Below the pieces are notes generated by a model. It was not told where the DNA came from and searched no databases. It saw only the letters and a list, made by a program, of their open reading frames with translations. Shown here one piece after another: positions 1 through 64,000 of a DNA stretch of 64,000 nt (position 1 is the stretch's first letter; every line of letters starts with the position of its first letter). The DNA comes from Heptranchias perlo (taxonomy: Eukaryota): NCBI RefSeq assembly GCF_035084215.1, contig NC_090336.1, positions 22,444,001 through 22,508,000 of the forward strand. Direction: 5' to 3'. A program made the translations under genes and the position numbers.

Positions 1-899
1 AATAAGTGTCATGGGGCCCTTTATATCCATCTTATCAGGCAGATGGGGCCACAACTCAACATTTCAAAAAGATGGCATTTTTGACAATGCAGTTGATGTG
101 TGGCAGTCAGCTAAGATTATGTCCTTAAATCCTAGAGAAAGACTTGAATCCATAACTAGACTTAGGTGAAGCAATGGGGCTCTCAGGTGAAAGGGATAAA
201 AGTGAACTATCTGCTTAAGATGTTTGCATCAGAAGCAATTGGATTAAGTGGATATTGCAAGAGCTTGGGCTACAACAGCCATCATCAACCCAAGATATGA
301 TGAAAGTCTCCTGTCTGTTAGGATCCCAAATCAACATGTTTGGAGCAATCTCAATCCAGTTTCTCATGGACATAGCATGAAATTGTCCCCAATAGCAATT
401 AGTCTGCAGCTTGGCTATGGGAAATTTCATTAATGCAGTAAGTAGTGCTCATCCAAAGTTAGAGCCAATGAATCTTTAAATTTCATTTTTAAAAAGTAGA
501 AAAAGCTTGACTTTGCATCTAACCAAGAACTCCTTGAAGACCACACTGGTATCCAGAAGTGTTCCATTCTGCACCATCCTTTAACAGCAAAAGATTTAAG
601 TTTCAAAAAGATTCAACCTGGTAGGAGAACTGGAGCCACTAGAATTGAAACCCCATTTCCACTTTTATGCTGTATTGCTGCAATTCACTCAAGTGGCACA
701 ACAGTATTTAGTCCCAGTGATGTGATTTAACCATGAGAGTTACCATCTGTTCACAACTAGCAAGTAAATGAACCTGCCCTACCAATATGCATCTAAAACA
801 TACTTCAGTATGACAGGTTGAACTGCATTTCAAACACAAACTTATTTTGTTAACACTGAAACTACACAAGCTTTGCTCTAAGAGTTTCCTATCTCAGCT

Positions 900-1135
900 T
901 TGTGTGCTTAGTCTGCACTCAGGTGGACATAAAAATCCCACACCACTATTCAAGAGGACAGGGGAGTTCTCCTGGAGAACAATTATACCTCAACACCTAA
1001 AACAGATGAACTGATCATTTGTTTCATTGCTGTTTGTAGTACCTTGCTGTGCACAAAATGGCTGCTGCATTTCCTACATTACAAAGGCAATTCATTGGCT
1101 GTAAAGTGTTTTGGAACATCCTGAGGTCATGCTTC
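900..1135 (+). mobile_element. Deu-domain SINE (DeuSINE/SacSINE-like) fragment
   Basis: Contains ...cattgctgtttgt...ccttgctgtgcacaaaatggctgctgcatttcctacatt...ttcattggctgtaaagtg..., which resembles the Deu core plus L2-derived tail and recurs at 5785-6160 and 36150-36265. Confidence 0.6.
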
Positions 1136-2449
1136 GCAATACTCCAGCCTATTTTAGAGGGAAATAAATCCTGGGGTGCGTTGGGAAATAAAATAAAACC
1201 TGATGAAGGCAACTGAGTACAGAAAAGTGTTTATAAGGGCAACAGCAACAGGGATCCTGTAACTCAATTAAAGTAGGTTTATGAAAGTTCACCAGTAGTT
1301 GAGATAGTGCAGTATTGTCAATTGTCAGCTCTTGTCTAACAGGATAGTGTAACCTCCAAATCAAAGTTAGAACAAAAGGGCCACTATTGCAATTGCATGT
1401 GAAGGGGGAATTAGCTGTCGCACCCAAGGAAAAAAGATATGATACAAGTAACTTGGGTTGTTGACTTGGCATAGTAGGGATATGCAGTGAGAGAACAAGG
1501 CAAAGCTAGCATGGGTAGGTCAAGAGAGCTTGAAACAGACACTGGTGCTAAGAGGAATTGCATAATTATGGAAGAGACTTCACAGCTGCTGGTGCTTTCC
1601 AGTGATAGATAACTGACCACTGCAAAAAAAGTATGTACTGGGCAATAAGGTACTGGGACCAGTTGATAAGAGGTACAAGGCCTGAAGTGTTAGGCTGCAA
1701 GAAGGAAAATATCTGATTTGACAGTGAATAAAAAAAAGTGTTGGAACAGGCAGGGATATCACTGGTGAAAAATGCTGAGTCATATACCCATGGGACCAAT
1801 GATAAGGTATAAAATAGAGAGTTTCCACCTAGAAGGTGGAGTACAGGAATCCTCTGGACAGACCTCAGCTGGTGCTGTTCCCCGGACAGAGGAGGTTATC
1901 ATTATGATTGCTGTGTCCTGTGCTAAGTAAGGTTGCCTCAGTAGAGATATCCTAACTGTTATGAACTGTTGCTTGTTGATTTTAAAGTCTGTCAAATAAA
2001 GCTTACATTGATTTTAATTATATATATATCCGTAGTCATGTCCAATATCACAGGCCTGAACCCAAATTATTGCCAGAGACACAGTAACTACTAGATTGCA
2101 TTACAGGTTTGATCACACATTCACAACTTAATATACCAGTAAAATGCCTGTGGCATTTGCCTATGGTCAGTTGATGAAAAGTAAACTTTAAAAATAAATA
2201 GCAACTAGTGTTGAGCAACTTCAGAATCTTGTTCCAGAACCACCAAGTGGCCAGAACCTGCAACTACAGTGACAGTTGTCATAGCAAGATTTAATGGAAA
2301 ATGTTGATAAAAGTATCAAAAATCATGTTCATAGGAAGCAAGGTTTGAGGTCGGGAAGGTTGTTAGTGTCACTTATGCAGACAATACAGTGCAGCTCTGG
2401 AGACAAGTACCATCAGCAAATCAGAGAATGTAACATATTCCAAGCTTAC

Positions 2450-2633
2450 CATTCCCATAGAGAACAAGCCCGGTCACCATGCAGACAGGATGCCAGTTAA
2501 ACATCATCCCCGTTCCATCCCAGGCAAATCCTCCCCTGTAACACTTACTCCAGACAGTCACAAATATTATGCAAAGTAGACCAAGGAGGAGAGACAAGGT
2601 GTAGATAAGGTAAAACATATTGCTGCTCTTCAT
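2450..2633 (-). CDS. CYB561A3: Cytochrome b561 family member A3 (lysosomal ascorbate-dependent ferric reductase), first coding exon; downstream exons lie left of the window
   Basis: Translates MKSSNMFYLIYTLSLLLGLLCIIFVTVWSKCYRGGFAWDGTGMMFNWHPVCMVTGLVLYGN, with the RGGFAW..FNWHP motif of the cytochrome b561 family. The short N-terminus and proximity to TMEM138 favour A3. Acceptor tacag| precedes 2640 and donor |GTAAG follows 2450 (184 nt, phase 1). Confidence 0.88.
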
Positions 2634-3079
2634 CTTTGCCCTGTACACCAACAAAAAGAAAAAAAAGTCAATTTTCTCACCCTTTTTCCCCCCTGAAGTT
2701 GCTGACATGTTAAGGTGCAGTTCCACTAACACTGCCAATCCTCCAAGCATCCATAACTTAACATCTGTTCATTACAATGAAGGCAGTAAATACATCATCT
2801 GTGATACTGAACAATATAGACCAGTAAAGTCCCTAGTTCAAACCACAGGCTGTGCCAAAGAACCCCAGTAGCATTTAGAGTACTAAAATAAGAATAGTCA
2901 GAAGGAACTCCAGTATCTCTTGCTGAGAACAGCACATTTAAATATTGTACAATAACAGATTGCACTCAAGTTACAGTGCCCCCAAGATTGATGAGCCTGT
3001 TGATATTGTCTAGGCCAATGCAAATTGTCAATTGGGCAGGGCACCAAATGGCTGCCAACATCAGAGCCTCAGAAAGAAC

Positions 3080-3500
3080 AAACTTGCATTTATATAGCAT
3101 CTTTCATGACCTCAAGACATCCCAAAGCACTTCACAGCCAATGAAGTACTTTTGAAGTGTATCCACTGTTTCAATGTAGAAAAACATGCCAGCCAATTTG
3201 CAAACAGCAACATGATAAATGGTCAGAATTATTTTTTTTAAATGTAAAAAAAAGTTGGTTGAGGGTTAAATATACATTAGAATACTGGGAGGACTCTTCC
3301 TCTTTGAATAGTGATGGATCTTTTACATCCACCCAGGGCCTCAGTTTAACATCTCATCCAAAAGACAGCACCACCAACAATGCAGCACTCCCTCAGCACT
3401 GCACTGGTGTCAGCCTAAATTATCTGTTCTAGTCTCAAGTGAGGCTTGAGCCCACAACTTCTGACTCAGAAGCAAGAGTACTACCACTAAGCTGAGGCTG
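3080..3500 (-). mobile_element. tRNA-derived Deu-type SINE, near full length
   Basis: Reverse complement begins ctcagcttagtggtagtactcttgcttctgagtcagaagttgtgggctcaagcc (A/B-box-like) and ends with the L2-type tail gctatataaatgcaagttt. Confidence 0.65.
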
Positions 3501-5024
3501 AACACTACCCCAACATTAGTAAACAAATGGGGGAAAGACAAAACATTAGCATATTTTTAAAAATTGGAAAAAAGTCAGTTTTACAAAGAAAAATTAGACA
3601 AAACCAGAGTGCTGCACATTGTAACAACTACTTATTCAGTCTATTCCATACATCCAACTCAAATTAGACATATGCTATTCCCCTCCCTCCTGTAAGTGTG
3701 CTGACACTTCCAGGGGTAGGATATCAACACTGGCATCCAGTACCCACTCAAGTGGCCATTGTCCATAGATAAACCTAGTCAATAAGTGTCAGCATGGGGA
3801 AGAAAAGACATCAATTCTATCTGGAGGAAGAGCATCATGAGCAGGAACCCTGGCTAATTGTCATCACCCCAACCTTGGGACATTGAGGCCAATTATAGTA
3901 CTTAAAGTGGTACCCAGCTGACTAAGCAGACAGATTGAATTTGGACTTTCTGATCCATATGGCTCAATGCCACAGCCTTTATGCAAATCTAAGTCAATTT
4001 TCTCTGTACACAATCACTCCAAACAAAATTTAAGCATTTTTTGCAGTTACATATTTCACATCACTTAGCCCAAGAATGACCTTCTCCTTAATATAACTAA
4101 CAGCACAAGATTACTATTAGAATCTTACTGTGAATAAAAATGTGGCAGGAGTTATTCATGATCAAAATAACAGCTCACCTGTATTCCATTTGTGGAACAT
4201 AAAGAGAACTATAATGATTTTAAATTAAAAGCAAACAAACAAGTGGACTTTAAGATGATTAAACAGCAGCACACAACTAAGTGGGTAAATGCACCATATG
4301 GTGTGGTTTTGAGCTTTACAGACTAGAAAGTAAGTCTGTGCAAAGTTACTGGATACTAGAAGGAGCAGCTATCAGCCATCATAACTACTTTCATATCACA
4401 CAAGATCCACCAGCACAAGTCTCATAGCTGGTGACAACCCCAAAGTAAACTTGCCAGATCCCAAGAGTACACAAGTTGTCCAATTACAGAATTGCTGAAC
4501 AGCAACTGACATCAAACAATTTCCCTTGAGCAGGTATCAAAGAAACTGATCACATGAAATCTATACAACTTTAGAAAATTACACCTATGAATTAAATTGA
4601 AGTTACTAATTTTGGTGGTAAATACATTACAGATATAAACACATTCAAGTATCTGCATAACTACAGTGTTTTAAGTGTTCCTAAAGCACCTCTTTAAATA
4701 GCTTATGAAGCCATTGCACAATTTGATTACATAGTGCCACTTGTGGAAATGTTGAAAAAATGCATTAATAAAGCACTAGGGACCTTTCCTCTAACAGTAA
4801 ACCAAATGGCATACTTTTGCTTAAGCACAGGTGTGAAACTTAGTGTTAAAATATTCTATTTTTTTCCTGACAGCAGTTTATACCGTGGGATTTAAAGGGA
4901 CATCGCTTTCTTGAAAGCTTCACACAAACTGACTTCCCCTTTCAATTTCACATACAACAGATTTTTTTTTAAAATCGTTTTAACCTGCGATTGCTAGTCT
5001 CTCCAAAAGTTTACAACTCTTTAC

Positions 5025-5240
5025 CTCACACCTCCGCTCTCTAGAATAGACAGTCACGTTACAGCCACTTTTATACTCGGCCTTCGGTCACATGCTCTAA
5101 TGGTCTCTGGGGAGGTCCCGCATCCAGTACGCATGCGTATCAATCCCAATGCGTTGCGGATGTTGTAGTCCATGGACGCTTCCCTGGGAATGCAGCGGGA
5201 CACTGGACTACAACTCCCACAATGCAACCGTGCCCACAAT
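5025..5240 (-). promoter_or_regulatory. Probable CYB561A3 promoter and non-coding first exon
   Basis: CpG-enriched patch. Minus-strand donor GAG|GTAAAG at 5025/5024; TATAAAA (-) 5069-5075; GTCACGTT and GTCACATG E-box/CLEAR-like motifs at about 5053 and 5087; NRF1-like palindrome TACGCATGCGTA 5128-5139; ZNF143/THAP11-type ACTACAACTCCCACAATGC 5207-5225 plus an inverted weaker copy at 5151-5169. Confidence 0.7.
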
Positions 5241-5274
5241 TCCCTCCTGGAGGAGCCCTTGTCATTTTAAAGAG

Positions 5275-5429
5275 GACAAGGGCTGAGGAAGGAGGCAAAC
5301 ATTTGCCTGAGGAAGGAGGAAATCTCCGAAAGCTTGTGAATTTAAAATAAAATTGCTGGACTATAACTTGGTGTTGTAAAATTGTTTACAATTGTCAACC
5401 CCAGTCCATCACCGGCATCTCCACATCAT
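5275..5429 (+). mobile_element. Short non-coding Penelope-like (pseudo-LTR) fragment carrying a hammerhead motif
   Basis: 5301-5393 is nearly identical to the 3' end of the GIY-YIG element (15395-15487) and is flanked by a TCATTTTAAAGAG direct repeat (5262-5274 and 5426-5438). Confidence 0.8.
5301..5341 (+). ncRNA. Minimal type-I hammerhead ribozyme motif (copy 1)
   Basis: ATTTGC-CTGAGGA-A-GGAGG aaa TCTCC-GAAA-GC-TT-GTGAAT: CUGANGA/GAAA core, stem II, palindromic AGCU stem III, stem I AUUUGC/GUGAAU. Confidence 0.72.
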
Positions 5430-5784
5430 TTTAAAGAGAATCGACCCCTAAAGGATTCCTGAAACTGAAACTTGTTAATATTTTAGTTTCTACCCCATCT
5501 CCCATGGGGATACTGTACTGGTGGTAAGGAAGAGGTTCTAAATGGTGATTTTTTTTTAAAAGAGGCACTGTCACCATAAGACACAGATCCTTGGAGGCAG
5601 ATAATTATGTTCACAAACAAAATTATGAGGTCTGGTTCAGATTTTAGAAATTTCCTGGCACTTTACTCAAAATCTGGACTGTCCAGGTTAAATTAGGAGA
5701 GTTGGCAAGTGTACTTCTTCTGCCCCTCCATCACATCTGGAAATGGTATCAAACTTAGATTTTTACTGTTAAATTTTTAAGTGT

Positions 5785-6160
5785 CAGCCGAGCTCAGCGA
5801 TAGCACTCTTGCCCCTATGCCTACAAACCCCCTCATCAGAGACCTAACTCTACAGTTTGGGTTGACACTTCAGTGCAGTACTGAGCAAATGCTGTCTTTT
5901 GGATGAGATATTAAACTGAGGCACTATCTGTCCTCTTAAGTGGATATTTGAAGAAGAGCAGAGGGTTTGTTCTTCTCAACATTTATCTGTCAACCAACAC
6001 CACCAAAATAGATTATCTGGTGATGTGGGACCTTGCTGTGCACGATTTGGCTGCTGCATCTGCCCTCAATGGTGACTACACTTTGAAAGTAGTTCATTGG
6101 CTGTGAAACACTTGGGATGTTTTGGGGACGTGAAAGGTGCTATATAAATGCATGTTCTTC
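5785..6160 (+). mobile_element. tRNA-derived Deu-type SINE
   Basis: tRNA-like head (gctcagcgatagcactcttgcc), Deu core (caccaaaatagattatctgg...gaccttgctgtgcac), tail gaaaggtgctatataaatgca. Confidence 0.65.
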
Positions 6161-6179
6161 CTTTATTTTTATCTTTCCC

Positions 6180-6570
6180 GCAATTCCCTGATCAGGTTTC
6201 CGTCCACAGTACTGAATCGATCCTAACCAAAATAAAAAATGACATCCCCCGTGACTGTGGTGCATTATACAGCCTCAACTTCTCTGTAGCCGTGGATATG
6301 ATTGACCACAGCATTCTCTTCCAACGCCCTCCTCCATTGTCCAGTTGGGTGGTACTGCCCTCACTGGTTTCACTCTTATCCAATAGTAGTTACAGCATCT
6401 CCAAAAATGACTTCCTGCCCTTGCATCTTCAGGGTCCCCTGAGGATATAGCCTTGGACCCCTCCTCTTCTTCATCTATACGCTGCCTCTTGGTGACATCA
6501 TCCACAGACTTGGGGTCAGCTTCCACATGTACACTGATGACATCCAGCTCCACTTCTCCACCACCCACCT
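6180..6570 (+). mobile_element. Decayed L2 LINE RT fragment
   Basis: Translation HSTESILTKIKNDI...AVDMIDHSILFQR and a downstream YTDDIQL-like motif match L2 reverse transcriptase. Confidence 0.6.
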
Positions 6571-6598
6571 TGAACCCTCCACTTGCTCTATGTTGTCA

Positions 6599-6860
6599 TA
6601 CAGACCGGAAGGTTCCAGGTTCAATCCCCAGTCTGCGTTGAGTTAGCTGACCTCAGTTAGGGCACTACAATTGGGCATTCCTGGGCAAGAGAAGTAAGAA
6701 ATCAGTGAGAGTTTTCACTTCTGATTGCTATCTACTGACCTTTGCTGAAAAATCCACATTAAGACAGGTTTGAGTTCAGCTGTGTTGCTGTCCGTCATTG
6801 AATAGCTAGCAGACACTTGCTATCTAGCATCACCCATGAAGACTGGGCACTTGGAGGGGT
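6599..6860 (+). mobile_element. Second tRNA-derived SINE family (representative copy; related decayed copies at about 3700-3970, 27700-28020, 41130-41470, 42640-42980, 49690-49980, 52990-53270, 56990-57420)
   Basis: B-box-like GGTTCAATCCCC followed by agtctg..gagttagctgacctcag; the same motif or its reverse complement (ctgagatcagctaactc...ggatcgaacctggg) recurs throughout the window. Confidence 0.5.
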
Positions 6861-7279
6861 GAAAATTGGGGGGAAATATATTAATGAGTGGGGATAGACC
6901 ATCTCTTAATGTAATGGCTCGCTTACTCTCACTACAGAACAAAAGAGAGCAATGATGAATTCTGGTGTCTAGAACTGAAAGTGCCAGTCAAGCAGGCCAA
7001 CAAATGGAGAAATATCCATAGACGTAGGAAAAAGAAAGGGACCAGGACTTAGAATATATGGTTATTTAATTTCAGTGTAAATGTAGGTTTTATTGGTGGG
7101 AGGGAGTTCAGTGGAGAAAGAGTAAAGCATGTCTTGTGAAAATTAAATCCTTAGCTTGACAATCAGCTTCAATGGCAAAATTGGATGTTGCCAAGCAAAG
7201 TTCAATCAGACCCTTAGAAACTTAGAAAATTTATGGCACACGGAAGGAGGCCATTCAACCCATCATGTCTGTGCCCGTC

Positions 7280-8285
7280 AAAATTTTTTTTATTATTTCG
7301 TGGGATGTGGGTGTCGCTGGCGAGGCCAGCATTTATTGCCCATCCCTAATTGCCCTTGAGAAGGTGGTGGTGAGTCGCTTTCGTGAACGGCTGCAGTCCG
7401 TGTGGTGAAGGTTCTCCCACAGTGCTATTAGGAAGGGAGTTCCAGGATTTTGACCCAGCGACAATGAAGGAACAGTGATATATTTCCAAGTCGGGATGGT
7501 GTGTGACTTGGAGGGGAACGTGCAGGTGGTGTTGTTCCCATGTACCTGCTGCTCTTGTCCTTCTAGTTGGTAGAGGTCGCGGGTTTGGGAGGTACTGTTG
7601 AAGAAGCCTTGGCAAGTTGCTGCAGTGCATCCTGTGGATGGTACACGCTGCAGCCACAGTGCACCAGTGGTGAAGGGAGTGAATGTTTAGGGTGGTGGAT
7701 GGGGTGCCAATCAAGCGGGCTGCTTTGTCCTGGATGGTGTTGAGCTTCTTGAGTGTTGTTGGAGCTGCACTCATCCAGGCAAGTGGAGAGTATTCCATCA
7801 TACTCCTGACTTGTGCCTTGTAGATGGTGGAAAGGCTTTGAGGAGTCAGGAGGTGAGTCACTCGCCGCAGAATACCCAGTCTCTGACCTGCTCTTGTAGC
7901 CACAGTATTTATATGGCTGGTTCAGTTAAGTTTCTGGTCAATGGTGACCCCCAGGATGTTGATGGTGGGGGATTCGGCGATGGTAATGCCGCTGAATGTC
8001 AAGGGGAGGTGGTTAGACTCTCTCTTGTTGGAGATGGTCATTGCCTGGCACTTGTCTGGCACGAATGTTACTTGCCACTTATCAGCCCAAGCCTGGATGT
8101 TGTCCAGGTCTTGCTGCATGCGGACATGGACTGCTTCATTATCTGAGGGGTTGCAAATGGAACTGAACACTGTGCAATCATCAGCGAACATCCCCATTTC
8201 TGACCTTATGATGGAGGGAAGGTCATTGATGAAGCAGCTGAAGATGGTTGGGCTTAGGACACTGCCCTGAGGAACTCCTGCAGAA
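7280..8285 (-). mobile_element. 5'-truncated CR1-clan LINE ('family B'), nested in the 3' UTR of a CR1
   Basis: RT motifs [10 protein letters not shown] and FADD with C-terminal ...HHHLLKGN*. Host CR1 3' end at about 7215-7278 resumes at about 8290. Confidence 0.85.
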
Positions 8286-8289
8286 ATAG

Positions 8290-9050
8290 AGGCAGAAATA
8301 GAGCTACCCAGCCTAATCCCACTTTCCAGCACTTGGTCCGTATCCTTGTAGGTTACGGCACTTCAAGTGCATATCCAGGCACCTTTTAAATGTGATGGGG
8401 GTTTCTGCCTCTACCACCCTTTCAGGCAGTGAGTTCCAGACTCACACCACCCTCTGGGTGAAAAACATTTTCCTCAGCGCCCCTCCAATCCTTCTACCAA
8501 TCATTTTAAATCTATGCCCCCTGGTTATTGACCCCTCTGCTAAGGGAAACAGGTCCTTCCTATCCACTCGATCTAGGCCCCTCATAATTTTATACACCTC
8601 AATCAAATCTCCCCTCAGCCTCCTCTGTTCCAAAGAAAACAATCCCAGTCTATCCAATCTTTCCTCATAGCTAAAATTCTCCAGTCCTGGCAACATCCTC
8701 ATAAATCTCCTCTGTACCCTCTCTAGTGCAATCGCATCTTTCCTGTAATGTGGTGACCAGAACTGTACTCAGTACTCAAACTGTGGCGTAACTAGTATTT
8801 TATACAGCTTGAGCATAATCTCCCTGCTCTTGTATTCTATGCCTTGGCTAATAAAGGAAAGTATTCCATAAGCCTTTTTAACCTCCTTGTCTACCTGTCC
8901 TGCTACCTTCAGCAATCTGTGGACATGCACTCCAAGTTCCCTCTCTTCCCCTACACCTCTCAGTATCCTCCCATTTATTGTGTATTCCCTTGCCTTGTTT
9001 GCCCTCCCCAAATGTATTACCTCACAGTTCTCCAGATTGAATTCCATTGG
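8290..9050 (-). mobile_element. CR1 LINE 3' fragment
   Basis: ORFs 8769-9059 and 8442-8702 (YEERLDRLGLFSLEQRRLRGDLIEVYKI), typical CR1 ORF2 C-terminus. Confidence 0.88.
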
Positions 9051-9069
9051 GCCCATCATGTCTGTGGTG

Positions 9070-9910
9070 GCTCTTTGCTAGAGCAATCCAAGAGCCTTGC
9101 ACTCTCTCCATAGCCTTGTATTTTCCTCTGCTTCAAATATTTATCCAACTTTCCCTTAAAGATTCATTGGTCTCTGCCTCAACCACTCTCTTGTAGCAAA
9201 GCATTTTTCCAACAACACTTTGCACAAAATCTCTCCTAGCCTCTCTCCACACTCCCCAAGTGACAATTTTAAAATGATGATCCCTCATCACTAACTCCTC
9301 AAGAAGAGAAAATAGTCTTTCCCTATTCACCCAATCAAAACCCTTCATAATTTTAAAAGCTTTTATTAAATCTCCTCTAAGTGTTCTCTGCTTCAGTGGA
9401 AATAAGCCCAGTATCTCAAGAGTCTCCTCATAACTATAGTTTCCCATTCCTGGCATTATCCTGCTGAAGAATCTTCATGTATGAGCCTAGACAGTGATTG
9501 TTGACGGGCTATTAAACCGTAGATGAGATCATAGCTAAGTCTAATCATGTCCTCACCAATGTCAACGTATGCATATTCTGACAGGGGTCACTGGATAATG
9601 GTCGGAAATGGGAATCACACCTGATTTTCCCCCCTTCCTGGGCCTGGAATACTGAAGCCAACTGTAGGACTGCAATTGCATAGAATTATATAGAATCTAC
9701 AGCACAGAAACGAGCCATTTGGCCTAACTGGTCTATGCCGGTGTTTATGCTCCACACAAGCCTCCTCCCACCCTTCCATCTAACCCTATCAGCACATCCT
9801 TCTATTCTTTTCTCCCTCACGTACTTATCTAGCTTCCCCTTAAATTCGTCTATGCTGTTTGCCTCAAACACTCTATGTGGTAATGAATTCCACATTCTCA
9901 CCACTCTCTG
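9070..9910 (-). mobile_element. Two further decayed CR1 3' fragments (about 9070-9460 and 9685-9910) with a SINE remnant between
   Basis: LRGDLIKAFKIMKGFD and WNSLPHRVFEANSIDEFKGKLD motifs. Confidence 0.75.
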
Positions 9911-9974
9911 AGTAAATTACCCTCCCTTTTTGACATTCTGTGAATTACTGAACTTTGGCACCTTGGTGAGAATA

Positions 9975-10665
9975 GCTGTCTTTGACATCAGGAATAATTT
10001 GACCCAGTATGGCACCAATGAACCCTAGAAAAATAGATCAGTGAGGGTAAATAAGAAAACCCTCCAGTGGCTGGGGTCAAATCTGACACACTGGAAGATG
10101 GTCATGGTTGTTGGAGGCCAATCATCACAGCCCCATACGTCACTGCCAGAGTTCCTCAGGGCAGCATCCTTGGCTCAACCATCTTCAGTTGTTTAATCAA
10201 TGGTCTTCTCAGTGGGGGTGTTCACTGATGATTCTACAGTGGTCAGCTCTATTTACAACTCTTCCGATAATGGCGCAGCCCATGCCAACCTACAGCAGCG
10301 CCAGGATCCAATATCCAGGTTTGGGCTGACAAGTGGCAGGTAATATTTGTGCCACATAAGTGCCAGACAATGATCATCTCCAACAAGAAAAGGTCCAACC
10401 CCCTCCCCCTGAACCTCAATGGTACCATAATCCCTGAGTTCTCACCAACAACATTCTGGGGCTCGCCATTGACCAAAAAGCTTAACTGGACCATCCATAT
10501 CAACACCGTGGTTACAAGAGCAGGTCAGAGGCTGGCTACTCCGCGATGAGTGGCTCACCTTCTGGCCCCTCAGTACTTTTCCACCACCTACAAGGTTCGT
10601 GTCGGGAGAGCGATGGAATACTCACCACTTACCAGATGGATGTAGGTGCAACAACACTCAAGAAA
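9975..10665 (+). mobile_element. Old, heavily decayed family-B LINE fragment
   Basis: Degenerate parallel of 10900-11610 (KCQTMIISNKKRSNPLPL...NTVVTRAGQRL). Confidence 0.7.
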
Positions 10666-10744
10666 CATAGAATTCCACGTTCCATGTTATGTAGTATTGC
10701 ACGGATCTCATGGGAATTTCCTATTCTTAGCTACTGTAAAATAG

Positions 10745-12035
10745 TGCTATCAAGCGGCACTTACTCACCAATAATCTGCTCACCGATACCAATATTCAGT
10801 TTGGGTTCCGTCAGGACCACTCGGCTCCAGACCTTATTGCAGCTTTGATCCAAACATGGACAAAAGAGCTGAATTCCAGAGGTGAGGTGAGAGTGACTGC
10901 CCTTGACATCAAGGCAGTTTTTAACTGAGTGTGGCACCAAGGAGCCCTAGTTAAATTGAAGTCAATGGGAATCAGGGGGAAAACTCTCCAGTGGCTGGAA
11001 TCATACTTAGCACAAAGGAAGATGGTCGTGGTTGTTGGAGGCCATTCATCTCAGCCCCAGGACATTGATGCAGGAGTTCCTCAGGGCAGTGTCCTAGGCC
11101 CAACCATCTTCAGCTGCTTCATCAATGATCTTCCCTCCATCATAAGGTCAGAAATGGGGATGTTTGCTGATGATTGCACAGTGTTCAGTTCCATTCACAA
11201 CCCCTCAGATAATGAAGCAGTCCGTGCCTGCATGCAGCAAGATCTGGACAACATCCAGGCTTGGGCTGATAAGTGGCAAGTAACATTCGTGCCAGACAAG
11301 TGCCAGGCAATGACCATCTCCCATCAAGAGAGAGTCTAACCACCTCCCCTTGACATTCAACGGCATTACCATTGCCGAATCCTCCACCATCAACATCCTG
11401 GGGGTCACCATTGACCAGAAACTTAACTGGACCAGCCACATAAATACTGTGGCTTCAAGAGCAGGTCAGAGGCTGGGTATTCTGTGGCGAGTGACTCACC
11501 TCCTGACTCCCCAAAGCCTTTCCACCATCTACAAGGCACAAGTCAGGAGTGTGATGGAATACTCTCCACTTGCCTGGATGAGTGCAGCTCCAATAACACT
11601 CAAGAAGCTCGACACCATCTACCACCCTAAACATTCATTCCCTTCACCACCGGCACACCGTGGCTGCAGTGTGTAACATTCACAGGATGTACTGCAGCAA
11701 CTTACCAAGGCTTCTTCGACAGCACCTCCCAAACCCACGACCTCTACCATCTAGAAGGACAAGGGCAGCAGGTACATGGGAACAACACCACCTGCACGTT
11801 CCCCTCCAAATCACACACCATCCCGGCTTGGAAATATATTACCGTTCCTTCATCGTCGCTCGGTCAATATCCTGGAACTCCCTTCCTAACATCACTGTGG
11901 GAGAACCTTCACCACACGGACTGCAGCGGTTCAAGAAGGCAGCTCACCACCACCTTCTCAAGGGCAATTAGGGATGCGCAATAAATGCTAGCCTTGCCAT
12001 CGAAACCCACATCTCATGAACGAATAATAAAAAAA
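10745..12035 (+). mobile_element. 5'-truncated family-B LINE with A-rich tail
   Basis: RT domain (WHQGALVKLKSMGIRG...[10 protein letters not shown]...FADD), frameshifted, ending HHHLLKGN* then gaacgaataataaaaaaa. Confidence 0.88.
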
Positions 12036-14667
12036 ATATGGAGAGGGATAATTGCATTCCCAGCTCCATCTTTTTCTAATTATACCAACAGAAGCCCAAT
12101 TCACCAGCTATGCAAAAAGTCAACCGCGCTGATTGGATCACACTATTACTCCGTTTATATTACAGCATGCTAGCAAAAACAGTTTCTACTTTGATAGCAA
12201 CGCTGTATTATTAATTCAGTAGCACTGCTACCTCTGGAGGTGCAGAGGACCACTTCAGGAGCCTGTTTTCCTCGGCTCCTACAAGAGCAGCAATGCCACT
12301 GGCAGCAAATGTGACCAGCTGTTGCCACCAGTGCTGGTTTCCATCTTTGTTATGTCTGTGGTCAGTTTGACATCGCTGGCCTGTCTGGACCATGCTCAGT
12401 ACCAAGGGAGATTTGTAGCCATAAATTGAAACTCATAATTGCGATTTTTATACAATCCTACATGCCTGTTGTTTCTCTATTGCCACCAGTGTAAACGGAG
12501 CAAACTCCACGGTATGGGATTTCTAGAATATTGTACAACTGCTTGAGTATTTCCGCTTGTGTTTTGTATTTTCAAATCTAATGTAACAAAAAGTTAATCT
12601 ATGTACTGTCACTTTAAATACAAGATGCCAATCACCAACCTGTTTGGGATAGCCAATTTATAAGGTGCTAAACAGCCACTATAACACATCAGATTATGCT
12701 TTCAGATATAAAACTGGTGTCCTTTGCCCATGGTAGAATTGGTTATCGCATTTGAAGCTACGCAAGTCTCTGAAAGCTGTGGACGAGTAAATGCTTGGGT
12801 TACAGCTGAGCAAACAATCAAGTGTCCCTGTCAAAATCCACATAAAAATAATATTTTTTGTATATATATTAGCAGATTTCTGTGATATTACTCTTGGGTA
12901 GTCTAGGATCTGGAGTACAGTCATGATGTTTAGCTGCTATTCTGCCCTACCTCTTTAAAGCCACAACACAAGTCGTTTATGTATGTGAATCCATGCATTC
13001 TAGCTGCTTGAAAATTCCTAGGATCAATTGGAAGTCAGCAAATTGCTTGTGGATTTCAGGCTCCAGGTCACTAACTGGCTTTCTTTCTTTGGTTGTTTTG
13101 CATCAGTAACAAAGTTTGCCATCTGTTGTGTGACACCTGCAGTGTGTTAGTGAACGTGTATTAGACGCAATACTTTTAAATAGCTAGAGGATTTCCCAAG
13201 GCATTGCTTACAGTAAAAAAGATGATATACTCTTTTATAGAGACAGGTGTTTTAAACCATGTAATGCACAATGTATTATTCTGCTAAGGTGACACTAAGT
13301 TCCCTGAAGGCAACAATGTGTAACTGTTGTTAAGTTAACACAAGCTGAAGCCACTCAGAGTTTAATTGTCCTTTAGTCAGGAAGATTTGCAAAGTATAAA
13401 GTGTTTGTCAGTTTCAACTCCAGGTCAAAAGCACTCAGCATCCAACAATTGGGCTTTTTATCTCATTTTTAAGATTATTTTGCATCTGTAAAAAAGTGAA
13501 AACATTAGGAGTGTGGAACATGATGTCCAGAGTGTGACATCTGGCATGTGCTGACATATTGTTTTTATATTATTAGATAACGTTCCATGGTACTGCTCAT
13601 GATAAGATAGAGAATGCACTATTTTGTAAAGACAGAAACATTATACCATTTTAAACACAATGGATTATTCTGCTGATGTGTCACTACATATTTCTTTAAA
13701 GCTACACAGAGTAATTGTTGTGTATTGTTGAAGTGTATGCTTAGCTTGCTTACAAGTCACGCTGCAGAACTTTGACTTTGTTTGTTGGAAGCCGCAGACA
13801 TTTTGGCTCCAGAATTAAATGTGATTTATAAATTTGAATTAGGCTGTGTGGCGTCTAGAATGTGACATCTGGAGTCCTGATGTATTATTTTAAAATGTTT
13901 TATAGTTAAATAGATAGATAGATTGATATTGTCATGCTATAATGTGAGTGGCTGGAGTCCAATTCTTGAGGAACAGTCCTTGTCACAGATGGTGCATAAA
14001 TCACAGGCTCAGATGATGAAGTCCGCTCAGTATTGACTCTTGAAACCTGATGTTCTTTTCTCTTTGCTCTCTTCACTTTTCTTTTTCTCAGCCACCTCTG
14101 TTCAACCTCTGTGGCTCCTTGATGTAGCAAAGCCCTTCAGTGTAGCTACATCTTCCCAGCTTGCAGTATTGATGTTAAAAGTTTTCAACTCCCTTTATCA
14201 AACGTCTTTGAATCTGAGTCTAGGTCAACCCAGCAGCGTTGAAACATCTGCAAGTTCTCCATACAAGAGATCTTGGCATGTTAGCTTCCTCAAGTGCTTT
14301 GGTGTCAGGAACTTTATCTTCCTACTTCATACTTAAAATATGGTGACGACAGCGGGTGTGGAAAGAGTTTAGCCTTCTTTCATGCCTGCTGTAGGTGGTC
14401 CAGGTCTCGTTGCCATACAGCAGCGTGCTCAGGACGCACATTTGGTAGTCTCGTATCTTGATGCTCAATAGTAATTTCCTATTAATCCACATATGCTTAG
14501 TCAATTGGCCAAATGTGGTTGCTGCCTTTCCAATGCAAGAATTTAGCTTGTCATCTAGAGATAAGTTATCCAACACAGCTGATCCTAGGTAGCAGAACTT
14601 GATTACAACTTCTTGCGTGGTTTTAGCTATTGAAACTTCTGGTGCCATGATCACTGTCTTCTTTAGG

Positions 14668-15485
14668 ACAGCGTCCACGACGCCACACAACCCTGCCACG
14701 GTAACCTCTGCAAGACATGCCAGATCATCGACACAGATACCACCATCACACGAGATGACACCACCCACCAGGTGCATGGTTCATACTCCTGTGACTCGGC
14801 CAACGTTGTCTACCTCATACGTTGCAGGAAAGGATGCCCCAGAGCATGGTACATTGGCGAGACCATGCAGACGCTGCGACAACGGATGAACGGACACCGC
14901 GCAACAATCGCCAAACAGGAGGGTTCCCTCCCAGTCGGGGAACACTTCAGCAGTCATGGACATTCATCCACCGACCTTCGGGTAAGCGTACTCCAAGGCG
15001 GCCTTCGAGACACACGACAACGCAAAATCGTCGAGCAGAAATTGATAGCCAAGTTCCGCACCCATGAGGACGGCCTCAACCGGGATCTTGGGTTCATGTC
15101 ACGCTACACGTTACCCCACCAGCGAACAAATATTATCTGTTTTTAATATAATGGGTCATTTGCTGGCTCTCTCTGCCTTCCGGATGTTTCTGCCTCTCTC
15201 TGTGTTTTTTTTCTCTCTGTTGTTTTTTTCCCTGTTTGTTTTTTTGTTGAATGTGTATTCGGGGGTTCTGCAGATGACACCTCTCTGTCTGAACACGGTG
15301 ATTGCCTTGGCAACGGGCAGTTGCAGGGGCAGTCTGTAAACACCATGTATTATTCAATATGTATAAATGCGTAGGCTTCAAGGAGATCCTGAACATTTAC
15401 CTGAGGAAGGAGAAAATCTCCGAAAGCTTGTGAATTTAAAATAAAATTGCTGGACTATAACTTGGTGTTGTAAAATTGTTTACAA
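14668..15485 (+). mobile_element. 5'-truncated Penelope-like retroelement encoding a GIY-YIG endonuclease, with 3' hammerhead motif
   Basis: ORF 14772-15146 NVVYLIRC...YIGET...LRQRMNGH...VGEHF...GLN is a PLE GIY-YIG signature. Flanked by 9-bp duplication TTCTTTAGG (14659-14667 and 15486-15494). Confidence 0.9.
15395..15435 (+). ncRNA. Minimal type-I hammerhead ribozyme motif (copy 2, within the PLE)
   Basis: ATTTAC-CTGAGGA-A-GGAGA aaa TCTCC-GAAA-GC-TT-GTGAAT; predicted cleavage 3' of U15429. Confidence 0.78.
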
Positions 15486-15624
15486 TTCTTTAGGCTGATG
15501 GTTAATCCAAATCCATTGCAAGCCAGTGAAAAGCATTCTTAAAGGGCAGAGGAGAATGCATTCTTAAAGGCTACCATCTCATATCTACCACAAAAAAAAC
15601 TGCATCTGAATTCTACAACAATAT

Positions 15625-18240
15625 GTCGAGGAACCAACTAGGGAACAGGCTATTTTAGATCTAGTATTGTGCAATGAGACAGGGTTAATTAGTAATCTTA
15701 TAGTAATTCAACAACCAATAACTGTAAAACCTCCTGTCTTGTCTTTATTAAACAAAGTCTTGCTTCCCATGAAGCAATATCTATATTTTGCTCTCTCCCC
15801 CCACCCCAAAATTTTTTTAAAGAATCGCTTCTAAAATTCCCTTGAGTAACAATCGCCACGCGATTTTATTTCAGTTACAGAATGCCACGAATGTGAAACT
15901 TTATTGTTCAAACCAACAATAAAAAAAGCAACAAAAACAGAAATATCAGTTAACAGAAAATTCCAGTCATTTCCACCCTGCCCTGTAAGATAGAATTTCA
16001 TATTGAGTTTGAAAGTGATGTAGTTAAGTCTGAAATTAGGGTCTTAAATTTAAACAAAGCCAATAACATAGGTATGAGGGGCGAGTTGGCTAAGGTAGAT
16101 TGGGAAATTAGATTAAAAGATATGACGGTCGATTAGCAATGGTGAACATTTAAAGAAATAATTCATAATTCTCAACGAATATACATTCCCTTGAGGAGTA
16201 AAAACTCCATGGGAAAAGTGGTCCAACCGTGGCTAACTGGAGAAGTTAAGGATAATATTAGATTAAAAGAAGAGGCTTACAAAGTTGCCAAAAAGAGTAG
16301 TAGTCCTGAGGATTGGGAGGGTTTTAGAAATCAGCAAAGGATGTCCAAGAAACTGATAAAGAGGGAGAAAACAGAATATGAGAGTAAACTAGCAAGAAAT
16401 ACAAAAACAGATTGTAAGAGCTTCTACAAGTATGTAAAAAGGAAGAGAGTAGCGAAAGTGAACGTGGGTCCCTTAGAGGCAGAGACAGGAGAAATTATAA
16501 TGGGGAATAAGGAAATGGCAGAGATGTTAAACAAATATTTTGTACCTATCTTCACAGTAGAAGACACAAAAAACATTCCGGAAAGAGTGGGGAACCAAGG
16601 GTCTAATGAGAGTGAGGAACTTAAAATAATTAATATTAGTAAAGAAAAAGTACAAGAGAAATTATTGGGACTAAAAGCCAACAAATCCCCTGGACCAGAT
16701 GGCCGACATCCTAGGGTTTTAAAAGAGGTGGCTGCAGAGATAGTGGATGCATTGGTTTTGATCTTCCAGAATTCCCTAGATTCTAGAACGGTCCCTGTAG
16801 ATTGGAAGGTAGCAAATGTAATCCCGCTATTTAAGAAAGGAGAGAGAAAGAGAACAGGGAACTATAGGCCAGTTAGCCTGACATCAGTGGTAGGGAAAAT
16901 GCTAGAATCTATTATTAAGGACGTGGTAAAAGGGCAGTTAGAAAATCATAATGTGATTAGAATCAACACAGTTTTATGAAAGGGAAATTGTGTTTGACAA
17001 ATCTACTAGCGATTTTGAGAGTGAAACTAGCAGGGTAGATAAGGGGGAACCAGTGGATGTAGCATAGTTGGATTTTCAAAAGGCATTCGATAAGGTGTTA
17101 CACAAGATTAGGGCTCATGGGATTGGGGGTAATATATTAGCATGGATTGAGAATTGGTTAACGGACAGAAAACAGAGAGTAGGAATAAACGGGTCATTTT
17201 CGGGTTGGCAGCTTGTAACTAGTGGGGTGCCATAAGGATCAGTGCTTGGGCCTCAGCTGTTTACAATCTATATTAATGACTTAGATGAAGGGACTGAGTG
17301 TAATGTATCCAAGTTTGCTGATAATATAAAGCTAGGTGGGAAAGTAAGTTGGAGGAGGATGCAAAGAGGCTACAAAGGGATATAGACAGTTAAGTGATTG
17401 GGCAAGAAGGTGGTAGATGGAGTATAACGTGGGGAAATGTGAAATTATCCACTTTGGTAGGAAGAATAGAAAAACAGAATATTTTTTAAAAGGTAAGAGA
17501 CAAGTAAATGTTGGTATTCAGAGGGATTTGTGTGACCTTGTACACGAATCACAGAAAGTTAACATGCAGGTACAGCAAGCAATTAGGAAAGCAAATGGTA
17601 TGTTCACCTTTATTGGAAGGGGGTTGGAGTATAAGAGTAAGGAAGTCTTGCTTCAATTATATAGGGCTCTGGTGAGACCTCACCTGGAGTACTGTGTACA
17701 GTTTTGGACACCTTACCTAAGGAAGAATATGCTTGCCTTAGAGGGGGTGCAACAAAGGTTCACTAGATTGTTTCCTGGGATGAGAGGGTTATCCTATGAG
17801 GAGAGATTGAGTGGAACAGGCCTGAGTAGAATTTAGAGGAATGAGAGGTGATCTCATTGAATTGTATAAAATTCTTAGAGGGCTTAGCAGGGTTGATGCT
17901 GAGAGGCTGTTTTCACCTGGCGGGAGAGTCTAGAACTAGGGGGCATAGTCTCAGGATAAGGGATCAGCCATTTAGGGCTGAGATGAGGAAAAATTTCTTC
18001 ACTCAGAGGGTCGTGAATGTTTGGAGTTCTCTACCCCAGAGGGATGTGGATGCTCAGACATTGAGTATATTCAAAACTGAGATCAATAGATTTTTGGACG
18101 TGAAGGGAATTAAGGGATATGGGGATAGGGCAGGAAAGTGGAGTTGTGGTAGATCATCAGCAGTGATCCTATTGAATGGTGGAGCAGGCTCGAGGGGCCG
18201 TATGGCCTACTCCTGCTCCTAGTTCTTATGTTCTTATGAA
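15625..18240 (+). mobile_element. CR1 LINE (ORF2 partial, multiple stops and frameshifts; about 285-bp foreign insert at 15706-15988)
   Basis: [27 protein letters not shown] and YCVQFW motifs; 3' tail ttcttatgttcttatg. Confidence 0.9.
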
Positions 18241-18859
18241 ATCTCCTGACAAAAAAATGCCAATTCTCATTAAGCCTGTTCCACCACATTTAAATGAGGT
18301 CAAGGGGTCCGCCCATTCCCCACCACTTTTGCCCCAAACCCACTCCAAATAATTGCAGTCATTATATCAGCGTAGGTAATAGTTGTTTCAAGATGTCCCT
18401 GAAGTGAATACTGTATTGAGGAGGCCATTTGTGGTGGCTGCTTCCGAAGGCTGGTTTTTTCTGGCCTGCATAGTGTTTTATCCTCCTTAATGTAAAATAT
18501 TTGAAATGTATTCCTGTAGGTAAGTAGTGCTATAGGAATGCAAGTTTTTGTTGTCTATCCAGTTTGGCGAGGTACCAAAGGATGGATGGAGCCAATTAAA
18601 ACCCGCGCAATAATCAGCACCTTCAGGAGAGAAGAGAAAGTTGGGAGATAAAGGGAACAAAAAATTAAACAGTGCTGCATTTCCCTACATTGACTCCCAC
18701 ATTAACAAGAGATCATTTAAACTCTCCAAACATATGATTACACTAAAACGGTTGATGCAGACCGACTTGCTGTGGTTGGATAATGCTTCGAGAGTTGGTT
18801 AGCTTCATGAATGATAGTGTTGTGAAAGAATTGCTGCTGTCAGTGTCCCTTTAAATTCC

Positions 18860-19047
18860 CACGGTGACGATGGGAAGACCTCCCCGCCGACAGGTGGCGC
18901 TGCGTTGGAAGAGTAACGGGGCGCTGGGGGGGGGGCGGGGCTCGGCTCCTGGGCGGTTTGCGCATGCTCAGAAGCCTCGGCGTCGTGTCCCGCTCTCGAT
19001 GGAAGTGTCGCTGCAGTTCAGCCTCAATTTGCGGTCTGGTGGACGGG
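18860..19047 (+). promoter_or_regulatory. ARMC7 CpG-island promoter and first exon
   Basis: CTCF-like CCGACAGGTGGCGC about 18888-18901, GC box GGGGCGGGGC about 18932, NRF1-like GCGCATGCTC about 18960, donor GGG|GTGAGT after 19047. Confidence 0.7.
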
Positions 19048-20395
19048 GTGAGTCATCAGCTTCAGGTTCATACTTAGCGGCTTCTTCCCTGGGTCAGGTC
19101 TCCTGTGATACCCCCAGGGCCAAGGCCTCGCCTGATGTTCCTCAAAGAGGCCGGAGAGGAGTCGGTGCCCCGCGGCGAACTGATGGAGGTGGTGCGGCGG
19201 CTGCTTTATTGCCGACTGCAGCTGGGCTGAGCTTCGTTAGATTCCCCCCCCCCACCACACCACTGAATGAAGCAGAGGTGTGTCAAATAGTTACCTTCAT
19301 ATCAGGCAACAAGTTTACAATCAAAACATATTTACCTGTGAAAAATGCGGTATCCCTGCCAGCACTTCCACTCAAATGACAATTCCTAGCTGCGCCTCAG
19401 GAATGGAGGGACTTTTTAATGATTTGAAAGATAACGGGATTTCCTATGTCACAGAAAGGTAGTCGATTATTCACAAGTTTTATGGGGGGAGTGTTTTGAG
19501 AGAACAGGAGGCGAGTCTCACGGTGGAGGTGGGGGAGATGTGGGAGAATTCATTGTAATATGGGTTCAGGACTGGGATGGGAGTGAGGAGGAGATGGCGG
19601 CTGCATGAATAGTATTGCTCTGAGAAACAGATTGGACCATAAGCTCCTTGCACTTGGTGGTCGTCAAAGGCAAAGCTAAGGGAACTGTTGACAAAGTAAA
19701 CAGTGGAATTGTGGATGGCCAAAGATGGAGCTGGGGATTTGAAAGAGTATTGATAAAGGAGCTGGAATTATGTTTTTTTTTTCAGGAAAAGTGGTGAGGG
19801 TATTGCAAGGGAAGATGGACAGAGAAGGGGATGAGGTACTGATTGGGAGATGGCCCTGTCAGCGATTGGAGATGGTGAAGCCTCGGGTGACTATGGATGG
19901 GAAAGTTTATGTTCAGGGTGAAGTTAAACTTTGAGGACCCACAAATCAGTTGAGAAGGGGCTAGGAGAAAGCATTAGAGGAGTATGGGAGAGGGCCCCTA
20001 GGTGGGACTTGGTGATGACAGCTGCTGCACTACCACAGTGATTTAGCAAGTGGCATGGTGGACTGTGGGGCTACTTTAATATGGCTGTAGCTGTACTGAG
20101 CTCTTCGGCCAGCAATGCATAGAAATAGGAATAGGTCAATTGGCCCACTTGCTCTGCCATTTTGTTAGCAATGAAACATAGGAACAGGAGCAGGCCATTC
20201 AGCCACTCAAGCCTGTCCTGCCATTTAATTAGATCATGGCAGCATTTTATCTTTTTAATCCTCTGTCCTTTCTCCGCCTGGAATCTGGCATAGTGGGAAT
20301 CAGGTTATGTCGCACAACTGTTTCCATAATGCAATCTGACTAGGCTTGTGATCAGTATTTCTCTTTTTAATGCAGCTGACTGGAGTTCAGTTGAA

Positions 20396-20498
20396 ATGGC
20401 CAGCTCAGGTCGGGGTATGGAAAGTAAATCCCAGGGGCAAGACCGGTTTGATTACCTGCAAGCCCTTGTTACTGAGTTCCAGGATACTGACAGTCAAG
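20396..20498 (+). CDS. ARMC7: Armadillo repeat-containing protein 7, coding exon 1
   Basis: MASSGRGMESKSQGQDRFDYLQALVTEFQDTDSQ; YLQALVTEFQ matches the ARMC7 N-terminus. Acceptor tgcag| at 20375, donor |GTAGG, phase 1. Confidence 0.92.
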
Positions 20499-20929
20499 GT
20501 AGGATGACCAAAAACGTAAGATGGTGATCTATGATTATCGGTCACAATCCGGGATTGGAACTATAGGATTCCAAGTAGTAAATGTTCTGAAAAGAACAGT
20601 CATGGGGATGTTTGGGAGTGAGGCGCAGATGCCATGAAAACCAATTTTTTTGGTTGTGCTCATGATTCTGTCCACGCAAAGTTGCCACTATCTTAAAGTT
20701 TATGGTGTTTAGTATTTTCTTAATCTATTGTTTATTGGTGCATTTATTGCAGCACTTCACAGGTTAGGCTTTACTGGGCATACATCACTGAAGTTGGCTT
20801 TTGCATGATGTGCATTCTGTCATAAATATGATAGTTATTGGGCCTGATGAGCACAATGACTGTGCCAGTGCAGGTCCTGTACAGTCGAGTTTGTATGAAA
20901 GCTAACATTGTTTTGTTCTAACTTCTCAG

Positions 20930-21073
20930 AGTCAAAGGAGCAAGTTCTGGCAAACCTGGCTAACTTTGCCTATGATCCCAGTAACTATCAGTATCTTCGA
21001 CAGCTGCAGGTCATTGACCTATTCCTGGATATGCTCACAGAAGATAATGAAAGATTTGTAGAATTTGGAATAG
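20930..21073 (+). CDS. ARMC7: ARMC7 coding exon 2
   Basis: (E)[47 protein letters not shown]; 144 nt, ctcag| and |GTAAAG. Confidence 0.95.
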
Positions 21074-21969
21074 GTAAAGACTAATTTTTATATTTTGTGT
21101 TTTGTCACCTCCCTGCATGTTGAGTAATCTGGATCATCCAGGCTGTGGTCTATTCTGGGCCTCTTGTCAGAAGCAATCAGTAGGAAATGACTAGATTGCT
21201 TTTTCAATACCTTTTTTTAAGGAAATATGACAGAAATTTATAGATTGAAAAAGTGCAATATCAGAAATGTTGGCAGTAACATCTCAAGATTTTTTTATAT
21301 TTATCTATTTATCTGATTTTCTGGATTCTGGAACATGGTTGTGATGTTTAACTGCTAATCTGGCCTGTCCCTTTAGGCCCCAAACTCAGGTACTCCCGAG
21401 AGGAAAGTGGTTTATGTCGATCTAGAGGTTAATTATTGCTAATGAGAGAATTTTGCAGATAGCAAGGTGCTTGTAACTTTCCAGGTCAATCTGCAAAAAT
21501 TCCTCACCATTAGGTATTAATCTGCAATTGACTTAAATGTAAAATAATTGCCTTTCTTTTTGCTTTGAGCACTCTGAAGTGTGATGGATGCTCTTCAGAC
21601 CATCTCAAAACTTTTATATGGATAATGGATTTCCTCATGAGGAGTCAGGGATATGTGTTGATGCTGTGTAATGTACCAGTATATTAGCGTCATTAGGATT
21701 TTTCAAATTCCAAAGGGTTATGGGAGTGATAGTATTTTCAGGTTGAGATTATGTCATTGTGTCCACATTTTTGTAGCAATTATAAATCAAAGCCCTTTTT
21801 ATTCGTGTGTTAAATGGGAAGGGAACTGTATGAACATTAAAAGTAAAATTAATGTTTATTGTTGGTGCTAATTCATCATATCCTCACCTGTAATTCTTGT
21901 ATATTAGCCCCTTCTCACAGTATTTATTTTTCATGGACCCAGTGCTGACGGTGTTTTTATTTCCTACAG

Positions 21970-22307
21970 GTGGTCTCTGTAACCTGTGTCTAGACAAACA
22001 GAACAAGGAATATATTTTACAGAACAATGGGGTTCAGGCAGTGCTGGACTGTTTATCCAGCCCTAATGAGGACACGGTACTGTCTGCCATTACCACGTTA
22101 ATGTACCTGATGACTCCTTTGTCACGGGAAGAAATCACAGCAATGCCCGTTATTGAGTGTATGCTACGGTTCTCCATGTCCAAAAACAAACGTCTGAGTA
22201 ACTTAGCGACTCTGTTTCTGGAAGACTTCTGCTCAGCAGAAGATGTGGAAAAAGCCAAGAATTTGCAGAATCACACAGCACTGGGAATACCGCTTCCAAA
22301 AGAATAG
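21970..22307 (+). CDS. ARMC7: ARMC7 coding exon 3 (to stop); joined CDS 585 nt, 194 aa
   Basis: [17 protein letters not shown]...[20 protein letters not shown]...LFLEDFCS...ALGIPLPKE*; ctacag| acceptor; frame continuous across all exons. Confidence 0.95.
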
Positions 22308-23276
22308 GCTCATAGAATTCCACAGCATCCTGATGCTTGTGGGATGGGAACCTCTGGATGTTGTACAGATTCACTAAGTGTGAAGGGACTGCACTACATC
22401 ACTGATATTGCACTTGTGGGTACCTTGCTCCATCTGCTTCACTCAGACTAACTCCAAAGTTTGCAGTATATGGTCCCATTGTGGATACTGCCTCAGTTAC
22501 AGCAATTAAGCTGCACTGTCTTTTAGAGGCAGGTCACAAACTGATTTCTTGTCCCCTGTCCTCCATATGGCATAAAATGCATACAGATATGTAACTATTA
22601 TGGGTTTTTAATGCTGCCCAAGTGCCAGCTTGGTTGAGTTGGTAGCACTCTTGCCTCTGATATAATTTAGGCTGACACTGAGGGAATGCTGCATTGCTGG
22701 AGGTGCTAAAAAGTTGAGTTGGGATGCTTGTAATAGACCTAAAAAGTGGCAATTAAGAATCCTGCACTGTATGGCACGCTAATACGTGTACACAGGTGGA
22801 ACCCACAGCCTGATAAATGCTGGAGGAGTTGCGGAGGAGTCAGTGACCAATTCTAACAAACAATTATATTGTCTATTAGAATAGATTTTATCTGTTGCCT
22901 TTTATTGAAGCCCCAGGATACATAACTAGGTGATAGATGGTAGGCACCTGGTGTTTAACAGTGTTAGGGAGGGGAGGGGAGGGGGGTTATGCAGTCCTGC
23001 AGAATTGAGAGAGGAGTGGTCCTTGGGTTTGTCAGCTGGGGTGGGGTGGGAGGGGGGGGGTCATGTAGTTTGGTAGGAATGATAATAGTTTATATCTCAT
23101 TTTGGCTAAAAAAAAATTCCAAAATTCCGGTTCTGTCCTCCACAGCTGCGTTAATTAAATATTTTCTGTCAAAATATAAACAAAGCCTTTTTAGAAAACG
23201 TTTACCTTAAAAGCTTTCAGCATTGGATTTGTTGGGGGGAACTCAAATAAGTTTACAGCATGTAGAAACTGAGAAA

Positions 23277-23282
23277 AATAAA
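23277..23282 (+). terminator. Candidate ARMC7 polyadenylation signal
   Basis: AATAAA about 1 kb after the stop, followed by T-rich sequence, upstream of the VNTR. Confidence 0.45.
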
Positions 23283-23883
23283 ATTTTAACTAAAATAACA
23301 ATAGTCTTAATTTTAAGTTTCTGTTTTAAGAATAATGGTTTTGAATTGTAGCAAAACACAGATCACGAAGTGTTTCCCGTTGGCTGGTGGCTGCCTAAGA
23401 CTTGCACACTCTCCCTGAACTGTAAATATGCAGTTGATGAGAATCATGAAGCTTTTTCTGGAAAAAAAATCATTCTGCAGCTTATTTTCAAATTACTGAA
23501 AGAAACCTTTTTCAACCAAATGGAGGGAAACCTTAGAACCCCCCCCCCTGCAATGGAGGTCGGACCTCGGGACCAACATGGCCGGTTGCTCCCGGATTAT
23601 GTGGGAGCCCGATGGCACCCGAGAAAATTCGGCCCCACAAATATGTTCTTCGGTACTTCTATCCAATCTTGCTTCAAATACAAGACTATGGATTCAGAGA
23701 AGAAGCAAAACGGGGGGGAAAAAAACACCAAAGGCCTTTCATAGCTCGTGTGTCTCGGTGGGCATAGTGACCGCTCAGTGGTAATTGTACGGTGGGCTGC
23801 TGCTCTTCAATCTCTGTTTTCTGAAGATTTTGGACCAAGCTTGTGTACCCATGTGTCCAATGAAGACTGCTCCGCTCAGCGCG

Positions 23884-24303
23884 CCAGCAGGTGTCGCTGT
23901 GGTAGCAGAATAGCGGGAAAGCGGTGCAATCACCGCTCTTCCACTCCGGCAGGTGTCGCTGTTTTAGCGGGAACGCGGTGCGGCCGCTGTTGCTCTTCCA
24001 CTCCGGCGGGTGTCGCTGTTTTAGCGGGAACGCGGTGCGGCCGCTGTTGCTCTTCCACTCCGGCGGGTGTCGCTGTTTTAGCGGGAACGCGGTGCGGCCG
24101 CTGTTGCTCTTCCACTCCGGCGGGTGTCGCTGTTTTAGCGGGAACGCGGTGCGGCCGCTGTTGCTCTTCCACTCCGGCGGGTGTCGCTGTTTTAGCGGGA
24201 ACGCGGTGCGGCCGCTGTTGCTCTTCCACTCCGGCGGGTGTCGCTGTTTTAGCGGGAACGCGGTGCGGCCGCTGTTGCTCTTCCACTCCGGCAGGTGTCG
24301 CTG
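23884..24303 (+). repeat. 57-bp GC-rich tandem repeat (about 6.5 near-perfect units plus a diverged 5' unit), each with a CTCF-like motif and most with a NotI site
   Basis: Unit CTCTTCCACTCCGGC(G/A)GGTGTCGCTGTTTTAGCGGGAACGCGGTGCGGCCGCTGTTG; motif starts at 23884, 23946, 24003, 24060, 24117, 24174, 24231, 24288. Confidence 0.92.
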
Positions 24304-24319
24304 TGCAGGCGAAGGAGCC

Positions 24320-24435
24320 CGGATGTTGCGGGAGGTTATGCGCATGCTCCGCGACGTCGCGTCCCCGGTTTCCATGAAAGCCGCGGCGGCCTCGATAACC
24401 GCTGGATGGGGAACCGAGTGAACGGCGTTCACCAG
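24320..24435 (+). promoter_or_regulatory. Probable TMEM138 promoter and non-coding first exon
   Basis: CpG island, NRF1-like GCGCATGCTC about 24340, palindrome GCGACGTCGC, X-box-like GTTTCCATGAAAGC about 24368-24381, donor CAG|GTGAGC after 24435. No other CpG island is visible before the TMEM138 ATG. Confidence 0.65.
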
Positions 24436-25141
24436 GTGAGCAATCACTTTGAATTCTCCTTTAAACAGTGGGACTGGCTCCTACCCCGGACCTGTGGACA
24501 GCTCCACCTCACCTCACCAAACAAAACCATCGCTTGTTGGAAGTTCTGCATCGGACGGTGAGGCTCAGGAGGTGAAACCTGGGGATGGAGAAGGAAACCG
24601 GCCGGACTCGGTTGTGTTTAGGGGATGGGGATGGGTCGGTGCCGAGTGTGGGGACCCCAGGATTAGTGTGGGGACCCTTCCCGTTCTTAGTTTACATTCA
24701 CAGGACGATTATTGACGAGGAGGGCCATTCGACCCATCTTAATTTATCCATTCAGAGATCTCCTATCATCACGACTGATGTTCCTCAGATAATTCCAGAG
24801 CCCTTGCTCCCACTTCTCTCGCTGAAAGTTTACTCTACATAATGATCACTTTGTGTAAAGGCTTTCCTGCTAAAAGTACCCGTCTCTAGTTTGAACCTGT
24901 GTCCATTAATTCTACTCTTGTTTGTTTAATTTCAAATAATATTATGGGTTAACTTTTTCTATACTTTTAACAATTTTATAGACCTCTAATAAAATTACCT
25001 CTCGGTCGCTTCCTTTGCAGGCTGGAAAGCCGAAGTTTCTCCACTTTTTGCTCATAAGCCAGACACTCCCGGTACTGCCTCCGGGGAGGACTGGCATATT
25101 TCTCTTGTTTCTTTATGATCGGAACTAGGTGTAGTATTCCT

Positions 25142-25252
25142 CCTGACGAAGGAGGAAGCCTCCGAAAGCTTGTGATTTCAAATAAAGCTGTTTGACTATA
25201 ACCTGGTGTTGTAAGACTCCACCCCAGTCCATCACCGGCATCTCCACATCAT
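25142..25252 (+). mobile_element. Short Penelope-like fragment with hammerhead core (copy 3, divergent subfamily), inserted in an old minus-strand CR1
   Basis: CTGACGA-A-GGAGG aag CCTCC-GAAA-GCTT-GTGA...ACCCCAGTCCATCACCGGCATCTCCACATCAT; same 3' end as copy 1; 5' strand of stem I lost. Confidence 0.75.
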
Positions 25253-26974
25253 GGTCTAATTAGAGCACTATAAGGTTTGGTCATTACCTTCTCTGACTTA
25301 TTCTACTGTTTTAGCCATGTAGTTCAATGTCCTATTAGCTTTGTTGATTGCTGTTCTGCATTGGATATGTTTAGTGTTGAGTATATTAAGGCTCCTAGGT
25401 CTCTTTCAACTTAATACTTAGCTATTTCAACACCATTCTTAGAGTGTGTCATCTATTTTTTTCTTCCTACTTGTAGCAATTTACATTTGTTGACATTAAA
25501 TCTTATCTGCTATCTTTCTGACCATTTTCATATCTTGTTCAACTCATTCTGTAATTTTGAAGGATGGAGGAAATGATTGGTGAAGAGTTGTTGTTCTGAC
25601 TACAGGAATGATCTTAAGTAGATTTGGCCATGAAGTGAGAATGACAGTACTGCTTGAGGTGGTTAGGCCAGATCTGGAAATGGACAAGGTTGATTTCTTC
25701 CTACGTGCTTCCAAGCTTCTGGCCCAAGGAGATGAGGCAATGGAGGTGGCTGTTGTAGCAGGGTTGGGAGTGGAAAAACATCTGGTGGAGACAATGGTGT
25801 CAATTATAGAGGTGAGACAGTTGTGCATTAGATGATAAAAGATGTTGATTTTATTGTGGGTGGTAGGCCAGGGAATGGGAGGTTGGAACTTTTGAGGACC
25901 CTTGTGAGGGAGTTGGGAAGTGATTTTTTTCCCAGGGTTGGTAGGTGAGAATGGAGTGGAGGGGTGAGCATGGGATGTGTATTAAAATGATGAGGAAATG
26001 ATTAAAGGGAGTTTGGAGGGTGATTGGCCATGAAACCTTTAAGTCTATGTGTTGTGTTAAAGTTGAGGGGAGACCTTGTGTCTGGGTGATTGAATAATAA
26101 TAATGGGTTGGGTTGGCAGTGCAGTGCTACAGTTGGTCTTGACTCCTGGTTGGCAAGGTTCAGATTTCCTGCTTCTGGTCACTAAACAGTGACTCCTGCT
26201 TCTGGGGTGTGTGTGTGTGTGCACGCATTCTGACATTCTATTGTTCTGTGAGGATAGGATTGGGCTTGTTCGCATATGAAAATCAAATAACCTACTGGGG
26301 TTCACTGCTAGGCTCACATATGATGAATGGCCACTTGGGTGAGGTACCGAAAGGCTGATGGTGTCCATGGAACTGTAGCCCAGCAGGAGTCAGCATCTTG
26401 AGGGGAAAAAAATGGAAACAAACAGTAATAGGTTTAACCTGTGCTACAGGGAATTGAGGATAGCTGCAGTTTGCAGGCTTGGAGACGATATGCAGTCTCC
26501 CAGTCAGTTCGGCTGCCTGCCTCCGTGGTGAACAAGAGGAGGTTCCACAGTATTAATTCTTTGTGACTACATTTGAGCAATGGTAGTTTGGGCTGCAGGA
26601 AAGGAACTATTTGCAGTGACAGCAGAGAGCAGTGTGGCATTCAATGTTAAAAACCAACCACTCCAGTTGAGTGACTCTTTCTTGTGCCTTCTATTAGAGT
26701 GAGTGAAAGGCCAAGATGTACTTACAAGAAGATGTTCCTAATCCCATAAGTACTGTCTGCATAATTAAAGTACCATATTAATCTGCTTTGTACATACCCT
26801 TTATGTAATCTGTAGTACCAATGGCAGTGGGGGGAAATAAACAGAAATGACTGAAACTTTTTAAAAAATTAGAAATCTAGTTCCATGCAGACTAACACAC
26901 AGGCTGGAGTGCATTACAAGGTAGTAAGATATTAAAGAATAAATCATGACCTTAAGGCTTATGTGGTTTATCAA

Positions 26975-27650
26975 CAACAACTGCATTTATATGTGCCTTT
27001 AATGTTTAAAAAAATGTCCCAAGGTGCATCACAGAAACGTAATAAGATTAAAAATTGACTCCGAGCCAAAGATGAAGTTATGAGGAGGGGTGACAAAGGT
27101 GGGTTTTAAGGAGGGTCTTAAAGGAGGAGAGAGAGGTGGAGCGACAGAGATGTTTAGGGAGGGAATTACAGAGCTCAGGGCCTAGACAGCTAAAGGCATA
27201 GCTGCCAATGGTGGAATGAAGGGAGTAGGAGACACATAATAAACCAGAGTTGGGAGGAATGCAGAGTTCTCGGAGGATTGTAGGGCTGGAGAAGGTTACA
27301 GAGATGGGGAGGGGCGAGTCCATAAAGGGAATTGAACACGAGGATGAGCATTTTAAATTGGAGATATTGGGGACCAGGAACCAATGTAGGACAGTGAGCA
27401 CAGGGAAGATGGGGGAACTGGACTTGGTGTGGGTTAGGATACTGGTAGCAGAGTTTTGGGTGAGCTGAGGTTTATGGAGGATGGGAGCCCAGCCAGATGA
27501 GCATTGGAATAGTCGAGTCTGGAGGTGACAGGCATGGGTGGAGGTGGGCGATCTTAGAAGTAGGTGGTCTTTGTGATGGAGAGAATATGGGGGCGGAGCT
27601 CAGCTCGGAGTTAATTGGGTCGCTGAGGTTGTGAACAGTCTGATTCAAAC
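26975..27650 (-). mobile_element. L2 LINE 3' fragment
   Basis: LHWFLVP...FKMLILVFNSLYGLAPPHL...FKTLLKTHL, L2 ORF2 C-terminus, with L2 tail. Confidence 0.8.
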
Positions 27651-28892
27651 CGAGACAGTTGTCGGATAGGGAGTGGAATCTCTGGTGAGTGTATAGAGTT
27701 TCTGATGGTAGGGTCCCATGGGAGCCAGCCAGCCACCAGTATGTTGTTCAAGTTGCCACTCTTCATGTAAGCTTATGTGGCAAGTATCAGCAGGATGTTT
27801 GATTGTGGGCTGTAATGCAACCAAGATCTGATGTCTACACATTCACTTTCTAGCAGGAGTCACTAGGTGACAATTAAGAATGGGAACCATTTCTGATTTT
27901 ATTTCCTACTCGCCTGGCCTTGGAGGCTGGTATCAATCATAGTGCTGCTACCACCGCCTGTCTGAGATTAGATAACTCGGCACAGACTAGGGATCAAACC
28001 TGAGACCTTAGTTTGGATGGCCCAGGATGACAGCAACAACAACTTGCATTTATGCAGCGCCTTGTAGTAAAACGTCGCAAGGAGCTTCACAGGAGCGTTA
28101 TCAAACAAAATTTGACACTCAGCCATGTGAGGTCATAGGACAGGTGACCAAAAGCTTGGTCGAAGAGGTAGGTTTTAAGGAGCATTTTAAAGGAGGAGAG
28201 AGGGGTTTAGGGAGGGAATTCCAGAGCTTAGAACCAAGGCAGCACGGCATGTACATTTTAACAACTATATAACAACAGAGTTCACAACAAGGTTGAGGAG
28301 TATTCTCTGAACTTGATTGTTATCAGCTATTTCATTGTTCAGTTAGCTTTGCCTTATGCTATCACTTTATAATTTTGAAAGTAGACGATGTAAGGATCTG
28401 AATGGCTGTGAATTTTTTCTATTCTTACAAAATGCAGCTTATAAAGCACGCAGATTATAGTAAATCCCTTGGTGGTGGAGCGATTCAGTTTATACAACAA
28501 GCCAAATATAGACTGTGGTGTAGTGCTCTGTGTCTGACTTCACTAGACTTGCACAGCATTATTTCTGCAGAGGTGGGGGTGGGACTGGGACTGGGAAGAG
28601 CTTATCAGCTGGCATCACTAGCACAGGCTTGTTGTACAGGTGTTGAGCCCAGAGGGAGCCAGAACGGAAAGAGATTGCAGATTAATGGAAAAACAAGCAA
28701 GGTGCCCTGAACCAATGTAGTGAGACACAAACTTGAGAATGGGCTCATGCTGCAGAAAGCCATTGCCTTTTTTGTTCCTGCAAGTGCTGATTTTGTCTGG
28801 GTACAATTCCATTGGCATAAATAACTGGTACAAGTGAGCTGAAACTAATGATTTTCAAACTAGGATCCCTGAGGTCACCAACTAACGTTTTA

Positions 28893-29810
28893 TAAGAACA
28901 TAAGAAATAGGGGCAGGAGTAGGCCAATCGGCCCTTCGAGCCTGCTCCGCCATTTAATAAGATCATGGCTGATCTGATCCTAACCTCAAATCTAAATTCA
29001 TGTCCAATTTCCTGACCGCTCCCCGTAACCCCTAATTCCCTTTACTTCTAGGAAACTGTCTATTTCTGCTTTGAATTTATTCAATGATGTAGCTTCCACA
29101 GCTTCCTGGGGCAGCAAATTCCACAGACCTACCACCCTCTGAGTGAAGAAGTTTCCCCTCATCTCGGTTTTGAAAGAGCAGCCCCTTATTCTAAGATTAT
29201 GCCCCCTAGTTCTAGTTTCACCCATCCTTGGGAACATCCTCACCGCATCCACCCGATCAAGCCCCTTCACAATCTTATATGTTTCAATAAGATCGCCTCT
29301 CATTCTTCTGAACTCCAATGAGTAGAGTCCCAATCTATTCAACCTCTCCTCATATGTCCGCTCCCTCATCCCCGGGATTAACCGAGTGAACCTTCTTTGT
29401 ACTGCCTCGAGAGCAAGTATGTCTTTTCTTAAGTATGGACACCAAAACTGTATGCAGTATTCCAGGTGCGGTCTCACCAATACCTTTATATAACTGCAGC
29501 AATACCTCCCTGTTTTTATATTCTATCCCCCAGCAATAAACGCCAACGTTCCGTTGGCCTTCTTGATCACCTGCATACTAACTTTTTGATTTTCTTGCAC
29601 TAGGACCCCCAGATCCCTTTGTACTGCAGTACTTTCCAGTCTCTTGCCATCAAGATAATAACTTGCTCTCTGATTTTTCCTGCCAAAGTGCATAACCTCA
29701 CATTTTCCAATATTGTATTGCATCTGCCAAATCTCCGCCCACTCACCCAGCCTGTCTATATCCCCCTGCAGGTTTTTTATGTCCTCCTCACTCTACTTTC
29801 CCTCCCATCT
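28893..29810 (-). mobile_element. Young CR1 3' fragment, same subfamily as 47391-49115
   Basis: ORF 28998-29480 is nearly identical to the C-terminus of ORF 47582-48403; tail (TTCTTATG)n. Confidence 0.9.
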
Positions 29811-30064
29811 TTGTGCAACTTTCTGAATTCATATTCAGATGATACAGTGACTACTAGTTGCAAGCAGGCACATTGATGCTGAACACACAAAGCTCTCTAA
29901 CTCTTGCTTTCATCAGTGGGATGGCAGTAAGTGGGAGGGGAACAGCTTGAAATGAAAACACAAATGGCAGAATGCCGACCCAGACTGACAAGCAGGCCAA
30001 CTCGTACATCCATTGGCTGTTATGCTGTGTGCTTTAGTTCTTAATGGCTCCCAACCGGTTGCCT

Positions 30065-30360
30065 CAGCTTTTCATTATATTTATAAATGACTTAGATGAA
30101 GGAATAGAGAGCTGTATATCCAAGTTTGCTGATGACACCAAGTTAGGTGGCACAGTAAATAATGAAGATGAGAGCAGATGTTACAAAGGGACATTGATAG
30201 ATTAAGTGAGTGGGCAAAGCTGTGGCAGGTAGAGTTCAATATGGGGCAGTGTGAGGTTCTCCACTTTGGACCTAAGAAAGATGGATAAGAGTATTTTCTA
30301 AATGGTGAGAAGCTAGGAACTGTGGAGGAGCAGGGAGAGTTAGGGGTCCAAGTACAGCAA
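30065..30360 (+). mobile_element. CR1 RT fragment
   Basis: aagtttgctgatgacaccaagttagg (KFADDTKLG) motif. Confidence 0.7.
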
Positions 30361-31324
30361 ATTTCATTTTGTGTACAAAGTCATGTTTTGGTTTGTAAGA
30401 AGTGCAGAAGCTGACTTTCCGAAGAGCACGATTTAAAGATTTTATTTGGGAAGTGTTTTGAATTGTAACAGTTGTCATGCAGCATCCATGCATGCACACT
30501 TCCCAGCGGCAGGAGTTGTGAGGTGGGGGGGGTCATTGGCTTTCGATCGGGGTGTGATCCCTGACTGATTTTTGTCTCCCTAGTTGCAGGTAAATAGTGT
30601 TCAACCGCTGCATTGGCTGAGATCAAACTTGGGACCCCAGCCTGTATGGATCAATAACTGAGTCATGGGAACTCAGCCTCTCTAGAGGAATTGGCTTTGT
30701 AAGTTTATTCTGATGAAAGGAATAGCATTTATCACTACTGAGCAGAATCGTTAGTTGATTCGTTTGCTTGTTTTGTTATTGCAGTTCATTCCTGGAGCAT
30801 GGTATTTGTGCCTAAATTGAACCTTGACCACAGAATGCATTAAATTCTGTGCTGCAGATTGGAAGGTCTGAGGACTTCACCTACTGTACTGCATATAAAG
30901 ACTAGAATTTTGTGCTACTGGGAGCTGAAAATGGGGGGGATGTCATATTTGAGTCATTACTTTCGGTGTTATTCTAGCATAGCTCAGATGGATTTAAAAT
31001 GGCTTTCTAAATGATCACGCTGACGGGGATCCCGTGACTTGACTTAACCCAAGCCGGTTGTTGGGCAGGATCTGATCACATGTCAGCCAGAAACATCAGG
31101 ATATCAGTTGGAGCATGGAGAACCAAAGCTTTCAATGAGACAAACTCCTGCTGGCAAAATCCACTTGGAGTGGAACAGCTGATTTGTTGACTTTTCTGGC
31201 TGGTAGGATGTTCATGATCGGGCTGTGCCTGAGAAAGGGTTCGGATGCTGCTCCTTAGATTGAAAAGCTATTTTAAAAAAAAAGTAAAGGTGGACTCGTA
31301 TATAAACTTTGTAAATGAAGTTAC

Positions 31325-31676
31325 TTGGAGAAATTAGAGAAGCTGGGATTGTTCTTAGAGCAGAGAATTGATGAAGGGAGATTTAATAGAGGTGAGATGT
31401 TCAAAATCAGGAAGGGTTTTGATAGGATAAATTAGGAGACACCGTTTCCACTGGCAGATGGTTCGGTAACCAGAGGACACAGATTTAAGGTAATTGGCAA
31501 AAGAACAAGAGGTAAGATGAGAATTGTTTTTATGCAGTGAGTTATGATCTGGAATGCACTGCCTGAAAGGGTACTGGAAGCAGATTCAATAGTAACTTTC
31601 AAAAGGGAATTGGATAAATACTTGATGGGGAAAAATTTGCAGGGCTATGGGGAAAGAGCAGGGGAATAGGACTAAT
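31325..31676 (+). mobile_element. CR1 3' fragment
   Basis: EKLGLF...RGDLIE...TRGHRFKV...WNALPERV pattern in DNA. Confidence 0.7.
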
Positions 31677-34600
31677 TTCGATTCATGGGGCACTGGCACC
31701 AGTTCTGGGGAAAGAGGGAGCTGTTCTGCTGGGACGGCTCCACTTAAACCGGGTTGGAACCAGTATCATGGCCAATCGAATAACTAAGGCTGTAGATAGG
31801 GCTTTAAACTAAAAAGGAGGGGGAAGGGGTCAGATGAGGGGAAATTTAGAAATCTAATGAGTAAATTCAAGGCAACAGGGCAGTGTAGTGATTTGGGTAA
31901 AGATAAGCAGAGTGTGGCAGGAAGGGACAGAGAGTTTAACGGTAATAGTGCAGCAGGGAAAAATGATAAAAAATTAAAATTAGAGGCCCTTTATCTGACT
32001 GCACGGAGCATTCGTAATAAGATAGATGAATTAGTTGCACGAATAGAGATAAGTGGGTTTGATCTAATAGCCATTACTGAGACGTGGTTGCAAGGTGACC
32101 AAGGTTGGGAACTAAATATTCCAGGGTACTTGACGTTCTGAAAAGACAGGCAGAATGGAAAAGGAGCAGGTGTAGCTCTGATAATAAAGGATGACATAAG
32201 GACAGTGGTGAGAAAGGATCTTGGCTCAGAACATCAGGAAGTAGAATCAGTATGGGTGGAGATAAGAAATAAAAAGGGACAGAAAACACTGGTGGGAGTA
32301 GTTTATAGGCCCCTAATAGTAGCTGTACCATTGGACAGAGTATTAATCAAGAAATAATTTTTTTGATGAGGTAAGAGAAAGGATAGATGAGGGCAATGCA
32401 GTTGATGTGGTGTATATGGACTTTCAAAAGGCGTTTGGTAAAGTGCTGCATGGTAGGCTTGTCATCAAGATTGTGGCCCATTGAATAAAGGGGGCAGTAG
32501 CAACATGGATACAGAATTGGCTAAGTGACAGGAAACAGAGTAGTGGTGAATGATTGATTTTTTTTTGGACTGGAGGAAGGTGTACAGTGGTGTTCCCTGG
32601 GGGTCGGTGCTGGGACCACTGCTTTTCTTGATATATATTAATGACGTGGACTTGTGTATACAGGGCACAATTTCAAAATTTGCAGATGACACAAAACTCG
32701 GAAGGGTAGTAATCAGTGAGGAGGATAGTAATAGGCTTCAAGAGGATATAGAGAGGCTGGTGGCACGGGCGAACGTGGCAGATGAAATTTAACGCAGAAA
32801 AATGCAAAGTGATACATTTTGGTAGGAAGAATGAGGAGAGGCAATATAAACTAGAGGGCACAATTCTAAAAGGGGTACAGGAACAGAGAGATCTGGGGGT
32901 ATATGTGCACAAATCGTTGAAGGTGGCAGGGCAGGTTGAGAAAGCGGTTTTAAAAAACAAACAGGATCCTGGGCTTTATAAATAGAGGCATAGAGTACAA
33001 AAGTAAACAAATTATGTTGAACCTTTATAAACCACTGGTTTGGCCCAGTTCTGGGCACCGCACTTTAGGAAAGATATGAAGACCTTAGAGAGGGTGCAGA
33101 AGAGATTTACTAGAATGATTCCAGGGATGAGGGACTTTAGGTACATGGATAGACTGGAGAAGCTGGGGTTGTTCTCCTTGGAACAGAGACGGTTGTGAGG
33201 AGATTTGATAGAGGTATTCAAAATCATGAAGGGTCTAGACAGAGTAGATAGAGAGAAACTGTTCCCATTGGCAGAAGGGTCAAGAACCAGAGAGCATAGA
33301 TTTAAGGTGATTGGCAAAAGAACCAAAGGTGACATGAGGGAAAAACCTTTTTACACGGCAAGTGGTTAGGATCTGGGATGCAGTGCCTGAGGGGGTGGTT
33401 GAGGCAGATTCAATCATGGCCTTCAAAAGGCAACTGGATAAGTACTTGAAAGGAAAAAATTTGCAGGGCTACGGGGATAGGGTGGGGGAGTGGGACTAAC
33501 TGGATTGCTCTTGCATAGAGCCAGCGCAGACTCGATGGGCTGAATGGCCTCCTTCCGTGTTGTAACCTTTCTATTATTCTATGATTCTATGATTCTAGTA
33601 GGAACTTGTAACAAAGGTAATGCAATAATTGTGGTGGACTTTAATCTACATATAGACTGGACAAATCAAATTGGCAAAGGTAGTCTGGAGGACGAGTTCA
33701 TAGAATGCATTCGAGACAGTTTCCTAGAAGAATATGTCATGGAACCAACCAGGGAACAGGCTATTTAAGATCTTATATTGTGTAGTGAGACAGGGTTAAT
33801 TAGTAATCTCACAGTAAAGGATTCCTTGGGGAAGTGATCATAATATGATAGAATTTCTCATTGAGTTTCAGAGTGACATACTTAAGTCAGAAACTAGAGT
33901 CTTAAATAAAGCCAATTACATAGGTATGAGGGGCGAGTTGGTAAAGGTAGATTGGGAAATTAGATTAAAGTGTATGACTGTAGATAAGCAATGGCAAACA
34001 TTTAAAGAAATATTTCAACATTCTCAACGAATATACATTCCATTGAGAAATAAAAACTCCACTGGAAAAGTGATTCATCCGTGGCTAACTAAAGAAGTTA
34101 AGGATAGTATTAGATTAAAAGAAGAGGCCTACAACGTTGCCAAGAAGAGAAGTAAGCTTGAGGATTGGGAGAGTTTTAGAAACCAGCAAAGAATGTCCCA
34201 AAAATTGATGATAAGGGAGAAAATAGAATATGAAAGTAAATTAGCAAGAAATGTAAAAATGGATTGTAAGAGCTTCCACAAGTATGAAAAAAGGAAGAGA
34301 GTAGCAAAAGTAAACATTGGTCCTTTAGAGGCTGAGACAGGAGAAATTATAATGGGGAAGCAGGAAATGGCAGATGTGTTAAACTAATATTTTATAACTG
34401 TCTTCACAGTAGAAGACACAAAAAACATACCAGAAATAGTGGGGAACCAAGGGGCTAATGAGAGTGAAGAACTTAAAGTAATTAATATCAGTAGAGAAAA
34501 AGTACTGGAGAAACTAATGGGACTAAAAGCCGACAAATCCCCTGGACTTGATGGCCTACATCTTAGGGTTCTGAAAGGGTGGCTGCAGAGATAGTGGATT

Positions 34601-36066
34601 CATTGGTTGTGATCTTCCAAAAGTTTTTAGATTCTAGAACGGTCCCAGTGGATTGGAAGGTAGCAAATGTAACACTGCTATTCAAGAAAGGAGGGAGAGA
34701 GAAAACAGGGAACTACAGACCAGTTAGCCTGACATCGGTCATCGGGAAAATGCTGGAATCCATTATTAAGGAAGTGGTAACAGGGCACTTAGAAAATTAT
34801 ATTATGATTAGGCAGAGTCAATACGGTTTTATGAAAAGGAAATCATGTTTGACAAATCCATTAGAGTTTTTTGAGGATGTAACTAGCAGGGTAGATAAAG
34901 GGGAACCAGTGGATGTAGCATATTTGGATTTTCAAAAGGCATTCAATAAGGTGTAACGACCTTTTATGCGGCACCATATAAGGGATCATGGGGTCGGGGG
35001 TAATATATTAGCGTGGATAAAGGATTGGTTAACAGACAGAAAACAGAGAGTAGGGATAAACGGGTCATTTTCAGGTTGGCAAGCTGTGACTAGTGGGGTG
35101 CCACAAGGATCGATGTTTGGGCCTCAGCTATTTACAATCTATATTTAATGATTTATGAAGGGATAAAGTGTAATGTATCCAAGTTTGCTGATGATACAAA
35201 GCTAGGTGGGAAAGTAAGTTGTGAGGAGGACAGAGAGTCTGCAAGGGGATATAGATAGGTTAAGTGAATGGGCAAGAAGGTGGCAGATGGAGTATAATGC
35301 AGGGAAATGTGAGGCTATTCACTTTGGTAGGAAGAATAGAAAAACAGAATATTTTTTAAAATGGTGAGAAATTATTAAATGTTGTTGTTCAGAGAGATTT
35401 GGGTGTACTTGTACAAGAAGCACAAAGTTAGCATGCAGGTACAGCAAGCAATTAGGAAGGCAAATGGGGCTGGAGTACAAGAGTAAGGAAGTCTTACTAC
35501 AGTTGTAAAGGGCTTTGGTGAGACCTCACCTGGAGTACTTTGTACAGTTTTGGTCTCCTTATCTAAGGAAGGATATACTTGCCTTGGAGGCAGTGCAACG
35601 AAGGTTCACTAGATTGATTCCTGGGATGAGAGGGTTGTCCTATGAGCGGTTGAGTAGAATTGACCTATACTCTTGAGTTTAGAAGAATGAAAGGTGATCT
35701 AATTGAAGCATATAAGATTCTGAGGGGGCTTAACAGTGTAGATGCTGAGAGGTTGTTTCCCCTGGCTGGAGAGTCTAGAACTAGGGGGCATAAGGGGTTG
35801 GCCATTTAAGACTGTGATGAGGAATTTCTTCACTCAGAGGGTTGTGAATCTTTGGAATTCTCTGCCCCAGAGGGCTGTGGATGCTCAGTCGTTGAGTATA
35901 TTCAAGGCTCAGTTAAGTAGATTTTTCGACTCTAGGGGAATCAAGGGATTTGGGGATCGGGTTGGAAAGTGGAGTTGAGGTCGAAGATCAGCCAAGATCT
36001 TATTGAATGGCGGAGCAGGCTCGAGGGGCCGTATGGCTAACACCTGCTCCTATTTCTTATGTTCTT
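31677..36066 (+). mobile_element. Long CR1 (ORF1 esterase C-terminus, ORF2 endonuclease and RT), interrupted by a nested CR1
   Basis: ORF1 end FMGHWHQFWGKRELFCWDG..LNRVGT..RITKAVDRALN*; ORF2 start LYLTARSIRNKIDEL..IAITETWL (APE endonuclease); resumes at about 33598 after the nested copy; 3' tail at about 36066. Confidence 0.88.
32360..33597 (+). mobile_element. Nested 5'-truncated CR1 with (ATTCTATG)n tail
   Basis: Starts mid-RT (ttttttgatgaggtaa), GSVLGP/FADD motifs, ends attctatgattctatgattcta; same subfamily as 50465-51810 and 43690-45590. Confidence 0.85.
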
Positions 36067-37086
36067 ACATTCTTGTAGCTCTTTCAAAGAGCCAGCATGT
36101 GCACGTTGGCCTCCTTCTGTGCTCTTAAGATTCTCTGATTCTACAAATGTGAAGCATTTCCTTACGTTGCAACAGTGACTACACTTCAAAAGTAATTCAT
36201 TGGCTCTGAAGTACTTTAGGATATCCAGAGCTTGTGAAAGGCACTGTATCAATGCAAGTTTGTTTGTTTCTTTCTAATTTTTGTTGGAATGTATGGGGTG
36301 GGAGAGGTAGTTTTCTTTGTGGGTTGCCTTATACGTGAGTAAATATGGTAATTGGATTACATGCGGGATGATCCTTCGATGCTGGCTGTTCTGTGTCATT
36401 TTATTAGTCCTTTTGTGGGTACTGGCGTACACTGCATATTGCCTCTTTGCGGGATGAAAGAATTTGGCCAATATCGTACCCATATAGTCCGTACAGTCGT
36501 TGAAAGAAAGAACCAGAGACAACAGCTGCTTTTTCTGGCTGTTACATACACCCAAGACCTCTGTCGGGATCCAGGAGCCGGGACTGTACTAGAAACGGGT
36601 AATTGATTATTCATGGTAGTAAGTTTGGAATTGTCCCCATAACCAGTGAACTAAATTGGTGGTTACCACACTTTTTAGTAGTCTTTGCACATAGGTCTTG
36701 AATTCAATCGTGCAGACCCCTTATCTGCCCCATTGATTACTGGGTAAAGGCATCATAGGATATGGTATGGAGCGATACAACTGGAGTTCCCGCTCTGTAC
36801 TAAATTAGCTCATCTTGGGGTAGCATTTGGGGTACTATGATGTAGGCATGTTATATTTGCCCCATTGATTGACATCAGTAATCGTCTACCCATGGGGTGG
36901 GGGGGGGGGGGGGGTTGGCGGTGGTGGATTTGTTACGATGCTTAGATCCCCATATGTTGTTTTATGTGCAAATTATTTTTATTCCATGGCTGAAATGCAT
37001 CTTTGTGTTCCAGGTTATTGGACAGACCATGAGTTTGGATTGCTGTACAACTGATTCTCTGTTACTGACACTGACTTGACAGGGGA

Positions 37087-37214
37087 ATGCTCCAGACGTC
37101 AAACTACAGCCTTGTGCTGTCAATACAATTCCTCTTGATGATCTACGATCTGGTAGCGAATTCCTTCTCTGAGCTTATGTTCACGGAACCAGTCATCCCA
37201 CTGATAATATTCAT
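37087..37214 (+). CDS. TMEM138: Transmembrane protein 138 (ciliary, Joubert syndrome gene), coding exon 1
   Basis: [42 protein letters not shown](I); 128 nt then |GTGAGT; exon acceptor ttccag| at 37013. Confidence 0.95.
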
Positions 37215-38149
37215 GTGAGTGTATGTGTGAATGCGTGCAGTTAGTTATATTGAGACTAATAGATGGCTGGGATTTTTTAACAGATATCGTGAGAGGGGCG
37301 CGGGGATGGGGGGGGGGGGGGGGTGTAAGGTGACCCTGATTATACTACATTCTCTTCCTTTTTTCTCATTACACCGTGTTGAAATTGACACTCATTGCAT
37401 CATCTCCGACTCCCCCTTTTAAGTTCCCAGAATCTCAAAACAGTGGAACTCCTCACCTCCTTCAGTCTTCCCTTCCTCCTATAGTCGACAGGTTTTTAAA
37501 GCCCAAGCTTGGTATCACCGACACGCTACTACTTGTTTTTCCTCATACATTTTTAGGGCTTCACCAGATATTTCTCTTGTGCTAAGTGCTGAAGACCTGT
37601 GTGTAAGCGAGCCCTTTCTCCCTATGAACCAGAATGTGACTTTATTAGACAATATCTGGCCATGTCGTATTGCCTATAGGTTGAACAGAAATACTTGTTA
37701 CTGTAGTTAGTTCATTGAATTGACACAAGCACACTCATGTTCTCCTAGCCTTTGGATTGGGGAAGGATAAACAAACTGTTGGATGTGCGACTTAGGCTAT
37801 GAGCTAAAAATGATCTATTTTAAACATTAAAAAGTAGATAGTAGAAAATCAATACAGCAGATTTCACATGATTACAGAACTTTTAACTTCTAGCTAGTAC
37901 AAAAAAAATAAAAGCACAAGACATTCTCTAACTCTTGGTAACATTAAATGTAGACCAGTTTCTGGAACTTATATTTATGGTTTCATCTACTAGTACAGTC
38001 TGCAGCCTCGATTATAGATAGGTTAAGAGGAACTGGTGGAAAGCGAATACAATCTGAGATACACCTTGCGTACCCTTTGACGTTCAACCTGGAATGTAGG
38101 AACTCAAAAGTTATCCACCACAGTTGAACAAAGCTTACAAAACAATATA

Positions 38150-39125
38150 ATGAGTACAGCTCCAACAACACTCAAGAAGCTCGACCCCATCCAGGACAAA
38201 GCAGCCCGCTTGATTGGCACCCCATCCACCACCCTAAACATTCACTCCCTTTACCACCAACGCACTGTGGCTGCAGTGTGTACCATCCACAAGATAGGCA
38301 GAAGTTATGCTGCAGCTATACAAAACCCTGGTTAGGCTGCACCTGGAGTACTGTGAGCAGTTCTGGGCACCGCACCTTCGGAAGGACATATTGGCCTTGG
38401 AGGGAGTGCAGCGTAGGTTTACTAGAATGATACGGGGACTTCAAGGGTTAAGTTACGAGGAGAGATTACACAAATTGGGGTTGTATTCTCTGAAGTTTAG
38501 AAGGTTAAGGGGTGATCTGATCGAAGTTTCTAAGATATTAAGGGGAACAGATAGGGTGGATAGAGAGAAACTATTTCCGCTGGTTGGGGATTCTAGGAGT
38601 AGGGGGCACAGTCTAAAAATTAGAGCCAGACCTTTCAGGAGTGAGATTAGAAAACATTTCTACACACTGAGAGTGGTAGAAGTTTGGAACTCTCTTCTGC
38701 AAACGGCAATTGATACTAGCTCAATTGCTAAATTTAAATCTGAGATAGATAGCTTTTTGGCAACCAAAGGTATTAAGGGATATGGGCCAAAGGCAGGTAT
38801 ACGGAGTTCGATCACAGATCAGCCATGATCTTATCAAATGGCGGAGCAGGCACGAGGGGCTGAATGGCCTACTTCTGTTCCTGTGTTCCCTCCAAGTCAC
38901 ACACCATCCCGACTTAGAAATATATCGCCATTCCTTCATCGTCGCTGGGTCAAAATCCTGGAACTCCCTACCTAACAGCACTGTGGGAGAACCTTCACCA
39001 CATGGACTGCAGCGGTTCAAGAAGGCGGGTCACCACCACCTTCTCAAGGGCAATTAGGGATGGGCAATAAATGCTGGCCTTGCCAATGATGCCCACATCC
39101 CATGAATGAATAAAGAAGAAAAAAA
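38150..39125 (+). mobile_element. Chimeric family-B LINE / CR1 / family-B LINE
   Basis: 38150-38293 family B, 38294-38885 CR1 3' end (ORF 38307-38828), 38886-39125 family-B 3' end (HHHLLKGN*). Confidence 0.8.
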
Positions 39126-39209
39126 ATAATTTCCTGAACTTCAACTCAATGAGAGATCCAAATTCAATTACGTTTATTACCAAACCTTTAACTTTCATCG
39201 TGTTGTCAT

Positions 39210-40292
39210 AGGTACAGCTCAGGTGGAGGCCATTTGGCCCATCGTGCCTGTGCCGGCTCTTTGAAAGAGCTATCCAATTAGTCCCATTCCGCTACTCTTT
39301 CCCCATAGCTCTGTAAATTTTTTCCCCTTGAAGTATTTATCTAATTTCCTTTTCAAAGTTACTATTGAATCTGCTTCCACCACCCTTTCACTCAGTCTAT
39401 TCCAGATCATTACAACTCGCTGTATTTAAAAAAAATGATTTCTCATGTCGCCTCTGGCTCTTTTGCCAATTACCTTAAATCTGTGTCCTCTGGTTACCGA
39501 CCCCTCTGCCACTGGAAACAGTTTCTCCTAATTTACTCTCTCAAAACCCTTCATGATCTTGAACACCTCTATCAAATCTCCCTTTAACCTTCTTTGTTCT
39601 AAGAACAACCACCTCAGCTTCCCCAGTCTCTCCACATAACTGAAGTCCCTCATCCCTGGTACCATTCTAGTAAATTTCTTCTGCACCCTCTCTAACGCCT
39701 TGACATCCTTCCTAAAGTGTGGTGTCCAGAATTGAACACGGTTCTCCTACTGAGGCCTAACCAGTGTTTTATAAAGGTTTAGCATAACTTCCTTTCTTTT
39801 GTATTCTATGCCTCTATTAATAAAGCCAGGATCCCATATGCTTTTTTTTAACAGCCTTCTCAACTTGTCCTGCCCCCTTCAAAGATTTGTGTGTGTACAC
39901 CCTCGGGTCTCTCTGTTCCTGCACCTTTAAAATTATACCATTTAGTTTATATTGCCTCTCCTCATTCTTCCTACCAAAATGCATCACTTCACACTTCTCT
40001 GTTAAATTTCATCTGCCATGTTGTCTGTCCATTTCACCAGTCTGTCTACGTCCACCTGAAGTCTGTTACTATCATCCACATTGTTTATTCTAAATTTTTG
40101 AGTTTCGTGTCATCTGAAACGTTTGAAATTGTACCCTCTATACCCAAGTCCAGGTCATTAATATATATCAAAAAGAGCAGTGGTCCTAATGCTGAGCCCT
40201 GGGGAACATCTCTGTATACTTTCCTCCAGTCTGAAAAACAATCATTCACCACTACTCTCTGCTTTCTGTCCTCTAGCCAATTTTGTATCCAA
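39210..40292 (-). mobile_element. CR1 3' fragment
   Basis: Reverse strand shows [11 protein letters not shown] and C-terminal CR1 motifs and the 3' hairpin region. Confidence 0.85.
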
Positions 40293-41651
40293 GCAACTTT
40301 AATTGATTATTTTCAGAACAAAGCAAGCCATCTGTGATAAGTGGTTTCTACCTGCTTTGCAATCAAAGTGTATAAACATATTAAAATACATGTCTCATTG
40401 AATCACAGTGTAGCTGTGGCAACTGTGGAACCAATTTTCCCCATAATGGAATTTGTAACCACACATGAAGTATATGGGTTCTATCCCAACCTATAGATAC
40501 TAAGCCTGCACTAAAACGAATTTTAAACTATCTGTTATTTCTCATAAGTAGTCAAGAAAGCTACATAGACTTTCTTGTGCTTTTAAATGTGATAGAGCTC
40601 CCTCTCAACTATACTCTTGTTTGATAGTGCCCTGCCCTACGGACCTTCACCTAGGCTTTTCAATTGTTAAAAATGTACTAAGGTGCAAAGGAACCTCCTG
40701 ATGGCCAATAAGTAGAAGATATACCAACAGCTGTGGAAAACAGATCTACGGTTAGGCCACATTTTCCTCCCAACCAAAAGAATCTGGATAGGGGCAAACA
40801 GCTGTGTAGTGAAAGATTGAAGGAAAAAATTGTGGGAATCTTCAGGTCTTTCAACTAAAAAAAACCTTGTTCTCCTCCAGGACCTCCACTTGCCTTGTGG
40901 ATAGAGGTAGTATTAGGCTTTACAAATCAGAATTATTATATTCTTATGACTTGAGAGGAGCTGCCTAGCTACATACAGGTTGATGCTACTCTTTTCACAA
41001 GCTTAAATTTGATTTATTTGTCAATCTCTTTTGGTAATCTGTAGTTTAGAAAATGTATTGAAATTTAGTTACATTTCTACAGTTTGTTTGCTTTCTTTCT
41101 CCCCTTCTCTCCTAAAGGCATAATTCATTTGGGATAATGTTCCATGGGAAGTGACATACCTCGTCCAAGTGGCCATGTGTCTTGTGTGAGCCTAGACGAT
41201 GAATTGATGAATGTCATCAGATTATTCAATCAGAGAAGGCATCACGGTCAACTCCAATCTTATTTGTACCTGCAGGTACCTTCCAGTCAGGATAACTGGA
41301 CAGTCATCAGGAGCCCTGGTTGATTTCTCCACCCCCCCCCCCCCCCCCCCCCCGGCGTCTGGTGGCAGTGAGACCAATTATAGCACCTTGGCTATCAACC
41401 TAGCTGAGATCAACACAGACCAGGGATCTAACCTGGGACCTTCTGCTCCGTATGGCTGAATAACACACAGGCACTGCAATTACCTAGTTGATTGCTTTCA
41501 AAGACTGTAATTGCTGAATTGCATTTAACGGAGCAATATGTGTTAATTGGCATTGTTACTGTAGAATTGCAATAATTAGTCTGGGAACTTTTTTTAAAGA
41601 AATCTAAACTTGTGTATCTTCCCCCCCCCCCCCACCACCCCCTCTCTTCAG

Positions 41652-41823
41652 TATTCAGGACATTGGAATCCTCTTCAATATCATCATCATCTTCCTTATG
41701 TTTTTCAACACATTCATCTTTCAAGCTGGGTTGGTCAAATTGCTGATTCACAGGTTTACAGGAACCATTGTTGTCTCTGGTGTCTACTTTCTTCTGAGTG
41801 TCAGCTTTCATGTTTGGACTCTG
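41652..41823 (+). CDS. TMEM138: TMEM138 coding exon 2
   Basis: [57 protein letters not shown]; 172 nt; ttcag| and |GTAAG. Confidence 0.95.
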
Positions 41824-43689
41824 GTAAGCAAGCTTTAAACAAAGGAAGAAATCACAGATATTGCATTTTTGAGTGTGTAACTACACTTAAAGCAATTCAC
41901 ATGCAATGAATTACTTGTGTGATATTTGAGAGGTGATCTGCTATATGAATGTAATCTTTCTTTCAAATTTTTCTTGGAGGGGGAGAATCTGTAATTATAG
42001 GTTTTTAGCTGAATATGGTAAATTTTTGGCTAATAGTGAGGATAGCAAAATGAGTAAGTCCTTAATTAAAACAGAAAAATTGGAAATACAGGGTAAGTTA
42101 ACATCTAAACAGGAAACACAAGTACGTGATGAGTTAGCTGAGGTCAACCAGGGTGGTGCTGCAGTTGGCCTCAGTGCCCTTGACAAGGGAGAGGAAAATT
42201 AGCCAGCGTTCTTACTATTTAATAACCCCTCCAAGATGTGTGCAGGTCAGGCATTGCTATGATGCTGTCCTCCAATAGTCTGCCAACACTAGGCAGGTAC
42301 AAGAGTCAGCATCTTCAAAAGTGAAAAGAATATGATTTTCCTCGGGTTTGTCTAAGGGGGGGAAAAATATTTTCTCACTTTATCTTTTGCTCTGATCACT
42401 AATATCTGTCATTGAAAGGGCAGGTGGGCAACCTGCTCTCAACCCAATTAGTACTGGTTGTAGCTGGTTGCTAGAAGGTGTTTGAAAACAGATTATTATT
42501 TTGTCCTCCCCCCCCCCCCCCCCCCCGTAAGTCCTTGGCTTCTGCTTCCCCACACAGCATGACTGTGATTTGGAAGTTCTGATGCAAGATTTTTTTTTTC
42601 CTGCCAATTTTTTAACCTCCCCTCTTCTGAATGTGTAGACTCCTTGCTTGGTTATGGTTCCATGGGATCTGGATACCCTCTGGTTCAGATGAGATCTGAG
42701 ACAGTGAATGATGGCAGGCTATCCTGTCATGTCGGAAATCATGCTGATCCCAATCCCATCTTCACTCAACTCTACAAAAATGTACTTCCATCAGTGGTTG
42801 CTAGATGGCAGTCATAAGCAGAAACATGATTTATTTTCTCCTCCCTAGCCATTTGCAGTGCCTCTACTGGTGCACTAGCTGAGATCAGCTAACTTAGCAT
42901 AGGCTGTGGGTTCAAAGCTGGGACATTCCTAATCTGAATGGCTCAGCTATTCACTGAATAAACTTGCTGAGATATTAGGGAAGCTATGTCTTTATTTATT
43001 GAGAAACTCCGATGAAGGGCCAAGGCCCATAGCGCAGGACACCACCAATGTTGAAAAGAGTCAGACAGACAATGAGGTAAAGTTGTGATTAGATGACGGC
43101 ATGCTTTGGTTTTAAATGCTTTTAGATTATAGGAGGGAGGGAAGATTAAGGAGTTTCACAATTTTGAAGTTCAGGTAAAGGATTAGGGGTAATGCAATGA
43201 GTTTATTTCAACAGAGTGAGGATGTAGGAAAGAGGACAAACGTGTACAATGGATTATTTTATGTTTAGGAAGAACAAGAAAGGAAAGTTCAGAGGAGCAT
43301 TAACCATAATAGTATCAATAAAATGGAGCAAGACAATGCACTACACAATAATAGTGTAAAGCGTATTTGCTTAGGTTATTTAAGTTTTTTTTATATCTAG
43401 GGGAATTTGTTGCAATGGTTTGGCAGTTCATTATGAGATATGTCCCGATGGTTTGAATGCTTGAGGTTAGTCTGGCTTTTTGCAGCCACTGATTCTGTGG
43501 GAACTCTGATACTGTTGATTAGTGCAGGATAAAGAAGGTGCCATGCATTTCACATGTAATTTATAGTAAGCCCATGCTGCATAGAGACAAACGTAGAGGA
43601 CAAAGTACAGCAAATGAAGGGAGAAACAAAGGGAGTGAGAAGAGGAGAGCAGAGAGCCAGGTTATGGAAACATGGGAGGCAAATACCGA

Positions 43690-45595
43690 GAATAGAATCA
43701 TGGAAAGGTTACAGCACAGAAGGAGGCCATTCGCCCATTGTGTCCGTACCAGCTCTATGCAAGAGTAATCCAGCTAGTCCCACTCCCCTGCCCTATCCCC
43801 GTAGCCCTGCAAGTTTTTTCCTTTCAAGTACTTATCCAGGTCCCTTTCGAAAGCCACAATTGAATTTGCCTCAACCACCCACTCTGTCAGTGCATTCCAG
43901 ATCCTAACCACTTGCTGTGTTTTTTTAAAAAAAAGTTTTTCCTCATGTCACCTTTGGTTCTTTTGGAAATCACCTTCAATCTATGTCCTCTGGTTCTTGA
44001 TCCTTCCACCAATGGGAACAGTTTCTCTCTCTCTATTCTGTCTAGACCCTTCATGATTTTGAATACCTCCATCAAATCTCCTCTCAAACTTCTCTGTTCC
44101 AAGGAGAACAACCCCAGCTTCTCCAGTCTATTCATGTAACTAAAGTCCCTCATCCCTGGAATCATTTTAGTAAATCTCTTCTGCACCCTCTCTAAGACCT
44201 TCACATCTTTCCTAAAGTGCGGTGCCCAGAACTGGACATAGTATTCCAGTTGTAGTCGAACCAGAGTTTTATAAAGGTTCATCATGACTTCCTTGCTTTT
44301 ATAAAGCCCAGGGTCCTGTATGCTTTTTTTAACTGCTTTTCATACCTGCCCTGCCACCTTTAATGATTTGTGCATGAACACCACCAGAACTCTCTGTTCC
44401 TGTACCCCTTTTAGAATTGTGCCCTCTAGTTTATATTGCCTCTCCTCACATTTCAGTAGGAAAAACATCACTTCGCATTTTTCTGCGTTAAATTTCATCT
44501 GCCACGTGTCCGCCCATTTCACCAGCCTGTCTGTATCCTCTTGAAGTCTATCACTGTCCTCCTCACTGTTCACTACACTTCCAAGTTTTTTCAGCTGCAA
44601 ATTTTGAAATTGTGCCCTGTGCACCCAATTCCAAGTCATTAATATATATCAAGAAAAGCAGTGATCCTAGTACTGATCCCTGGGGAACACCACTGTACAC
44701 CTCCTTCCAGTCCGAAAAACAACTGTTCACCACTACTCTCTGCTTCCTGTTACTTAGCTAATTTTGTATCCATGCTGCTACTGCCTCCTTTATTCCACAG
44801 GCTTCAATCTTGATGACAAGCCTATTATGCGGCACTTTATCAAATGCCTTTTGAAAGTCCATATACACCACATCAACTGCATTGCCCTCATCAACCCTCT
44901 CTATTACCTCATCAAAAAATGTAATCCAGTTAGTTAAACACGATTTGCCTTTAACAAATCTGTGCTGGCTTTCCCTAATCAATCCACACTCGTCCAAGTG
45001 ACTGTTAATTCTGTTCCGGATGATCATTTCTAAATGTTTCCCTACCACTGAGGTTAAACTGACTGGCCTATAGTTGCTGGGTTTATCCGTACACCCTTTT
45101 TAAAGGCAAATTGTGTTTAACTAACTTGATTACATTTTTTGATGAGGTAATAGAGAGGGTTGATGAGGGCAATGCAGTTGATGCGGTGCATATGGACTTT
45201 CAAAAGGCATTTGATAAAGTGCCGCATAATAGGCTTGTCATCAAGATTGACGCCCGTGGAATAAAGGAGGCAGTAGCAGCATAGATACAGAATTAGCTAA
45301 GTAACAAGAAGCAGAGAGTAGTGGTGAATAGTGTAACATTTGCACTTCTCCAGTCCTCTGGCACCACCCCCGTATCTTAGGATGTTTGGAAGATTATGGC
45401 CAGTACCCCCGCAATTTCCACCCTTACTTCGCTCAGCAACCTAGGATGCATCTCATCCGGACCGGGTGACTTATCTACTTTAAGTACAGCTAGCCTTTCT
45501 AGTACCTCCTCCATCAATTTTTAGCCCATCCAGTATCTCAACTATATCTTCCTTTTACTGAGACTCTGGCAGCATCTTCTTCGTTGGTGAAGAGA
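43690..45595 (-). mobile_element. CR1 (RT to 3' end) containing an internal inverted duplication
   Basis: ORFs 44758-45048, 44340-44639 and 43887-44285; 45100-45331 is an inverted copy of 44723-44954. Confidence 0.88.
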
Positions 45596-46134
45596 AGGAG
45601 GGAATTAAGAGAGACAGAGAATGTGAGAGTGGACAAGAGAGAATGATAGAGTCATGGACAGATCCAGCTTTTGGGAATGAGAGGGAAGAAAAGAGAGAGA
45701 CTGGGAGTAGAGCTTACAGCTCATCCATGAGGATCCTGAATCATCTGTTCTGGCTTCTTATTCCTGATACTGCATTTTAGTAACTTGCTGCATCTTAACC
45801 ACATCTATTTATTATTCTACTTGTAAATAAATCTGACAATTAGTTTTAACCTATCCTCATTGATCAAATAAGGTTTGTGCTACCTTTCAGAGAAGATTGG
45901 AAAACATGGTGGGCATCCCACACCATCTCCATTGGGCAGTATCAGAATAAAAGGACAATTGTTGATCTTGGGCATGCTATTTTATACATGATATGTGTGA
46001 GGTGCGGCTTCGGTTCATAGGAAACATAGTTTGCTTTGAACGTCAGATTTAGTTTTGGGATTAAGCCTGAGCAGCAGCAGCTGCATTGGGGCTCTGTTTA
46101 AGAATCACAAATGTTGGCAACACTCATGTTCTCT

Positions 46135-46790
46135 GGTATCCATCACAAAGGCCGCCTACTTTCACCTCTATCATCGCCCGTCTCTGCCCCTGCCTCAGTT
46201 CACTGCTGCTGAAACCCTCATCCATGCCTTTGCTACCTCTAGACTTGACTATTCCAATGCTCTCCTGGCCGGCCTCCCATCTTCCACCCTCCATAAACTT
46301 GAGCTCATCCAAAATTCTGCTGCCCGTATCCTAACTCGCACTGTCCCGTTCTCCCATCACCCCTGTACCCTGACCTACATTGGCTCCCAGTCCAGGAACG
46401 CCTCGATTTTTAAAATTCTCATCCTTGTTTTCAAATCCCTCCATGACCACTCCCCTCCCTACCTCTGTAACCTCCTCTAGCCCAACAACCCTCTGAGATC
46501 TCTGTGGTGCTCCAATTCTTGCCCGACGCGCTTTGCTGATTTTAATCGCTCCACCATTGGCAGCCTTCAGCTGCCTAGGCCCTAAGCTCTGGAATTCCTT
46601 CCCTAAACCTCCCCACCTCTCTACCTCTCTCTCCTTTAAAACGCTCCTTAAAACCGATCTCTGATCAAGCTTTTGGTGACCTGTCTTAACATAGCTCGAT
46701 GTCAATTTTGTTTGATAATGCTCCTGTGAGGTGCCTTGGGACATTTTACTACATTAAAGGTGCTATATAAATGCAAGTTGTTGTTATCCA
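46135..46790 (+). mobile_element. L2 LINE 3' fragment
   Basis: AAETLIHAFATSRLDYSNALLAGLP...LELIQNSAARIL; tail ggtgctatataaatgcaagttgttgtt. Confidence 0.85.
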
Positions 46791-46996
46791 TGAGATGAGC
46801 TAGAAGGTCAAAGGGATTTGGCTTGCTTATACTGGTAATCCTATTAGGTGATACGTAGGTGTCATGTTGCTAAAAGCATTTCTAAACCTGTTTGCATGTC
46901 GTCAAAAACGGCTGTGGGTGTTGCTATAAATATTTTCCCTGAGCTCCTTAATCTTATTCACCTTCATTGTGCACTTTTAATTCCTATTTTTATCAG

Positions 46997-47072
46997 AATC
47001 TGCGATGGTTGCAAATACAGAGTTACTTGTGGACAAATGGACTTCAAGCACTTTTCGTCTTCCAACGGTTTG
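46997..47072 (+). CDS. TMEM138: TMEM138 coding exon 3
   Basis: NLRWLQIQSYLWTNGLQALFVFQRF; 76 nt; tatcag| and |GTAAG. Confidence 0.95.
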
Positions 47073-47390
47073 GTAAGAGAGCTGTCAATACTATTCTAAT
47101 GTTTTCAATATTGCCTATTTTTTAAATAATCTTTTCCTGAAGCTGCTGACTTTTGCTGAGGTAAGATTCTTTAGGCGCCATTCACCTGTGAACGTTCTTC
47201 ATCCAGACAGTGACTTTCAACAAGTCCCACTCTCACCTCAGGTGGATCATTGTTGAATCTGACCTTGTTCTCACCCAAAGTCTGCATACACACTCTCTTT
47301 CCAACAGGTCAAAGAGGTTCCCAGATCGTATTTGGCCCATAGGCTACATTTTGGACATCAATGATGTACTTAACACTGGTTGGTTAACAC

Positions 47391-49115
47391 AAGAACATAA
47401 GAAATAGGAGCAGGAGTAGGCCAATCGGCCCCTCGAGCCTGCTCCGCTATTCAATAAGATCATGGCTGATCTGATCCTAACCTCAAATCTAAAGAACACA
47501 AGAAGTAGGAGCAGGACCCGGCCACTCAGCCTCTGGGCCTGCTCCGCCACCCACAGGGCCTTGACCGATCCGAACTCAGCTTCATGTCCAATTTCCTGCC
47601 CGCTCCCCGTAACCCCTAATTCCCTTTACTTCTAGGAAACTGTCTATTTCTGTTTTAAATTTATTTAATGATGTAGCTTCCACAGCTTCCTGGGGCAGCA
47701 AATTCCACAGACCTACTACCCTCTGAGTGAAGAAGTTTCTCCTCATCTCAGTTTTGAAAGAGCAGCCCCTTATTCTAAGATTATGCCCCCTAGTTCTAGT
47801 TTCACCCATCCTTGGGAACATCCTTACCGCATCCACCCAATCTAGCCCCTTCACAATCTTATATGTTTCAGTAAGATCGCCTCTCATTCTTCTGAACTCC
47901 AATGAGTAGAGTCCCAATCTACTCAACCTCTCCTCATATGTCCACCCCCTCATCCCCGGGATTAACTGAGTGAACCTTCTTTGTACTGCCTCGAGAGCAA
48001 GTATGTCTTTTCTTAAGTATGGACACCAAAACTGTATGCAGTATTCCAGGTGCGGTCTCACCAATACCTTATATAACTGCAGCAATACCTCCCTGTTTTT
48101 ATATTCTATCCCCCTAGCAATAAAAGCCAACATTCCGTTGGCCTTCTTGATCACCTGCTGCACCTGCAAACTAACTTTTTGATTTTCTTGCACTTGGGCC
48201 CCCAGATCCCTTTGTACTGCAGTACTTTCCAGTTTCTCGCCATTAAGATAATAACTTGCTCTCCGATTTTTCCTGCCAAAGTGCATAACCTCACATTTTC
48301 CAATATTGTATTGCATCTGCCAAATCTCCGCCCACTCACCCAGCCTGTCTATATCCCCTTGTAGGTTTTTTATTTCCTCCTCACTCTCTACTTTCCCTCC
48401 CATTTTGTATCATCTGCAAACTTTGATATGTTACACTCAGTCCCCTCCTCCAAATCGTTAATATAGATTGTAAAGAGTTGGGGACCCAGCACTGACCCCT
48501 GCGGAACACCACTGGCTACTGGTTGCCAGTCCGAGAATGAACCATTTATCCCAACTCTCTGCTTCCTGTTAGATAACCAATCCTCCACCCATGCCAGAAT
48601 ATTACCCCCAATCCAGTGATTCTTTATCTTGAGCAATAATCTTTTATGTGGCACCTTGTCGAATGCCTTCTGGAAGTCTAAATACACTACGTCCACTGGT
48701 TCCCCTTTATCCACCCTGTACGTTATGTCCTCAAAGAACTCAAGCAAATTTGTCAGACATGACTTCCCCTTCATAAAGCCATGCTGACTTTGTCCTATTA
48801 AATTATGTTTATCTAAATGTTCCGTTACTGTCTCCTTAATAATAGACTCCAAAAATTTTACCCACCACAGATGTTAGGCTAACTGGTCTATAATTTCCAG
48901 CCTTCTGCCTACTACCCTTTTTAAATAAGGGTGCTACATTAGCAGTTTTCCAATCTGCCGGGACCTTTGCTGAGTCCAGAGAATTTTGGAAAATTATTAC
49001 CAAAGCATCCACAATCCCCACTGCCACTTCCCTCAAGACCCGAGGATGTAAGCCATCAGGTCCAGGGGATTTATCCGCCTTGAGTCCCATTATTTTACTG
49101 AGTACCAATTCCTTG
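47391..49115 (-). mobile_element. Young 5'-truncated CR1 (RT nearly intact, about 2 frameshifts) with a doubled 3' terminal module
   Basis: Overlapping ORFs 48836-49108, 48388-48852 and 47582-48403 cover [34 protein letters not shown] through the C-terminus. Confidence 0.92.
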
Positions 49116-50111
49116 CGTAGGCTGGCAGATGAAACTGGCTATTTAAGGGTGTGCTCTGATGTCTCAAAACCCCTTCAACAAAACTGTTACAAGAGTTAAT
49201 ATTAACGTTTTTTCAAAATTTGTTTTTAATCTTTGAGGATTTTCTTTTTGTGTATTTTGTATGTAAGTAGTGGATGCAGATGTCAGTAGAGAACTGGCAT
49301 GAAGGAGTTAATGAATTTTATAGGAGAATTGAATCAACACTCAGATAGCTGAAGCTCTCTGGATTAATAACTGATATTAATTCTGTTTTCTCAGATTCGT
49401 AATTCCTCCCAGCCTGTGATTGGTGATTCTGTCTGTACAAATATAAAAGTCGCTCCTTCAAAGAAAAACAACTAATTTCTGACTTGATTTATATTGAAGT
49501 TATTGTTTTCTTTTGAAGTGGTTACTGATGGCAAGATTTGGTCATCAAGTTACATTTTTAAAGAAATTATAAAACATTTTCCAGTATTAGGAGACCCTTT
49601 TCAAATATGTAAAATAGAAAGGCATTATTTTTTAAATGTTTACTGAATTAAGTAGACGTCTTCTACGATCCAATGTGTTATTGAGCTGTCGAGACCAGAA
49701 GGTTCTAGGTTTGATTCCTGGTCTGTGTTCTTGACGGATCTCAGCTAGGGTGATCACAGGAATGCTACAGTTGGCATCAGTGCTTCTGGGTCAGGGAAGG
49801 AAAAATAAGACAGGGTTCTTCATGATAGCTATTCATTGACCCTATTGGAAAGGCATGTGTGGACATCTGGAGAGGACAGGGCCAGACTTGGTCAAATAGC
49901 CTGCCGTGCTCACTGAACTTGTGAAGAATGGGCAGCTGAGTGAGGTGCTGGTTAGCACCGCAAGGAGAGGTGAAAATTAAGGGGCAGGGAAAAGCTTTCT
50001 TTCTCAAAATCCTTTCAATTATTCCTTGCACTGGTACCTAAATCCTTCTGCTACCAGCAGTAATATGTTTGCTGGTTCAGTGGCTTCAGGAATGGTTTGT
50101 ATGTTCATCGA

Positions 50112-52635
50112 GCCTACAGCACAGAAACAGGCCATTTGGCCCAACTGGTCTATGCCGACATTTATGCTCCACACGAGTCGCCTCCCTCGCTACTTCATCT
50201 GCCCCTATCAGCATACCCTTCTATTCTCCTTCGAGTGCTTATTTAGCTTCCAGCTTCCCCTTTAATGCATCTATGCTATTTGCCTCAACTACTCCTTGTG
50301 GTAGCGCGCACCACATTCTTACCACTCTTTGGGTAAAGTAGTTTCTCCTGAATTCCCTATTTGATTTATTAGTGACTATCTTATATTGATGACCTCTAGT
50401 TTTGGACTCCCCCACAAGTGGAAACATTTTCTCTACATCTACCCTACCAAATCCTTTCATTAAGCAAATATTACACCCTTGTTCAAAAAAGAGTGTAAGG
50501 ATAAATCCAGCAACTGCAGGCCAGTCAGTTTAACCTCAGTGGTGGGGAAACTTTTAGAAACGATAATCCGGGACAGAAGTAACATTCTCTTGGACGATTG
50601 ATTGATTGATTAGGAAAGCCAGCACGGTTTTTTTAAAGACAAATCGTGTTTAACTAACCTGAGTTTTTTGATGAGGTAATAGAGAGGGTAGATAAGGGCA
50701 TTGCAGTTGATGTGGTGTATATGGACTTTCAAAGGGCGTTTGATAAAGTGCCGCGTGGTGGGCTTATCATCAGGATTGTGGCCCATGGAACAAAGGGGGC
50801 AGTAGCAACATGGATACATAATTGGCTAAGTGACAGGAAACAGAGATTAGTGGTGAACAGTTGTTTTTCGGACTGGAGGGAGGTGTACAGTAGTGTTCCC
50901 CAGGGGTCGGTGCCGGGACCACTGCTTTTCTTGATATATATTAATGACTTGGACTTGTGTGTACAGGGCACAATTTCAAAATTTGCAGATGACACAAAAC
51001 TCGGAAGGGTAGTAATCAGTGAGGAGAATAGTGATCGACTTCAAGAGGATATGGACAGGCTGATGGCATGGGTGGACACGTGGCAGATGAAATTTAATGC
51101 AGAAAAATGCAAAGTGATACATTTCGGGAGGAAGAACAAGGAGAGGCAATATAAACTAGAGGGCACAATGCTAAAAGGGGTACAGGAACAGAGAGATCTG
51201 GGGGTAAATGTGCACAAATCGTTGAAGGTGGCAGGGCAGGTTGAGAAAGTGGTTTAAAAAAGCATACAGCATCCTGGGCTTTATCAATAGAGGCATAGAG
51301 TACAAAAGTATGGAGGTCATGATGAACCTTTATAAAACACTGGATCAGCCACAAGTGGAGTATTGTGTCCAGTTCTGGGCACCGCACTTTAGAAAAGATG
51401 TGAAGGCCTTTGAGAGGGTGCAAAAGAGATTTACTAGAATGATAAGGGGCTTCAGTTATGTGGATAGACTGGAGAAGCTGGGGTTGTTCTCCTTGGAACA
51501 GAGACGGTTGTGAGGAGATTTGATAGAGGTATTCAAAATCATGAAGGGACTAGACAGAATAGATAGAGAGAAACTGTTCCCATTGGCGGAAGGGTCAAGA
51601 ACCAGAGAGCATAGATTGCACAACCCAAGGAGGTGGTGGAGGCATATTCAATCATGGCCTTCAAAAGGTAACTGGATAAGTATTTGAAAGGAAAAATCTT
51701 GCAGGGGATAGGGTGGGGGAGTGGGACTAGCTGAATTGCTCTTGCATAGAGCCGGCGTGGACTCGATGGGCCGAAATGGCCTCCTTCCGTGCTGTAACCT
51801 TTCTATGATTCTCTTAAAGATGTCTGTCAGGTCACCCTTGGCCTTCTCCTAGAGAAGACAGCCCCAGCCTGTTTAGTCTTTCCTGATAAGTATATCCTCT
51901 CAGATCTGGCATCGTCCTTGTGAATATTTTTTGCACCTTCTCCAATCCCCCTATATCCTTGTTACAATATGGAGACCAGAACTGTGTACAGTACTCTTAA
52001 GTGTGGTTTAACCAAGGTTTTACACAAGTTTAACATAACTTCTCTGTTTTTCAATTCTATCCCTGCAGAAATGAACCCTAGTGCTTGGTTTACCATTTTT
52101 ATGGCCTTATTAACCTGCGTTATTGCTTTTAGTGATTTGTGTGTCTGTACTCTAAGATCCCTTTGCTCCTCTATCCCATTTAAACTCTTATTATCCAAGC
52201 AATATGTGGCCTCCTTGTTCTTCCCACCAAAATGCACCACCTCACACATCTATATTGAAATTAATTTGCCATTTACACACCCATTCTGCAAGTTTATTAA
52301 TGTCTTCTTGCATTTTAATGCACTCTTCCTTTGTATTAACTACACCCACCCCCGCCCCCCCCCAATTTCCTGTCGGCAGCAAATTTTGAAACACTATTTC
52401 CGATTCTCGAGTCTAAATCGTTGATGTAAACCGTGAACAACAGTGGTCCCAGCACTGATCCCTGTGGAACACCACTTCCTAACTTTTGCCAGTCTGAGTA
52501 GCTACCCTTAAACCCTACTCCCTGTTTTCTGTTTTGTAGCCAACTTACTATTAATTCTGCTACATGTCCCCTGACTCCACATGCTCTGACCTTAATCATG
52601 AGTCTACAATGTGGTACCTTATTGAAGGCCTTTTG
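50112..52635. mobile_element. Cluster of CR1 fragments: (-) 50112-50460, (+) 50465-51810, (-) about 51830-52635
   Basis: ORFs 50239-50460 (-), 50712-51257 and 51241-51513 (+), 51962-52249 and 52336-52749 (-) carry CR1 RT and C-terminal motifs. Confidence 0.85.
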
Positions 52636-53274
52636 AACAATAATTAAATGTAATTTATAATTTGCCTGTTGAGTTAGTGGAAATGAATTGATACTCAGTC
52701 TTGCTTTTATCATCTCCATGTATTTCATAAAGGACCCAGTCCAGAGCATGACCTTCTGCTCCCCAGGCTTCTCCCAGTCTCATTCTAACTCAGCTGTCAT
52801 ATGAGAATAGCCAGAGCAACTCATCTCTTTTTCCTCCCCCCACCCCCCACCCCTGCAACCAGCTGGCCACCACTCAGCATCTACTCACAATTGCATGACT
52901 AAAGTGGAGAATCAAAGGTTTAAAACCATATCATAATACATTGCTACTAACATCACTTGTGCTCTTGTGTAATAGCAGATTGTACTACTTCCACTTCACA
53001 TCTCCCCTGATTTTATTCCTTTCCTCTGCTGAAAGTTCTGACTCCTGCTTGGATAAGTTGCAAGGGCACTAAGCATCCTCCTGTACCTCATCATAGTAGC
53101 CTTGAGTCAATACAGTGAGTATTTCAAGCTATTCAACTACGGAGGGCATCATAGCTGAACATAAATCTGATCCTGTTTTTCCTGACATCTGCACGTGCAC
53201 TTTGTAACAACAGTCAGGAATGATTTGGCCTCAGCATTCCTCTCCTCTTAGCCTGGGAGTGCTGAGCCAAATCC

Positions 53275-56200
53275 ATAGAATCATAGAAATTTACAGCACA
53301 ATAGGAGGCCATGCGGCCCATCGTGTCTGTGCCAGCCTAATCCCACTTTCCAGCTCTTGGTCCGTAGCTTTGTAGGTTACGGCACTTCAAGTGCATATCC
53401 AATATTTTTTAAACGCGATGAGGGTTTCTGCCTCTACCACCCTTTCAGGGAGTGAGTTCCAAACCCCCACCACTCTCTCTGGGTGAAAAAATTTCTTCTC
53501 AATTCCCCTCTAATCCTTCTACCTATTCCTTTAAATCTATGCTCCCTGGTTATTGACCTCTGCTAAGGGAAATAGGTCCTTCCTATCCACTCTCGGCCCC
53601 TCATAATTTTGTACACCTCAATTAAATCTCCCCTCAACCTCCTCTATTCCAAAGAAAACAACCCCAGCCTATCCAAACTTTCCTCAGAGCTAAAATTCTC
53701 CAGTCCTGGCAACATCCTCGTAAATCTCCTCTGTACCCTCTCTAGCGCAATCACAACTTTCCTGTAATGTGGAGGCCAGAACTATACGCAGTACTCTAGC
53801 TGTGCCTGAACTGGTTTTATACAGTTCCAGCATAAGCTCCCTGCTCTTAGTCTATCTCTCAGCGAATAAAGGAAAGTATCCTGTATGCCGCCTTAACCAC
53901 CTTATCTACCTGTCCTGCTACCTTCAGGGATCTGTGGGCATGCACTCCAAGGTCCTTCTGTTCTCTACACTTCAGTATCCTCCCATTTACTGTGTATTCT
54001 CTTGTCTTGTTTGCCCTCCCCAAATGTATTACCTCACACTTCTCCAGATTGAATTCCATTTGCCACTTTTCTGTCCACCTGACCAGTCCATTGATATCTT
54101 CCTGCAGTCTACAGCTTTCTTCCTCACTATCCACCACATGACCAATTTTTGTATCATCTGCAAACTTCTTAATCGTGTCCCCTACATTTAAGTCTAAATC
54201 ATTGTATGTACCACAAAAAGTAAGGGACTTAGTACTGAGCCCTGCGGAACCCCACTGGAAACAGCCATCCAGTCACAAAAACACCCGTCGACCATTACTC
54301 TTTGCTTTCTGCCATTGAGCCAATTTTGGATCCAATTTGCCACTTTCCCTTGGATCCCATGGGCTTTTACTTTCCTGACCAGTCTGCCATATGGGACCTT
54401 GTCAAAAGCCTTTCTAGAATCCATGTAGACTTCATCAAATGCACTACCCTCATCGACCCTCCTTGTTACCTCCTCAAAAAATTCAATCAAGTTAGTCCGA
54501 CACAACCTTCCCTTAACAAAGCCATGCTGACTGTCCTTGATTAATGCGTGCCTTTCTAAATGACCGTTGATACTATCCCTCAGAATGTTTTCCAATAATT
54601 TGCCCACCACCAAGCTTTGGCTGACTGACCTGTAATTACTCGGTCTATCCCTTTCTCCCTTTTTGAACAACGGTACAACGTTAGCAGTCCTCCAACACCA
54701 CGCCTGTAGCCGGGGAGGATTGGAAAATGATGGTCAGAGCTTCCACAATTTCCTCCCTTGCTTCTCTTAACAGCCTGGGATACATTTCATCTGGGCCTGG
54801 CGATTTATCTACTTTCAAAGATGCTAAACCCCTTAATATTTCCCCTCTCATTGTTTATCCCATCCAATATTTCACACTCCTCCTCCTTAACTATGTGTAA
54901 TGTCTGCATCGTCCCCCTCTTTTGTGAAGACAGACGTAAAGTATTCGTTAAGAACCATACCCACATCTTCTGCCTCCACACACAGGTTACCTTTTTGGTC
55001 TCTAATAGGCCCTGCTCTTTCCTTAGTTATCCTCTCGCTCTTTATTTAGTTATAAAACATCTTTTGGGTTTTCCTTGATTTTACTTGAGTTTTTTCATGC
55101 CCTCTTTTTGCTTTCCTAATTTCCTTTTTAAATGTACACCTGCATTTTCTATACTCCTCTAGGCTTTCTGCAGTATTGAGCTCTCGGTATCTGACATAAG
55201 CTTCCCTTTTTTGCCTTATCCTACCTTGTATGCTCCTAGACATCTAGGGTGCTCCAGATTTGGGAGTCCCACCCTTTTTCTTTGTGGGAACATATTTGCT
55301 CTGAACCCTTGCTATCTCCTCCTTGAAAGTCTCCCATGCTTTGACACTGATTTACCTACAAGTCGCTGTTTCCAGTCCACTTTGGCTAAATCACATCTCA
55401 GCTTAGTAAAATTGGCCTTTTCCCCAATTGAAAACTTTTACTCTTGGTCTGTCTTTGTCCTTTTCCATAATGAGGCTAAATCTAACTGAATTATGATCAT
55501 TACCACCAAAATGCTCTCCCACTGATACTCCTTCCACCTGCACAGCTTCATTCCCTAAAACTAAGTCCAGAACTGCCCCCTCTCTTGATGGGCTTGCTAT
55601 GTAATGGCCAAAAAAGTTCTCCTGAATGCATTTTAAGAATTCCGCGCCCTCTATACCTTTTACACTGATTGTATCTCAGTTAATAATAGGGTAGTTGAAA
55701 TCCCTACTATTGCTGCCCTATTGTTTTTGCACTTTTCAGAAATTTGCCGACATATTTGCTCTTCAATCTCCCTCTGGCTGTTTGGGGGTCTATAGTACAC
55801 TCCCAGCAGTGTGATTGCCCCTTTTTTGTTCTTCAGTTGAACCCATATGGCCTCATTTGATGATCCTTCTAACATATCATCCCTCCTCGCAGCCTTAATT
55901 GTTTCTTTAATCAATATTGCGACCTCCCCCCTCCCCTTCCTTTTTTTTTAATCCCCCTCTCTATCACATCTAAAAACCCTGTAACCAGGAATGCTGAGCT
56001 GCCATTCCTGACCTCCTTTAAGCATGTTTCATTAATAGTTATGGTATCATACTTCCACGTGTCTATCTGTGCCCTCAGCTCATCTGCCTAATTCACTAGA
56101 CTCCTTGCATTGGAGTATATACCATTAAGTACTGCCAAAATCCTTTGTTATCTATTTTCTAGCCTTTGTTTCCTCTCCAAACTTGCTTACTAATTTTCTG

Positions 56201-56332
56201 CCTTCCATTTCCAGCTGTGCTTCTCTCCCTTCCGAATCTACGCTCTGGTTCCCATCCCGCTGCCAAGGTAGTTTAAACCCTCCCCAACAACACTAGCGAA
56301 CCTCCCCGTGACGATATTGGTCCTGGCCCTGT
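53275..56332 (-). mobile_element. Long decayed CR1 (ORF1 end, endonuclease, RT, 3' UTR)
   Basis: EAIWVQLKNKKGAITLLGVYYRPPN (endonuclease), [23 protein letters not shown] (RT); tail reads ATCCATAGAATCATAGAA on the plus strand. Confidence 0.88.
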
Positions 56333-56569
56333 TAAAATCCAGTGGCCTAACTTAGCTCGGATCAATTAACTTAGCGTGGACCAGGAACGGAACCTGGGAC
56401 TTTCTAGTATGTGAAGTTTTGTGTTACACATGTGATGCCTTAAGCCCCAGGCCATAAGGAAAACCTCTGATCTGTTTCTACAGATGCTTTGTGCCTGTTA
56501 CTGTAGAAAGTTTCAACTGTAATTCCATCAAGCACTAACCTGAAAGTGAGTTTTTTTTTCACCCTACAG

Positions 56570-56682
56570 CTGCTGTTTTATACTATTACTTCTACAAAAG
56601 AACTACCCTCTGCCTCGGAGACCCTCGATTATACGAGGACTCAGAATGGCTCCGAAAGGAATTCTTTCGTGTCCGAAAATAA
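56570..56682 (+). CDS. TMEM138: TMEM138 coding exon 4 (to stop); joined CDS 489 nt, 162 aa
   Basis: (A)[36 protein letters not shown]; ctacag| acceptor; all phases consistent. Confidence 0.95.
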
Positions 56683-57516
56683 GATGGTAGAGCGACAAGT
56701 GGAGTGATACACTACATTAAAAAATGGACTGTGCTACGCATGTACAGATTTTTATCCGAGTAAAAAGAGCATTTTTAACTTGGTGTATAAGAGTTTTCTA
56801 CCTACATTTGTGAAAAAGTATTCTCTGGGGACTGCTGTACACTAATATATGTTCGTATTTCTGAACTCAGAAGCAGTAAGAGGCGTGCATTCTTTACGCA
56901 TTTCACTGCTAAATCATGCAGTTGCCATTAATTATTTGCTTCTGTGTCAAATGGGTATTAATTTTGCTCGAATCTCATCAGCAAACACTTTTTTTGTCAG
57001 TTTTTTTCCCCTATTCGTACCTCCTTTCCTGAAGACACTTACTCTTGCTGAGGTACAGCTCCGTGGCACTGATAGTGGCCATTCTTCACGAGTGACCAAG
57101 ATTAGTGAGTGTCAGCATTATTTGACCTTGGAGGGCATCCTAGCAGGTGCTGTTCATGTCTTCACCCTTGAGAGGTGGCTTTTAAGGTATTACATTTACT
57201 CACCAGGCTAATTACAAATTACATCACTTGATGTCCACACATTTACTTTTCAGCAGTAGTTATGGAAATTAATCAAGATGGGAACGCAGATGGATTTTTT
57301 TTTTTGTTTTTTTCATTTCCTTACCCCAAGCACTGAGGCCAATTGTAGCTGGCTGTAATCCGTTAACTGAGCACGAACAGAGTTTAACCTGCAACTGGGC
57401 CTGTCTAACTCAGTGCTACTCTATTTTGTGATTAATATACTTAATCTAAAACTAAGATTGAGATGTTTGTCTTTTATTTAGTGTTTGGAATGTATTAATA
57501 TACAGTATTATAGATG

Positions 57517-57522
57517 AATAAA
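57517..57522 (+). terminator. Candidate TMEM138 polyadenylation signal (alternatives about 58240 and 58445)
   Basis: AATAAA followed by GT-rich sequence, about 0.8 kb after the stop. Confidence 0.45.
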
Positions 57523-59076
57523 AGCTGTTTGTGTTAATTCTAATGCTTCAACACAACGCAAGATTTCTGACTAAATGTCCATGCTTTTGCTTATCAGGAA
57601 CTGTGTGGTATTGCCTGACAGTAACGGGAGATTTCGTAGTCACTCCAGCCAAGCTTTTTTAAATACCTGACTTTGCACCATAGAATTATATTACGAGTAT
57701 ATACCTGCCATTTCTCCCACATGTTTTTTAGGTATTAACAGGGCCATTTTTAAAGAGGAGCTGGGGGGAAATTGCAGGAATTTTGCAAGATACCTTTCCC
57801 CGTAGGAAGAAGAGCAAATTGGAGAGGAGGTATTGCACACCTCTAAATTGTTGATTCAGAACTGGCATAATAAACTGCACCCTTGGAGCTGGTTGCCACC
57901 AACTGCCCTGCAAGAGAAGAGGAGGTACCAAGGATCCATGTACACAATATGGGAGACGGGAGGCCAAATTTCTGAACGAGCAGGGTGACCTTCAATTGTT
58001 TGAGTTTTTGCTCTATATTTTAATGGTTGTGTTTATGTATTAGCTTGATTTTTTTTTTAAAAAGTTTACTTTTTATATAAATCAAAATGAAAGTAATCTG
58101 ATACTTGGGTTTGCTCTGATGTACGATTCCAAATCTAACTTTGTTTTCATTTTACATTTGAAAAATGTATTGTGAAGAAACATTAATTCCTATGCTGATT
58201 TCATCATAATGAATACCTTGATTGCCATTCTTCTATTAAAATAAATGTTATGTGATCTGTTAGTGACTGTACTTTGAAAACTTTTATAATTTTTTTCTAG
58301 CAAATGTCTGTTAAATGATTGATTGTTTTTGTATTATATATTAAAAGAAAGTGGTCGAAGGATTTACTTGATTTTTTTTCACTAATTTCCTCGTAGTTCT
58401 AGCTTATCATTGCCTTGCTGTTCAGCTTCTTGTTTATCCAGTTCAATAAATGAGCGATTATTCTGTTAAATTGTTCGTATTATATCTGATTTCATCGGCA
58501 GAATTAGTTGTTACAGTTTGGGCTCTTTAAACATTGTTTCTCTTATCAATGTTTGTAAAAGAGCACACCTCTTCTCCCAACCCCCCCTCCCCCCCCCCCC
58601 CCCCCCCCCAAACCTACAAGTGGGCTACACTCAGATCTGAGAGTGTATACCGTGGGTTACTTAACCGAGGACTGTGGCCCGAGTTAGCAGTAACGCTGCA
58701 CACTGGAATCTGCAGTTCTCAGTTGGTGTCTTGTCTGGGAAGCGGAAAATATCAAACATTAGATCAACTTTGTTAAGGCTAAAACAATTGATTGAATTTA
58801 TTGGATGATTTATAGAAGGAAAGATATCAGACAAATGCTAAATGGCACAAGTGACAACAAAGCTGTGCTTAAGGTTCTTGAAATGGAACAGTTTCTAGCT
58901 GAACCTTTTGTTTCTTGGTAAACAGAATGCAGTCTTCAGATTGAGATGTTCTATGCGAGACACATGAACCCCAAATAGTCTTGGAGTTCAATGCACCAGC
59001 GTGTACTATAATTTCTTTGATGCAAAAACTTAGGAGGCAGTTTTGATAAGTTTACAAAGTACACCACATGAGAAAG

Positions 59077-59490
59077 CTGACCGGGAACAGAACTGCGACG
59101 AGAACCTTCCTGATGTGAAGGGCTCAGGACTGTACTGGGAAATTTAGTTAACCATCGCTCTTTGGACTAGAAAATGGGCAGAGCTCCACGATCCCCGATT
59201 CCTAAGTTGCAACGAAGGAGGAAACTTCAGAAATACAATGATTATTTTGGATAATGGATTATGGTGGTGGTCACCTTGCTCAAGAGCATTATTGCATAAG
59301 CCTTGAGATACCAGCCCAGGTCAACAGTGATTACCCCTGGTTAATCAATGTGAACCGAGCTCAGATCAGCACTGACCGGGACTCGAACCTTCCTGATGTG
59401 AAGGGCTCAGGACTGGACTGGGAAATGGATTTAACCATCGCCATTTGGACCAGAAAATGGGCAGAGCGCCACGATCCCCGATTCCGAAGC
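59077..59490. repeat. Imperfect direct duplication of an about 115-130-bp unit (about 59077-59207 and 59372-59489)
   Basis: Both copies read gaaccttcctgatgtgaagggctcaggactg.actgggaaat...ttaaccatcgc..tttggac.agaaaatgggcagagc.ccacgatccccgattcc.aag. Confidence 0.85.
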
Positions 59491-59589
59491 CGGGTCCGAC
59501 TCCGCTAAGTATGGTTTTAAAAATGTGACCTGTGTCGATGGGAGGCCGCTGTGAAACAGCCCGGCGTCTTCAAACAGGCGAAAAATCCA

Positions 59590-59668
59590 TCGCTCGAGCA
59601 CCCGGCCCGGGGCCCGTCACCAGGAAGTGACGGAGAGACGCTGGAAACCGTTGTTGTGGTGACGCAAA
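59590..59668 (+). promoter_or_regulatory. CpG-island promoter of the next gene (probably TMEM216)
   Basis: CCGTCAC-CAGGAA-GTGACGG inverted repeat containing ETS GGAAGT and CRE half sites (59614-59633); X-box-like GTTGTTGTGGTGAC 59650-59663; YY1-like AAAATGGCG overlapping the ATG. Confidence 0.65.
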
Positions 59669-59678
59669 ATGGCGAGAG
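59669..59678 (+). CDS. TMEM216: Probable TMEM216 first coding exon (M-A-R-G|)
   Basis: aaaATGGCGAGAG|GTGAGT: good Kozak, consensus donor, in-frame upstream TGA. Parallels mammalian TMEM216 ...MAPR-G phase-1 exon end, and the head-to-tail position after TMEM138 fits known synteny. Only 3 codons are visible, so identity rests mainly on synteny. Confidence 0.55.
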
Positions 59679-59689
59679 GTGAGTGAGGG

Positions 59690-62600
59690 GTGATCGGGAG
59701 TGGAGAGTGATCGGGAGTGGAGAGTGAGGAGTGATCGGGAGTGGAGAGTGAGGAGTGATCGGGAGTGGAGAGTGATCGGGAGTGGAGAGTGATCGGGAGT
59801 GGAGAGTGAGGAGTGATCGGGAGTGGAGAGTGATCGGGAGTGGAGAGTGAGGAGTGATCGGGAGTGGAGAGTGAGGAGTGATCGGGAGTGGAGAGTGAGG
59901 AGTGATCGGGAGTGGAGAGTGATCGGGAGTGGAGAGTGAGGAGTGATCGGGAGTGGAGAGTGAGGAGTGATCGGGAGTGGAGAGTGAGGAGTGATCGGGA
60001 GTGGAGAGTGATCGGGAGTGGAGAGTGAGGAGTGATCGGGAGTGGAGAGTGATTGGGGGTAGAGAGTGATCGGGGGTGGAGGGTGATTGGGGGTAGAGAG
60101 TGATCGGGGGTGGAGAGTGATCGGGGGTAGAGGGTGATCGGGGGTGGAGAGTGATCGGGAGTGGAGAGTGAGGAGTGATCGGGAGTGGAGGGTGATTGGG
60201 GGTAGAGAGTGATCGGGAGTGGAGGGTGATTGGGGGTAGAGAGTGATCGGGGGTGGAGAGTGATCGGGGGTAGAGGGTGATCGGGGGTGGAGAGTGATCG
60301 GGGGTAGAGGGTGATCGGGAGTGGAGAGTGATCGGGAGTGGAGGGTGATCGGGGGTGGAGAGTGATCGGGAGTGGAGAGTGATCGGGGGTAGAGGGTGAT
60401 CGGGAGTGGAGAGTGAGCGGGAGTGGAGAGTGATTGGGAGTGGAGGGTGATCGGGGGTAGAGGGTGATCGGGAGTGGAGAGTGATCGGGGGTAGAGGGTG
60501 ATCGGGAGTGGAGAGTGATCGGGAGTAGAGGGTGATCGGGAGTGGAGAGTGAGCGGGAGTAGAGGGTGATCGGGAGTGGAGAGTGAGCGGGAGTGGAGAG
60601 TGATTGGGAGTGGAGGGTGATCGGGGGTAGAGGGTGATCGGGAGTGGAGGGTGATCGGGAGTGGAGAGTGATCGGGAGTAGAGGGTGATCGGGAGTGGAG
60701 AGTGAGCGGGAGTGGAGAGTGATTGGGAGTGGAGGGTGATCGGGGGTAGAGGGTGATCGGGAGTGGAGAGTGATCGGGGGTAGAGGGTGATCGGGAGTGG
60801 AGAGTGATCGGGGGTAGAGAGTGATCGGGAGTGGAGAGTGATCGGGAGTGGAGAGTGATGGGGTGTAGAGAGTGATCGGGAGTGGAGAGTGATCGGGGGT
60901 AGAGGGTGATCGGGAGTGGAGAGTGATCGGGGGTAGAGAGTGATCGGGGGTAGAGGGTGATCGGGAGTGGAGAGTGATCGGGGGTAGAGAGTGATCGGGG
61001 GGCAGAGGGTGATCGGGAGTGGAGAGTGATCGGGAGTGGAGAGTGATCGGGGGGAGAGAGTGATCGGGGGTAGAGAGTGATCGGGAGTGGAGAGTGATCG
61101 GGGGAGAGGGTGATCGGGGGTAGAGAGTGATCGGGTGCAGAGAGTGATCGGGGGTAGAGAGTGATCGGGAGTGGAGAGTGATCGGGGGTAGAGAGTGATC
61201 GGGAGTGGAGAGTGATCGGGGGTGGAGGGTGATCGGGAGTGGAGAGTGATCGGGGGTAGAGAGTGATCGGGGGGTAGAGGGTGATCGGGAGTGGAGAGTG
61301 ATCGGGGGTAGAGGGTGATCGGGGGTAGAGAGTGATCGGGAGTAGAGGGTGATCGGGGGTGGAGGGTGATCGGGGGTAGAGAGTGATCGGGAGTGGAGAG
61401 TGATCGGGAGTGGAGAGTGATCGGGGGTAGAGAGTGATCGGGAGTGGAGAGTGATCGGGAGTGGAGAGTGATCGGGGGTAGAGAGTGATCGGGAGTGGAG
61501 AGTGATCGGGAGTGGAGAGTGATTGGGGGTAGAGAGTGATCGGGGGTGGAGAGTGATCGGGGGTAGAGGGTGATCGGGGGTGGAGAGTGATCGGGAGTGG
61601 AGAGTGAGGAGTGATCGGGAGTGGAGGGTGATTGGGGGTAGAGAGTGATCGGGAGTGGAGGGTGATTGGGGGTAGAGAGTGATCGGGGGTGGAGAGTGAT
61701 CGGGGGTAGAGGGTGATCGGGGGTGGAGAGTGATCGGGGGTAGAGGGTGATCGGGAGTGGAGAGTGATCGGGAGTGGAGGGTGATCGGGGGTGGAGAGTG
61801 ATCGGGAGTGGAGAGTGATCGGGGGTAGAGGGTGATCGGGAGTGGAGAGTGAGCGGGAGTGGAGAGTGATTGGGAGTGGAGGGTGATCGGGGGTAGAGGG
61901 TGATCGGGAGTGGAGAGTGATCGGGGGTAGAGGGTGATCGGGAGTGGAGAGTGATCGGGAGTAGAGGGTGATCGGGAGTGGAGAGTGAGCGGGAGTAGAG
62001 GGTGATCGGGAGTGGAGAGTGAGCGGGAGTGGAGAGTGATTGGGAGTGGAGGGTGATCGGGGGTAGAGGGTGATCGGGAGTGGAGGGTGATCGGGAGTGG
62101 AGAGTGATCGGGAGTAGAGGGTGATCGGGAGTGGAGAGTGAGCTGGAGTGGAGAGTGATTGGGAGTGGAGGGTGATCGGGGGTAGAGGGTGATCGGGAGT
62201 GGAGAGTGATCGGGGGTAGAGGGTGATCGGGAGTGGAGAGTGATCGGGGGTAGAGAGTGATCGGGAGTGGAGAGTGATCGGGAGTGGAGAGTGATGGGGG
62301 GTAGAGAGTGATCGGGAGTGGAGAGTGATCGGGGGTAGAGGGTGATCGGGAGTGGAGAGTGATCGGGGGTAGAGAGTGATCGGGGGTAGAGGGTGATCGG
62401 GAGTGGAGAGTGATCGGGGGTAGAGAGTGATCGGGGGGCAGAGGGTGATCGGGAGTGGAGAGTGATCGGGAGTGGAGAGTGATCGGGGGGAGAGAGTGAT
62501 CGGGGGTAGAGAGTGATCGGGAGTGGAGAGTGATCGGGGGAGAGGGTGATCGGGGGTAGAGAGTGATCGGGTGCAGAGAGTGATCGGGGGTAGAGAGTGA

Positions 62601-64000
62601 TCGGGAGTGGAGAGTGATCGGGGGTAGAGAGTGATCGGGAGTGGAGAGTGATCGGGGGTGGAGGGTGATCGGGAGTGGAGAGTGATCGGGGGTAGAGAGT
62701 GATCGGGGGGTAGAGGGTGATCGGGAGTGGAGAGTGATCGGGGGTAGAGGGTGATCGGGGGTAGAGAGTGATCGGGAGTAGAGGGTGATCGGGGGTGGAG
62801 GGTGATCGGGGGTAGAGAGTGATCGGGAGTGGAGAGTGATCGGGAGTGGAGAGTGATCGGGGGTAGAGAGTGATCGGGAGTGGAGAGTGATCGGGAGTGG
62901 AGAGTGATCGGGGGTAGAGAGTGATCGGGAGTGGAGAGTGATCGGGAGTGGAGAGTGATCGGGAGTGGAGAGTGATCGGGGGTAGAGAGTGATCGGGAGT
63001 GGAGAGTGATCGGGGGTAGAGGGTGATCGGGAGTAGAGAGTGATCGGGAGTGGAGAGTGATCGGGGGTAGAGGGTGATCGGGAGTGGAGAGTGATCGGGG
63101 GTAGAGAGTGATCGGGGGGAGAGGGTGATCGGGAGTGGAGAGTGATCGGGGGGAGAGGGTGATCGGGGGGTAGAGGGTGATCGGGAGTGGAGAGTGATCG
63201 GGAGTGGAGAGTGATCGGGGGTAGAGGGTGATCGGGAGTGGAGCGTGATCGGGGGTAGAGAGTGATCGGGGGTAGAGGGTGATCGGGAGTGGAGAGTGAT
63301 CGGGGGTGGAGAGTGATCGGGGGGCAGAGGGTGATCGGGAGAGGAGAGTGATCGGGAGTGGAGAGTGATCGGGGGGAGAGAGTGATCGGGGGTAGAGAGT
63401 GATCGGGAGTGGAGAGTGATCGGGGGAGAGGGTGATCGGGGGTAGAGAGTGATCGGGTGTAGAGAGTGATCGGGGGTAGAGAGTGATCGGGAGTGGAGAG
63501 TGATCGGGGGTAGAGGGTGATCGGGGGTGGAGAGTGATCGGGAGTGGAGAGTGAGGAGTGATCGGGAGTGGAGGGTGATTGGGGGTAGAGAGTGATCGGG
63601 AGTGGAGGGTGATTGGGGGTAGAGAGTGATCGGGGGTGGAGAGTGATCGGGGGTAGAGGGTGATCGGGGGTGGAGAGTGATCGGGGGTAGAGGGTGATCG
63701 GGAGTGGAGAGTGATCGGGAGTGGAGGGTGATCGGGGGTGGAGAGTGATCGGGAGTGGAGAGTGATCGGGGGTAGAGGGTGATCGGGAGTGGAAAGTGAG
63801 CGGGAGTGGAGAGTGATTGGGAGTGGAGGGTGATCGGGGGTAGAGGGTGATCGGGAGTGGAGAGTGATCGGGGGTAGAGGGTGATCGGGAGTGGAGAGTG
63901 ATCGGGAGTAGAGGGTGATCGGGAGTGGAGAGTGAGCGGGAGTAGAGGGTGATCGGGAGTGGAGAGTGAGCGGGAGTGGAGAGTGATTGGGAGTGGAGGG
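59690..64000 (+). repeat. G-rich 17-bp minisatellite (GTGATCGGGRGTRGAGR) with about 1436-bp higher-order repetition; continues past the window end
   Basis: Continuous array; rare variants recur 1436 bp apart (GATGGGG about 60857 and 62293; CGGGTGCAG about 61132 and 62568; GTGAGGAG about 60168 and 61604). Confidence 0.97.

Follow-up and report, generated by a model that had tools for sequence, protein, structure and literature searches.

The window, a 64,000-nucleotide stretch of Heptranchias perlo contig NC_090336.1, carries three plus-strand repeats with hammerhead motifs. The first-pass annotation read them as one coding Penelope parent (copy 2) and two short non-coding derivatives (copies 1 and 3), possibly an independently mobile, ribozyme-only family. 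The question raised by this locus is what produces the short copies and what sets their ends.

Hammerhead motifs and the three window copies

The core CTGA(G/C)GA-A-stem II-GAAA-GCTT-GTGA was verified at 5307, 15401 and 25143, as were the varying pair that closes stem II (G-U, A-U and G-C across the three copies) and the 6-bp stem I of copies 1 and 2. By itself, the loose core pattern occurs no more often than expected by chance (10 matches versus 6.95 ± 2.93 in shuffles); the three copies are related by homology, at 98% over 96 nt and 80% over 124 nt, and the motifs are real. Their identification as minimal type-I hammerheads of Penelope-like elements (PLEs) with a palindromic stem III also holds. 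The hammerhead of copy 1 spans 5301-5341 of the plus strand, with stem I at 5301-5306/5336-5341, the core from 5307, stem II at 5315-5327 and the palindrome AAGCTT. Cleavage is predicted from the motif after 5335, as it is after 15429 and also after 25171. In an alignment of long copies, stems I and II are paired in 92.4% and 93.9% of cells, and a check for covariation revealed a single genuine two-sided substitution, located in stem II. A hammerhead-model scan suggested at first pass returned no hammerhead match from Rfam. Dimer folding was uninformative, its minimum-energy structure differing from the hammerhead fold. An Rfam match to MIR7533 corresponds to a long inverted repeat and was discarded. 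Just 3' of the ribozyme of copy 1, an AATAAA (5346-5351, plus strand) found in 23/23 aligned long copies is a possible polyadenylation signal.

The three repeats are scattered, separate insertions of one abundant endonuclease-bearing Penelope-like retrotransposon, copies 1 and 2 belonging to subfamily A1 and copy 3 to subfamily B (all on the plus strand; negative positions are counted relative to the ATG of the element's ORF). Copy 1 is a short insertion, as annotated, but 5275-5296 is 5' junction filler, which combines the flank 5256-5263 in reverse complement, 11 nt of element sequence and a GGC that matches the family's head-to-head junction. The copy proper occupies 5297-5429. It begins at the transcription start predicted for subfamily A1 (TATA+30) and runs to the end of the tail, which falls on the ORF ATG (A = 5428); its left target-site duplication, TCATTTTAAAGAG (5262-5274), occurs again at 5426-5438.

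Copy 2 proved not to be the coding parent. This 820-bp insertion is truncated at its 5' end, has neither reverse transcriptase (RT) nor tail and carries its own target duplication (TTCTTTAGG, 14659-14667, repeated at 15486-15494). Its ORF 3' end (14668-15146) encodes a Zn-finger-like linker and a GIY-YIG endonuclease without RT, and the annotated GIY-YIG frame was recovered by Pfam PF01541 at E 4e-4, just under the curated cut-off. The pseudo-LTR (pLTR) of this copy contains a TATAAA box (15362-15367), 39 nt before the hammerhead core, which is conserved in position in long copies and would act as a promoter. The hammerhead and 3' end (15395-15487, core at 15401) terminate at -35, and copy 2 is a tail-less sibling that stops at the second known RT start site.

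Copy 3 (25143-25254) is a short subfamily-B insertion running from C3 of the core to ATGG, and it lacks the stem I present in its long relatives because its 5' end was cut at C3. The place of the stem I 5' strand is occupied by TTCCTC (25137-25142), which also precedes the core at the inverted junctions of loci L075, L076, L082, L087 and L088 and is, from this recurrence, likely an inverted-junction remnant. A 12-nt deletion in copy 3 is common to L062 and the coding copy L063, its subfamily including coding copies of its own; no clear target duplication was found at the copy 3 locus.

The Penelope-like family and its 3' ends

With 33,959 exact tail matches genome-wide, the family is very abundant, and it is a young, ordinary and very active PLE family of the Neptune/Nematis type, probably Neptune. 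Intact ORFs of 902 aa were found at L104 and L106 (RVT_1, E 3e-10); the GIY-YIG profile match (E 4e-4, under the cut-off) comes from the copy 2 piece only and was not reported for the 902-aa protein. The single ORF orders RT before the GIY-YIG endonuclease, as in EN+ PLEs, and a Cys linker, C-HGNL-C-KT-C, precedes the endonuclease, conforming to the CX2-5CxxC Zn-finger-like linker that PMC8557442 gives as an EN+ PLE feature. The partial tandems (unit 3,082 bp), the inverted 5' arm and the optional 30-40 bp tail likewise agree with EN+ PLEs, for which PMC8557442 and PMC3846280 describe a pLTR, an inverted pLTR and a tail of that size.

Copies 1 and 3 share the 3' end ...CCACATCAT, as first noted, and long coding copies stop at the same place. 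This sequence-defined end is the known PLE tail, here placed on the ORF start codon. The tail of copy 1 (5394-5429) lies between two reverse-transcription start sites, an arrangement already known for PLEs (PMC11167929). Upstream of it, the 3' base of a hairpin (5374-5391) marks the -35 end of tail-less arms, and one hairpin pair varies on both sides among long copies (A-U 12/23, G-C 8/23). Inverted arms ended at -33 to -38 in 44/66 cases, and the tail was present on exactly one arm in 79/82 head-to-head pairs, 21 of these 82 being drawn from loci L001-L030 and L061-L090, which were picked by likeness to the window copies. An H-type pseudoknot may span the tail (5357-5415; 5357-5362 with 5403-5408, 5368-5373 with 5410-5415), its putative stems being paired in 98.6% and 100% of cells but almost invariant, with two-sided change absent. 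A search for variant tails yielded 54 scattered matches and no divergent family. In 13/95 copies the 3' end lies 4-11 nt inside the ORF; their template therefore carried the ORF start.

The 5' boundary of the short copies

To survey the starts, 5' ends were recorded in 95 unique, position-ordered copies (99 of the first 100 listed matches minus four duplicated copies); samples were taken from the initial 30 Mb of a single contig, and L001-L030 and L061-L090 were excluded from end and haplotype counts. The ends are non-random, with 55/95 at -111 to -160, none at -161 to -180, 27 longer and 13 shorter. Across the three subfamilies compared (A1, A2 and B), the 5' boundary of these stubs follows the TATA box at about +30, sharply in two, and not the ribozyme. 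In A2, where the box lies 46 nt before the core, 41/63 arms not pre-classed as long begin at TATA+29 to +31, the start falling on an initiator-like TCATTT. In B (TATA 36 nt before the core), 25/33 arms begin at about TATA+29 to +36, a count made after four arms had been reclassed as long by eye. In A1 (39-40 nt), the mode is also +30 but with 5/29 arms, the ends being scattered and 12/29 arms beginning between TATA-3 and +27. Nested A2 counts genome-wide were 12,100 from +36, 7,837 from +30, 4,123 from +26 and 3,124 from +22, with the steepest drop between +30 and +26; the step to +22 removed a further 24% of matches, partly through sequence variants. The A2 pattern excludes ends 3' of +36, and arms truncated within the core are missed by the arm finder. 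Inspection of A2 junctions by eye gave no clear sign of an untemplated cap-G. A splice acceptor as the 5' boundary was rejected, since the A2 boundary lacks an AG and the copies have no upstream exon in common.

That the ribozyme sets this boundary, by self-cleavage or by a fold or dimer that stalls the enzyme, is highly improbable, even though the ends lie close to the hammerhead 5' edge (0-6 nt from the core in subfamily B) and stems I and II keep their pairing (92-94% of cells). The offset from the core shifts by subfamily (17, 10 and 4-6 nt), tracking the TATA box, and a stall would be expected 3' of the fold, not past it. Nor are ends at the cut site in excess: genome-wide they numbered 166 versus 234 at a control position two bases upstream, or about 138 versus 140 without point mutants (truncations were called in 23/30 and 17/30 matches by script, and in 25/30 and 18/30 by eye).

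It is likewise improbable that the pile-up marks not an RNA 5' end but the place where trimming and microhomology joining are easiest, within the AT-rich, partly palindromic sequence before the ribozyme. Junctions do exploit brief microhomologies, AAATTT and AAA/TTT among them, and the A1 scatter fits; however, equally AT-rich, palindromic stretches downstream of the cut site and in the TATA-box region collect few ends, the interval -161 to -180 is empty (0/95), and single-arm copies on unrelated flanks begin at the same A2 base.

Insertion histories were read from junctions and haplotypes. Target duplications of at least 8 nt were present in 64/88 cases versus 4/85 controls, with a mode of 12 nt (35/88), and short copies have individual junctions and their own duplications. 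The five commonest haplotypes occur in long and short copies alike. These data bear on the proposal of an independent non-autonomous family of retrozyme or SINE type that would borrow the PLE protein in trans, which we regard as the least probable reading. In its favour, short arms outnumber long ones (177 versus 69), both ends are defined, the junction GGCAAACATTTGCC recurs at many loci, animal retrozymes derive from pLTRs (bioRxiv 10.64898/2026.07.22.740005), and non-autonomous PLEs exist in Chlamydomonas (PMC8557442). Against this, there is no expanded short-only haplotype, the largest comprising 3/246 arms; the recurrent junction arises on different subfamily backgrounds (L001, L091, L109), other junctions vary, and the entry of 3' ends into the ORF, the haplotypes and 3' end shared with long copies and the lack of excess cut-site ends all speak against a ribozyme-only family. 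Among the first 100 tail matches there were no same-strand neighbours within 1 kb and no retrozyme-type head-to-tail tandem units. The stubs have also lost the TATA box, and a lone hammerhead with a zero-loop stem III is unable to release a monomer.

A proposed run-off model and related systems

We consider it likely that the short copies are dead-end run-off cDNAs, akin to strong-stop DNA, ending at the element's own transcription start, whose position is suggested by the DNA ends and motifs. Pol II would start about 30 nt past the pLTR TATA box, which places the start 4-17 nt upstream of the hammerhead core. The protein would cut the two strands at points about 12 nt from each other, as the duplications suggest, and priming would take place near +2 or at -35, where ends are observed; two-site initiation has been demonstrated in vitro for a lizard element (PMC11167929). 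From a start in the tail beside the ORF start codon, the reverse transcriptase would run off the RNA 5' end about 130 nt upstream. The cDNA would then be linked either to the target or, through microhomology, head-to-head with another cDNA, some trimming taking place, as in the observed junctions. Making a long copy would require either a jump to the 3' pLTR or a tandem read-through RNA that includes a downstream pLTR-ORF junction. The template was probably not cleaved by the ribozyme; insertion of the lizard element needs ORF-side RNA and is unaffected by ribozyme mutants (PMC11167929). Stubs are likely immobile because they lack the TATA box and ORF-side sequence. In support of such a start, Penelope transcripts begin inside the upstream pLTR; against it, the internal promoter of D. 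virilis Penelope is TATA-less, a different type from the one proposed here (PMC2377424).

Provided that stub ends record the RNA 5' end, they amount to tens of thousands of promoter-mapping fossils and show that the main template in vivo is uncleaved RNA. A literature search found no published description of a stub pile-up following a TATA box, and such stubs risk misannotation as SINEs or retrozymes by repeat annotators.

Relative to EN+ PLEs in the available parts of PMC8557442 and PMC3846280, the shark family is alike in its single RT and GIY-YIG ORF, Cys-rich linker, partial tandems, tail-less inverted 5' arm, target duplications and pLTR hammerhead; a majority class of ~130-nt stubs with a TATA-following 5' boundary has no mention in those parts. 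PAc (Poseidon, Anolis carolinensis) also has two RT starts bounding the tail, extends both strands and, as proposed here, uses an uncleaved RNA template. Its ORF, however, begins within the hammerhead, and reverse transcription is initiated 111-118 nt inside that ORF (PMC11167929), whereas the shark ribozyme lies 121 nt upstream of the ATG and the shark tail stops on the start codon. Metazoan PLE minimal hammerheads share the extra base before stem II, the palindromic positions after GAAA, and the prevalence of single copies and opposite-strand pairs; these were already interpreted there as truncated PLEs, and cleaved or circular RNA was proposed as template (PMC4209133). The shark stub ends carry no sign of cleavage; nor, however, would a religated circle have left one. 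Animal non-LTR retrozymes are similarly non-coding and pLTR-derived, with type-I hammerheads, but their definition requires tandem units bearing two or more hammerheads (bioRxiv 10.64898/2026.07.22.740005), whereas shark stubs are spread out as lone or head-to-head insertions that have target duplications of their own.

For pLTR regeneration, PMC2377424 sees no evident route other than the formation of tandems. It is possible, if rather unlikely, that pLTRs work like U3-R-U5, with strong-stop cDNA from the 5' pLTR transferred to the 3' pLTR through the start-to-AATAAA repeat to give full-length or tandem copies, stubs being failed transfers and a dimeric protein priming two different RNAs at two nicks, as would fit the 13/82 arm pairs that differ at family-level variants. 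Such strand transfer, if true, would supply the missing mechanism, and it is directly testable against tandem read-through in this family, which is young, retains intact ORFs and has pLTRs marked by subfamily. In LTR retroelements, minus-strand strong-stop DNA is tRNA-primed near the RNA 5' end and runs off at the transcription start. The stub model is alike in priming and run-off, strand transfer here being a proposal; unlike strong-stop DNA, the stubs would be primed by nicked target DNA and integrated as such.

Hammerhead copies in the window and their family

Three hammerhead motifs, with cores at 5307 (copy 1), 15401 (copy 2) and 25143 (copy 3), had been reported in the first-pass annotation, and the window sequence bears them out, together with the stem II closing pairs (G-U, A-U and G-C) and a stem I in the first two copies; copy 3 lacks stem I because it starts at C3. 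A loose core pattern did not rise above chance level across the window (10 matches vs 6.95) and an Rfam search of the window gave no hammerhead match, the case for hammerheads coming from homology between the copies and from the wider family. With the A of the ORF start codon taken as +1 (window 5428), core C3 lies at -121 and the predicted ribozyme cut between -93 and -92.

Copy 1 is a genuine insertion with a 13-nt target duplication (5262-5274 and 5426-5438), a filler containing an inverted copy of the flank (5275-5296), and a body (5297-5429) that starts at TATA+30. Copy 2, previously regarded as the coding parent, is 5'-truncated and retains, of the ORF, just the endonuclease end; its 3' end is at -35, and a separate 9-nt target duplication flanks it. 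It is a sibling primed at the second reverse-transcription (RT) start site, not a parent. Copies 1 and 3 do come from different subfamilies, as proposed: copy 3 falls in subfamily B and has a 12-nt deletion in common with the coding copy L063; no clear target duplication was found in its flanks. A subfamily B pattern has 4,913 matches, and the protein of its long copies is mostly 86-93% identical to that of subfamily A (7 of 13 loci tested). Elsewhere in the window, a LINE-like inverted repeat of ~610 bp (44722-45332, 85% identity) is the origin of a spurious MIR7533 match, and tandem repeat arrays (23884-24304 and 59520-64000) produce long open frames.

Exact matches to a 31-nt tail pattern number 33,959 across the genome. 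Intact 902-aa ORFs, containing RT, a Cys-rich linker and a GIY-YIG end, lie within a 3,082-bp unit at loci L104 and L106, and by this content the family would fit the Neptune/Nematis type as outlined in the accessible text of PMC8557442. L104 (G000:C1:4433948-4442100) is a near-full-length head-to-head pair, one intact unit of which begins at -148, beyond the TATA box, and is thus without its own upstream promoter. Related families are likely widespread, given that contigs from three other organisms match its tail region (L104:4560-4860), with ends close to the same ATG boundary. The minus strand of L040 holds, near 799, a second minimal-hammerhead repeat, unrelated and with another tail, that is probably a further Penelope-like element (PLE) family, and 14 rare-tail-variant matches on one strand, spaced 17-31 kb apart (G000:C3:86281317-86610856), probably form a large tandem segmental array.

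Ends of long and short copies

The sequence-defined 3' end attributed to copies 1 and 3 is indeed shared, at CCACATCAT, and is the ORF start, which runs on as ATG ACT ACC ATC in L030, L058, L104 and L106. It is not special to short copies, as long endonuclease-bearing copies stop there too (e.g. L005, L018, L022, L024, L026, L029). Among 95 unique copies, sampled in positional order, 66 ended at -1 to +3, 13 ended 4-11 nt inside the ORF and six continued into a tandem unit. Inverted arms ended at -33 to -38 in 44 of 66 cases, and 79 of 82 head-to-head pairs had the tail on just one arm. The defined 3' end and tail-less arms are the PLE tail and inverted pseudo-LTR (pLTR) already described in the sections available of PMC3846280 and PMC8557442, both having been explained by a pair of RT start sites seen in vitro for a lizard element (PMC11167929, in part). 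A hairpin with one two-sided change has its end at the -35 site; a pseudoknot may form across the tail, and no covariation for it was found in the aligned copies.

Random ends had been named as the mark of plain truncation. The 5' ends of the 95 copies are non-random (55 at -111 to -160, none at -161 to -180, 27 longer and 13 shorter), and the junctions are individual. In long copies a TATA-like box precedes the core, at a distance of 36-47 nt that depends on the subfamily, and the 5' ends of the short (~130-nt) copies, or stubs, track its position. In subfamily A2 (TATA 46 nt before the core), 41 of 63 arms start at TATA+29 to +31, on TCATTT, which we take to be initiator-like; the others are 10 at +32 to +35, 3 at +27, 7 at +9 to +21 and 2 long arms. 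In B (36 nt), 25 of 33 arms start at about +29 to +36, a count made after reclassing four arms as long by eye. The weak point is the scatter of A1 (39-40 nt), where the mode is +30 (5 of 29 arms), yet 12 of 29 lie between -3 and +27. Nested genome-wide A2 counts were 12,100 from +36, 7,837 from +30, 4,123 from +26 and 3,124 from +22, so that 47% of matches disappear within the four bases spanning the predicted start and 24% within the four after them, part of this loss being due to sequence variants. At the exact ribozyme cut there were 166 ends, compared with 234 at the position two bases upstream; correction from 30 loci each brings these to about 138 and 140. This lack of excess argues against cleaved linear RNA as a notable template.

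Origin of the short copies

The short copies had been proposed as an independently mobilised, ribozyme-only family. Pattern searches gave an enriched set of 246 arms, 69 of them long and 177 short. Each of the five most frequent haplotypes occurred among both long and short arms, and the largest short-only haplotype comprised 3 arms. Target duplications of at least 8 nt flanked 64 of 88 copies (mode 12) vs 4 of 85 controls, and junctions differed between copies, the single recurrent junction being found on different subfamily backgrounds. Retrozymes require head-to-tail units, according to the available portion of bioRxiv 10.64898/2026.07.22.740005, and no short ones occurred among the first 100 tail matches listed. 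Shared haplotypes, varied junctions and the lack of such units among those matches argue against a separate family. Cervera and de la Peña, in the part of PMC4209133 at hand, had already taken solitary minimal hammerheads, and pairs on opposite strands, to be truncated PLEs.

We favor the reading that stubs are run-off cDNAs. Transcription would start within the pLTR, leaving the first tail-ORF junction only about 130 nt from the RNA 5' end, so that priming there would quickly run off. One primed nick would give a single stub or tail-less arm, and two a head-to-head pair joined by microhomology. Long copies may arise either through read-through of tandem units or through a jump. Arms were identical over 70 nt in 59 of 82 pairs and differed at family-level variants in 13 (e.g. 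L113, L083, L125, L215, L216), five of which differ at G/C position 7. These unlike arms make it likely that at least some insertions drew on two templates, or else on two pLTRs within a single transcript; gene conversion at a later stage is a possible alternative source. Two hybrid pLTRs (L137:+3415 and L118), with A2-type sequence before the core and A1-type stem II, hint at template switching between subfamilies.

Paper searches gave, in the passages covered, no description of stubs bounded by transcription start, a point for which supplementary coverage plots of PMC11167929 may be relevant. The family is already known, as are its ribozyme, its tail and the inverted arms. In D. virilis, a transcription start in the pLTR was shown, from a TATA-less promoter (PMC2377424, in the text available), and the lizard element, as far as the accessible part of PMC11167929 describes it, agrees with the present family in that there, too, cleaved linear RNA is no notable template.
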